DNA of 64,000 bases, from positions 1 through 64,000 of the forward strand of contig MQRK01243668.1 of assembly GCA_001938485.1 (NCBI GenBank), read 5' to 3'. The position numbers and the translations under genes are program-made. Shown here piece by piece: positions 1 to 64,000 of the stretch. The stretch is from Girardia tigrina (Eukaryota). Position 1 is the stretch's first letter. Each line of letters starts with the position of its first letter. The notes under the pieces are model-generated. The model did not search any database, was not told the DNA's origin, and saw only the letters and a list, made by a program, of their open reading frames with translations.

Positions 1-274
1 AAGTGAATTTCGTGTGCTTATTAAGCATTATTTTTTGCGAAAAAAAACCATTACCGAGACCAAGGCTAAGCTTGATAAATACTATGGGGACTCTGCACCA
101 TCGATTTCAATGATAAAAACGGGGTTTACTGAATTTCGTTGTGGCCGTACAAGCACTGCAGATGCCGAACGTCCTGGACGCCCAGTTGAGGTCTCCACAC
201 CCGAAACAATCGAAAAAATTCACGATATGGTGTTGGCCGACCGAAGATTGAAAGTGCGAGAGATTGTGGAAGCT
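1..274 (+). mobile_element. mariner transposase N-terminal (HTH) fragment, truncated
   Basis: ORF 14.. reads LIKHYFLRKK..LDKYYGDSAPS..FRCGRTSTADAERPGRPVEV..KIHDMVLADRRLKVREIVEA, the typical mariner double-HTH region. Similarity stops abruptly at ~274. Confidence 0.88.
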
Positions 275-588
275 TACGGTTCCTTAGCAACCGTCACTAG
301 GGTGATCGCGACCGTTGCCGTGGAAACGGTAACCCCCCGTGGGACATCGCGGCCGTAACTGAGGTGATCGCGACCGTTTCCATGGTAACCGCGACCGTAA
401 CTAAGGTGATCGCGACCGTTGCTATGGTAACCGCGACCGTTGCNNNNNNNNNNNNNNNNNNNNNNATGGTAACCGCGACCGTTGCTATGGTAATCGGGTC
501 GGTTGCCATGGTAACCACGATAACCCATATCGTTGCTATGGTTACGGCTAGGGGGGGGGTGAGGGAGAATGCCCATTTTTACACTACT
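275..588. mobile_element. solo right terminus/TIR fragment of a Maverick/Polinton-related element
   Basis: Ends GGGAGAATGCCCATTTTTACACTACT (reverse complement AGTAGTGT-AAAAATGGGCATTCTCCC), matching the terminus at 35697. Shares the GGTGATCGCGACCGTTGCYATGGTAAC repeats seen at 42560-42800. Confidence 0.8.
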
Positions 589-2528
589 GGTTTTCAAATT
601 TTAATATTCATATAAGTTTTTTAAATTTTAAAGTAAGGTTTTTATAATATATTTGTGTCCAAAAAAATTAATATGATGAAATTTAAATTTAAATACACCT
701 TTTGATAAAATATTTATAAAAGTACTAAATATAAATTTATTTAAAGTTCTTATAATGAAATTGGATTTAAATAAATTAAAGTAAATTCTGAGGTTTTAAA
801 AGGAGCGTAAAAATATTAATAATAATTAAATAATAATAATTAATAATAAAATTAAATAGAATTAAATATAATTGAAAATATATCACAAACTTTAGAAAAA
901 AGCTAATAATAAATAAAGAAATAATAATTAAACACTAATAAAAAATATAATTAAAATAATAATAATATTATTATTACATTTTATAAAACCTGAAAATAAA
1001 TAAATTGAACACAACTAAAAAAAATTCAAATTAATTTTTTTATAACTATATATAACCATTTTTTAAATTTCTAAAATTTCTATATAAATTTTTATAAAAT
1101 TTCTTTTGTTAAAAAAAGTTTAGCCTAGTGAATTTTATTTATTTTTTATGAAGACGAAAACAATTATTTATATTTAATAAATAATATAAAAAAGGAACAC
1201 AAAATACAACAAAGTTTTTTAATATTTATAAGTTAGAAAATGTAAAACAATTAGTAAAGTAAAATAATTTTGTCTCTATTCATTTCGAAAAGATTTTTAC
1301 ACGAAAATATGTAGAAATATAAAAGACAATTTTCTGTTAATTGTAATTCCATTCATTACCAAAATTTCATTTCATCTAAATTTTTTTCGACACGAAATTA
1401 TTCATTAATTAAAATAAATTTAATAAAATATAAAGAAATAAATTTATTTAGTTATTAGCAAGAATTAAACCATTATATAAGTAAAAATAACACTAAGTAA
1501 AAGAAACATTTTTCAATATTTATACGCTAAAAATTTAGTAAAATACATATTCTTCCGAATTAAATAATTAACGAAAAATTATTTATTATCATAATTTTTG
1601 TAAAATAAAAATTTAGACTCCTAAAATACTTTTTAGGTTTAATTTTAATCACTGTAAAGTCATTCCGATTAAGTATATAATTAAAAACTAGGATTTAACA
1701 TAAAATTTTAATAATGAAATTGGTTTTTATAGACCAGACTTCAAGGTTGTTTGACTTTTTGTTTGTTTAACTGCATCAAATGAAGTTTTTATTTGTGATT
1801 TGTGATTGAAAAAGAATAAAGAATTTGAAATTTTTGTTTTATGAATTATTAATTTGAATTTGAAACTATTCCTGAATGTCAATACAAATTGTGGTGGATT
1901 TGATATCGATATTCATACAGAAAACATAGTTTCTTATTAAACAATCTAATGAACAAAATAATAAATTCCAAAATAGATTCGGTACATTGAAAGACAATTC
2001 CTCTTTGTAGTACAAAAAAAACAAAGACAAATAAAAATGTTCAAATATTTCATTACTAAGTACCAAGAGGTTATTTATCTACATGAATTTATCATACGAG
2101 AGATCGTAGACAGCAACCAGTATTGGGGTTTCATTATCGAGAATATTGCCTCTCAATCGAATTTGAAAATTGGTGATTTGAATAGATTGGTTGAAATTAG
2201 AATCGGCCGGAAGACAAAGATTCAGTTTTACTATACCGTTCCTTACGTACCACGTACTAAGTTAATTAATTTTCAACTATCAGATGAAATATATGACTTA
2301 AATGCGATATTCAATTATTTTTCCAATCAATGAGGTCAAATTTAAAAAATTATAAAAGACGAAGTCGAGAAATTCTTTAGTTTAATGAATTACGTTCAAT
2401 ATTTTCTCTTTTTAAATTTTGTGATGAAACATTAAAAAATATTCAAAATTCAAAAAGAATCATAATAATAAATCAAATTAATTATTTAATTTTTTTAATT
2501 AATGAAATACGAATGATAAATAATCATA

Positions 2529-3122
2529 TTAGGTTGAGGAATAAGTTGCCACCGTTTTTTTTGAATTTTTAATCAATTTAATATTTAAATCAAATTTTTT
2601 GATGTAATGTTAAATGTTATTTGAAAGCTATTGTTTTGATCTAAAAATTGTGTATTTTGTTTTTTTATTCAGATTAATTTTTGTCGATTTTTAGACCATT
2701 AAATGGAGTGTCAAGTCGACAAAAATGAGTATTTCCGACACCATCTAATGTCAATACACGTCCTCATATTGCCAGAATGATAAAAGAAGCCATTCAAACG
2801 CTTGGTTGGGAAGTGTTACCGCACCCTCCGTATTCACCTGACTTTGCTCCATCTGATTTTCATCTTTTCCGTTCGCTTTCTAACGCTTTGTGTGGTGTTT
2901 CGTTCAACAATGATGGAGATCTGCAAGTTTGGTTGGCTGAATTCTTCGAGTCAAGACCGGGCGATTTCTACCAAAGAGGCATTGAAAAACTCGTTGAACG
3001 TTGGGAAGAAGTCGTGAACAATGACGGAGATTATATTTGTGATTAATTTGTAGTAACTTTTTTGTTAAAAAATAAAATTTTATTTTTTTCAAAAAACGGC
3101 GGTAACTTATTCCTCAACCCAA
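2529..3122 (+). mobile_element. internally deleted non-autonomous mariner element
   Basis: TIRs TTAGGTTGAGGAATAAGTTGCCACCGTTTT / AAAACGGCGGTAACTTATTCCTCAACCCAA flanked by TA. The transposase start (MECQVDKNEYFRHHL, 2703) is fused directly to the C-terminus (WEVLPHPPYSPDFAPSDFHLF...ERWEEVVNNDGDY). Confidence 0.92.
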
Positions 3123-3572
3123 TAATAATAAATGTAATAGAATATAAAAATAAACGAAAGAAAAGTAAAAATAAATAAATATTAATTATCGTTTTTCTAT
3201 ATTTTATAATTTTTAAATTCTTTAATATATCTTTATTTTTTTAAAACTTTTCTATACATTTTTTAGATTATTTTACGAATAATATTTTATTGAGTTATTT
3301 AGGAGAATAAACCATTATTTATATATAATTATTAACATGGAACAAGTCACACAAACTAAAACAAACATTTTATTCAATATTTATTACTTAGAAAATAAAA
3401 TAATTTGTGTCGCTATTCATTTTGAAAAGGTTGTACAAGTCTAAATTTAGAAATATTTTTTTGAAAATAATAAATAAAATTTCTTGTCTAAAATTTATAT
3501 GTAAAATTTGTATTTATAAACACAAAAAAATCATTAATTAAAAAAATAAAAAAAACATTGAAAAAAATTTAC

Positions 3573-4727
3573 CTGAAAATATTTGACTTGAGTGAAAAAG
3601 ATTTTCAGCAGACCCTTCATTTCGACGTCCGGTTCCTTTTTATTGATGAATATCACATCGATATCGGATGTTGAGCGATCTTCATGGAGAAAGTCAACGA
3701 GGAACGTTGACACCGATTCGTAATTGATGTTTCCGCAAACAATAATGTGCTTCTTTCCGCTTTCTTTAATATAAGCTCCAAGATATTGAGATCTAGCAAG
3801 AAGGAATTCCGCCAATTCCGGAATAAAACTCGCTACAGCCGCTAAAACCAACAAAATAAACAAAGTCACAAAAATCTTTCCCCCAGTAGTAATCGCACAA
3901 ATATCTCCATAACCGACAGTCGACAAAGTCACAATAACAAAATATAAAGAATCTCCATACCCTATAACCTTAGTATCATTAATAAGGGTCAAACCCGTTA
4001 AACGTCCAGTATTTTCAAGCAAATGAAAAAATCCCGCCCCAACAATCACAACCCCAATGAAAATAAAAATCAACTGCATCACGCGAATTGACGTGCCCGA
4101 CTTAATCAAATTGAAACATTGCATTACTTCAGGAACTCTCATCAAAGCCAAAACTCGCAAAAATCGCAAACCGATCCATTCACGATTCAGCAAAACTGAA
4201 GTCAAAATTTGCGGAATCGTAAACAAATCAACAATCGTAAACAATCCCAACCAGAATTTGATTTTTTCATTTGTCGTCGAAAAACGCAAAAGAAAATACA
4301 CCAAAAACAAAAAATTACAACCGAAATCCGTACAGAAAATCGGATTTCGTAACGGAAAACATCGTTCGAGACTCAAATTCGAACTGAACATTTCGAATAG
4401 ATAGAGAATTGTCGATAGAAGTGCGGCGACGCTCGCGACCAAAGCGACAATTCTCCCGGTTACAAATTGCGTCGACACGATTTGATTGGCGTAATAACGC
4501 AGTCCCGACATGCATGTGTAATTTTCTGCTACGTTTTCCGAGCTCAATAGACTTTGAAAGGAAATATCGACATTTCGTATGGCGGAATTTCGTTGATTTT
4601 TCGAACAGAAATGACGATTGAAACATTTCCAAAGAATAAGCAGCAATAATCCACCGAAATATGCGATAATATCGGCCAAAAAGAACAAATACCATTTGCG
4701 AGTTTCGGTACAGTCGTCGTTATTCAT
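3573..4727 (-). CDS. Slo/BK-family (KCNMA1-like) K+ channel, first coding exon: S0-S6, pore and start of RCK1
   Basis: WIGLRFLR S4, TLSTVGYGD selectivity filter, KHIIVCG..YESVSTFLVDFLHEDR RCK1 start. Splice donor CAG|GTAAAT at 3573/3572. No downstream exon recognised in the window. Confidence 0.9.
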
Positions 4728-6690
4728 TTTCTACAATTAATAATTGATAATTTAATCGATTGCGATATTAAAATAAATTTCTAATAGTATAATTATATTT
4801 TATATTATATATATAAACATTTATTTATATAATATAAATCCCAACCAATCGTAACTTGTTTTATTAATCTAGAAATTTTACTCGTTGATTCTTGGGTAAT
4901 AGATTTATTTATTTCCCTTGAAAAAGAAAACGAAGATATTTTTTCTCTAAAGATTTTTGTAGATAAACAAACCATAAAAGCATAAATAAATCAGTGATTG
5001 TGCGAGTGACACTGAGTAAAAATATAAAAATATAAAATAGGGGTGGGTATGGTGTGGGCTTTATTAACATCTACATATGTAAATTCTATGTGATGTCGAT
5101 CTCGTTTTATACGATGGATACGTTCCGCAGAAAAGCGCATATAAAAAATATTAATTACAAATGACTGCTGGCTTTGTAAAAGAAGAGATACGTTCCGTTA
5201 TTTCCTCTAAAATCGCATAAAACCAAACACAACGAGATACACGTAACTTAAGAACGCATAAAAATTTTTGCATAAATTATAATTAAAAATAGGCGCTTTA
5301 TTAAATTACTTCGAATGTATGAAAGAAATTCAAATAAAAGCTTAAAATAAGAAATATGAGAAATAACAAAAGATTTTATTTAAGCAAAAGTGTTGATTGT
5401 AAAATAAAAAAATATTTTAAAAGTTTATTTAAAGTATGGGTGCAAAATAAAACTTTACGACACTCACTTTTCAAGTTTCAGTACTGAAATCAAAATCTAA
5501 TGCTTATTAATTCATCTTGAAATTAGTAAAATTTGTACTCGCTACTTAATATAAAAATGAACCAAACACCGCTAAAATAAAATTTAATGTCAAAAGAATT
5601 ACAGTCTACACCTTTCGATGTGAAACTCAGAATGATGAAATAGCGACTTGTCGGTGGTTAGTATCCCTACAAATCACCCTACAAACAAATCGCTGACATT
5701 TGGACGGGAATACTTCAGGTAGATCTATATTTTATGAACTATATGTCAGTGGAACAAATGGAGGAGTTTTGAGCATTCCACGATTTTAGAGACTGTCTAT
5801 ACGCGGGCTTCCTAAACAAGCCAATAATTATGTTTGTCCCAAAAAAAATTGGATGAAATACAAACAGTACAACTTCAAAATAGCATAAAAATAATTCGCT
5901 TCAAAAGAGACCTTAAAAGAAACCTTATCTTACACTGTTTAAGATTTGATGGATTTTTTAAAATTTATTTAACGATCATGTTAAACAAAACATTTTAGAC
6001 ACAGTCTCCAGGTTTCTCTAGAGATTGATCGCTGGTCACAGAGACACGGCAGTTGATTTGTAATTGCTGTTGTAAGTGTTAGGACCCTTTTACATTTAAT
6101 ATTTCATTGCTCATCAATAATAACTTTCAAATCATTAATAAAATTTAGATCAAAAGACAGAGAATGCTTAAAATTCGAATTCAAAATAATGTCGTTTGAA
6201 AATGGAAATAAAAATTAAGTAAATTCCTCAAATTAAAAAAAATAAGAATGATCCGAAAATGGAATGTATAATTCACACATAACATAAGTTCGTTTTCAAA
6301 AAACATACAATTCGTACAATTTATCTTGGAATAAAATATTGATTCAGACACAAAATTTGCCTAGTTTTAGGTGAAAATAAAATCTTCAAAAAAATCTGTT
6401 CAATAGAAAATTAAAAGTGACTTGTAAATCACAATTGTCTGACGAAGCTCACTCTGATTGGTCGACCATCTGAGTTAAATACTACGATTAATGTTGCGAA
6501 GTGTGCAAAGTACGTAATTGGTGATTGCTAGATTGATTCAAAAGGGTATAAATTTCATGAGTTTTTGCTTAACGTTCTTAGGCAAAATAACCAATGATAT
6601 AAACCAGAAATCTGTTATTTTGTTCCTAATGCCGGAATTCATAAAAAGTGTTATAATTTTAAGTAATATTATTATTAAAATTGTAATTTA

Positions 6691-6995
6691 ATATATTTAA
6701 AACATTCAAACCTTATTCGACTGCCAAATAGAAATGTTTAAATAATTTATCTTCCAATACAAACTTTAACCGGAAAAAAGTAAAAGAAAAAGAAATAAGT
6801 ATTAACAAAACACACGAATTTTAATTAATTAAAACAATTAAACAAACAAGTGATGAGCAACAAGACATGTCCCATTGAAACAAGATCACTGACATGTCAC
6901 ATATTTGCATCTGGTTTCTCCTGGTTCTCTCTATTCCCAATGTTAGACATCTTATCAACAATAATAGTTTTTTCTCTTTTTTAGGATGTCTTTTG
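6691..6995 (-). repeat. ~300-bp repeat, inverted copy of 8231-8528; possible piggyBac-like transposase 3' end
   Basis: Aligns by eye with 8231-8528 in inverted orientation. Encodes TRCKYVTCQ*SCFNGTCLVAHH, resembling a Cys/His-rich transposase tail. Confidence 0.55.
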
Positions 6996-7101
6996 TTGTA
7001 GATACTTCCATGTTGACACAGTACAAAAAAGAATTTCAGTAAACGAACCATTATTGTTTAATTAATTTATCATTTTTTGTACTGTTTATATTAACTTACT
7101 T

Positions 7102-7135
<34 letters not shown>

Positions 7136-8230
7136 ACGAATTCGTGTCATAGTTTTCACCCATTTGGCGAGCACAATTAGCACCACAAACTTCTGTCGTT
7201 GGAACAGGAAGAAAAAAGAAACAGATTGAACATAAAATATATTGACACATAACACGTAAACACGATCCAAATCGGCAGAATAGAGACGTCTATCGGCATA
7301 ATCATTGAGATGGATACTAGCGTATTGCCTGGGTATATTTGAGTTGATGATTGATAGTTTGTTGATGTTGCTGACTGTAATTGTGGTTTGAATCATGGTT
7401 AATTCCGTTGTTTATTCTGTTCGCCAATCTGCTTCTGTTAAACAAAAACATTAATTTTGTTCATTCATTTAATTTCATGAATTTTTATTTAAATTGATTT
7501 TTGTAATTTGGTTTCGTGTTTTTTTTGAACACCACAACCCACTTCCCATTGTCCGATTGAACTGAAATTCTCCAAAGGATAACACAAATCAAATTTGAAA
7601 TTTACTATCTGAATGCTTTATTAATCATTATTTGCATAAAAACAAATTTGTTTAATTTTCCCCCTATTTATAAATTAAAATAAAACAAAATAAATAATGA
7701 ATATTACTTTTCGGATTTTTTTTCGTAATAAATACATTTTTGGAATCCTAATTATTATGACTATATATCTTTGTCATGAAAAATTTCAAAAAAATATTGA
7801 TTTTCTGGACTTGGAATATTTTACTCTTCTATAATTTTCTCGTGGTAAAACAACAGTTGGAAATATAAGGTGCAGAAGCGGTGCTTCAATGATCGGACTA
7901 TCAAAATCAGCAATTTGATCCACATTATTCGTTGAAAATTTTTTTCAGTTGGATTGAATAGTTCGAGATACCACCGTGGTCCCATAGTTGAGTCGCACTG
8001 AAACAAATATTTATATATTTTGTTTGAGCCACCGGTCATTTTTTCCATCTGGACCGGCTCGATTGAAAGCCTAATTTGAATTTTGGAGCCGGAAAATGGA
8101 CTCGGAATAGATTAAATTGTCGAAAATTGGGAATTTGTCAAACTCTTTTTGTTAAAATTTTATTCATTTAAAGCATTTTTTTAAAAATTATTTTTCATGT
8201 ACTAGTTCATAAAATGAGTTACTTTATACA

Positions 8231-8528
8231 GAAAAAAGATATCCTAAAAAGGGAGAAATATTATTGTTGATAAGATGGAAGTCTAATTCGGGAACAGAGA
8301 GAGCCAGATGCAAATATTTGACATGTCAGCGGTCTTGTTTCTATGGGGCATGTCTTGTTGCTCATCCCTTGTTTGTTTAATTGTTTTAATTAATTAAAAT
8401 TCGTGTGTTTTGTTAATGCTTATTTCTTTTACTTTTACTTTCTTCCCGTTAAAGTTTGTGATGAAAGATAAATTATTTAAACATTTCGTTTGACAGTCGA
8501 ATAAAGTTTGAATGTTTAAAATATATTT
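8231..8528 (+). repeat. second copy of the ~300-bp repeat
   Basis: Encodes RARCKYLTCQRSCFYGACLVAHP followed by the same AT-rich tail as 6691-6995. Confidence 0.55.
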
Positions 8529-11500
8529 CGTTTTGATAACCAAATATTGTCGTGGGATAAGTTGTATTACAGGATAATTGGTCCGACATTATTGATCAAG
8601 ACAGAATTCATATGTAACATTACAATTTGAATTAATATTATTATTGTTATTATTATTTAAATCCAAATCTTACGTGGCGTTTTCTTTAAGTTCCCGGATG
8701 AGACCAAAAATCAAAATAGAGAAAAAATATTTTATCGAATGCTGGGTTATGGAAATATAAATTGTTTAGGAAAGTCATACCTTATTTTTTAAAATTTTCG
8801 TCAAGTAATTGTACATCCTGTCGCGTATTGGAGTGTTAATAAATTCTTTGTTTTGCATGGTGACAACAATTAGCAAAAACTGAATTAGTTACAGAAAATT
8901 ATGGCAATCTCGTACCAAAATTTACGATAAGATCGCTCTTTGTAGTATCTTCAGGAATGGCTGCCTGTTATTGTTTGATAGTGAGAAATTTTTTAGTAAA
9001 ACATTTGTCGAGTCAAAAGAAATATCCTGGAGAAACAAGTGCCAGGAAGTAGACATCCCAAATTCCTGATACTGACAATTCTTAGGGATAAAAGTAACAC
9101 AGTCTGTTTGGATTTCAATGAAAAAATGTCCTTTGATTTAATACAGTAACCTCATAGACACAGACAGATCCGACCGACGAAAGTCCCCTCCCTCTTTATG
9201 GCTTCTCCTCCAAAAATATCGAAGAACACATATGCAAATGATGATTTATCTATATTTTACATTTATAGATAAAAATAACGGTATGATGTAATTGAAAAAA
9301 TATTTGAAATTAAAATCGTAAATTTTGTAAAAAAAAAAAAACACACACACACACATATATATATATATTAATAAAATTGTTTTAATAAAATGATCTCTTT
9401 AAACACTTCATTATTGTAATGAAAAGAGAAATTGGATGTATTTTTCTCTTCCATTAACGTTATAGAATAATTAGATAAAGAGATGAGTAATATTTATTAG
9501 GAACACAAAAGACACTAGATTGTTAATGAATATAATTAATTGTCAAATTATTCTCGACAATAAATATCTTTCTGGCGCAGTTATTTTTTGTTGTACAAAT
9601 GTGGATTTCCCTGTTTAGTCAGTTACTAAACATTAGTCGGGTGAACTCGCAATGCAATACCGGCTTAGGTGCCGGTAGTTTGATAGAAATTTGTCGACGA
9701 GAGTGCCCAGTGAGTCGAATTTCTAGTTCCGACTAAACCAGAAAACGCGGTAAATGGATAGTGATCCGGTTGGATGCGTCACAGAAAAACAATGGTTAAA
9801 TGAGCTTGTAGATTTTTCCAATGTGACTAAAATCAATGGATTTCGACTTATCTATAGTACGAAGACATTGAATAGGAACAAAAGAATTATATTATTTCGA
9901 GATATGATGTCACATCGTGTTCTGTTGTTGGCAATTATCAATTAATTCTTTGACTTCTTTTTCAAAGTTGTACGATGAAGAAATATTATTGAAGTTGCCA
10001 TTTGAATAATCGTACGTTCGAATCGTTAGATTTGAAAAGATTAATTGAAATTTTGCGCTAGCGTGCACCCATAAATTATACAAAGCTTGAAATCGCTGCA
10101 CTTTAATCAGCATTATCGAAACGGCAAATATCATAACACTGTTCAAAAAATCCAAATAACTGCAATTTGATGGTTGTTGTCCGATGAGATGGCGGTATTT
10201 GACACTGAATTCCATTCTCATTGTCGAATGGATAACGATGAACATCGTGAATGTTTTGAAACATAAATTCCAGATATCAAAAGCGATAAAATTTACGTAA
10301 TCCGCATACTGTGACTCAATTTGCAAAGGAAATACGAATAATTCCAACCGTCTGATTATTTCATTTATATTATCGATCGAAATCGCTAATAATCTTTTTT
10401 TTATTTATTACACCTGTTTTCATTTTATTAAGGAATTTTAACATTCGTTAAGGGCCTTATTTATTTATATTATTAATTTGATTATTATAATATCGATATC
10501 AAATGAAATATGTGATAATATTAATGGCAAATATGCGAATAGAATGAAGCAACAGCGTTCTCGTTTGCTCGTTCTATATAATGCGTAAATAAGAACTGGC
10601 TGCTGTTGAAAATGCAATTAAGATTCCGAGATTTTCGATGTTTAAGACGCCGAATACATAAAAAAAACACGGACTACATAAACAAGTCAGGCAGTATCGA
10701 CTCGTATTTAGCTGCATCGAAACGGTACTTCATTAATCACTACAGAATCTTGTCGGCATTTCCTCATGGAATTCACTTCGACTCGCTAGAGAGACTTTGG
10801 AGTACGCGAGTTGCGTTCAGATTTCTTGAAATTACGAAAAATAATGATGAATTTGGTAAAGGAAAAGAGCGATTTTTTGAAATTTTGTTCAGATAAACAT
10901 ATTTTCATTAATGTTAAATAAAATTTAATGAATATTTGCTTTTTATTCTCTGATTTTATATATTCGGTTTATAAATAATAAATGACAATAGTGTGAGGAA
11001 TACTTTGTGGATGTTGTTTAAAGGTTTATTAATCGTCCTCAAATTAAATTATTCAATTCTTGTCATTTTAGTATTTGGAAAGAAAGTTTTTCTTGTTGTT
11101 CATCTTTATTTTGGTTTTCCTTAGAGAGACTGCTAATGTCCGAATAATAAATATCATTACTTTTATTTGAAATTGTATTTCATTTTAAAAAATTAAAAAT
11201 ATTTGTATATTTTAATTTTAATTTGCACTAATAAAATAAATCATTAACATTAATTTGCACTTTAAAGGCCCTTTCCAAATGTTAATAAATCATGTTTGTA
11301 TGTGTATGTGATATATTATTTTTTGTGTGTTTAGTGCGTGTGCGTGCTTGTATTTGTAAGTATGTTTAATTTTTCTATATAATAAGGCCCTATTAAAAGG
11401 TTTGTTTTATTTAATGGAAAAAATGATTGATTTTTATTGGTTAGTTTACATTTTCTTATTATATTCTATTAATTTTTAATAGAATGCCTTATTATAATGG

Positions 11501-14460
11501 TTTATTGCCCTGGAAGAAAGTTAACAGGTGTATATAGAAGTAGCAAAGATACTACAATTATTATTATTAAAAAATGATGACCTTAAAAATGTAGGATTTT
11601 AAAACTTTTTCAAAAATGATTGAATTGAATAGGGTCACTAAAACATTGTTTTTAAAGATATTGTCGGTTGTTTTGATTTGAGAGTTCTTGAGAATTTTGG
11701 TGAAATTAATGGGTAAAAAAATAAAAGTTATAATAATTTTTTTTAATAAAAGTTATGTTGCAATCAATTATTTTACGATTTTTGTGACTTAATTGTTGGC
11801 ATGTGAAGGAAATTATCATTTTGGTAGTATTAACAACATCAATATGAGTTTTACAACATTTATTAATATCACAAGCGCATTCACTATTTGACATCTCTCT
11901 TGATCAATATTTTTCTCAGTCATACTAATTATTTTCAATAAATGAAAATCTGTTAATAAAAATTATTAATTATAAAGAATCTAATTGGTTAAAATTAAAT
12001 CTAAATATTTTAAAAAAGAACATATTGAATTAATATATTAAAATTTTAAATTAAATTAAAATATAAATAATACATTAAAAAATTATTTTAAATGTTTTTA
12101 CTTTAAAATTGAATAAATTATTTTTAATTAGTAAGAATCAAAGAAAATATCAATCATCCATCTGTATAGGAGAGGCACAATCCGAATCAACATAAAACAT
12201 GCACAATATCATCACACAATTCAAAACATTCCTCACAGGTAGATTTAATCGAATTGTGTGAAAAATTTGTTCTTGAATCAAAAGAAATGAAGAGTTTTGG
12301 TTTTAGAATTTGAAGTGACAAAATTTTTGAAGTTGTAAAAATTAACAATTTGAATCAAATAAAACTTTTTGAGATTTTGGACGATAATTTGAATACGAAA
12401 CATGATATTGTTATTGACTGATTCTTATAAAATAAACGGTTTCTCTTCGTTTTGGTGAGGAAATTCACCACTTCTAACTCGTGTGTTTCCGTACGCAGAT
12501 TTCCCGAACACATCTTATGCTTACTACAAATGACTGTTGATTACCAATGATACCCAGTTCAAATGAAGAGAAAACAATCTTCCATTCGAAAACAAAATCT
12601 TTTTAAAATTATATCTGTGTATCGTGTGCAGGAATGACCAATGTGTTTATTTCATATCCATTTGTCTTCACCAGAGATATAAAGGTGGTTACAAATGTTA
12701 CGAATCGGTCATTAATAGTGTATTTGACTGATAGTGTCATTGAATTCTATATTATAAAGAGAACGAAATCTGCTTCGAATTGCGTCGTGTTGATGATTCC
12801 GATTAATCAGAGAATGAGTATAATTGGCAGAGGTGGAAGCTAGACCGACAATATTGGATCGTTTTCTAAGGATCACCGCACCGACGCTACAGTATCGCAG
12901 CCACGTAACTGCTCACGCTTTGCTAATAAATTGTCTTGATAAAATAAAATTGAAATATTAAATTTCTTTTTTATTTAATTTGTACAATATTATTGCAGAT
13001 AATGAGTAAAAAAAGATCGAAACTATTTCCGATGATAATTTTTGAACTAACATATTTAACAAGTTTTATTGTTTTATAGTATATTGCTTTGATACAAAAT
13101 AAATATTTAATTTACTAAACTTTAACCAAAATATATATTATATTCAAAACAATCATTATAATATACAATAATCACCATTGTATTATTGTTCTTTCCGGCG
13201 CCGACGCAATTTGTTAAATTTTGATACAATGTCAATTTTATTCTTACATTCTTTTCAAAAGTGTTGGGAAGATAAAATTTTAACTTTTCATCTATATTTT
13301 ATGATTCAGATTGTGAGTCACTTTATAATTCTGAAAATAAAAAAATATGCAAATAAATAAATTTATATTATTTTAATAAATTTCGAATAAAGTAAGTGTT
13401 AAAAATCATTAAACCAATGAAAAAGTTTTATTTATCATACATTCCTTTGTCGTTAAAACGATGTAACAGTTTTAGAATTGTTAGAAACGACGACGGCCAT
13501 CAGAATTTAGCAAAGAATTCCCAGTAGCATGACAAATGTGGAGTTACAAACGGAGTGATACCTATGTACGTATTAACCTCTAAATTCACAACTATTCCAT
13601 AATTTTTTCGACCTTAGCCATTGGACCGTAGGCGCATCCAATTATGCAATAACCTTTTGTGGCTTTATTTTTCAATAATTTTGAGTGTATCAGTAGGCAA
13701 GTAAAATTACCTATAACTAAGTATGAAATTTTCTAATCTATAGCGTACCACTTATTTAAAAGATGGAGGCTATTGAAATTTTATTTCTTTAAAAAGACGA
13801 CATTAACAAAAAACATATAAATGGAAATTGATTAAAAATTATTTTTATTTATTTTCAAAGTAGGACAGGACTTTGTCAGTCTCCTCATTACCAAATACAC
13901 TTCTCTATATTTAACTACAAAGTTCTTAATATCAATGCAAATCAAAATTCAAAAAAACCAAAAACATTTCATAAACAAAGCTTATAAGATAAAAACTAAT
14001 TATTACAGTTTGTTAACGTAAACTTTGCAGCTATTAACTCTTTATCTACCAGGCCATATTTTAATAGTTTTTACTGGGCACCCACTTTCTGACAATGTCG
14101 TGAATATGAAACCTATTTTTCTGAAATGCATCTTTTCAAACCATACGGGAAATGAATTTTAGTATTGATACCCTTCAATGAATAACTCTGATTAACCACT
14201 GTATACGTGTAGAGTCACAACTTGATCTATAGAAATAGGACTGTAATTATCATCAGAATAATGAGTTTATGAATCAGTCTATTTGCCGTGCTGCAAAGAG
14301 TAAGAGTTAAAATGTGGGAGCGAGAGATAAAGAAGGATAAAGTTTATCTTTAAAGTTTATTTATCCGATAAACCAGTTACATCTGGAGGTGGAGGAAGAT
14401 GGAGCTACACCACGGAATATTCTAGATGTGTGCCCACTTCATCTATTAATCAATGACTGT

Positions 14461-14520
14461 GTTCGCGTTGTGATTTCCTTTGACTCTTACTTGAGCCCAT
14501 TTGTAAATTAAATAAATAAA
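14461..14520 (+). repeat. dispersed repeat 3' end (retroposon-like), second copy at ~47346-47400
   Basis: CGCGTTGTGA(T/C)TTCCT(T/A)TGACTCTTACTTGAGCC(C/A)ATTTGTAAATTAAAT occurs at both sites, each followed by an AT-rich simple tail. Confidence 0.6.
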
Positions 14521-14542
14521 ATTAAATAAAGTAATTAAAGTA

Positions 14543-14587
<45 letters not shown>

Positions 14588-15508
14588 TACTATACTTGAT
14601 TCTATACTATACTATGCTTGATACTATACTTTATTAATTCTATACTTGAACAATAATTTTATAATGCAACTATTTTTGTTTTTTTGTGATTATTAATTTA
14701 AGCGATTTTTTGTATTTTGCGAATTTCTAGTCTTATTATATATTTTGTACTTGAATTTGTGACGGAAATTTCAATAATTTAGCTAACGATTTAAAAACGA
14801 TTGATGGTAAGTTTAAATAATCTACATAGGCCAAAAAATTCCGAGCGCCATGTCTCTGCTACCCCTGTCTGGTCTCCGGGTCAACCTAGAGATTTGATGG
14901 AACAGTTATTATTTCTTTTTTTGTGAAGTGTCGAAATGGACATCGCATTTGATATCCCTTCGTGAAATCGATGTTTCAAATCTTCATTATTTCCATTCAT
15001 TATTCCAGCATGTTTTTTAAATTTGTTTCGTTATTTATGAAGTAAAGTTAAACAGAATATATGCATTACAAATAAATATTAATGAAGACAAGGATGTTTT
15101 GTTTCCCTCTTCCATCACATGAATATTTTGTTTCTTTAAGCTATCATTTCCAGCATTTATCAAATGGTTTATATGAATCAAATATTCGCCTTATTTACAT
15201 CTATATTTTCTAAAATAAATATTGTAAAACCGAATACACCATCATAAAAAATTAAACCATGTATAATTAGTATTCCTGAACGACATGAACGCAACTTAAG
15301 GGCAAAATGCAGACAAACAGACATGTTTTGATGATAGCAGAAATCCGAACAGAAAATTTCTTTAAAAAATTCCATTTTCCAGATGACATTTTTTAAAATT
15401 TACACTTCAGTCCTGATTTACATTGATATTCTGCAATATTCGAGGAATGGGTTTTCTTATTCCCTTCATATTTCAATCAAACTTTACAAAAATTATATGT
15501 ATATATAT

Positions 15509-15552
<44 letters not shown>

Positions 15553-17098
15553 TGCAAAATAAATTAGTTAAAGCTTTTCTAAGAAATCGATTATTGAAAA
15601 CGTTTCTGAATTTTGAGTTCCATCATTAACAATTATAATTTAACATTTGCCAGTTTTACAAAGAATTTTTGATTTATTTTAATTATTTTAGATATTAGAT
15701 TAAATAGCTTTAACGAAATTATTTTTCAAAAATATCAAATAAGTGTTCAACAGACTCAATAATATATGCATATAAATTTAATTATTATTTTATTTTTTAT
15801 TATAATTTTTAAAATTATATTAATTGAAAATATTTAATATTAAGACTGCTTTACTTTTTTTCTATTTTGAATATTAACCAATGGGTTGTAATGTCTGATT
15901 AGCAGTGATTCACAACATCTCATAAAATTAACCCAAATTCATCTAAATAAAAAGAAAATCGTCTTTTAAAATCTATCTTAGCTACATTTATACACTTACT
16001 TTATCTACTCGACGGTGAGTGTTCAATAATCCTTGTTTGCGATGGCGATTTGTCGCTGTAATCTACCCCTATCATAGTCATCGATGATGGATGCCACGGA
16101 ATTCAAATCAAAAATCTTCTAATTCCAAAAAACGGAATCCGAGTCAAGATATTTTTCTAGGATACTATATGTAAGTATATAAGAGTAGCTAACAGAGCAG
16201 AACTTGTTATACAAGGTACGAGTTTCCAAAATTATGACAATTGAATTTATACACAGGAATAACTCTCACTTTATTGTCGGTTTCTATTTTACTGTAAGTA
16301 ACAATAACAATAATAATAATAATAATAATAACAATAATAATTATTGGGTTCTTGCTCAAAAGACATTATAATGAACACAAAAAATTTATTTCTATAACAA
16401 TTTGAATTTTTTAAATAAATATTTTTTTGAGGAACTTTTGTACTTTCTTTTTTTACACAACCAATATAAATAAAAATAGATATAAATAAAAATATGGTTT
16501 GTATATTTTTTTTACAAATTAAAAATTTATATTTTCTTTAATAAAAATTATAGTGAATTAAAATTTTGTCACAAAAATTTTGTTGCGTCTTTTATTAATT
16601 TTCCAATTTTATAGTACATTTAAATTTAACTGTTTCTTAATTACATTTTCCAAAAAAATTAAAATCGCATTTTTTTATTTAAGTTAAATTAGTGGTTTTC
16701 AATTATTTTTTAATTCCAAGTTTAATTTCCTATAAAAATTATAATTACATTTTCCAAAAAAAATATAACCACATTTTTAATTTACTTTGATTTAAAAGTT
16801 ACAAAAAAAATAGTTTAGTTTACTTTTATAAAATATCAAACTTAAATTACTTTTATTTTATTTCAAATAAATATTTTCATCAAATTTGAAATTAACTCTT
16901 TTTTTTTACTTTATAATAAATCTTTACATAAATCTTTTAATAACCCTACCGTAAAATTTATTTTATTTCTTACTTAAATTAATTTTTTATATTAAATTTT
17001 TGTAAATCTATTTTAACATATTTATAACAATATTTTACGGAATGTAATTGTTTATTTAATAATTTCATAAGATTCAAAATTTTTATATTTTAGTTCCC

Positions 17099-17159
<61 letters not shown>

Positions 17160-17170
17160 TTAATAATATT
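17099..17170. repeat. (TAA)n microsatellite
   Basis: Seen directly. (TA)n runs also occur at ~7105, 14548, 20768, 28316, 37091 and 59146. Confidence 0.95.
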
Positions 17171-19985
17171 AACTGCGTACTCTGTTTACGTCACATCATT
17201 ACCTGTAGATATTCCATGCTCAATAATGATAATAAATTAATAAATTAGCAAAAAAATATAACTATTTATAGTGACTTAAGCTTAAAATATTTAATTAAAA
17301 TTTCTATGTGAAATGAATTTTAATTATTTTTCTTGATTAAAAATAAGAATATTACTCCCTGAAATTAATTAGAATTTGGAGCAAGATAAAATACAAAAAC
17401 AGCTGCTTAAAGTTTACTGAAAACTACTTGAAATTTAAATTGGTATTTAAGGGAAAAATTTTATAAAAAATATATAAATAAAATATAAATAAACGTTGTG
17501 ATTATGTTTTAATCATAAAAGACAATTTTTAAAAAAAACATTAAAAATATATTTTTAATTCATTTTTGATTTTTTTAAGAAAAAAGTTCGAATTTGTTTG
17601 TAAAAGTTTACTTCGGTCTGATGAATGCGTTTGTTTAGAAATGACGTTCCAGTGGACCTTTAAGCATTGATCGAATCGATTTTCATATAAAAACTTTGTT
17701 GTTACAAACCATTTTAAAATATGTGAAAATATTTCATTAGAAACAAATAATCAGAAAATGTTTGCATATTTCAGTAAAGTTTAATCATTTAAAAATAAAA
17801 TAAAATCTGACAGAATGTATACACTCAAAACATGGAAATAGAACAATCGTACACTATGCCTTAGTAGAAGTGTTACGACATTATACAACTATAATTGATA
17901 TTAATTTTATAATTAATAAAAGATAGTAAAGCTATTTTTTTGTAATTACAATTTTTAATTAGAGCGATTAAAGTGGATCTTGTGATTACAGTCAACAACA
18001 TATATAGCATATATACAAGCCTCCCGCGACTGAACGGATAAGTGAGTATTGTAGAGACTACAGTACCAGCATTGGTGTACAGGGTAATAGACTCTGTATT
18101 GGGTAGAAACCAAAAATAGACAATACAGAGCTACTGACTTTCTCTTTTTTATATACGAATTTATACATTATGTATACTTTGTAGATATTTCATACTCAAT
18201 TTATTTTCTTGAAATCTAATTTAGTCGTTAAAGATATAAAATTTTGTTATTTTTAATTTAAATTATTGCAAAATCCGATTACATATTTATTAACTGAATT
18301 ATTTATTTTATCCGGTCAATCTCCTTTTGGTGACCAGTTACTCACAACTATGACTAATGCAATTTTCTACTTCTCTTGCCTTATGGTTATCGAAACATTA
18401 TTTCAAAATTAATTTCAAATTCTTACATTTCAGATAAAAAATCCTCTTGTTCGTTCTTCATTTTTCTATTCGTTTTGTCTTTGAAACTCTTGCTACAATT
18501 AAGAGACACAGGACTTTATAAAACATCAAAAAGTTACTTTTCGATCTTCCCGGGATACTACCAAAGTCAATCAACAACATCGATTGATCTCTTTTTGAAG
18601 ATTCTCATTTTTGTTTTTATAAATGATCATCGTTATTGTTTGATTTCAAATATGATCGGTTTCTCGATCTCCATTCGATGAAATTCGAAATGAGTCAATC
18701 ACGTTATTAACAACATCGCAATTTGAATGCAAACATTTATTTACGACACAAACAGATTCTTCACAACAATTTTCAGTGGTCATCTTGCATTGATTGATAT
18801 AGGTTTTTTGTTAATATATTCAAATCTAAAAAAACAATGAATGGGAAAGTTTAATAATAAATTTTAATTTCTTATAATTTTTATTGGATAAAAGTCATTA
18901 AATAATTTTTTAAATAAACATTAATTTTTAAAATATATTAAATTTAATAAGTTAAAATCGTTTACTGAAAATATTATTAAAAATCATAATTATCAAACTT
19001 TAATTAATTAGTACTTAAAATTAATATCATTAAATTAATTTCATTATATTCAAATAATGAATCAATAAACATATCAATCCCATCTGAGTAGGAGAGTCAC
19101 AAATCTAAACAGCATACAAACAACAAACTTACAACATTCCAAATTATCCCTCACACACATAAAACTCAATTCAATATTATCGATGTCATGTTTATACCAC
19201 ATGTGTTGGATATGACCTTTTTTATTTATTGATGATTTGAATATAAAAAAATATATATCATTTAAAAAAATAAATTAAATATAAAAAGAATAAAAAAATG
19301 ATTTATTTTGTTATAACGGGGCAGAAAGGAAGAATTTAAAAAAATGTGATTGAATTTAGAAATTGTGATTTGTTTAACCGGACAAAAATTGTTGATGACA
19401 ATGTTTGAGTTTTTTAAAAATCCAATCTTTGTAAATTAAGTTAAACGTGATTTGAAATGCATAAAGTTTGAGGGAAAGTTTTTTGAGGACAAATTGTTGT
19501 TTGGGAAAAAAAACATTGTTAAAAATAAAATAAAAGATTTTTGAATTGTGCCTTTTTTTAAACATTGTCGCCACAAACGAAATTATGAATTGTATCCGAA
19601 TTTTGATTGCGGTTTCTTTGCGCTTTCTATCTTTTCGTACTGTGAACATTGTTTCCGTCTGCAATAACAGTTGCGCTTTACACAGCCAAAATTCAAACGA
19701 TGAACCATATATTGAAAATGGTTCAAATGATCGATTTGAATGAGAAATTGATTTTATAGATTAACGATTGTAAATGTGTGGTAAATGCAGTAAATTGGTA
19801 TGAGAAGGTCGATTTAGTGGATGTTGTTGCTCGTTTTTGACTGTTGTTGGACAATGAGACGACGACTAAATACTCGTCATAAATATGTCATATTTTAATG
19901 TTGTTTAAATAATCGGGAAAAAGCGAGTATTTATTTTTTTTGATAATAAATAAATTTTTAGAAAAGTATTTGCGTTATTCCTAAC

Positions 19986-20710
19986 ATGGCGACTACACCT
20001 GCGACCTATGAAAATTTGTTGCATCACATGATTCCCGAAGCATCCAATAGAGATCAAAATTTGGAAGATTTTAATGTTGATTGTCGAAGATTTTTCGAGA
20101 TTTCGAAAATTAAAGGAGAAATCCAATCAATTCTTGTCAAGAGATTTTTATCCAAAGAATTAATTGCAATTTATGAATCGGAGCATTCCAAAATCAAACA
20201 TTTTGAAGAAAGATTGAAGATTGCTTTTCAGAAGCCATCCTCATTGATTCAAGATTTTATGACACTCTATGCTTAAGAAAAAACAAAGGATTCGCTAAAG
20301 ATTTACTTTTAAAAAAATAGATCAAATGGTCGAAAAAATATTAGCGCACCAGTGGAACAAAGAAGAACTCACATCATATTTTTAGTCCATTGTGTAGAAA
20401 CCAGAGACGAAAAGGGAATTAAAATTGCGAAATGCCACATCGGCGGAAAATATTAAAAATGTGAACTCAAAAATGGAGTATGTTTTGGAAGACAATGCAA
20501 TTCTTGTAGTTCATAGAAAAGAAACTTTTGCGGATGTAATAAGGAGGAAAAGAAATTTTCAGAACAATCAAGTCAATCATCAATCAAATGTTCGACATAA
20601 TTTCCAGAGACAACCGCCAGTACAAAAATAGAATTTGGAAAAAAGAGATGTTATCTGTTACCAATGTCAAGAGAAAGGAGATATTAAAATAAATTGTCCA
20701 TCTTGTTTCC
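19986..20710 (+). pseudogene. LTR-retrotransposon gag relic with zinc knuckle
   Basis: Broken ORF ending in CYQCQEKGDIKINCP (CX2CX4[H>D]X4C), with a gag-like helical N-terminus. Stops and frameshifts present; no pol nearby. Confidence 0.65.
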
Positions 20711-20762
20711 AACTATGTTTTAGTATGTAACAATCATTAAAATATTTATTACTTTTATTTTT

Positions 20763-20810
<48 letters not shown>

Positions 20811-21360
20811 TTAAATATTTATTTAATTGCAATTTTACCATTTATATAATTAAATGAAGTTTATTTATATTTTATACAAAAATTAAAATGCTTATAACCG
20901 ACAAATATCCGTTTATTATTTATTTTAAAATTTATATTTCAAAACTTTTATTAAATATATTAATTGTTAAAACTTAAAAAATTTTACTTTTTATTTTTGT
21001 TTAATTTTTGTTGGTTTTCTTTTAAATATTGCGAGGAATATTTAAAATTTGGTTTGTTGAGTTTAGTATTTAGAAAGGTGTTATCCGAGCACAGTTTGCA
21101 TTTTAAATTTCAACATTAGATATTAAAAAACTTTTAAAATATTAAATTGTTTCAAATTTTAATATCAAAAATTTAAATAAAGTAAATAACTTACTTTTAA
21201 ATTCAATAAATAAATGTTAAAAAACCCATATTGGTGTTCTTGACAAATATCATTTTTAATTTAAAAATTTTTTGTATTTATTTAACTTTTTAAAACCTTC
21301 CAATTTAAAAAAAATAATAAACTATTTTGGCAAAGTGCAAATTTTAACTAACTCTTCATA

Positions 21361-21600
21361 GTCTCTTACGAAAGAAGCTTTTGAATCTGAAAATATAAAA
21401 ATTAGTTGTGTAAAATAAATATTAATGAATAATCTTGTCGATATACCAATCCCAAAGTCAGAGATTTTACAAGGTGTCTCAAAGGTTTTTGATTGTTTTT
21501 ATAATTTTTTTGCTATTTTATTTGAAAATGTTTGTTAATTTTTACTTTTTAAGATGACAATATGATGAGCTGTACGTATTCGATTATTAATTGCAAGGAA
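21361..21600 (-). pseudogene. possible protein kinase fragment
   Basis: Minus strand reads ..LKSKN*..TPCKISDFGI followed by a GT donor. Degraded. Confidence 0.3.
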
Positions 21601-22027
21601 ACCTTAGTTGAAATCATAGCTGTTCGATCGTATCCCTGGCTGTCCAATCTTCTGGACGTTTCAGCATCATGGGGAACCATCACTCATTTTAGTGTCTTTC
21701 TTAAACTATCTTTCTTAATTTTTGCATGTTCAAGTCAATTTTTTTTGAATATACATTAGTTTTTTGTTTGAATTTATTAAATTACTTTTTTAAAATTTTT
21801 ATTTAAACTTTAAAAAATTTTAAATTAGCATTCTACCATTTTTATTTAGTTTTAAATTATATATTTTTTTATTTTGATATATACTTTAAAATATTAAAAA
21901 TAATTACAATTATAATCAAAACCTTTATTTTAATCCAATATAAATAAAGTTTAATTATTTATTTAATTGCTATTTTACCATTTATATGATTAAATGAAAT
22001 TTATTTATATTTTATACAAATATTAAA

Positions 22028-22822
22028 ATGCTCATAACCGACAAATATCCTGTTTTCAAAGATCTACAAACGTCAACCAAAGGTCAAGTTTACACGTGTA
22101 AAAGAAAAGTTCTTTCGAAAAATAATAAATGCGATGAGATTGTTATAGTAAAAACATTTATTAAAACAAAAAAATCGTATTTTACTCAAAGTGATTCACA
22201 CACAAAAGATATACCGAAAGAGTTATATTTTAATAATATCATCAACGACGAAAGTATTTGTCCGAAAATATTGGAAATCTTTGAAACGAAAGACGAATAT
22301 GCGATTGTGATGGAATATCTCAATGGAGATTGGAGCGATTTATTTAGTTATACTGAAATAAAAAGAAGCGAAAAGACGTTAAAGAAGGTTTTTAAGAACA
22401 TTGTATTAGCACTAGATCAAGTGATGAGGAAAGGAATTTATCATTTGGATATGAAGCCGGAAAATGTGATGGTCAATGCTAAGACTTTGAACATAAAAAT
22501 TCTAGATTTTGAAGACGGTTTATTTGATGCGATTAATTTGTTTCCCAAATGTAATAAATTAGTAGGAACGAACGGCTTTATGAGTCCAGAAGTGAGTGGA
22601 GGACAGGAATATGATGTGAGGAAGAGTATGGTGTACTCCCTGGGTTGTCTGTTTTACAGTTGCATTGAATCAGCACATCCTCCAAAAGAGGGTACAGTCC
22701 AATTTACATATAGAAAATCAACAAAATCAGCTCAAAAGTTTATTAATGATTGTGTTCGAAAATCAGTAAAGAAACGACTAGAATTTGTGGATTTATTAAA
22801 TCATATTTATTTAGTAATATAA
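22028..22822 (+). CDS. intronless atypical Ser/Thr protein kinase (PIM/CAMK-like)
   Basis: Intact 264-aa ORF with VIVK, IVMEY, YHLDMKPEN, ILDFE, GTNGFMSPE, VYSLG and a C-terminal KRL...HIY. Confidence 0.85.
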   Translation: MLITDKYPVFKDLQTSTKGQVYTCKRKVLSKNNKCDEIVIVKTFIKTKKSYFTQSDSHTKDIPKELYFNNIINDESICPKILEIFETKDEYAIVMEYLNGDWSDLFSYTEIKRSEKTLKKVFKNIVLALDQVMRKGIYHLDMKPENVMVNAKTLNIKILDFEDGLFDAINLFPKCNKLVGTNGFMSPEVSGGQEYDVRKSMVYSLGCLFYSCIESAHPPKEGTVQFTYRKSTKSAQKFINDCVRKSVKKRLEFVDLLNHIYLVI

Positions 22823-23199
22823 TAATTCTAATAATTAATTCAATTTAAATATAATAAATCGTTTCTTGAAAATAAAGAATAATTAAAAAGGAAATTAATT
22901 TAATTTTTATTATTATTTTATTGTATTCTCGTTGTTATTGTGGTTTTTGTGATGATATGTTTGCATTTTTTATTTGTTTTATATATATATATATAAAATA
23001 TATATATATATGTATATTTTATGATACTATCTTTAGCTTTACTTTTGCTGTTTTATATGTGTTAACAACATTGTATGATAAGTTTAGATGCAAAAATTCG
23101 TTTACAATTTTTAAAATTAAATTTTAATTTGCTAAATTTAAACACAAGAAACATTTATATCGAGAAAAAACATTTACAACACAAAAATACAAACTTATT

Positions 23200-23555
23200 G
23201 CTATAACCATAAGTTCGATTGTGTCTTGGATTCGTTACACGGTCCAACATATGGTAACATATGCTGAACATAGAGAGAAATGTAAAAGTAGTTTTGAGGT
23301 AAATAATTGTAAGATTCTGTGTTCAAATTTTGCAAATTATTGGGAGAGAATTGCGTATGAAGCTTTATTAATCAGGACCCACAATCAAGCGACAATCTCA
23401 ACCAATTTATTAAAAGTATTTAAGTAAAAAGCGATTAGATAAATTGATTACATGATCACTGCTTCAATATATATACGTTGTTTTGATCATTATTTGTTTT
23501 GTTGATCATTATTTGATGACGGGTGATCCATTCAAATTAATCACATTTTTTTAAA
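23200..23555 (+). mobile_element. Penelope-like element 3' fragment (GIY-YIG tail and degenerate pLTR)
   Basis: KILCSNFANYWERIAYEALLIR...LLKVFK* matches the C-terminus of ORF 59794..60198. Confidence 0.75.
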
Positions 23556-26500
23556 AATAACACTTTTGTAAATTTTGAATGGTGTTTAAATGAATTCTCT
23601 AAAAATTTACCATTATTTGGGAAATTCTCATCAAATATAATAATTATCATATAATAATTTTAATTAGTAACAATATAAATATAAACGGACAGAGTAGGTG
23701 AGAGGAAAGTAGACATTAAATAATCTTACAAATTTAACGGTGATCAATTGATAAGTTTCTGGAAAGTTTTGGGCGCAACCTGGAAACGGCCGGAACAGGC
23801 ATATTCCTAATATTCTAAACCTTTTACAGTTCATTGGCACCCGTATTATTAAAAAAAATGCACTATCGCTGTTCTATCTCAATGTTATGACTACTTATTC
23901 GATAATATGTGGTTTCTATTTTGCAATTTCATCATTTACATCCAAATCTCCCTACCCATTCTGAAAATAACGCCAAAGTTTCGACATGTTCCGACTTCAT
24001 GTTCATTTGAGTTAATGTTTATATCAAAATATATAAAAAATATGATATACCTTTTCGTCATCTCATAAATTTGAAATACAAAAATGCGTATGCTGAAGTA
24101 CAGAAAAAAAACAAATAATCCTTAAATATTGTACTTGTTAAAAAGAAAATGAACGTAAAAGAATAGAAATTTTTTTAAAATTTATTTATATATTTCTGTA
24201 ACTCGTTCATTTGAATTTACATAAATTATGAAATAATGAAAAAATATGATATAAATTAGTTAATATTGCGATTAAAATTAAAAAAAATATATAATTTTCC
24301 CATTCCTAAAATTTAGAAAAATATCGATTTCCAATTTTTCAAAAATATTTCAATTAAAAACTAAATTTTGTTATTTTTTGTTATATTTATGAAATTTTTA
24401 ATTGCTTTATTTATTATTAAATTAAATAATATAATGAATTTACAAACGAAAATTATCATCAATTAATTTATTTATTATGAAAAAATAATAATAGTTACAT
24501 AATAATAAATAAAAGAAAAATATTAAATTGTATCCTTGAGGTTAAAGTAAATGTAATAAAAAAATTAAATATTTTATTAAAATATTTATAAAATATTTTT
24601 CTTAAACTCTCTGGGTACAAATTGTTACAATTGTTTGTCATATAAAACGAAAAATTATGATAGAGTAGAAAATTAATTTTGTAAAAGGCATGAACAGAAA
24701 AGTTTCCCCTCAGGCAGCAATTTACCCCGGAAAGCTGATGGCAGCTGCTAAAGTGTACTCTTACGTGTCATAGGAGGAAATTGAACTGTCTTTCCTAACC
24801 TAAACTTTCCTGATTTGTCTCAATTTGTACGAAGAAATGTCTTGGAACGCAAAGACATCCCCGTCCCATTGGAGGGTTTCCTTCTCTTTTTTATAGTTTT
24901 GTATAAAAGATTTTACAAATTTCTTTATTATTTCTCCACTCTGTTACAACTGATAAATTTAGTGAAAACTGTGGCCTCAAGTATGAACTATTTGGATATG
25001 AGAAACAGCAATCCAACATGCTGCATGTGTCGACAAATAATAATTTCAAAAATTATAAATATAAATTTATAATAAAATATTTTTGATTTCAACATTTATA
25101 GTTTAAACTAATTTTAAGGCGATATATTTTTGATCAATCATCCATAAATTAGTATTAATCACATAATTATACATAAATTAAAACGTGGAGAATGGAACTA
25201 ATTATTTCATTAATATTTTAACGTTTTAAATATATTTTGGACATTTTATCCGAAAATTCTGGTTAACGGAAAATATTTTCCTCTTCTAATGGCATTTTAT
25301 TGGCAATAAAAACTGATCCTTGTTGATGTAGTCCATGATTCTTTTGTATTATCTTTAATTTCTTATTAGGAAAAATACTAAATTGCTTTAACAACGATAT
25401 AAAAGTTGTATCCGCCACTTCAAAGGTAAAATGATATTTCTTGTTAACATCAATAACGAATTTGGATCTGCGAGCCAATATTGTTTCTAAATTTTAATGT
25501 CCCGGATGTCAAAATTCGTACATTTGAGGGACACATCGTCATCTTCGTACTCGTATTAGTGAGCACAAACAACCAAGTTTGGCGAGTAGTCTGTTAACAT
25601 TTGATGTCTTGTCCGAATACTGAAAAACATTTTAGCGAGTTATAATTAATTAGGTATCACAAGCCTTTTAAAAAAATTCAAAAGATTAACAGTAAAGCTG
25701 TCGCAATGTTAAATATTTTTATTTGAGATTGTGATAAGTAAATCATGTTTAATTTTTAATAAGTATTTAAATATATATTACTTATTACATGGGTTTTCAT
25801 TCAGTTTTGACAATTTTTCAAATGGTTTTGGCAATTTTTCAATTGATTTTGACAATTTATAAAATAATTGTGAGGAATATTTTAAATTGTTTGAATGTGT
25901 AAATGTAATGATGCTGTATGTTGATTTAAGTATGTTGAATTTAGAATGGTGATTCTCCCCCCAGATGGAAATAGGTATTTTTTATGAAATTTAAAGTGAT
26001 TGACTATTCGAACATAATTAAAATAATCATTTTATAAAGTTCCTATTTTTTAATTTAACAATTAAAATTAAGTTTAATATTTTTAGTAAAATTTAAATTA
26101 AATGCATTTTTAATAATTTGATGACACTTTTATTATTTTGGGATTTATTGAGAATGCGAAAAATTATTATTTTGAAATAATAATTTGAGAAGTTAAATAT
26201 TTTAAAAAATCACTTAAGAAAAATTGTTCGAATAATCATGATTAAAAACAGAAATAATAAAACCAATTAGAACGATGACAAACGATGAAAGACTTTCTGA
26301 GAGTTGTAATGACTCTAAATGTGAATGTAATAAAAATTCAAACGAGACTTGTCTAATGTTTTTAATAATACTTTTAAAACATTTTAAATATTTTTATGTT
26401 GACTTTTTAATGAAATATAAATGGTTTTTAACTTTTGTTAGTCAAATTATATTGATAATGTTTCTAAAGGAAATCAAATTTTATTATTCTACTGAATAAT

Positions 26501-28312
26501 ATGGATGTTTCAAAGGTATGACAAAGAATCTTGGTCTCAATGAACAAAACTAATACAAAATTTTCATGCTTGGATTTCATTTCAAATTGGGTTTTTATAT
26601 AAAATATAGAAGAAATTCATTAATACGGACTTTTATGCACCATAAAAATAATCAATGTTATCCAAAAATAAAAGAATGTCATTGTTTTGTAATTAAATAA
26701 AATTATTTTGAGTAAATTTATATGTTAATGGTTATTCGTTATAAGTCGATTTTTAAAAAATTAAAAAAATAACATTATTTAGTACAATGGAAACTTATAA
26801 ATATTGTTTATAGTAACTGTTTAACTGAAAAATTATAAAGTTGCTGTTAATCTTTTTCTTCTATCATTATCATAATCCCATATAAATCTAATTAAGATAT
26901 AAGTTAACTATTCATTATGAGTGATAGAGAAGTAAAAGAAATGTTTTCCGTAAATGAGTTTGCTTGGCAATTATCAAATTATTCGTTTTTCCCCTCCTAT
27001 CTGACTGGAAATAAAATTATTCTATTCAAAGGTTTTTTAGTAAAATTTCAAGATATTGTTGGATGTAACTACGACTCCTCTGCTTTGCTTTCTGTCATAT
27101 TATAGAAAAGTATATGTAACATAAGATGGAAAATGAAAACGTGGATTTTTTTGTTTTGCGTAATATTTTAATTATTATATTGATCTTTCTTTGATCTCTC
27201 ATAATTTCCTTAACTTTTAAAAATAGTTTTAATCACCATAGGAAATTATTTGTGATTATCTTTAATTAGGTAATTTTCAATGTAAAAATAATAGAAATAT
27301 CAATCATTTTTACAAATAAGAAAAATAATAATTTCATAAAATATAATGTAATAGTATTACATTTCAGTTTAGCATGGTTTATTGCAAACATTAGAATATA
27401 ATAAATAAAACTTTTCTAAATTAATAATACACTTTAACACAATGATTTAAATTAAAAAAATTATTGAAAATTGGGGTGATCGAAAATTAAACAAAAAAAC
27501 ATGACAATTGTTTTTATAATATTTTATGGCACAATTTTAAATGAAATAAATCATTTTGTGTTTTGAATAAAAATTATGAACGTTCCTTTTTTTAAATTTT
27601 CGATCAATATTGAATATTAATCGTCGTTCGGATGTTTTTACCCGATACTGATATTGACGGAAACCGCACCATGCAGCGCCGGCTCCAATCGGTCGGATCT
27701 CGTGCTCCATCGCCTCGCACAATTTAGCGACGCATGACGGATCCCCACAGTCTCGCTGGTCACACACTCGGGCACTGGTGACACTCAGTATAATAAGACA
27801 TTTGACCAATGCAAAACAATCAAACACCGACAAAATACATGTCAAACCTGATACAGTTGAGAGAACACAACGTTCTCTCAGATTTCCATTTGGTCAGACA
27901 TTTCAGTCGAATTGCATCGATGAGATTTCGGATTGTTTTGGATTTGATGGAAAGGCTAAAATTGAGTTGATTGCATTGAGTGTGAGAAGTTTCATCTCAA
28001 AGATTAACTTTTGGTGTGCTGTTGGTTGTCATCTTTATCATATGTCTCTGTTACCTTGCAAAGTACGGAACGATATAGAAAACATATCGTTTTCTCAAAT
28101 GGCAAATGATAGCTGCCAATGGTTGGTTTGCGAGAATGAGATTGATTGCATTTAGTGCATTTCTCTTAATTTTAAGGAAAAGGGAAATAAAATTATTTTC
28201 ATCCAATAATTTATTGGATAAATTTTATTTATTTTCGGCTGATGATGGGATTATTATTCTCTCGAAATGCGTCGTCTTATTTTTATCCCTATTATATAGA
28301 TTTTACTTTACA

Positions 28313-28376
<64 letters not shown>

Positions 28377-29372
28377 ATGTGTGTATTTACAAGCGGGACT
28401 TTCAATAAGTAATTACACACGACAAAAATGCCACTTTCATAAAATGTATTTGTAGGTAAGGAAAATGGGTTTTGTTTTTCTAAACTATTTATATATCTAA
28501 AGCAATTTATCTATTTAATTATTTCGTTAGAACATGTCAGATAACGTCTAATTTCAAAGTGATTTAAAGTTTTGCTTCTAAAATAAAGTAGCAGCCAAAA
28601 ACGCTTTTCACAACTGCAGAACATTTACAAGAATAAGGGTTCTTGTTAGGAACACTGACACAATTATCTTTTCAGCATTTGTTATTACAACAATGAGAGT
28701 TGTCTTCGTGACTGCTCCCGGAATATTGTTCATAATTTCGAATTCAAATTGGTTAAATTATTTGTCTGATTTTTAATGAAATTAATAAGAATACGCCTTT
28801 TATTTAACTTCAATATTTATTATTTAGTTTATTTATGAAAACTATTTATTAAATATCATTATAGAGAAATATTTTTAAATATTTAAACATAATTATTTAA
28901 ATTTTATCAGATTATTAATTACAACAATTTTAAAAGCGATCTCCTGTGTAGATTCTCTCCTTAGAAAACATTACTTAATCAAAACTTGAGTAGAGACCCT
29001 GCTTTTCTAGAGTCGTATGTATCAGTGCCAAAATAAGTATGTACGCCTTTATAATACAGCTGCGGAAAGATTTTCAGTCATTCTTGACAATGCACTATAG
29101 TGTTCTCTCTGAAATACCATATTCTTTGACCATCTGCTCTTTCTTCTTGATTTTCACCTTCTTCTTAGCTACGTACCCTTTCTAGGATCTTTTCAATGTG
29201 TCCTGTTTCCTTGAGCAGTTTGACAATTGACACAATCTTTCCTGTCTCAATTTGACTATAATCCGACGATACTGATGTATTTCATGAAATAAATAACACT
29301 TTTTTTTTCAGAAAATCGCGGAATATTCTAGAAAGTGTTGTACAATTAATGTATTAATACAAAAGCTTTGAA

Positions 29373-29612
29373 AATTCAAGGATTCCAAACAAGTCGAAAA
29401 AACAACTCTTTATTTATTATACACCTTCTAAAAGGAAAATTAAAAAACTAACAAATTTAGGTTTTATTTCTGGATCTTTGTGGTGCTGAAAGATCCTGCA
29501 CCACAAAGATCCAGAAATAAAACTTAAATTTGTTAGTTTTTTTAATTTTCCTTTTAGAAGGTGTATAATAAATAAAGAGTTGTTTTTTCGACTTGTTTGG
29601 AATCCTTGAATT
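29373..29612. repeat. near-perfect palindrome (~114-bp arms, 11-nt loop)
   Basis: Arms 29373-29486 and 29498-29612 differ by one substitution and one indel. Confidence 0.95.
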
Positions 29613-30983
29613 AATACACAGTTTCAGAACCTTTATCTTAAAAATAATTTTATAAAAAGAAATAAAAAATGGCTTTCGGTCCACACATACGCGAATTTCG
29701 CCTTTGTAATCTACGAATTATTTTCCCGTAAATATTTCATCATAATATTGTATAAAATAAATAAATTTTTTATTAGAAAACCTTTTTTTAAATTTATGAT
29801 AAAATATCTACAAAATAAATATCTTAAAAATATCTACAAAAATATATACAAATAAATATTTACGTGGTAAATAAGTTTTCACACACAAATTTAAAATACG
29901 AAAATGAAGAACATTTATTTATCATTTTAATTAATTACTTTCTCTAACGACAAAATTCCGAATTTATCGAAATGATAATTAAATAAACTAAAATATACAA
30001 AGATATTCATATATAAAATGGTTTTCCTTTATTCTTTTCTAGGGGAAGACGACTTTATCCGTCTTCTCTTCACAAAAATCTGTAAACAAGAAGAATAAAC
30101 AATGAGAATAAAATATTTACAAATATTTTCCATTTATTTCATGACAAAAGATTGTGTCAAAATTATTGTCAACAAATGTAATGATAAAACGAATGGATAT
30201 TTCGTGATCCAAAAATAATTTTTTAGGTGAAATTTATTATTCAAGTAGACATTTTTTAGATAAATTTATCGAATTTTGAATTAAAAAATAAACGTAATTA
30301 TTTTCGTTATTCTAAAGTAATTGTTTATGAAATAAATAAAAATATAAATATAAATAACACTTAAAGGATTTTCACTACATTCATTGACATCACAACTCGA
30401 AATACCTTCACGTCACTTCTTCACAAAACTTTCGTAATTATACATCGTTCTTCATTCATAAACTTTAATTCTATTTCTATTTATTCGATATAATTTCAAT
30501 TACAATATAATTTAAAATTTAAGTTAAAAATATTTTAAAATTATTTTCAAAGATATTTATTATTATTTTAAATATATTGATCCGCCCGACCTTCAGGTCA
30601 CCCAGAGAATCGGACGGAGGTAGCAGGGTTGCGCAGGGAAATTCTGTTCATCAGTTGCTGGGCCCATTTATTGAGAAATGAATGAAAAATAACGTTTATC
30701 GAATTCGATTTGTCGTTAAATCTTTCGATTCTTTCACAGAATATTTTAACCATTTCAGTATCGATTTTCGAATTGATTGATCATACAGAAACACTGTGCC
30801 GTTTATTTGATTATTTTTATTTAAATTTTGATCTAAAATCGATTCGAGTTTGATAATATCGACGAGAAGAATAGGTGCATCATTTAATGTTTTTGTAATT
30901 TTAATATTTGCGGTCTTTTTTTAACATTGCGATTAGCATAATTCAGCATCCAGAAAAGAATTCCTTTTTTTAATCAATTCAGA

Positions 30984-31105
30984 ACGATATTAAATCACGT
31001 ACCAACTTTATTTTTATCAATAATCAAAAACACTATCGTTTTTACGATATTAAATCACGTACCAACTTTATTTTTATCAATAATCAAAAACACTATCGTT
31101 TTTAC
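30984..31105 (+). repeat. perfect 60-bp tandem duplication
   Basis: ACGATATTAAATCACGTACC...CTATCGTTTTT occurs twice head to tail. Confidence 0.95.
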
Positions 31106-31326
31106 AAGTTCATCAATTTACTTCAGGTTAACAAAAAACTCAAGGTCATAATTTTAATAATAATCATAATAACTAAATATGTAAAATAACTTCAAAATGA
31201 TAAAAAATAATGAATTAATTTTCCATTTCAATTTTATTTGATTTTCTTTTGATATTTGATGTGAAATTGTTTTTATTTTGATTTGATTTGAAATATATTT
31301 GAAACGAACATATAATAATGATAATA

Positions 31327-32688
31327 TTGGGTTGTTGCATAAGTTCCCCGCCGTTACATGAAATTATTTGTCCTACAATGACTGATTGATGTTTGGCAAA
31401 GTGTTATATACCATTAGAAAGCCCGTGCCATGCTCTACAAGATTAAAGTAATCATTTTTGCCTATATTATTTTTGTCTTTTTTTAGAGCTGTCAAATGGA
31501 TTGTAAGGTCGACAAAAAATCGCATTTTCGACACTTCCTTCTTTTCGCCTTTAATCGAGGTCAAAAAGCGAGTGAAGCTACCAGGGATATTGTGCTGTGT
31601 ATGGAGAGGACGCTATACCTGAGAGAACTGCTCGGGATTCGTTTGCCAGGTTCAAACACGATAATTTCGACCTCAATGACGCTCCTCGTTTCGGAAGACC
31701 AGTCGAGATGGATGATGACCAACTCGGGGATCTTTTGAAGGAAAATGGCCGCCAGACATGCAGAGAATTGGCCTAAAAGATGAATTTTGATTTTGCGACA
31801 ATTTCACGCCACTTTCAGTCGATGGGTTTCACTCCAAAGCTTGGAGCTTGGGTCCCGCACGAACTCACCCAAAAACAGAAGGATAAGTGGATTTCCATTG
31901 CTGCTCAAAATCTCGCTCGACACCAAGGAACCCATGGCCACAGGCAACGTTTATTATACAGAATCGTCACTGGAGACGAGAAATGGTGTCTCTATGTGAA
32001 TATGAAGCAAAGGAAAGAGTGGGTGAGTCCTGGAGAGAAGCCTAAGCCCAGGATCAAGAAAGACCTGAACCCGATGAAGACAATGATTTGCGTATGGTGG
32101 GATTGGGAAGGTCTAATTTACTGGTAAATGTTTGGAAAGAACATGACAGTAGAAAAGAATCTCTATAAAGCCCAATTGCATCGATTCAATGAGGCAATTC
32201 AACAAAAAAGACCGGATCGACAATGATCCTCCAGGTGATCCTCCTCCATGACAATGCTCGATCACACACCGCAAAAACTGTCAAGATGTCACTCAAAGAG
32301 CTCGGTTGGGAGGTCCTTCAACATCCTCCCTATTCCCCAGATCTCGCTCCGACGGATTACCATCTCTTCCGCTGCCTTTCAAATGAAAAGAGAGGTCTTA
32401 GCTTCGAAAATCAGGATCATCTTGAGAATTGGCTCAACAACTTCATCGAGACTCGATCTAAGAGTTTTTAGCGAAATGGAATCAACAAACTGGTGGAAAG
32501 ATGGGAAGAAGTAATAAACAATGAAGGAGAGTACATAATTGATTGAAGTGTTATTATATTTGCTGTTAAAATTTTATGATTCCATTAAATATATAATTAA
32601 CTGAGTCATTATTTTGCTTGTTAAAATTCTTTGATTTCTTTGAAAATAAATGTTTAAAAAACGGCGGGAGTTTAATGCAACAACTAAA
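31327..32688 (+). mobile_element. full-length, inactivated mariner (DD34D) transposon
   Basis: TIRs TTGGGTTGTTGCATAAGTTCCCCGCCGTT / AACGGCGGGAGTTTAATGCAACAACTAAA with TA flanks. Transposase 31496-32545 contains WVPHEL, TGDEKW, HDNARSH and YSPDLAPTDYHLF, interrupted by frameshifts and stops. Confidence 0.95.
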
Positions 32689-33379
32689 TAATTTAATTTA
32701 AAAAACAAAAATATAACAATTAAAATGTTCGACTCCCGAACATATATTATTTATGATCAAAATATTACTATATATTTATTGATTAAAGTATAATATCTTA
32801 ATTTTAAAGTTGTTATTTACATTTTTTTAACTGTTAATGTAATCCGACGTTTCAATACTATCTTCCTAAAAACAACACACGAAACACAACATACAATAAA
32901 CACCATTCGAAAATATTCCTCATAATAAATGTACATATAATGCATAAAATGTGTTTTTCGTGATCTTCAACATCTTTTTTATCTTGTTTAAAAATAATTT
33001 TAAAGTTATTGACTTAAAATTTTTGAAGAATAACTTCAAATAAATCATGTTTAGAGTGTCCCGCATATTATTTCATTTGTTTCATCAATAACGACCTTGC
33101 GCATAGGGGCTCTAAACAAAAAGAAAATAAAATATGGATTTTAATACCACACAAATGTGAATCTCGCTTTTATAATTTGCAAATTATTTACGTTAAATAT
33201 TTAATCACTATAATGCTGCGAGCATTAATATTTGAATATTTGCCTCAATTTATTAGAATTTATTAAATTTAAATTTGAATTGGTTTTTATAGTGAATATT
33301 GTCCTAATTAAAGTTTGGAGTTTAAACGGATGTTAAGATATATGAGTTATTATAAACTGTTGTTTATGGTGAAACCTTT

Positions 33380-34200
33380 AGTTTATGAAGAGTATAGCAA
33401 CTGCCAAAGGAATTCAAAGGCGGTTGAGAGTCTGTAGAAGGTGCCAGGTAGATGAAAGTATTGCGAGAGTGAACGAACTGGTAAATTAAAATAACCTTAT
33501 ATCTCGTCGAAAGATAAAATAGACTACTGGAATACATAAAACTGTTATTGATAGAACTATAACTGAAGAATTAGATATGACAAGCATTACTGCAAAATGG
33601 ATTCTTTATCAGCTGTCCAGAAAATAAATCGCTGTCAGAATAAATAGTGTTAAAATTTGTGAATGGTCGTATTAAGCTTTCATGAAAAGAGGCACAAAAG
33701 AGAGATTGTATTTATTTAGGATGAGAATTGGATTTAAGTTATTTCCATTACAGAACACTGTTGCAATGGATTTCGATTGATTGTGATGGAACACTCAAAA
33801 ACTGACGGTAATACGAAAATCCAAATTACAATAAAATTTCTAATTATGGTAGCGCTGAATTTTATTAGTGGTTTTTATATTGAAATACTGGAAGATGGAG
33901 GGTCGATAAATGTTGACGGATATATTAATTTCATGAATATGTTTTTTGAACTACGTAACAGGGATGTGCCTAGTGAACATGTCTTATGGATTCATGAGAA
34001 CATCTGACTCCACACTGCAGCTGCTACAGTTTATCTCCAAGATTTAGTATTTAATAGAGTGCCTCAAAGCTCATATTTTCAAAATTTCAATTTGCTTGAC
34101 CGATGTATTTTTAAAACATGGAGCAGCATAGGAGAAGTATAGATTTTTGCAACGTCTAACAACTGCTCAATTGAACAAGGAATTTTACTGTTTACTGTTA
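33380..34200 (+). pseudogene. highly degenerate Tc1/mariner transposase
   Basis: Eroded motifs in the correct order: AKWIL.QL, DENW, IHENI*LH, PQSSYFQNFNLLD. Confidence 0.55.
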
Positions 34201-35696
34201 TAAAAGACTGTTATAAAAAGACTAATATAAAATCGTTGAGGCCGAAATATATTATCAAAATAAATATATGATTAATATCATTATCCAAATTCTGTGGACG
34301 GAGATATGCCAGAAACCGCATATGTCGACCAGCAGCCTTAACTAGAATCGCCGTTACAAGTCTTACTAACTTATCAACATTAATAAACGTTTTACACCAC
34401 TCTTCTCCAACTATGTTCAGAATATGACCGATGCAAGTGACGTGAATAGATTTTATGAGAAACCGAGAGAAATCTCGAAGCGCCTTAACTCTAAGATTCT
34501 GTTATTCTAATCTGTATTCAAATAATGTCCTTAAATCCACATTCGATATTGTTGGTCCACAATATCCAGAAAGTTTTCTTATGATAGTAAAGGATAGTAA
34601 AAAAAGATAGTAAAGTATGAGAGTAATCAGATAGTAAATCCAAAAACTGAAACCGAGTTATTGTTAAATTCTTCAGTGATTTATTGTGTTTCTCAAATTA
34701 ATTAAAAATAAAAATAATTTTTAAAATTACAATTAAATTTTTAATAACAACGCCTAATTTTCTCAATTTCTTGTTTATATAACAATAAATTATATTAGAT
34801 TTTTATTTATTTAAATTTCCAACTTATTTGCTTTAAATTTCAAACATATTTCTTTATTATTAAAAAATTGGTGGAATAAATCTTTGATTTTATAAACTTT
34901 CATGTCCAAAAATTAATTAATTTTCAGGACTCAAAATCCCCACTCTCTTTGAAAAAAACCTTATTTTTTGGATTATAGGGACATAAACCGTATTTCACAG
35001 ACCCGGCTAACTGAATTAGAAATCAGTACAAAACTTTTCGTTTTAAAATTTTCTAAACGGATAAAATAGTTTTAGATTTATACATAATTCGACAAATAGA
35101 ATGCACAAATACACATGGAAAAATGCTTCTCTTAACTGGTCAGACATTTTGCTATCTGGTTTGGTTTGATCCGAAAACTCTTGACTTTTACACTCGAAAT
35201 CGCGATGAAATCGCTAAACATAGCTATCGATAATCAGTCAAACTCTAAAAATCAACATAGTCTAACCGATAATAAAACCTCTTTTCGAAAGGAACTCATA
35301 AAAAAAGAAATTATTATTCCATTCATTAAAACAAATTCAAAAGAGTAGTAATAGACAATTTTTTAATTCAATTTCTCTGAACCAAGTTTTCACATTCAAA
35401 TGAGTGACAATCACATATACATTCATCCAGACAAAACATGCTCAACGATTGTCGAAATCTAAATTCATTTATTTTAACATATATTCACACACACAACCAT
35501 TGAATACTAAATAAAGAGTGATAGAAACATAGACAAACACCCTTGTTCGATATTATCCAAACTTTGATAAATCCCTCTCATATCGGCCCTGACCGTGGAC
35601 ATATTTAAGGATTCAATTATGAAAAGCTTATCAAAGATTAAATTAAACATTTTTGTACAGAAAATCAATTGGGTAGAGATATCAGAATGATCGGAT

Positions 35697-36900
35697 AGTA
35701 GGGGGAAAATGGGCATTCTCCCCACAAAACCCACCGAAGGGCGTTACCCGTTACCATGGCAACGATTTCGGTTACCATAGAAACGGTTCAGACTCACTTG
35801 AAAACGCTTAACATTGGTTACCGGTACCCTAGCAACAGTAGCGATTACCAAAAAAACGCTTCTGATTGGTCAGTAATCCCATTGAAATTGTCGCGATCAC
35901 CATAACAACAGTTCCGAACAACATAGCCTAGGAAGCATCGGTTCCGATCACCCTAACAACGGTAACTAAGGTCTTAGTTACCATAGCAACGGTAACCAAG
36001 GGACATTTTCATTAAGAACGGATACAGTGATTCAATTCGGTTGTAACTATGGTAATGGTTACCGTATCCATAGCAACCGTAGAAAAAAGTTCTAATCGAT
36101 CACTGCACAGTGCAAATATTTGCTAATCGATAATGCACATTGTACCGAACATTTTTAATGTGCTAGCACAGTGCTTTTTAAGTTGCACATGTGCAAAAGT
36201 GTAAAAATCAATACATAAATTTTTTTTAAAAATGCTAGTGTCAAAAATCGATATCATGTGTTTGATGCACATTTTGATTCTATATCTGAATGTACAATTA
36301 TAAATTTCCTATATTAATTACTTTTTCCTATAATTAGCATAATGTGTATATTTACACAAAATGCACATTGATTTTAGAGGTACAAGGAAGCAGAATATCA
36401 AAAATATGCTGATGCATTTGAATAGAAACCCATATACGTACATTCAGATTCCATGTCAACATTTTCGAAAAACATTTCGAATATTTCTGAAATTCTCAAA
36501 AAAGTCCTTAAAAATCAATTTTTTCGTATATATATATGAAACCCATGTGTTATATGTATGTTATTTACCATCAAACAATACCACATGAATCACCTAATGT
36601 ACTCCATCAACAATCACAAGTACCTTTGTTACCATAACCAAGATAAATAACCATTTATCTTATATGTAAAAACTACATGTGTAAAACTCATATTATACTT
36701 AAAACGGGCATAGATATTATATATAACATCTATATAATCTGCTAAAGTACATGAACCGAGGCATCAACTATTAAAGAATCTTGATACATGACCTTATAAA
36801 AATCTATAATACACTTAAAACATGCATGGGCTTTCTTGACAACAAACATAACAACATGTCATTATTATGCATTCATCATGCATTTGTTATGCATTCATCA
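35697..36900 (+). repeat. left TIR (~1.2 kb) of the Maverick
   Basis: Reverse-complement match to ~41680-42848 throughout, e.g. GTGTCAAAAATCGATATCATGTGTTTGATGCACATTTTG. Inner boundary approximate. Confidence 0.9.
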
Positions 36901-37084
36901 TGGCAACATAATGCACAGTTGAAAATTTTATATCTTATATCTTAAATATTTTGATATTATATATTTTATATGTCATATTTTATATGTTATATATAATAAA
37001 AGTTATTCTTTATATGGTTTTGAAGGTAGACATGTATGACATGATTTTTATGACAAACATTTATGTAGATGACATTTCAGATAA

Positions 37085-37136
<52 letters not shown>

Positions 37137-37689
37137 ATATATACAAGGTTTTGAATGAAGATATATATTCAGAACCATAAATTTTAAACACAACATAAAT
37201 AGTTACAAAAGTCATTGAATATGTATACAAATTGATAGTTTTCAACAAACAACTGAACAGGATAATAAATCTGAAATGTCACATTGGTCAGATATCAGTC
37301 TTTGACATGTTTTCTTCAATATCAGGTTTAGTTCTGATTCGGGCGCCATTTGTTGCATCTCTATTTTACGAACGTTTTCTAGGAGGTCCGTCGTTATGTT
37401 TTTTATGACCTAGATTCATCTCTTCTAATCTCTCGGCCATCATAGAATATATCGAAGAGATCGACTGTTGGAGCGTTTCTATCATCGGTGGGAATGGTTG
37501 GATTTTCCGATTGATATTCGGTGTTGATGAGGGAGGGAACAATAATAAACCTTCCATGAATTCACAGTTGATTGCCGACATTGCGTTCAGTGTCTACGGT
37601 AAGGTTAGTTTTTATGAATAATAAATAATTTTTTACCTGAATATTTATCATTAATTTTATTGCTGCCCTGAGCTCCTCATACCTGATGA

Positions 37690-40600
37690 TGCAAAGAATT
37701 TAGCTGGATTCACATTGGATACATTTTTCCAGCATGAGGTACATGTTATAATCTTTCAGGATTTGAAACCTTATGTCTGTATATTTCAACATTGCTGCAA
37801 ATTCATACCTCGTGATGTAAATAAATGAGCTGGATTCAACTTGTGGCTCTTAAATGTCACATCCCGAAAGCTCTCAAAGACATCCGTAAGAAGCAGCACA
37901 TCTATTTGGAGATATACATCACTATATTCCCCAAGTTTTTGGCATTTGAAAGCTTGACAGAGATTTTGTGCATGTTGATAATCAGCATCACTAAAGCCGG
38001 TGTCATTAAGCTTGTTGTAAAATGCCTCTTTTACTGGCAATGTTGTTTCATCCATCTATCTCCATGATGTTATGTAGTAATAGGGGAATGCTCCTTTCCT
38101 TTTGACCAAGTCAAATGTATTTCGGAAGAACTTTTTAGTTTCCTTCAGTTCATCTACTGGAAGATTCTAGACAAGGCTGTCTAGCAATGATGACATAAAC
38201 CGAAAACTATCGATGAATCGTAGCTTAATTCTGCCAACATGCTTGGTAAATGTGATATATTTTTCCTTACTATTTGGAATAACATCTATATTCCCTTCGA
38301 TTTTTCCCAGTTCTCTTACTATGAAATGGGAGTCATATCCACTAAGATTGTGGAATACAACAGGAATATTTGTAGATGTTTTACATCTTAAATTGCAGTT
38401 ATTACATGCTGCTCCTCGATATTTTTCTGTAAAATGACAATGGTCTTTGACTTTGTGATTGTCATCTGTGAATGGCTTTTCACACATGTAACATTGTGTT
38501 GCCTTTCTCAATTCACATTTTTCTTGCCATGTCATCTCCATATCTACCTTGTGTTGTTGCAATATGTCTTCAATTGTGTGGTCATAAGTCTCCATACGTT
38601 GCATAAAATGTTTCGCTGCATCTGGACCTCTGTATAGGAATGGCTCCTTGTGAATACCCAATACAGTGTGATGATAGCTCATGATATTAGTATGCTGTTG
38701 TAATGCTAAGTTATGGATACGGATTGTGTTTGATTTAAAAAGGGGGCGCTGTAATAAAGCTCAAAACAAAGTACCAAAAATGAAAAACTGAAAGAAATCG
38801 GAGCATCTTCATCGATCATTCCTAACGACAACCGAATTCGACCGATAACTCGCTTCTGCGAACGATCAACAAATTTCTATCGGAAAATGGACATAATTTT
38901 CCAGTTTATTCATGCCAAAAGATTTGTACTCAAAGAAATTGAAAGAGTTCAAATAAATTTGTCAAAATTTCAATGTCAGAATTTGGCATTTTCTACGAAT
39001 TCTTGAGTAAAGGAAAAAAAAGAAAACAGAAAAAATAATCAAATTTTATTCTGATGTAGAAACACCAAATTGACTTAACAAATGATTGAAGAAAAAATAA
39101 CATTTACATGATGTTTGATAAATGTAAAAAAATAATTACTTGTTATAATTAATTGTTGTTGGGTTTGGGAGAAAAATTGGAAATAATTATTGTGATTATT
39201 TTATTAGAAAAAAAATGTAAATTTCCGATTGTTAAAAATCGGTTTTTTTGTACAGTGATTACTTTTTTTAATGAAATTATATTTGCATGTAAAAAATTAA
39301 TTATGATAAAATCGATTTGTTTAAATCGATCAGTGATGATGTTTACTGTCGCGGAAATTGTGATCGATATCAATAAATAAATATTGAGATTATTTTTCTT
39401 GATATTCAAAAATTTCATCGATATGTCAGTTCCGAACGTTATTTATAACGTTAATGTAAAATCCAAATTCAAATTGTTCTTCAATGACGAATTATGTGAA
39501 ACGGGACCCAACGAATTAGTAAAAAAATCAACGAAGATAAAAAACGAAAAGAAGTCGCCCAAAAAGAGGCGAATGTCATCAAACAAAAGGAAATTCTTTT
39601 GTTCCGAAGTTATATCGCATTGCAAAACTATCGAGTTCCAATCGATGAGATCGATCCATCGAACTCGTCCACAGAATTATCGACTGTGAGATTATTGGCG
39701 GTATAAGATAGAAATGNNNNNNNNNNNNNNNNNNNNNNNNNNNNNNNNNNNNNNNNNNNNNNNNNNNNNNNNNNNNNNNNNNNNNNNNNNNNNNNNNNNN
39801 NNNNNNNNNNNNNNNNNNNNNNNNNNNNNNNNNNNNNNNNNNNACAATATATGATAATGGGAACTTTCTGCATCTTTTCATATTCTTTGAATTCGATATA
39901 ATCTTCCTTGGGAAATTCCGCTCTGATGCAATGATTGTTATTGCAATAGGCCTTGTGCTCTTTCAACTTTATTGCTGCATCATCTCCATTAAAATGTGTA
40001 AAGCATCGTTTACAAATCTCGATACTTCCATGATGTTTCGATATTTGGGATCTTAGAAGGCGCTCAAAGTTCTTGATCCATATAAAATGCTTCTTTTCTC
40101 CATCATCTAGCAATAGCAAATCCCGATGATCTTCTAATTCTTCCTTACATACAAGTAAGGAATAAAATGTTTCATTCTCCAAACCAAAGATATTGATTGA
40201 AACATTGTTGTGACTTGCAAATTTAGTGACTTCTTCCAGGCTCGGTGGGAATTTTATACAGTTGAAGTCATATGGGTACTGCAGATTGTTGTATATCCAT
40301 ACTAGTGATGCATGCTTTTGATCCTCAACAAATTTTGACATTATTTCATACTTGAAGCACATGTTGTCATCATGTGGACATACATGCCTTTTTCTTGACT
40401 ATCTATTCAGGAAGCGGAATGTAGAAGCTGCCTCTCATTGATGAACATGGATAATCATGATGCATGGATATCATGGATAATCATGATATTTACAGATGCC
40501 AGAGTCCATCAACTCTTCTTCTCCTAGCTCTCATCAGCTTCCTTTATTATATTGGTTTTTTCTTCATTGAGCCACTCTCAAATATCATTGGATTCTAACA

Positions 40601-41362
40601 TTGGTCTATTTTTGGTCTTGAAGGCTCTATTTGACAGTTCATTATCGATATTGATATATATAGCTTTAATAGGTTGACTTTAATAGCCTTTAGTTCAATC
40701 ATGCTGTCTTGTAGAATTTCCATGGTTTCCTTCTTGGAATATTCCAGAAACTCGTGAAGACTTGTAACCCTGCTGCCTAGGCTGTCTTGGCTATCCTGCC
40801 GAGCCTTGATAATATATTGACGTACCTTCTTATTCAATAAAACTTTATGAATTGGTCTTTGTCTTGAACCTTTTGATGGAACATTTATAATATTTGTATA
40901 ATTTACATGTTTTGATGGAATATTTGCAGCCTTGGATGTATTTGAAACAGGTATTTCCATTGGAACATTTGTAGCATTTACATATTTTAAGGGAAATTTT
41001 TCCGTATTTGAAACATTCTTCTCAATTGGGGCATTTGACACATTCTTCTCAATTAGTTCAATTGAAGCATTTAGTGGTGTGAGAACTGGATACGCTGATG
41101 ATTGGAAGATAGTCTTCTTGGACTTCACTGAAAAGGCGCACAAATGGTCCTCGTGACATTCACAAAATTGATGATAGTCACCACTACTTGCATTTTGACA
41201 AAATGGACATATATAATATTCACATCTATTGCATGCATGACTAAAGTAGCACCACATTGTATCATGACAATTTCGTGGATTGTAAACATTTGCCATGCAG
41301 CATATGTATAACGAACATTGTTCAATTTTCGTAGGAATTTTCTCTATAATAATCTTTGACAT
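37690..41362 (-). pseudogene. protein-primed family B DNA polymerase (pPolB), N-terminal/exonuclease part, fragmented
   Basis: Motifs in order: GSFYIPLP..KKA..CFKY, NNVSINIFG, HFIWIKNFERL, KVPIIIY, KVKDHCHFT..YRGAACNNCNL, FHNLSGYDSHF, FIDSFRFM..L..L, KRKGAFPY, Y...Y...DVLLL.DVFE.FR, LNPAH. Catalytic palm motifs are absent. Confidence 0.9.
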
Positions 41363-41679
41363 ATTTTTTTGAGTATATTCTTTTTCGATTTGGTAAAAGG
41401 AAGTAGATGTTGTTTATGGTCATTGTAAAATTCTTCAAAACTAGTTCTGTACACTGCATCAAATGTTGGACATATAAAATATTCTTGTGAATAGAAATTG
41501 TACATGTAGTATTGGGATAAATTTGAATTCTAAAAAAAAAATAATTTATGTACGGAGCGAAAAAAAACTCACCATTTTGTAAATAAGATTTTAAAATAAT
41601 GACAAAGGTATTTTTAGGAAATTGATATATTGATTAAAATTCAAATTTGAAATTCAAATTTCGTTTACATAATGAATGC

Positions 41680-42848
41680 AATTCTTTGACGTGATGATTG
41701 CATAAACAATGCATGATGAATGCAATATGTTGACATGAAGGATGTATGACGATATCACCTTGGATACGGTCAACTTGTGGTCTATAAAGCCCATGCATTT
41801 TTAGGTATACTATATTTAGGTATACTACTAGGCTCATGTACTTTAGCAGATTATATAAATGTTATATATAATGTCTATTCCCGTTTTAAGTATAATATGA
41901 GTTTCACACATGTAGTTTTTACATATAAGATAAAAGGTTATTTATCTTGGTTATGGTAACCAACGTACTTGTGATTGTTGATGGAATACATTAGGCGATC
42001 CATGAGGTATTGTTTGATGGTAAATAACATTCATATAACACATGGGTTTCTTATATATACGAAAAAATTCATTTTTAAGCACTTTTTTGAGAATTTCAGA
42101 AATATTCGAAATGATTTTCGAAAATATTGACATGGAATCTGAATGTACGTATATGTGTTGATATTCTGCTTCCTTGTACCTCTAAAATCGATGTGCGTTT
42201 TATGTACATATACACATAATGCTAATTATTGGAAAAAGTAATCAATATATGAAATTTATAATTGAACATTCGGATATAGAATCAAAATGTGCATCAAACA
42301 CATGATATCGATTTTTGACACTAGCATTTTTAAAAAAAATTTATGTATTGATTTTTACACTTTTGCACATGTGCAGCTTAAAAAGCACTGTGCTAGCACA
42401 TTAAAAATGTGCGGCATGATGTGCACTATCGATTAGCAAAGTTTTGCACTGTTCAGTGATTGATTAGCATTTTTTTCTACGGTCGCTATGGATACGGTAA
42501 CCATTACCATAGTTACAACCGAATTGAATCACTGTATCCGTTCTTAATGAAAATGTCCCTTGGTTACCGTTGCTATGGTAACTAAGATCTTAGTTACCGT
42601 TGTTAGGGTGATCGGAACCGATGCTAAGGTGATCGGAACCGTTGCTGCCTAGGCTATGTTGTTCGGAACTGTTGTTATGGTGATTTCGACCGTTGCCATG
42701 GTGATCGCGACAGTTTCAATGGGATTACTGACCAATCAGAAGCGTTTTTGGGTAATCGCTACCGTTGCTATGTTAAACGGAACCGTTTCCATGGTAATGG
42801 ATGACCCTCCGTGGGGACTTGTGGGGAGAACGGCCATTTTCCCGTACT
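41680..42848 (-). repeat. right TIR of the Maverick
   Basis: Inverted match to 35697-36900. Inner boundary approximate. Confidence 0.9.
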
Positions 42849-45040
42849 TCGGATAAAATTGAAGAAGGAATTTTGAACGCTGGGATGTTTGGATGCTCTA
42901 ATGTATTATGATTTATATATTTTATTTGTTCATTTAATATATATTTTCAAAAAACTTATAAAATTATCATTATTTTATTTAGAAAAACATCTCTCTTTCC
43001 TTATTCAAAGACGATTCAAATCAACGTTTATTTAAAGGACATTTGCCTGAAATATTTATTGTTTGTATATAAAAATAAAAATATGATATAAATTAAAAAA
43101 ATAAATAATGTTTAAAATAAAAATTAAAATAAAATAATTAAATATTGTTCCTTTTTAAAATAATCAAATTTGTGACTCATCAAGTTAATATTTCAGGTCC
43201 TTGTGTATATTGATTGAATTATTTTTGTTGACTAATAAGCGAATGAAATGGCTCACTCTAATTGGTCGACCAATCACGAAGAGGCTTGGACCAGACTTAT
43301 TTTTGAAATTATGCTACTTATTAATTTACAATTTAATTTTTTTGAATTATTTAATTAAAAATTTGTTGATGTTTTGATTGGAATTTTGCTGAACTTTTTT
43401 TGCAATTTTGTCGAGCATTTGATTTGAAATTTTTTCCATAATTGAACTGAAATTTTGTTGGAAGTTAATTGTTTGAGTTTTTAGTCGAACATAAATTTGA
43501 TTTCTGAAATTTGTTGAACAGTAATTATTTTAAAATTTTGTTCAACCCTAAGTGCTAATTTTTTGAAATTTTATCAAACTTTAAAAGAATATCCGCATTA
43601 AAACGTCCCTGTGTCCAAATGTCCCGTATCCGAACATTAAGTACCGGATAAAATATTGAATAGATTGTACATTGTGGTAGCAAGAAGGATCATGACATAA
43701 AAGTCAGGATCGATCTGTTTGAGTTTAAGGTGCAATAATAGTCATAAATCGCATCAATGAATTTTTTGTAATAATGGCTGAAATAATTTTAATAAATATT
43801 GATTGTTTTAATAAGTCAATTTACTAAAAATATGGTTAAAGAATGAAACATGGTTTCATCTTTGGATAATAATAATTTTTACTTTTTAACTTTTACCGTC
43901 GATTATTTCTGATGGTAGTTCTGAAGGTCTTAGTGACGATAATACAAAATGCGGCAATACATGTTCACAACCCATGTTATTGTGTCTGAGTTATTAGTAT
44001 TATAATTATTATATTTGAATAAATACAAACCCGGTACTGACTGGAAACAGAAAACTGAATTGTCGAAATTTATTCAAAAAGACTTCGTAAATAAAAATTG
44101 CGAAAGATTAGAGAAGCAGAACCTGGATGGAAAGGTACCGAAAGAATAAGAGTTTGCTGCAAATTTTATGAAGATCATGTTTAATGATAATACTAGCGCA
44201 ATTGTATGGATACTGTCACTTATATCAAATAAATGTCTTTTCAGTCAAAAATATCTTTGGTCTCAATAACATCGAAAAAAATAAATACCTTAATGTAACA
44301 TTCTTCTTACTTAAAGAAAATTTTGATGAGGACTGACCCATTGAAAAATATCAATAAAATTTATATTCTAAAACCCCAATAGTTAAATTTATTAATAAAA
44401 TTCAAATAAGAAACCAGAATTTTCTTTTGCTTCATATTTTTTAATTACTTATATATAAATCTGTCCGTGTTAAAAGAGAGTAAAAATATTTGTAAAACAA
44501 TAAATAAATAAGACGAAAGATAAATATGTGTCAGAAATTGTTTCAGATGTATCACGGATGAGAGAGAATCTCTCCTTCATTTTGTGAAACGATATTTGTT
44601 GATTTCTTTTGACTTTATATAATTAAAATAACATTTAAGAATATTTTCAGTGTCTATCGAGAAGAATTATTTCCAGCTATCGCACTTAAAAATAATTTAT
44701 GTCCCTCCTCTTCGGTACTGCGAGCGGATAGCGATAATTCGGCAGCAGAAGAGATTGATATTTTTGCGTATCTTCTTTCAAGTTGAACATTTCCATACAG
44801 TTTTCATATGTTTCGTCACACATTTGGCAATTATTTGTCTTGTTGACACTTAAATTATTTCTATTATATCGCTTTTTTTTGAAATTGAAAATAATTAAAA
44901 ATTTTAAAATAATAAATTTTGAAAAAAATGATAAATATTATTTATTAATTTTTTAATAATAAAAAAATATAAAATTAAATTNNNNNNNNNNNNNNNNNNN
45001 NNNNNNNNNNNNNNNNNNNNNNNNNNNNNNNNNNNAAAAA

Positions 45041-45152
45041 GTAAGTTTTCCCGAAAATTCGAGGATGTGGGTTATACTTTTCATATAAATTTTTGATATT
45101 TTTAATGTGCGGGTTATACATTGGTGCGGGTTATATGCAAGAAATTAGGGTA
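45041..45152. mobile_element. pogo/Tc2-like terminal fragment next to an assembly gap
   Basis: Repeated G(C/T)GGGTTATA motif ending GAAATTAGGGTA, resembling a ...TACGGTA terminus. Confidence 0.45.
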
Positions 45153-45250
45153 TTATAAAAACAAATTAAAAATATAAAAGATTTATATTTGTAATACATT
45201 TTTGAAAATAAAAATTATTTATTTAAAAATCAAATTTAATAAATTATAAA

Positions 45251-45378
45251 ATGTTCAAGTCAATTTTTATTGAATATACATTAGTTTTTTTGTTTGAATT
45301 TATTAAATTACTTTTTTAAAATTTTTATATATACTTATATATATTTTAAATTAGCATTCTACCATTTTTGTTTAGTTC

Positions 45379-45421
<43 letters not shown>

Positions 45422-45562
45422 ATTATATATGTATATATATATAATCAGCTCAAAAGTTTATTAATGATTGTGTTCGAAAATCAGTAAAGAAACGACTAGA
45501 ATTTGTGGATTTAATAAATCATAATTACTTAGCAATATAATAATTCTAATAATTAATTCAAT
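45251..45562 (+). repeat. internally deleted copy of the kinase locus
   Basis: 45251-45390 matches ~21727-21862, and 45443-45562 matches ~22725-22843 (kinase 3' end). The two parts are joined by (TA)n. Confidence 0.85.
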
Positions 45563-45974
45563 AAAATATCCTTAAAGATTCTCAAAAAAATACATTTTCT
45601 AATGTTGATTAAGTAAAAAGAAAAATATAATTATTTTTTGTTGTTTCTCTCGTTTAATATAATTATTGCTGTTTTGTTAATAATGTTTTTTGAGGAATTT
45701 ATGAATTTTTAGTGTCTCTTTTCTGAGGCTTTGATTTTAAGTTTTGAAAGTTATTGTTACATGATGTTGTTTACAAAAATTAAATTCATTTTTGTTCTAA
45801 ACAAAAATATTTAATATATGTTAAATGCAGTTATATAATTTATGAAATATTGTATACAAACATTTAATTTAATAATGCAAATTGAATAATTAATCATGAA
45901 CCAAAAGTCATTTTGATATATGTCTTGTTTTCTAATTATTTTTTACTAAATTATGATATTTTATGTATATATCA

Positions 45975-46225
45975 AATGATAAGAAATGCCCAAATGATTG
46001 AAGGGTGTTTTTAGGTGCTAATCAAATTAAAGACCATCCTAAAAGTTCCTTTAGATTGTCAAAGATCAAAGAGTTGACTCTAAACAACCACATTACCAAC
46101 AGTACTTGCAACTTTAATCACTTAGTTGAACTCGATCTCAGTATTAAATTTTGCAATAAATTGCGAAGTCTTGAATTAAGTAATAACCCTATCAATAGAT
46201 TACCGTAAGAATTTGCTCTTTGAGG
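45975..46225 (+). pseudogene. leucine-rich repeat gene fragment
   Basis: FLGANQIKD.P, IKELTLNNHI, LVELDLS and LRSLELSNNPINRLP fit LxxLxLxxN repeats. Stops and deletions present. Confidence 0.6.
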
Positions 46226-49200
46226 AATTTTATTATGAGTAATTTAATGAAAAATCACTCTCAAAATCGCACTATGAGGGGTTAATTTTAAATTTTTATC
46301 TCACCTGAATAGTTTATTATTTTTTTTGATTTAAAGGGTAAAATATTTTTATGTTAATTTGCTTACTAAATATTTAAAAAATTAAAAATTATATAAGAAA
46401 AGAAAATCATAAAAAAGTAAAATATTTATTTAAAAATAAAAAATATCTTTAATGTATCTAAATAATATTAAATATCTAAAAATTAAAAATGNNNNNNNNN
46501 NNNNNNNNNNNNNNNNNNNNNNNNNNNNNNNNNNNNNNNNNCAGGGTTTTAAAAATTAAATCGAAAAGAATTTAATGGATTAATTTGGGTCGAGATAATT
46601 AAATTAAATTAACAGGAAAATTTGTTTTAGAAATGTGAATTGTTATAGTAATAAATTTTGTGGTGTTAAATCATGGCTCAAGAATATGATAATAATGAAA
46701 GTGGCATAAACGCTACTTACACGCACAATGATATGAAAAATCCATTCAACAATGTGTTTTGCAAGAATTTTTTCTATTAACCAAATGTATTAATATTTCC
46801 TCCCCTACGGCACCGATACCTTATATCGACGCCATTTCGCCACAGTCATGAAACTACGCGACTCACTCTGTTATCAATATATTTATTGACTCACAGATTA
46901 CACGTTTAAAAAATGTTAACATATTGAGTAAACTTTATTAAAATGTATATTTTTATAATATAACATTTTTTTAAACAATTCATTCAATTAGCTTATTGTT
47001 TCGACAAAGGAACGTTTTCACAAACGTTATCAATTGACTGTATAAGTTTTTGTAAGATTCCACAAAAAAAGTTCCGTTTTTCGAAGAAATCTCTGTCATT
47101 TCATTCCTAAATAAAAATAGAAATATATTTTACATTATTATAAATTTATATTTTTAATATAAATTTGAAGTTTAATTTATTTCATGATAAAATATATAAA
47201 TTTTGTTATTGGAAAATGTTAAATTAAAAAAATAAAATAGAAAATAAAGATTTAAAAACTGCGCTTTTATTCGGATTAAAAAACTAAAATAATTATTTTA
47301 AATTATCGTTATTTTTGGAACCTTAAATTATTATTATTAGTAAATGTCCGCGTTGTGACTTCCTATGACTCTTACTTGAGCCAATTTGTAAATTAAATTA
47401 CAAGTAAATTTTGAAAAATTAAGTAAATAAGTTTAAGTAAATCGAATAAATTAAATAATTTATTAAACAGATAAATTAAGTAAGATACTTAAATAAAGTT
47501 TTAACTAATAAATTTAGAAAAAAAAGTAATTAAAAGTAACATTAAATAAAATAATTAAAGTAAATTAAATTAAAAAAATATATACCTACGTAAATATTGT
47601 GATTAAATCATCACTTTCATTTGGTTTCGTGATGGAAGTTCAATTATCAGAGCAGCATGATTTTTTGTTGTTTTTGATTCAAATCGATTAATTGCAGTTA
47701 ATGGACTTGAAGGAGGTTCTTTGTAATGGACCAATTAGACTTGAATATTTGTTATGAAATTGATAAATGTATGTGTGTATGAATTAAATCCAATATCGAT
47801 TACATAATGCGAAATGTATGTTTGTGTGAATGAAATGGTCTGATTGGATGTGTGTGCATGTTTGTGCTTATGCGTAAATGTTTTTTGATAACAAAAATTT
47901 GTCACAATTTTTGCGAAAAAATGTTTGTTTAAAGCGATAAATTTCAATAAAAAAATTTTTGCGAATCTTTGAATTCGTTTGTTTATTGATTTAAATTATT
48001 ATCAATTATAAATGGATTACAAATTATTTTATTGAGAAATTGAAAATATTTTCGGATATACAAATTTGCAAATAAATTTATGGTTTTCTGTCGATTGAAC
48101 CATTGATTGAATGCTGATCAGTTTTTGGAATTGAATAAAAATTTTGAAAATAATGTTGAATTAATTCAAAAATATTTTAATTGTTATAATGCTGAATTAA
48201 AAGCAAATGAAAAACATCTTGACTTAATTACGTTGTTAATAAATGAATTAATTCAAGTGATTGGCCTAATATTAAGGCAATTTACAGATAAAAATTTAAA
48301 AATGATCAAATACGATTTACGATTCATTTACAAAAAATGTTCCTGTGAAGCTTCTACAGAAATAATAACATTAAATGAAACTCGATCAATTGCTCTGTTT
48401 AATCAGTGTTAGATGTAATACGTTATATGGACATACAAGACGATGAATCAAAAAACGTAGTGCAAAAGTTTTTTGGGCCTATGCTGGATTCGGATTTAAA
48501 TTGCAACAACGAAGAAAATCATATAATGAATTGAGATCACGATACAGTCGATAAACGTATGCATTGTCAATTAGTTTGTGTGATATTGGGAGCTATTCTT
48601 AATTGGATTCTTTTGAGTACAAACCAATTACTTCCACCATTTGCTAAAGATGATAATAATTCAACAGCCGCTGATGTAAAATCAATATCGAAATCTTCTC
48701 TAAATCAAATGTTTTCTCATGATTCTGTTGCTTATTTAACTTTAAAATCCATTTATGACAGAAAACTTGTGTTGTTTGGTTTATTAAATCTGGATCATTT
48801 GTTGCAACTGTGGATGAACCAATCACCCACTGATCAGAAAAGTTCAGAAAAAGAATTTTCAATAATCAAAGCTGAAAAACCTTCCTCTGAGATAAAACAG
48901 TAAAAAAAATGTTTACATAAATAAAAAGGAATTGTGAAAAAAGTTCAGAAATCGAACTTTAGAATATTAAAATTAAAAATCTAATAGTTGTCAATCGTTT
49001 GTTTGTAATGGGAATAAAAATAACTTACCAAATTTTGCCAGTTAAACCAATTTCAATGAGAAATTTGTGAATATAAAATGCGTTGAAAATGCGGAGAAAG
49101 AACCAAAGAGTTAGGGGTATCCGTTCAAAAAGCTGAAAATATCGGTCGCGGTCCGTCGAGAGAGCCTGACCGATGCATCGCACTAGTCTAAGAGGGAATG

Positions 49201-49889
49201 AAAGGTGAACAGGAAGATTGGGTGATATTGGGTAAAATAACAACAGGACCCAGAGACACGCCATGAATAACCGAGCGTTACGGCCACGTAATATTTACCA
49301 TGTTTAAAAAATTTGAGTTTTATGTAAAAAATGCTTTTCGAATAAAGAATTATTTTACAATACTCATATTTTATTGTGATTTGAAAAACGTTAATAAAAA
49401 AATTATTATTTAATACTTAAAAGTTGCTAAATTTTAAAATGTTGCTTTATTTAATAGCTACATAATATATACATCCTTTACATCGCAATCTTTTGTTTAT
49501 CTGAAAAAAAAGAATAATTTTTTAAAGTAAGAGCCTTTTCGAAAAAGTACAGAGACTCTTTGTCTTTTTGATTTATCTAAAACAAGTTTAATTTAGTTAA
49601 AATAATCTATAAATAAATGAAAGGAACTAAATTTAAAAAAAACATTAAGTAATATTAAAAATATTAATGTTAACCCATTATAACACAGCGTTCCTGTAGA
49701 GACCACAATTTATTAATTTAATTTTAACAATCAAAACTTAATAACAAAAAAATGTGTAAAAAATGCGAAATTTAATTTTTAAAAACAATGGAGTGAATCG
49801 ACAACATTAGAATAGAAAAAAATATCAGAAATTAATTTTAAAAAAAGCATTAATTAAATTAATATCAAAACTTGAAAGCCAATTGAAAA

Positions 49890-49930
49890 CATTTATTAAT
49901 TTCGACGGTTTAACCGTCATCATCAGAACA
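49890..49930 (-). ncRNA. minimal hammerhead ribozyme, inverted pLTR copy
   Basis: Minus strand reads GTT-CTGATGA-T-GACGGTTAAACCGTC-GAAA-TTAA-TA-AAT. Confidence 0.75.
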
Positions 49931-50412
49931 AATGATTTTTCAAACGAAATTTACTTATATAGTGCAGTTAGATAATTGCGTTAGATAATGCAATAAGTTT
50001 AAAAGTAATATCCCGTACCCAGAAAATTGAAAGAATGTTCGGCAATAAATCTCCAACGCCATTGGGATTGTGTTCGGATCTCATTTACCAATATACATAT
50101 AATTGGTATAACGCCACATACATTGTCACGTCATCTCTGTAAGAGAATCCAGGAACACAGTCGCAATGAAGGTGGAAGTAACATTGCAGGACATAGAAGA
50201 CATTGTAAAGGAGATATAACTTCACAACACTTTAAAATTCTGTGCACTGTGACATGTGAAGCGTTATATATTAGATCTTTGGATCCTAAAATTAACGTTC
50301 AAACTGCACTCTCTACAACTTTGTTGAGAGTTTTTAAATGATGTACTGATTACGTATTGATTGCATAATCATTAACTGCACTATATANGTAAATTTCGTT
50401 TGAAAAATCATT

Positions 50413-50453
50413 TGTTCTGACGATGACGGTTAAACCGTCGAAATTAATAAACG
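50413..50453 (+). ncRNA. minimal type I hammerhead ribozyme in Penelope pLTR
   Basis: GTT-CTGACGA-T-GACGGT(TAA)ACCGTC-GAAA-TTAA-TA-AAC: conserved core, stem II, palindromic stem III, and stem I GTT/AAC. Confidence 0.8.
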
Positions 50454-50669
50454 TTTTCAATTGGCTTTCAAGTTTTGATTTTAATAACTTGCCAATTTTA
50501 TTTCAATTTATTCACAATTAAATTAATGTTGTTTTAATAATTGTAATAATTTTTAAATTTATTTTGAAATAAATTTTTTTTTGTGCTGAATGCGTTTTCA
50601 ATTTCTCATCGCTAAATTTTCGATAAAAAACTGATTTTTATTTCTCGACCGACGTAAATTATCCTCTGA

Positions 50670-51061
50670 ATGATTACTCGTCGAATCCGTTCGGTTTCCA
50701 CGACAACCCATTTTTCAGCGCCTGGAATCAACGTCTTCGACTCGAAAATGTATTCGTTTCCTGAGTCCGATTCGATTTTCCAATCGTCTAATATCGGCAA
50801 CAATCACATCAACTCTACCAGGTTACTCAACCACTCGCTCTCAACCGGTTTCAATATGTCTCAATTGGATCAATCAGCGGCTAACAACAAGGGTGACAAC
50901 ATCACCAATCATATCAACAGCGCCAACGGCAAGGAATTCGATTTCCCCGTGCTATCATCGCGTCTCAGCTCGTTCGCCCTCAAATCGAATCGACGTCGTT
51001 CCGGAGCTGTCGTGCAAGATGGCGGCCCCCACTATATCCCAACGCCATCCGAAACCAGTAG
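50670..51061 (+). CDS. putative host exon, Ser/Asn-rich, unknown product
   Basis: GC-elevated 144-aa ORF in an AT-rich background with a possible GT donor near 51062. No recognisable domain. Confidence 0.35.
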
Positions 51062-51913
51062 GTTATTATTATTTTTGAACGGTGTCTCGCAAAACATACT
51101 CTAAGGTCACTGGTCGGTGATTGCACCCGTAGAGTTCCTACTGAGTCGGTGCAGCGAGAAAATTTTTTTGTGTTTATATAGATTTTTATTTTTTTAAATA
51201 ATTTCATTAATCTTTTTGTTACATCCTCTAAATCCTTGCTCTTATTTTTATTTCTTAAAAAAATGCCATTTATTTTATCCGTTTCACCAAAAAATTAAGA
51301 TTTTTCTTGATTTTTAAAAGATGAAACTTAATGGGTTAATAACTAACAGACAAAAGTATGACTTATACAAATATTGTAGTTACTGGTAGTCACAAATAAT
51401 TTTAAAAATAAGAGTTTGTCAGTTCAATTATCACTTGAATTATCAATTAAATCACTTGTCAGTCCGAACATTTTCTTTCTATTCAGTTGATAATTATAAG
51501 AAGGCTATAGGCAAAGTTTCTAAACTACCTTCTTTTGAAATTTACACCTTCAAACTATTACAAATTTAGGACTCATTCCAAACATTCTTGGTAATCATAA
51601 CCGAAATATAATCATATTACATCTCATCACCAACATACTAACTTGCCTCTCATACAGTACACAGAAATAAATGTTGATCAAAAAGAAAAGATGTCAGAAC
51701 TGCACAATGCAATACGAATAAATAGATTTTAAAAATAATAAAAAAGCTCGTTATTATATTAGAATTTATTACTATTATTAAAAGGTAAACTTTATAAAAT
51801 TTCTTTCGATTTTATTTGCATAATGAAGAAAGTCTATATTACAGTCTATATATATATTGATATAATTAACCAGAAATTATATCTATTTAAAAAGACTGAG
51901 TAAAACATCTCAC

Positions 51914-54900
51914 TTGTCGATTTCATGTCCAATTCCTATTGAAAATATATTAACTCCTAAAGATTTCAAGTCATTCGAAAACTGTTTGGGTTCAGGTCCG
52001 ATTGTATTGTGACCATCTGTTATCAGAAGAATATTAAATGGAACTTCCAATCTTCTTTGGGGATATAATTTCTGTAGAGTTGCATTTAAAGCAACACCAA
52101 TTGCTCTTTCAGATCCAAACTTTTGCATCTCATCAATAAGAAAAAGTTGCTCTAAAATTATGATCCTATGTAAACAAATTGAATAAATCATTCTTCTATT
52201 CTTACCATCAGAATTTGTTAGAAAAGTATAATCTATTTTTATTTCCTCAGAAAATCTAATAAAAGATATTCGGATTCCGTTATCTTTTTCAGTAAGTTCA
52301 TATATTAAATCACCCAAGAATACTTTCGCAATTTGAAATCCAGTTCGATTTACTGAGTCGGAAGAGTCAAGAAGAATCACAAGGTCTTGCTTTGATTCTA
52401 AGCATTCACTGTATCTCTCTTTCTCTATAATAAACTATTTATTTCAAAAAACTTTGTTTTAAATATATTTATTTATATAAATATTTAAATTTGAAATTTT
52501 TATTTATGGAAAACTTTTTTTACTCTTACATGTCATAATATTAGGGTTCCATGACAATTCGAAACACGACAATTCAATACAAGACAAATCGACACATTTT
52601 TATCATCTGAAACTAATTTATTCAAATTCAGATATAATATTCAAACTTTTAATTTATTATGATTATTAAAAACACCAACATGGGTTTTCGAACTTTTATT
52701 TTCAATACAATCAGAATTGTCTTTTGGACAACTCTCAGCAAAGCTTTCGTAATTCGACATCGTTCTAAATTGATAATTTTTAGTTAATGTTTTTCAATAA
52801 ACAACTATTCAAACAAATTTTTCATTATTTTCAGATTTTATTTTTAAAGTTCAATTTTGTTATTTTAGTAATAATTTTATCTACATATTAATTTTATTTA
52901 AAAAAGGATTTTATTTAAAGAAGAACATTTATTTAATGGATAGACTTTTCCTTTGAAAACGTGGATCTTAGTTTCTCTTCACAAGTTTCACCTGCCGCTG
53001 CTTCATATTTTAAATTTAATACATTTGGATGTTGAATTCATAACGGAACAAATCGATAAAACAATATGTTTGGTGTCCATTGCAATCATAAATATCAAGG
53101 GTGAGGAACTGATCAATGTATTCACCACGCTTAGACAGAAAATTATATGCACAGGATAAAGACATCACGACATTACAGAGCCGATAATGAGAAAACAGAG
53201 GGACGAGTATGAAGTTATCGAAAAGGTTCAGCAACTGTGTTACGGAAAAATTTTAGTGGGACATGACCTCCAACTAGAATTAAAAGCATTAAATATAAAT
53301 AAAAAAAGATTATTAAGAATTAGGGAATTATCTACGACGAGAACATTATATGAAATGGGTCAACAACCCAAAGCAGGTGGTACACTCTTCAAGCTTCAAA
53401 CATTAGCAAAGAATATCCTCAAGAGAAATATTCAAATTCCGGGACGCCACAACGCTTTGGAGGATGCTATAGCGATCAAGGATATCTACAAGGAAATCGC
53501 GCCAAATTATATCGATCAAAAGATTTGGAAATCCATGGAAGTAGACACCCAAAAAAGAAAAACAGTTCCGGATTGTAGAATTGTGATCAATGAAAAAAGG
53601 AGAAAAAGAAATCTTGAAGAAGAGTTAAAAATCTTGGAGTCAAATTTGGATCCATTGGTGGATCCCGTGGTGGAATTATTGGAAGAAGAAGATTTAATGG
53701 CGACGCTGACGGAGGAAATTTACGGTCAAGAAGAAGAGATAAAATCATCACGGGAAGAAGAAAAGGAGAATACTCAAGCGAATTTATTAATCAATGTTGG
53801 CACTCAAACCCATCGAAGAAAACACTCTGAGCGCGTGACTCAAACTTCAACGCCAACGTTGACCGAACAACGGATACAAGTCGCAAGCATAACTCCACAG
53901 AATCAAATAGAGGTAATGGGGAAAATTTACTACCTGGAGGCGTTGATTTATCGAGCGGAGACAGGGGAGAGATTGCTTCTGGATGGACTTGGAGTTTAGT
54001 TAATAAACTTTAATAACTTTTAGTTAATAATCTTTAGTTAATAAAAATTTTCATGTATTTTCAATTTGTGTTATTTATTTTTAATGAGTTTGGGTTGATT
54101 GATTTTGCATGAGCAGATAAGCCATGATTTGACGCGTGTAACATTCGTACTATTAGAGTTTTCTTTCTTGATTTTTTTTTCAACTTTTCTAAAATAACCC
54201 CTTCATTTAGTGGTTGTGATGTTACTTAATTTATGCTATGTTGTTATTACTGTAACAGATTTTTTCGTTACTCTAGTTTTATAAATAGTATATAGTTTTA
54301 TTATATTTGTAATATCATTTTTAATATCATTTTTAAATAAAATCTTATGTTTGAAGAAGGATATATAAGTTTGTTTTATACTATTTGAAAAGTAATTAGT
54401 TATTAAAAAGCTGAATGAATACCGTCGTTGCATTTTGTTCCTAATTTCGTTGACAGATCCAAAACAAGACAAGTGTCAGCAACTTTTTTAAAATTTGTGT
54501 TTGCAAGTACGACGGTTCCATTTTGACAATAATTCCCTCCTAAAACGTTTTCAGGACATTCTATAAAATCATCATTCCAAGTTCAAAATTTAAAATATAA
54601 TACCAAAATCATTTGTACAACCAGTTGATTTAATTGTTTTACGTTGTTCTGTACATTTTCCATCCAAATATTTATATTCTATTAGGATTGTATCTCTTCT
54701 GTTGTTTACGCACTTTTCATTTATGATGACATTTGATTTTACACATTTGAAGGCTGAAAAAATAAACATTAGCCACATTTATTCAAAACGGAAGAATGAT
54801 TTAACTTTTCTTAGAACAAATGTCTGATTTTACATTTTCCTCGATGTTTTTCAACTCTTCCGTTCCTTTTATTTCAATAATCGTATTCAAAGATGAAATC

Positions 54901-57900
54901 TCTTTCAACTGAGTTCTAAATATCTCATATACATTCTTTAAAATACATTCTGCGAACATGCAGAAATATTTTTTAAAAATCATAAAATCATTCAGTCAAA
55001 CAATATTCACTTTGCTCCGTTCATCTTTAACTCAACACTTTTAAAATAGTCATGTCAAGCAACTACCTTTCGTATTCTTGATGAGATCTTTACAATCAAA
55101 TATATCGTTATTGTTAAATCGATTATTTTATTATTGATAAATGGAAGCCCATGAACAGGGCACGTAATAATTATTCAATGTTATTTTGTCCAAAATATCT
55201 CTACAGATTGAAGAGTAAAAGAAATGATATTTTATATTTCATACTACCGTATGAATGTTAATGTAAAACTGTCAGAAGAATTCAAAGTTTTCACCAAGCA
55301 ATCAAAAGCAGGTCATAAGTCTCTTAGAAATTTGAAACACATTGTACTGAATTAAAATTTAGGTATTATTATCTATTTATATTTTATTATCAGTATTTAT
55401 ATTTCAAATATCCTCCTGTCAAAGACAATTCAATTATATCAGAAACTTTGCTTATACATTTATTGCCTTTTTTATATATATGATAAGTGCATATTTTTTT
55501 ACGATATTAATGATTTTAATGAATGTACTGATGATTTACAAAAAGTTGAAATAAAGAAGGAAGCAGTTGCAGTATCAAAAAATTCCCGATGTAGATATAA
55601 ATGCTAATTTAATAAGTAAAAGTGTGTCAAAAAGAAGTAAAAAGTTTCGTACTAAGGTAATAAAAAATGAATTATTGAAAGATGACAACATTGATGATGG
55701 AAAAAATCTAAATCTAATTCGAAATTTTGGTGGTTATCATTAATAATGATTTTATTTTTATGTATATCCCCATCAATGTCTTTAGTAGTGTATGATTGTT
55801 CACAAACAAAAGTGGGCAAAATATATTCTTTAATGGATGTCGTAGAATGTGCTGAAGCTTACATTATCCATTACAAATTAAAGAAGAGAAAAATGTTTTA
55901 TATCATTTGTATCAAGAATCAGGATTTAGAAAAAAAGTACAAGAGTAAAAAGTGCAAGTAAAAGTACAAGAGTGTATAGTCAAACGTGCAACTTATGTTT
56001 TTCATTGTGGAAAATGAAGTCACTCTTCCCTTATTAAAATAGATGCTATACCAAGTCCTGCTGATATTCTACCAGAAAATTGTGAAGCAGCATTTCAAAC
56101 GAAACAACTAAAAATTGATTCCACTTTAATTTTAACTGCCAAAGTTGGATACATCACAAGAGAATCTGTATTTCGAAAAGGAGTCATGGATCCGAATGGA
56201 GAATGCAAAGAAGAATCTGTAAAATTAGGAAATAAAATAGTAGATAAAATCATGGTATCAGATGAATATCAAACAGAATTGAGAGAATTTGAAGGAATTT
56301 TTGATGATGTTACAGGGAAATTACAGTCCCTTCCATTTTGTAATTATGGAACTACAAGCTGTCAAACAGGAGAATCTGTATTATTATACTCAGTTAATTA
56401 TAAAGATTGTAATTTGGCATTTCTTAAATCGACAGAATTTATTGAAGCTCAAGACATTCAAATACAAGAAAGACCAGATATGTTAAAACCGAAGAAGCAT
56501 CAAGCTCGAAAAGCAGTACCAGTTCAAAAAAAATAATTTAGCAACAGTTTTAATGTCATCTCTTTCAGCAGATGGAATGAGATTTATTCGAAAAGAAAAA
56601 GAAAACCGTTGTGGAAAACCAATGTATTCAACAAATTACAAGGGTCTATATGTTTCTCAAGAAAAGATATCTGATGCTGCAGTTGTACATAATGTTGATA
56701 TAAAATTATCTCATTATTTGAGCAATAAAATGGATTTTGCATTTCATTTTCATCAATCAACGGTGGAAAATTTATATCGTGAGGTTATATTAAATGATTG
56801 TAAATTGAACCGAGAAATATTACAATATTTAATCGCTTTAGTAGTACCAAATCCTAATTTAGTCGCTCCAATATTAGTCGCTGAAAAAGGTTTATTTGGA
56901 CGAATCATGGGCGAAGCATTGTATAGTTATAAATGTAAAGAAATATCAGTTCAAATAATAAAATATAAAGAGTGTACAAATGAACTTCCGGTTAGTTATA
57001 AAGGTGAACTAAGATTTGTAGAACCTATAACATGAATTCTGGTGGAAAATCGAATAAGACCTAGAAAATTACAATGCAATGAGTGTAAATAGAGACCTCT
57101 CGGACAATCTTGCATTCCCAAATGGCATTAGAGTGTCGGATTTAGAAATCGAAATACATTTACGAGTTTTAACCCACATGGAACCAGTGGTACTAAGCGA
57201 AATATTTAAAATGAATGGTCAGGGAAATTGGAATTACATGTTGTTATATAAAAAGGTCCAACAACTGTGTTACGGAAAAATTCTAGTGGGACATGACCTC
57301 CAACTAGAATTAAAAGCATTAAATATAAATAAAAAAGATTATTAAGAATTAGGGATTTATCTGCGACGAGAAAATTATATGAAATGGGTCAACAACACAA
57401 AGCAGGTGGTACACTCTTCAAGCTTCAAACATTAGCAAATAATATCCTCAAGAGAAATATTCAAATTCAGGGAAGCTACAACGCTTTGGAGGATGCTATA
57501 ATGATCAAGGATATCTACAAGGAAATCGAGCAAAATTATATCGATCACAAGTATTAGGTTCGTGATTGAAATCAGAATTCATAATTTTGTAAACTTTATT
57601 TATACTACAATTTTCATTATTGAAACAAATTTATGATGAACTATTTCATAATCCAGATCTAAAAATTCTAAATATACATAATAATATCGATAAATATATA
57701 AATATGTTATTTTATTCAATTTTACATAAATTTAGATCTTTAAAAATATTTTAAAAATTCAATTTAAACATAGTGATTATTAATAATTTAAACTGTAAAT
57801 TTAAACTATAAATTTAAATTCTATTTAATAAAACATTTTATTTGTTTTTAACAAAAATTTGCAAAAACAATTTACAACTTTAAGATACAATTAACAAATT

Positions 57901-59173
57901 TGAAATACAGAAAATATTATTTTTATTTTTGAAATACAAATCACGAATTTTTAAAATACACAAATATTAATCAATATTTAAATTTAGTATTATTTAATAG
58001 AGATTTTAATTATAAAATTTTTAATATATTTATATATCTATATTTTATCAATTATTTATGGAGTTTTTTTTTAAATTAATTAAGATATTTTTTTACTTAT
58101 AACTGTTTAAAAACTTTTGGTTTTAAATATTTATTTTAGAGATTATTTATAACAATTAATTATTTTCAAATTTTAAAAGAATGAGTCTGTTCTTTTTTTT
58201 ACGAATTTAAAAAGATTTTTATTTTAGAGAATTATTTCATTTTAATTAATCGAATATTATTTTTGATTTATTTAAAATATAAATATGATTTTTAAAAATA
58301 TCGAAAATTTAAAAATATCAAAAATTTAAAGATCACCAAAAAGAACCCCGACAACAAGATTTGAGAATCCATGGAAGTAGACACCCAAAAAAGGAAAACA
58401 GTTCCGGATTGTAGAATGGTGATCAATGAAAAAAGGAGAAAAAGAAATCTTGAAGAAGAGTTAAAAATTTTGAAGGCAAATTTGGATCCGTTGGTGGATC
58501 CCGTGGTGGAATTATTGGAAGAAGAAGATTTAATGGCGACGCTGACGGAGGGAATTTACGGTCATGAAGAAGAGATAAAATCATCACGGGAAAAAGAAAA
58601 GAAGAATACTTAAGCGAATTTATCAATCAACGTTGGCACTCAAACCCACCGAAGAAAACACTCTGAGCGTGGGACTCAAACTTCAACGCCAACGGTGGCC
58701 GAACAAGCGATACAAGTTGCAAGCATAACTCCTCAGAATCAAATAGAGGTAATGGGGAAAATTTACTACCTGGAGACGTTGATTTATCGAGCGGAGACAG
58801 GGGAGAGATTGCCTCTGGATGGACTTGGAGTTTAGTTAATAAACTTTAGTAACTCTTAGTTAATAATCTTTAGTTAGTAAAAAATTTGCAATTTGTGTTC
58901 TTTATTTTTCATGGGTTTGGGTTCATTGATTGTGCATAAGCAGATAAGCCATGATTTGGCGCGTGTGACCTAAGCACCATTAGAGTTTTATTTTCATGTT
59001 TTTTTCAACTTTTCTAAAATAACCCCTTCATTTAGTGGTTGTGAAAAAGATGCGATATTTTTAAAAAAATATATAAAAAATATATATGAATTTTATAAAA
59101 TAAAAACTTATCACTGTTAAGATTGCTTAAAGAAAAATATATATTATATATATATATATATATATATTAATCA

Positions 59174-59221
<48 letters not shown>

Positions 59222-61989
59222 NNNNNNNNNNNNNNNNNNNNNNNNNNNNNNNNNNNNNNNNNNNNNNNNNNNNNNNNNNNNNNNNNNNNNNNNNNNNNNN
59301 NNNNNNNNNNNNNNNNNNNNNNNNNNNNNNNNNNNNNNNNNNNNNNNNNNNNNNNNNNNNNNNNNNNNNNNNNNNNNNNNNNNNNNNNNNNNNNNNNNTG
59401 AAATATAAAAAAAAACAAACAACAAAATAAAATAAAATATAAATAAAATTTTTTTTAAACTTATTGTTCTTATCATCACCGTCGTCATCGTCCTCATCAT
59501 CATCATCATCATGATCGTTGTTGTAGTCGCGATCGGTGACGGGGGGGGGGAGTTTCGATGTGGAGTGCGGTGGTGATTGTTGTTGATGGAAATATTATTA
59601 ATAATAATATTATTATTAAGGAATGTAAAAAATAATGGCAATTGATATTCTTCATTATTAAAAAGTGAACGCCATTTTTCAAAATTTATTTTTGTAATTA
59701 ATTTCGGCGGATCACCCAGACTAAATTAACACTGGCTCTTTGCAGCTTATATATGAGAAAGGTAATTATGTAATCAATTATGTAATAAAGGCTCTATTTG
59801 AAAATGTTTAACAGAGAAGTTGAGTGTGAAGCTTGAATATTAATTTTTGGATCCATGGATCTTATTAATAAGACCTCACACGTTACTCTCTCCCAGTAAT
59901 TTTTAAATCGATTACACAGAATTTGAAAATCATTTTCTCCGATGTTCTTTTTACCTTTTAAATTATGTTCCGCAATATTGCTCCCATTATCCAACCGACT
60001 ATGCTCTTTGATCCGTTTGCAGAGATAACGAGATGTCTCTCCAATGTATGTGGCGTTACACCCATTACATGTATATTTATAAACAAGATCGGAGCACAAA
60101 CCGAGAGGAGTGGGAGATTTATTACTGAACATATCACGAATTTTATATGATTGAGAAATAATTTTTAGATTCATGGTATTTGGGATCAAACTTTTCAAAA
60201 TTGATGATTTTAAATGTTTAAAACCCTCTGAATAAGGAATCCATAAGTATATTTATACCTTGATTCAAGCGGGTTATAATTTGAATTAGTGGAAATGGTT
60301 TGATGAATCGTATTATTATGATTTTTATTATTACTATTTTAATATTTTATCTAAAGTTTGATGAGTTAATTTTTCGTTAAATGATTTTGACCATCCATTC
60401 TTATTTAATAAACTTATTAATTTATTTAAACTTTCATGGGCATTTAAATATGTTGACGAAAGAGACCAAGAACGATATATTAAACATTTAATCATGTTGC
60501 TTTTGTACCTAGTTTCACAGAAACTACCCGGAGTGGTGTACAACCCCGTATCAGTTTTCTTTCTGTAAATTGCAGTTTCATAGCAATTAGATTTCCTGTT
60601 GATCAATAGGTCTAAAAATAGTAGAGTACTCTGCACTTCTTCTTCTACTGTGAATTTGATTTTAGAATGGATCGAATTCATATAATTTAGAAATGGTTTT
60701 ACATGATCTTTATTTTCAAAAATCAAAAATACATCATCTACATATCTTTTATATACAAGTCGTTTATAACCGGAATTTTAAAACCACTTGTATATAAAAG
60801 ATATGTAGATGATGTATTTTTGATTTTCGAAAATAAAGATCATGTAAAACCATTTCTAAATTAAATGAATTCGGTGTGTAACAGATATGCAACAATGATT
60901 TAAAATGTGATATGTTAATAGTTAGAGATCCTGTAAGAGTTACAACGGTTTGTTACAGAAGTGTCACACCATGTTACGAAGGATTAAAAATTTTAATAAG
61001 CAATTTAATTATTAAACTAATTTTTAAATTGATTAAATAAATGTTTTTCTTCAAATAAAATAATTTTAAAATTAAATTAATTTTTTAGATAAAATTATTA
61101 ACAAAATTATAAAAGTAGAATTTTTAATAATAAAATCTGAAAATAATTTAAAATGAAAATTAGTTCAAATAATTGTTTATTAACAAGACATTAACCAAAA
61201 ATTATCAATTTAGAACGATGTCGAATGACGAGAGTTTTGCTGAGAGTTGTCCAAAAGACAATTCGAATTGTGATGAAGATAAATGTGTGAAAACAAATGT
61301 TGGTGTTATTAATAGAAACATTATAGCTGATGAATATAATTGTTCATGATAGAAAAATAATTTCCAAAACATTAACAATAATCAATTTCTTAAACCCACT
61401 TAACAAAAATTATTTTTCAAAGATAAAGTATTTATATAATTCATTATTGATTAATTTTTAAATGTGATTCTTACGCATTTATGTGCTTCCCGACACCGAT
61501 GATTGTAATTTCAATAGATTTATCTTTCAGACGCTCAGCAAATGCCTCCGGTTGGTGATCCACATTGCTCACACCATGTGTAATAAGAATAATAATTTTT
61601 TTCGCCTCTTTTCTCATTTCTGTTGAAACTTGTTCTAGTGTAAATTTTAATGTTTTTCCTATTGAGACAACACTTCCCTTGTATTGTTTTACGTTAGATC
61701 CTTCAATTCGACCTGAAACTAATGTAAAAAAAGAAGCCTTAATTATAACAACCTCCTATTTCGTTGTATTTGTTCAACTTCAGAATTAAGTTCGGTTCAT
61801 TCCCAAAAGAGATAAAAGCGATTCTGTTGTCTGGGTTCACTACATCAACAAAATTTGCGATTCTTGATACAAATTGCTTAGCTAATTTGAATTGATTTGA
61901 AGAAACAAGATAAGAATTGTCCAAAATAAAAATAATATCTTTTGACACCAAAGAACATTTGTTAATTTTACCAGAAAATCCACATGAGA
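51914..61989 (-). CDS. multi-exon vWA / Cys-rich / vWA extracellular-type protein (partial). Exons 61989-61753, 61718-61475, 54915-54806, 54753-54604, 54560-54423, 52424-52206, 52151-51914
   Basis: GT-AG junctions with consistent phases give one open frame. vWA1 is DIIFILDNS..THG..IGVG completed by TQLKEISS..DIC; two Cys-rich exons follow; vWA2 is DLVILLDSSDS..ITDG..SIGIG. Exons beyond these were not found. Confidence 0.82.
52953..54219 (+). mobile_element. element copy 1: DEDDh (REX4/ISG20-like) exonuclease ORF with acidic tail, plus conserved terminus
   Basis: ORFs 52953 and 53187 are in the same frame, split by one TAA. Motifs LDVE, LVGHDL, HNALEDA. Ends AACCCCTTCATTTAGTGGTTGTGA, as copy 2 does. 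Confidence 0.8.
55716..57090 (+). pseudogene. chuvirus-like / herpes gB-like (class III) viral fusion glycoprotein, fragmented and C-terminally truncated
   Basis: Signal peptide, then LVVYDC..YSLMDVVEC, C.V.R..VFHCG..SH, G.C, SNKMDF..LY..V..NDCKLNREIL, G..GRIMGEALY.YKC..V....ECTNELPV.Y....FVEP.T.IL. This is the Cys/motif pattern recalled for chuvirus glycoproteins. Confidence 0.8.
57250..59044 (+). mobile_element. element copy 2: exonuclease pseudogene plus terminus, interrupted by an insertion
   Basis: High by-eye identity to 53221-54219. Frameshift at ~57335, same terminal sequence. Confidence 0.85.
57552..58353. mobile_element. 802-bp AT-rich insertion with 5-bp TSD ACAAG (solo LTR or MITE)
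   Basis: Absent from copy 1. ACAAG at 57547-57551 and 58354-58358. Ends TATTAGGTTC...GAACCCCGACA form an imperfect inverted pair. Confidence 0.75.
59640..60873 (-). mobile_element. 5'-truncated Penelope-like retroelement (RT C-terminus plus GIY-YIG) with a terminal inversion
   Basis: YKRYVDDVF..KFTVEEE..LLFLDL..YRKKT, then LVYKYTCNGCNATYIGETSR..RIKEH. 88-bp inverted duplication at 60673-60760 / 60786-60873. Confidence 0.92.
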
Positions 61990-63016
61990 CTAAAAAATGT
62001 ATTTATGTTATTGGTACATTAAGTGTTATCTTAATTACTAATTTAAGTTTGATAAAAAACAAAAGGGTCGCCATCTCAAAATATATATTTTGTGATTATA
62101 TATGTTGACGGCTTCAACCGTCATCTTCAGGTCACTGATGTTTATTTTTTTTACTGGTTATTAATATTAAATCAATGGTTGTGTAATTTATTACGTAAAA
62201 TTAATCGAAAACTCTTAAAAATTGGTTGTGAGTGCCGTTTGAACATTAATATTAGGATTTAGAGACCCTATTAACAAAGCTATGACGTATTTGATGTTTT
62301 TTTTCAAAAATTACTATTGTTATTTTTAGATTTATCACAATAATTAAGTTTGATAAGTAAATGTTTAGTAATGTTTAAGGAGGCTTTTAATTTAAAATTT
62401 CTTGATGATATTCCTTTGCTTCATGTTTTCATTTAAACGAATACCAATGTTTTAAATTTCATGGCGCCACACGAAACACCATTACAAAGGGTTGTGGTAA
62501 TCTAGATATCACAGACCTTTTATTTTTAAAAAGCGTTTTCTCTAAATATTATATTCTGACAAGAGTGTTAACCTAAGTATTGTTATGCTTATTACAGTGT
62601 TATGCTCTATTATATTAAAAAATATGCTTTATTATATTAAAAAAATATATTTTGTTGCATCAAAGCCGTGATTATCATGTTAAATCACACAGATTTTTAC
62701 CAATAAAACACTCTGAAATTAAGTTTTTTTAAATAAACGCGATGAAAAACACAGACAACTTTAAGAATTCCAAGAAACATTTTTATAAAAACGTTATTAT
62801 TTAGAATTTTGAGCTTTAAAATAAAATTAATCTTCCATGTTCAAACTGGTTGAGAAAAAAAATGAAAATAACGTTATATATTAATCCGAATACTTGGTTT
62901 GCTTCAATTAAAAAATTATTTGTTTTTAAACCGAAATTTTTAAAAATAATATAAATTATTATTATACTAAACTTCTTGAAAACAATATACATACAATACA
63001 ATTTATTCATCAAAAA

Positions 63017-64000
63017 TCAAACAAATTCATGCCTTGCCAGCGCTTTTTCAACATAACGCAGCATATTCCTAAACCAACCACCAAAATCCATTGTTTCATT
63101 GCTCAAAATGCCCACTATTCGCTCTTTTAATTCTCCACGTGTTCTTGCCAATGGGTGAATTGTATTCAATAAAGATTTAAAATGACTAAAATATTCCACA
63201 ATGGGGTTTAACTGTGGAGAATACGGTGGCAGAAATCGATGGGTAATGTTATTTAAATTTAGTATTTTAATTACATCATGCCGATGGTGAAACTTACAAT
63301 TATCCATAATTAGAATATCATTCGGATTTTGTACAAAATGAGGCTTTAACATGTTTTCAAAAAACTCGATGAATGTTGTGCCATCAAAAGCGCCATCTTT
63401 GATTTTAAATCCTAACACACCATTTATTGTAATTGATACTAGGCAGCTAATGTTTTTGCCCCGATTAGCCCTAATAGTTTTAACAGCTTTTTCATTAATT
63501 GGTGAATATCCATAGTTTCTGGTGTGGTGTAGATTAACACCAGTTTCATCGAAAAAGACCAAACAATTCACAGGTACAAAACTTACACCACTGGTATATA
63601 CTTGCGTAAATCGATGTTTCTTGGGGTGTTTCTCTCTTCCGGGATCCTTGTCAGCCTTTTTCGAATGTAATTCATTTTTTTCAATATTCTCGAAATACCG
63701 CTTTGAGTCAGTGATGTGTTATTACAGACTAATTCCTCGGATATTTCTTTTTGGCAATATAAAGGATCCATCAGTAAAAACTGGGAAATTTTCGATTTTA
63801 CAACAGTTTGTCTGTTGTTTTTTCCCTGGCTTGCGCCCCAACAATTCTTCATCTTGAGCACCGTCCGTGATTTTGTTCATTATTTTGTAAACCGTTGGAA
63901 ATGAAAGCTACTCTTCTTCTGAAATTTTTTGAGGAGTATTTTTTTTCTACTTCTCTTTGTATCTTTTTGACGACTTGTATCGTTAATGTTTGACGCTTTT
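63017..64000 (-). mobile_element. Tc1/IS630-like (DD34E-type) transposase, frameshifted, running off the window
   Basis: FFDETG, LIMDNCKFH, FLPPYSPQLNPIVEYF. HTH part in ORF 63583..63861 (ISRILKKMNYIRKRL). Confidence 0.88.

What the first reader, a model, noticed from the sequence alone, without database searches (positions are those of the whole stretch)
35697..42848. Maverick TIRs carry clustered RFX X-boxes and a CCAAT box: possible hijack of the ciliary/spermatogenic program
Seen in the left TIR: GTTACCATGGCAAC (35750), GTTACCATAGAAAC (35771), GTTACCATAGCAAC (35977), GTATCCATAGCAAC (36064) and ATTGG (35865). Seen in the right TIR: GTCGCTATGGATAC (42482), GTTGCTATGGTAAC (42569), GTTGCCATGGTGAT (42692), GTTTCCATGGTAAT (42785) and CCAAT (42732). 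I did not notice such motifs elsewhere in the window except at 275-588. Known: RFX factors drive ciliated-cell and sperm genes, and adenoviral termini recruit host factors for protein-primed replication. Inference: this virus-like transposon uses host RFX (with or without NF-Y) as a germline or ciliated-cell enhancer or as an origin accessory. I know of no description of this.
Basis: partly seen in the sequence, partly recalled or inferred. Interest (0 to 1): 0.85.

Follow-up and report, generated by a model that had tools for sequence, protein, structure and literature searches.

The report
X-box-like repeats in transposon ends
A dead, cut-down virus-like transposon carries at both ends arrays of a 21-base repeat whose core looks exactly like the binding site of the host RFX factors, which is real and non-random, but sequence alone cannot show that the host factor is used.

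Summary
All the quoted motifs are at the quoted coordinates. Six sites meet the published X-box consensus (GTNRCC N0-3 RGYAAC) strictly, all with an AT spacer. That is 8 strand hits against 0.04 expected, and all lie in three element termini: 35697-36077, 42482-42848 and 275-597. They are not independent sites. Each is the 14-base core of a 21-base unit repeated about 8-10 times per terminus, starting 43-47 bases from each tip. The rest of the unit is equally over-represented. Conservation across units is not mirror-symmetric and is no higher at RFX-critical positions. The CCAAT pentamer is at chance level and absent from the third terminus.

The element (7,152 bp, 6-base target duplication, ~1.2-kb inverted repeats, AGT-type tips) is an internally deleted Maverick/Polinton derivative. 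It keeps only a truncated, stop-ridden protein-primed polymerase gene. The assembly gap lies in that gene and does not touch the motifs.

Best reading (0.4): a protein-binding repeat array of the element end, with host RFX the leading candidate binder, working as enhancer or origin helper. Rivals are an element-encoded binder (0.3) and a neutral minisatellite (0.2). The ciliary/sperm and NF-Y parts are unsupported. I left out comparing relatives' ends and referred that step.

The parts
35691..35696 (.). Left copy of the 6-base target-site duplication (TCGGAT)
   Evidence: Read directly; identical hexamer at 42849-42854.
35697..42848 (.). Whole element, 7,152 bp: internally deleted Maverick/Polinton-type derivative
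   Evidence: The bounds are set by the duplication and the inverted repeats. The tips read AGTAGG... and ...CGTACT, close to the (AGT)2//(ACT)2 end motif reported for vertebrate Mavericks (PMC8097293).
35697..36915 (+). Left terminal inverted repeat (~1.2 kb)
   Evidence: Inverted-repeat pairs I1-I7. The arms are about 95% identical over aligned pairs, with three 21-nt indels in the outer array.
41677..42848 (-). Right terminal inverted repeat (~1.2 kb); it lies upstream of the minus-strand polymerase remnant
35697..35742 (+). Left terminal block (~46 bp), which holds a conserved 17-nt core at 35706-35722
   Evidence: The 17-mer is identical at 563-579 and has 2 mismatches at 42824-42840. There are 4 hits against 0.13 expected.
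35743..36077 (-). Left array of about 8 in-register 21-base units with an X-box-like core. Strict X-box matches at 35750 and 35977. The ATTGG is at 35865-35869.
42482..42805 (+). Right array of about 9-10 in-register 21-base units. Strict X-box match at 42569. The CCAAT is at 42732-42736.
42806..42848 (+). Right terminal block (~43 bp)
36100..36370 (.). Inner part of the left repeat with a second over-represented motif class (TGCACA / ATGTGC / CACATG hexamers, 22-42 fold). Its mirror lies at about 42285-42450. 11/22-base ATGCAT-type repeats lie at 36855-36915.
37679..41362 (-). [quoted passage not shown] It has an N-terminal region, an Endonuclease_7-like zinc module and the start of the exonuclease/DNA_pol_B_2 domain. 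The polymerase catalytic part is absent.
   Evidence: Pfam: Endonuclease_7 E 3e-6, DNA_pol_B_2 E 3e-6. There are 8,059 relatives, with full-length ones of 1,100-1,300 aa. tblastn outer bounds are 37679-40763, covering roughly residues 60-850 of the relatives. Break counts are: 2-7 in-frame stops, 0-2 frame changes, 377-540 C-terminal residues of full-length relatives missing, and one ~1-kb stretch without homology.
39717..39843 (.). Assembly gap (127 N, length estimated) inside the polymerase remnant; not filled
42849..42854 (.). Right copy of the 6-base target-site duplication (TCGGAT)
275..597 (+). Third terminus (right-end orientation) of the same or a sister family. It has a regular array of about 10-12 units of 21 bases (278-552, with an assembly gap at 444-465), then a terminal block ending in ...ACTACT. 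Strict X-box matches at 418, 502 and 532. There is no CCAAT.

Best explanation
The locus is a dead, internally deleted Maverick/Polinton-type element. Each end follows a fixed plan that a third terminus in the window shares. A terminal block of about 45 bp carries a conserved 17-nt core. It is followed by a GC-rich array of about 8-10 copies of a 21-base unit, which is two turns of the DNA helix.

I read the array as a set of iterated protein-binding sites of the element's end, inherited from active parents. This much is shown: the array is repeated, phased, confined to termini, placed at a fixed distance from the tip, and kept GC-rich in a 28% GC genome.

The leading candidate for the binder is a host RFX-family protein. 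This is inferred: six sites meet the strict consensus with the preferred AT spacer, and most units keep a monomer-type first half-site.

The likely role is also inferred, by analogy with adenovirus inverted-repeat origins with host-factor sites, the SV40 21-bp repeats, and RFX on the AAV inverted repeat. The array would act as a terminal enhancer for inward transcription of the end-proximal genes, as an auxiliary element of the protein-primed origin, or both. Here the right repeat is the whole upstream region of the polymerase gene.

In this copy the array is a relic. Nothing ties it to cilia, sperm or NF-Y.
For: - Strict consensus matches: 8 strand hits against 0.04 expected, all in termini. 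With up to one mismatch: 22 against 0.97.
- All six strict sites have spacer AT, and five fit the 'ideal' pattern.
- The 21-base period comes from TRF. In-register units are listed: 31 hits at 14/21 or better, all in termini.
- The first unit starts 43-47 bp from each of the three tips.
- Half-site columns average about 1.3 bits against 0.8 for the linker.
- The first half-site fits the monomer consensus 6/6 in 11 units and 5/6 in 13 of the 26 units.
- The outer repeat is 43-55% GC against 28% for the window.
- The third terminus aligns with the element's ends only through the units and the terminal block.
- The RFX DNA-binding specificity is conserved across animals and fungi (PMC10530576).
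- RFX1/RFX3 bind the AAV inverted terminal repeat, and RFX proteins act on enhancers of several DNA viruses (PMC5760533).
- The host is an animal.
Against: - The non-X-box part of the unit (second half-site plus linker) is just as over-represented: 13 hits against 0.09 expected. The repeated entity is therefore 21 bases, not the 14-mer.
- Conservation is not mirror-symmetric. Columns 1 and 3 are 100% and 85% conserved, while their mirror columns 14 and 12 are 50% and 54%.
- From, the mean top-base share is about 80% at consensus-fixed positions and about 83% at free positions. Variation is therefore not shaped as RFX binding would predict.
- A second unit subtype, whose second half departs from the half-site consensus at two positions, is kept in both the element and the third terminus.
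- The arms differ by whole-unit indels, as in any unstable minisatellite.
- Natural RFX targets usually carry one or a few X-boxes, not arrays.
- Only three termini from one genome were compared, and two of them are arms of one element.
Confidence: 0.4

Rival explanations
1. The 21-base units are binding sites for a protein encoded by intact members of the family. This would work like the subterminal repeats bound by transposases, or like the arrays of palindromic sites bound by viral origin or maintenance proteins. One candidate is the Endonuclease_7/HNH-like zinc module fused to the polymerase. Another is one of the uncharacterised Maverick proteins. The likeness to the X-box would then be coincidence or convergence.
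For: - The whole 21-base unit, linker included, is conserved and over-represented.
- Conservation is directional rather than two-fold symmetric.
- Two unit subtypes alternate in the third terminus, giving a 42-base higher order.
- The array starts at a fixed distance from the tip.
- Arrays of 8-12 phased sites are typical of element-encoded end-binding proteins (established knowledge of DNA transposons and viral origins).
- The polymerase and 30 of 40 relatives carry an Endonuclease_7-like module.
Against: - No such DNA-binding protein is known for Mavericks, and none is encoded in this copy.
- A chance fit to a roughly 19-bit host consensus, AT spacer included, in six sites is unlikely.
- Nuclear virus-like elements that depend on host RNA polymerase II need host factor sites somewhere, and the inverted repeats are the main non-coding DNA.
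Confidence: 0.3
2. The arrays are a neutral minisatellite that arose by tandem duplication of a short palindromic stretch in the inverted repeat of one ancestor. They are carried along without function, and the X-box likeness is an accident.
For: - The arms differ by three whole-unit (21-nt) indels.
- Units within the third terminus are nearly identical to each other, as after recent expansion or homogenisation.
- RFX-critical positions are no better kept than the others.
- Other short tandem repeats also sit in the inverted repeats.
Against: - The same unit, the same distance from the tip and the same two subtypes occur in two differently organised termini.
- The array stays 43-55% GC in a 28% GC genome.
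- The half-site columns are better kept than the linker.
- The fit to a specific host-factor consensus is very close.
Confidence: 0.2
3. The element plugs into the ciliary or spermatogenic RFX programme, together with NF-Y at the CCAAT box, to be expressed in germline or ciliated cells.
For: The X-box fit is as described above. RFX factors control ciliary genes in animals (PMC10530576, PMC2375033).
Against: - CCAAT is at chance level (142 against 166 expected) and is absent from the third terminus.
- RFX sites in known DNA viruses are used outside cilia biology (PMC5760533).
- The nearest polymerase relatives come from insects. [quoted passage not shown] Such a programme would be somatic.
- The arrays lie about 1.1-1.45 kb from the first open stretch of the only gene left.
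Confidence: 0.1

Closest known systems
Maverick / Polinton self-synthesising transposons (animal members also called adintoviruses)
   Same: It has a protein-primed family B polymerase gene and long terminal inverted repeats (1.2 kb, inside the reported 46-1,447 bp and 100-1,500 bp ranges). It has a perfect 6-base target duplication. Its tips are AGT-type: the third terminus ends in exactly (ACT)2 and the element's tips are one or two bases off. Sources: PMC8097293, PMC10748475.
   Different: It is 7.15 kb instead of 13-25 kb. It has no integrase, capsid, ATPase or protease genes. The polymerase lacks its catalytic part and is interrupted. It is a deletion derivative, not a Polinton by the definition 'polymerase plus integrase' (PMC5499653).
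[quoted passage not shown]
   Same: A host RFX-type site sits inside the inverted terminal repeat of a virus-like DNA element.
   Different: In AAV it is a single site, shown by binding assays. Here there is an array of 8-10 phased units per end, with no binding data, in an invertebrate element with protein-primed replication.
Adenovirus inverted-terminal-repeat origin with host-factor auxiliary sites
   Same: A protein-primed polymerase; a short reiteration at the very tip; a conserved terminal core followed by further sites within the inverted repeat.
   Different: No sequence or protein comparison with an adenovirus was made here (barred). The sites here are iterated many times and would bind a different factor family.
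SV40 21-bp repeats next to the origin (established knowledge)
   Same: Tandem 21-base units, each carrying host transcription-factor sites, placed beside a viral origin and serving both transcription and replication.
   Different: A different factor, a different virus class, and three copies rather than 8-12. This is an analogy only.
Subterminal repeats of cut-and-paste DNA transposons and iterated palindromic sites of viral maintenance origins (established knowledge)
   Same: Phased arrays of short, partly palindromic units just inside the termini, bound by an element-encoded protein.
   Different: No element-encoded binder is known or visible here, and the core fits a host-factor consensus.

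Membership tests
Maverick / Polinton | [quoted passage not shown] | tested here: met
   Pfam DNA_pol_B_2 and Endonuclease_7. There are 8,059 relatives, 98 of them at E<=1e-30. Only about residues 60-850 of the 1,100-1,300-aa relatives are present, and the remnant is broken.
Maverick / Polinton | Retrovirus-like (RVE) integrase gene | tested here: not met
   No Pfam hit in any ORF of 50 aa or more in the element. It is absent from this copy, so the copy is filed as a derivative, not as a Polinton proper.
Maverick / Polinton | Capsid, packaging ATPase and protease genes; size 13-25 kb | tested here: not met
   None found. The element is 7,152 bp.
Maverick / Polinton | Long terminal inverted repeats (100-1,500 bp) | tested here: met
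   Arms of about 1.2 kb, about 95% identical over aligned pairs.
Maverick / Polinton | 6-base target-site duplication | tested here: met
   TCGGAT at 35691-35696 and 42849-42854.
Maverick / Polinton | (AG)3//(CT)3 or (AGT)2//(ACT)2 end motif | tested here: met
   The third terminus ends in ACTACT. The element's tips are AGTAGG and CGTACT, which is near but not exact. The motif definition is from PMC8097293.
RFX X-box | Fit to GTNRCC N0-3 RGYAAC | tested here: met
   Six sites, all with a 2-nt AT spacer, against 0.04 expected.
RFX X-box | Constraint pattern of a two-fold symmetric dimer site (critical outer positions kept on both halves) | tested here: not met
   Columns 1 and 3 are 100% and 85% conserved, against 50% and 54% for mirror columns 14 and 12. 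Fixed positions are no better kept than free ones. The sample is small and not independent.
RFX X-box | Conservation of the site across species or copies beyond its flanks | tested here: inconclusive
   Within the window the core is better kept than the linker (1.3 against 0.8 bits), but the linker is also strongly repeated. The cross-taxon comparison was left out (see referred steps).
RFX X-box | Binding by an RFX protein; RFX-dependent expression | not testable with these tools
   No binding or expression data are available.
NF-Y CCAAT box | CCAAT present beyond chance and shared by related termini | tested here: not met
   142 in the window against 166 expected. One per arm, which is the same site mirrored. 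None in the third terminus.
Protein-primed replication origin with accessory sites | Short reiteration at the tip, conserved terminal core, adjacent accessory sites | tested here: inconclusive
   The tip reiteration and the 17-nt core are shared by the termini, and the array starts 43-47 bp from the tip. Origin function itself is not testable here.

The most novel reading that the evidence does not exclude
An insect-type Maverick family builds its ends from phased arrays of genuine RFX sites. Host RFX proteins would coat the inverted repeats and serve as the element's enhancer, as the accessory factor of its protein-primed origin, or both. This would be the first host-factor module defined for Maverick/Polinton termini. 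It would tie the element's activity to RFX-expressing cells.
Probability: 0.3. Interest if true: 0.7.

Novelty: new variant of a known kind. Interest (0 to 1): 0.45.

Why it matters
Almost nothing is known about how Mavericks/Polintons are transcribed or how their protein-primed replication starts in animal nuclei. Their inverted repeats are treated as mere boundaries.

This window shows a reproducible terminal plan: tip reiteration, a 17-nt core, then a phased 21-base array with a host-factor-like core. That plan gives a concrete, checkable hypothesis for the cis-acting module. It can be tested with existing assemblies, expression atlases and chromatin maps.

If the binder is RFX, it would extend the known use of RFX by DNA viruses (AAV and viral enhancers) to an ancient class of virus-like transposons. 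If not, the unit still marks the recognition site of an unknown end-binding protein.

In the paper library I searched, none of the papers listed by two searches joins Maverick/Polinton with RFX or X-box.

Tried and rejected
- Host identification did not get beyond 'animal'. An exact look-up of a kinase ORF found nothing. A homology search with the same ORF found nothing at E<=1e-20. Only two lines remain: a true Slo1/BK exon and insect sources for the nearest polymerase relatives. 'Insect or other arthropod' is therefore an inference.
- There are no tRNA genes and no Rfam family in the window.
- Pfam on every ORF of 50 aa or more in the element found nothing beyond the polymerase N-terminus.
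- No solved structure matches the polymerase piece by sequence.
- Pfam on 40 long relatives shows no integrase fusion and no RFX-type DNA-binding domain. That gives no support for an element-borne RFX-like protein, and no context either.
- I rejected the idea that 275-597 is part of the same element. It is a separate terminus with a different array organisation, abutting a mariner fragment.
- I rejected CCAAT/NF-Y.
- I did not attempt a spliced or frame-joined model of the polymerase, a reading across the gap, or any consensus of units or copies. For units I give only per-column shares, without bases.
Full report
**1. The gap, tested first**

The window has an assembly gap at 39717-39843 (127 N). 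It lies inside the minus-strand polymerase remnant, about 2-3 kb from the inner edge of either inverted repeat and from the motifs in question.

I compared 19 relatives of the polymerase with the window. No aligned piece spans the gap. For 17 of the 18 relatives that match on both sides, a homology block runs up to the gap's right edge. The next block starts about 1.0-1.1 kb to the left of the gap, and only 20-58 residues of those relatives lie between the two blocks.

The pieces on either side are in one frame as the letters stand. Because the gap length is only estimated, this says nothing. Continuity and frame across the gap cannot be established. A second gap (444-465) sits inside the array of the third terminus, so the unit count there is a minimum.

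**2. The observation**

I took the X-box consensus from papers, not from memory.
- PMC10530576: GTNRCC N0-3 RGYAAC, monomer GTTRCY.
- 10.1101/2021.02.03.429678: the 'ideal' pattern has G and T at positions 1 and 3 of the 5' half, spacer AT, and A and C at positions 4 and 6 of the 3' half.

Strict matches occur at six sites: 418, 502, 532, 35750, 35977 and 42569. That is 8 strand hits against 0.04 expected, and none of 100 shuffles came near. All six have a 2-nt AT spacer. Five fit the 'ideal' pattern in at least one orientation.

With up to one mismatch there are 22 strand hits against 0.97 expected. Only one, at 58965, lies outside the three termini. Three more are one mismatch off and two are two mismatches off.

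CCAAT is a different matter. There are 142 in the window against 166 expected.

**3. What carries the motifs**

It is flanked by an identical hexamer, TCGGAT, at 35691-35696 and 42849-42854. Its arms are about 1.2 kb long: 35697-36915 and 41677-42848. They are about 95% identical over aligned pairs. The tips read AGTAGG... and ...CGTACT.

The third terminus at 275-597 ends in ACTACT, which is the (ACT)2 end motif reported, together with perfect 6-bp duplications, for vertebrate Mavericks (PMC8097293).

Inside the element, the only recognisable coding sequence is on the minus strand. It is a protein-primed family B polymerase with an Endonuclease_7-like zinc module just before the exonuclease domain. 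It has thousands of relatives, and the full-length ones are 1,100-1,300 residues long. The nearest relatives that carry a source name are from insects: Ephemera, Diabrotica, Halyomorpha and Lycorma.

Only about residues 60-850 of those relatives are represented (outer bounds 37679-40763). Measured against the 19 relatives, the remnant has the following damage:
- 2-7 in-frame stops;
- 0-2 frame changes;
- loss of the C-terminal 377-540 residues of full-length relatives, which is the polymerase catalytic part;
- one stretch of about 1 kb without homology, which also holds the gap.

No integrase, capsid, ATPase or protease signature exists in any ORF of 50 aa or more. So this is a non-autonomous, decayed deletion derivative of a Maverick/Polinton-type element. 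It is not a Polinton by the definition 'polymerase plus integrase' (PMC5499653) or by size (13-25 kb, PMC10748475).

**4. Anatomy of the ends**

All three termini share one plan.

First comes a terminal block of 43-47 bp. It contains a 17-nt core that is identical at 563-579 and 35706-35722, with two mismatches at 42824-42840.

Then comes an array of 21-base units. TRF reports a period of 21. In-register units are listed, where all 31 hits at 14/21 identity or better lie in the termini. There are about 8 units in the left arm, 9-10 in the right arm, and at least 10 in the third terminus.

The array region is 43-45% GC in the element and 55% in the third terminus, against 28% for the window. 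There is no CpG depletion.

The third terminus aligns with the element's ends only through the units and the terminal block. It is therefore a differently organised end of the same or a sister family.

The two arms of the element differ by three 21-nt indels, which are gains or losses of whole units.

The inner part of the repeats carries a second over-represented motif class (TGCACA, ATGTGC and CACATG hexamers, 22-42 fold) and 11/22-base repeats.

**5. Are the X-boxes the thing that is conserved?**

Only partly. Over 26 in-register units, the half-site columns average about 1.3 bits and the 7-base linker 0.8 bits. This favours the core. Three observations go the other way.

First, the second half-site plus linker, taken as it stands at 301-313, is as over-represented as the X-box. 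It gives 13 hits at up to 2 mismatches against 0.09 expected, with three perfect copies. The repeated entity is the 21-mer.

Second, conservation is not mirror-symmetric. Columns 1 and 3 are 100% and 85% conserved, while their mirror partners, columns 14 and 12, are 50% and 54%. From the same table, the mean top-base share is about 80% at positions the consensus fixes and about 83% at positions it leaves free.

Third, a second unit subtype, whose second half departs from the half-site consensus at two positions, is kept in both the element and the third terminus. In the third terminus it alternates with the X-box-like subtype.

The sample is small and not independent. Two of the three termini are arms of one element, and the units arise by duplication. 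These are therefore indications, not tests.

**6. Mechanism**

These points are shown:
- a phased, terminus-specific, GC-rich array at a fixed distance from the tip;
- the array is present in two differently organised termini;
- its core fits the RFX consensus far better than chance.

These points are inferred:
- The array is a set of protein-binding sites of active family members.
- The binder is most likely host RFX. The specificity of the RFX DNA-binding domain is conserved across animals and fungi (PMC10530576). The host is an animal, because the window holds a single exon that matches the Slo1/BK channel at E 5e-89.
- The array serves as a terminal enhancer, an origin accessory, or both.

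The right repeat is the entire upstream region of the polymerase gene, and the array lies about 1.1-1.45 kb from its first open stretch.

Precedents are RFX1/RFX3 on the AAV inverted terminal repeat and RFX on enhancers of several DNA viruses (PMC5760533). From established knowledge there are also host-factor sites in adenovirus inverted repeats and the SV40 21-bp repeats.

I put this reading at 0.4, an element-encoded binder at 0.3 and a neutral minisatellite at 0.2.

- CCAAT is noise.
- RFX use by viruses is not cilia-specific.
- If the host is an insect, the dRFX programme is that of somatic sensory neurons. Three dRFX target reporters were expressed there and not in spermatozoa (PMC2375033).

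**7. Comparison with what is known, and novelty**

The element itself is an ordinary decayed Maverick derivative. The terminal plan with an X-box-like iteron is not described in the library I could search. Among the papers listed by two searches, none that mentions Maverick or Polinton also mentions RFX or X-box.

I rate it a new variant of a known kind: host-factor-like site arrays in the terminal repeats of virus-like DNA elements. Interest is 0.45. The pattern is clean and testable, but the function is untested, the copy is dead, and part of the evidence points away from RFX as the selective constraint.

Noticed in passing
window 56186-57035 (+), with inverted repeats at 52664-52937 / 61032-61314: A 160-aa ORF matches Pfam Monjiviricetes_fusion (a viral fusion glycoprotein, E 7e-23). 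This is an endogenous viral glycoprotein fragment, lying between a pair of 90-130-nt inverted repeats about 8.4 kb apart. Nearby are a weak exonuclease-like ORF (53187-53999) and a weak GIY-YIG hit (59794-60198).
   Followed up: partly
window 1-274 (+) and 63017-63861 (-): There are Tc1/mariner remains. A Mos1-type HTH_48 fragment abuts the third terminus, and a DDE_3 transposase ORF has an HTH-like piece upstream of it.
   Followed up: partly
polymerase remnant, window 37679-41362 (-), and 40 relatives (alignment A2): An Endonuclease_7/HNH-like zinc module sits directly before the exonuclease domain, here and in 30 of 40 long relatives. Invariant Cys/His columns appear. An HNH domain in a Polinton polymerase has been described as a synapomorphy of nematode and oomycete pPolB2 (PMC10748475). 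Whether the insect-type module is the same insertion was not tested.
   Followed up: partly
window 36100-36370 and 42285-42450; 36855-36915 and 41662-41738: The inner parts of the inverted repeats carry a second family of short, partly palindromic motifs (TGCACA, ATGTGC and CACATG, 22-42 fold over background). They also carry 11/22-base ATGCAT-type tandem repeats. Their meaning is unknown.
   Followed up: partly
window 3534-4727 (-): A single 397-codon exon encodes residues ~40-418 of a Slo1/BK potassium channel (E 5e-89 to Drosophila slowpoke). It is the best evidence that the host is an animal.
   Followed up: partly
window 6731-6914 / 8304-8487; 29373-29447 / 29538-29612; 49858-49970 / 50373-50485; 60673-60765 / 60781-60873: There are further inverted-repeat pairs, 93-100% complementary. 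They are probably small non-autonomous DNA transposons or hairpins. I did not examine them.
   Followed up: no
whole window: The CpG observed/expected ratio is about 1.16 at 28% GC. The host DNA therefore shows no CpG depletion, and neither do the GC-rich arrays.
   Followed up: no
window 22028-22822 (+): A 264-aa ORF holds a complete protein kinase domain (Pfam E 1.5e-33). It found no relative at E<=1e-20 in the word-indexed protein search and is not on record as a gene product. The host genome seems absent from those collections.
   Followed up: partly
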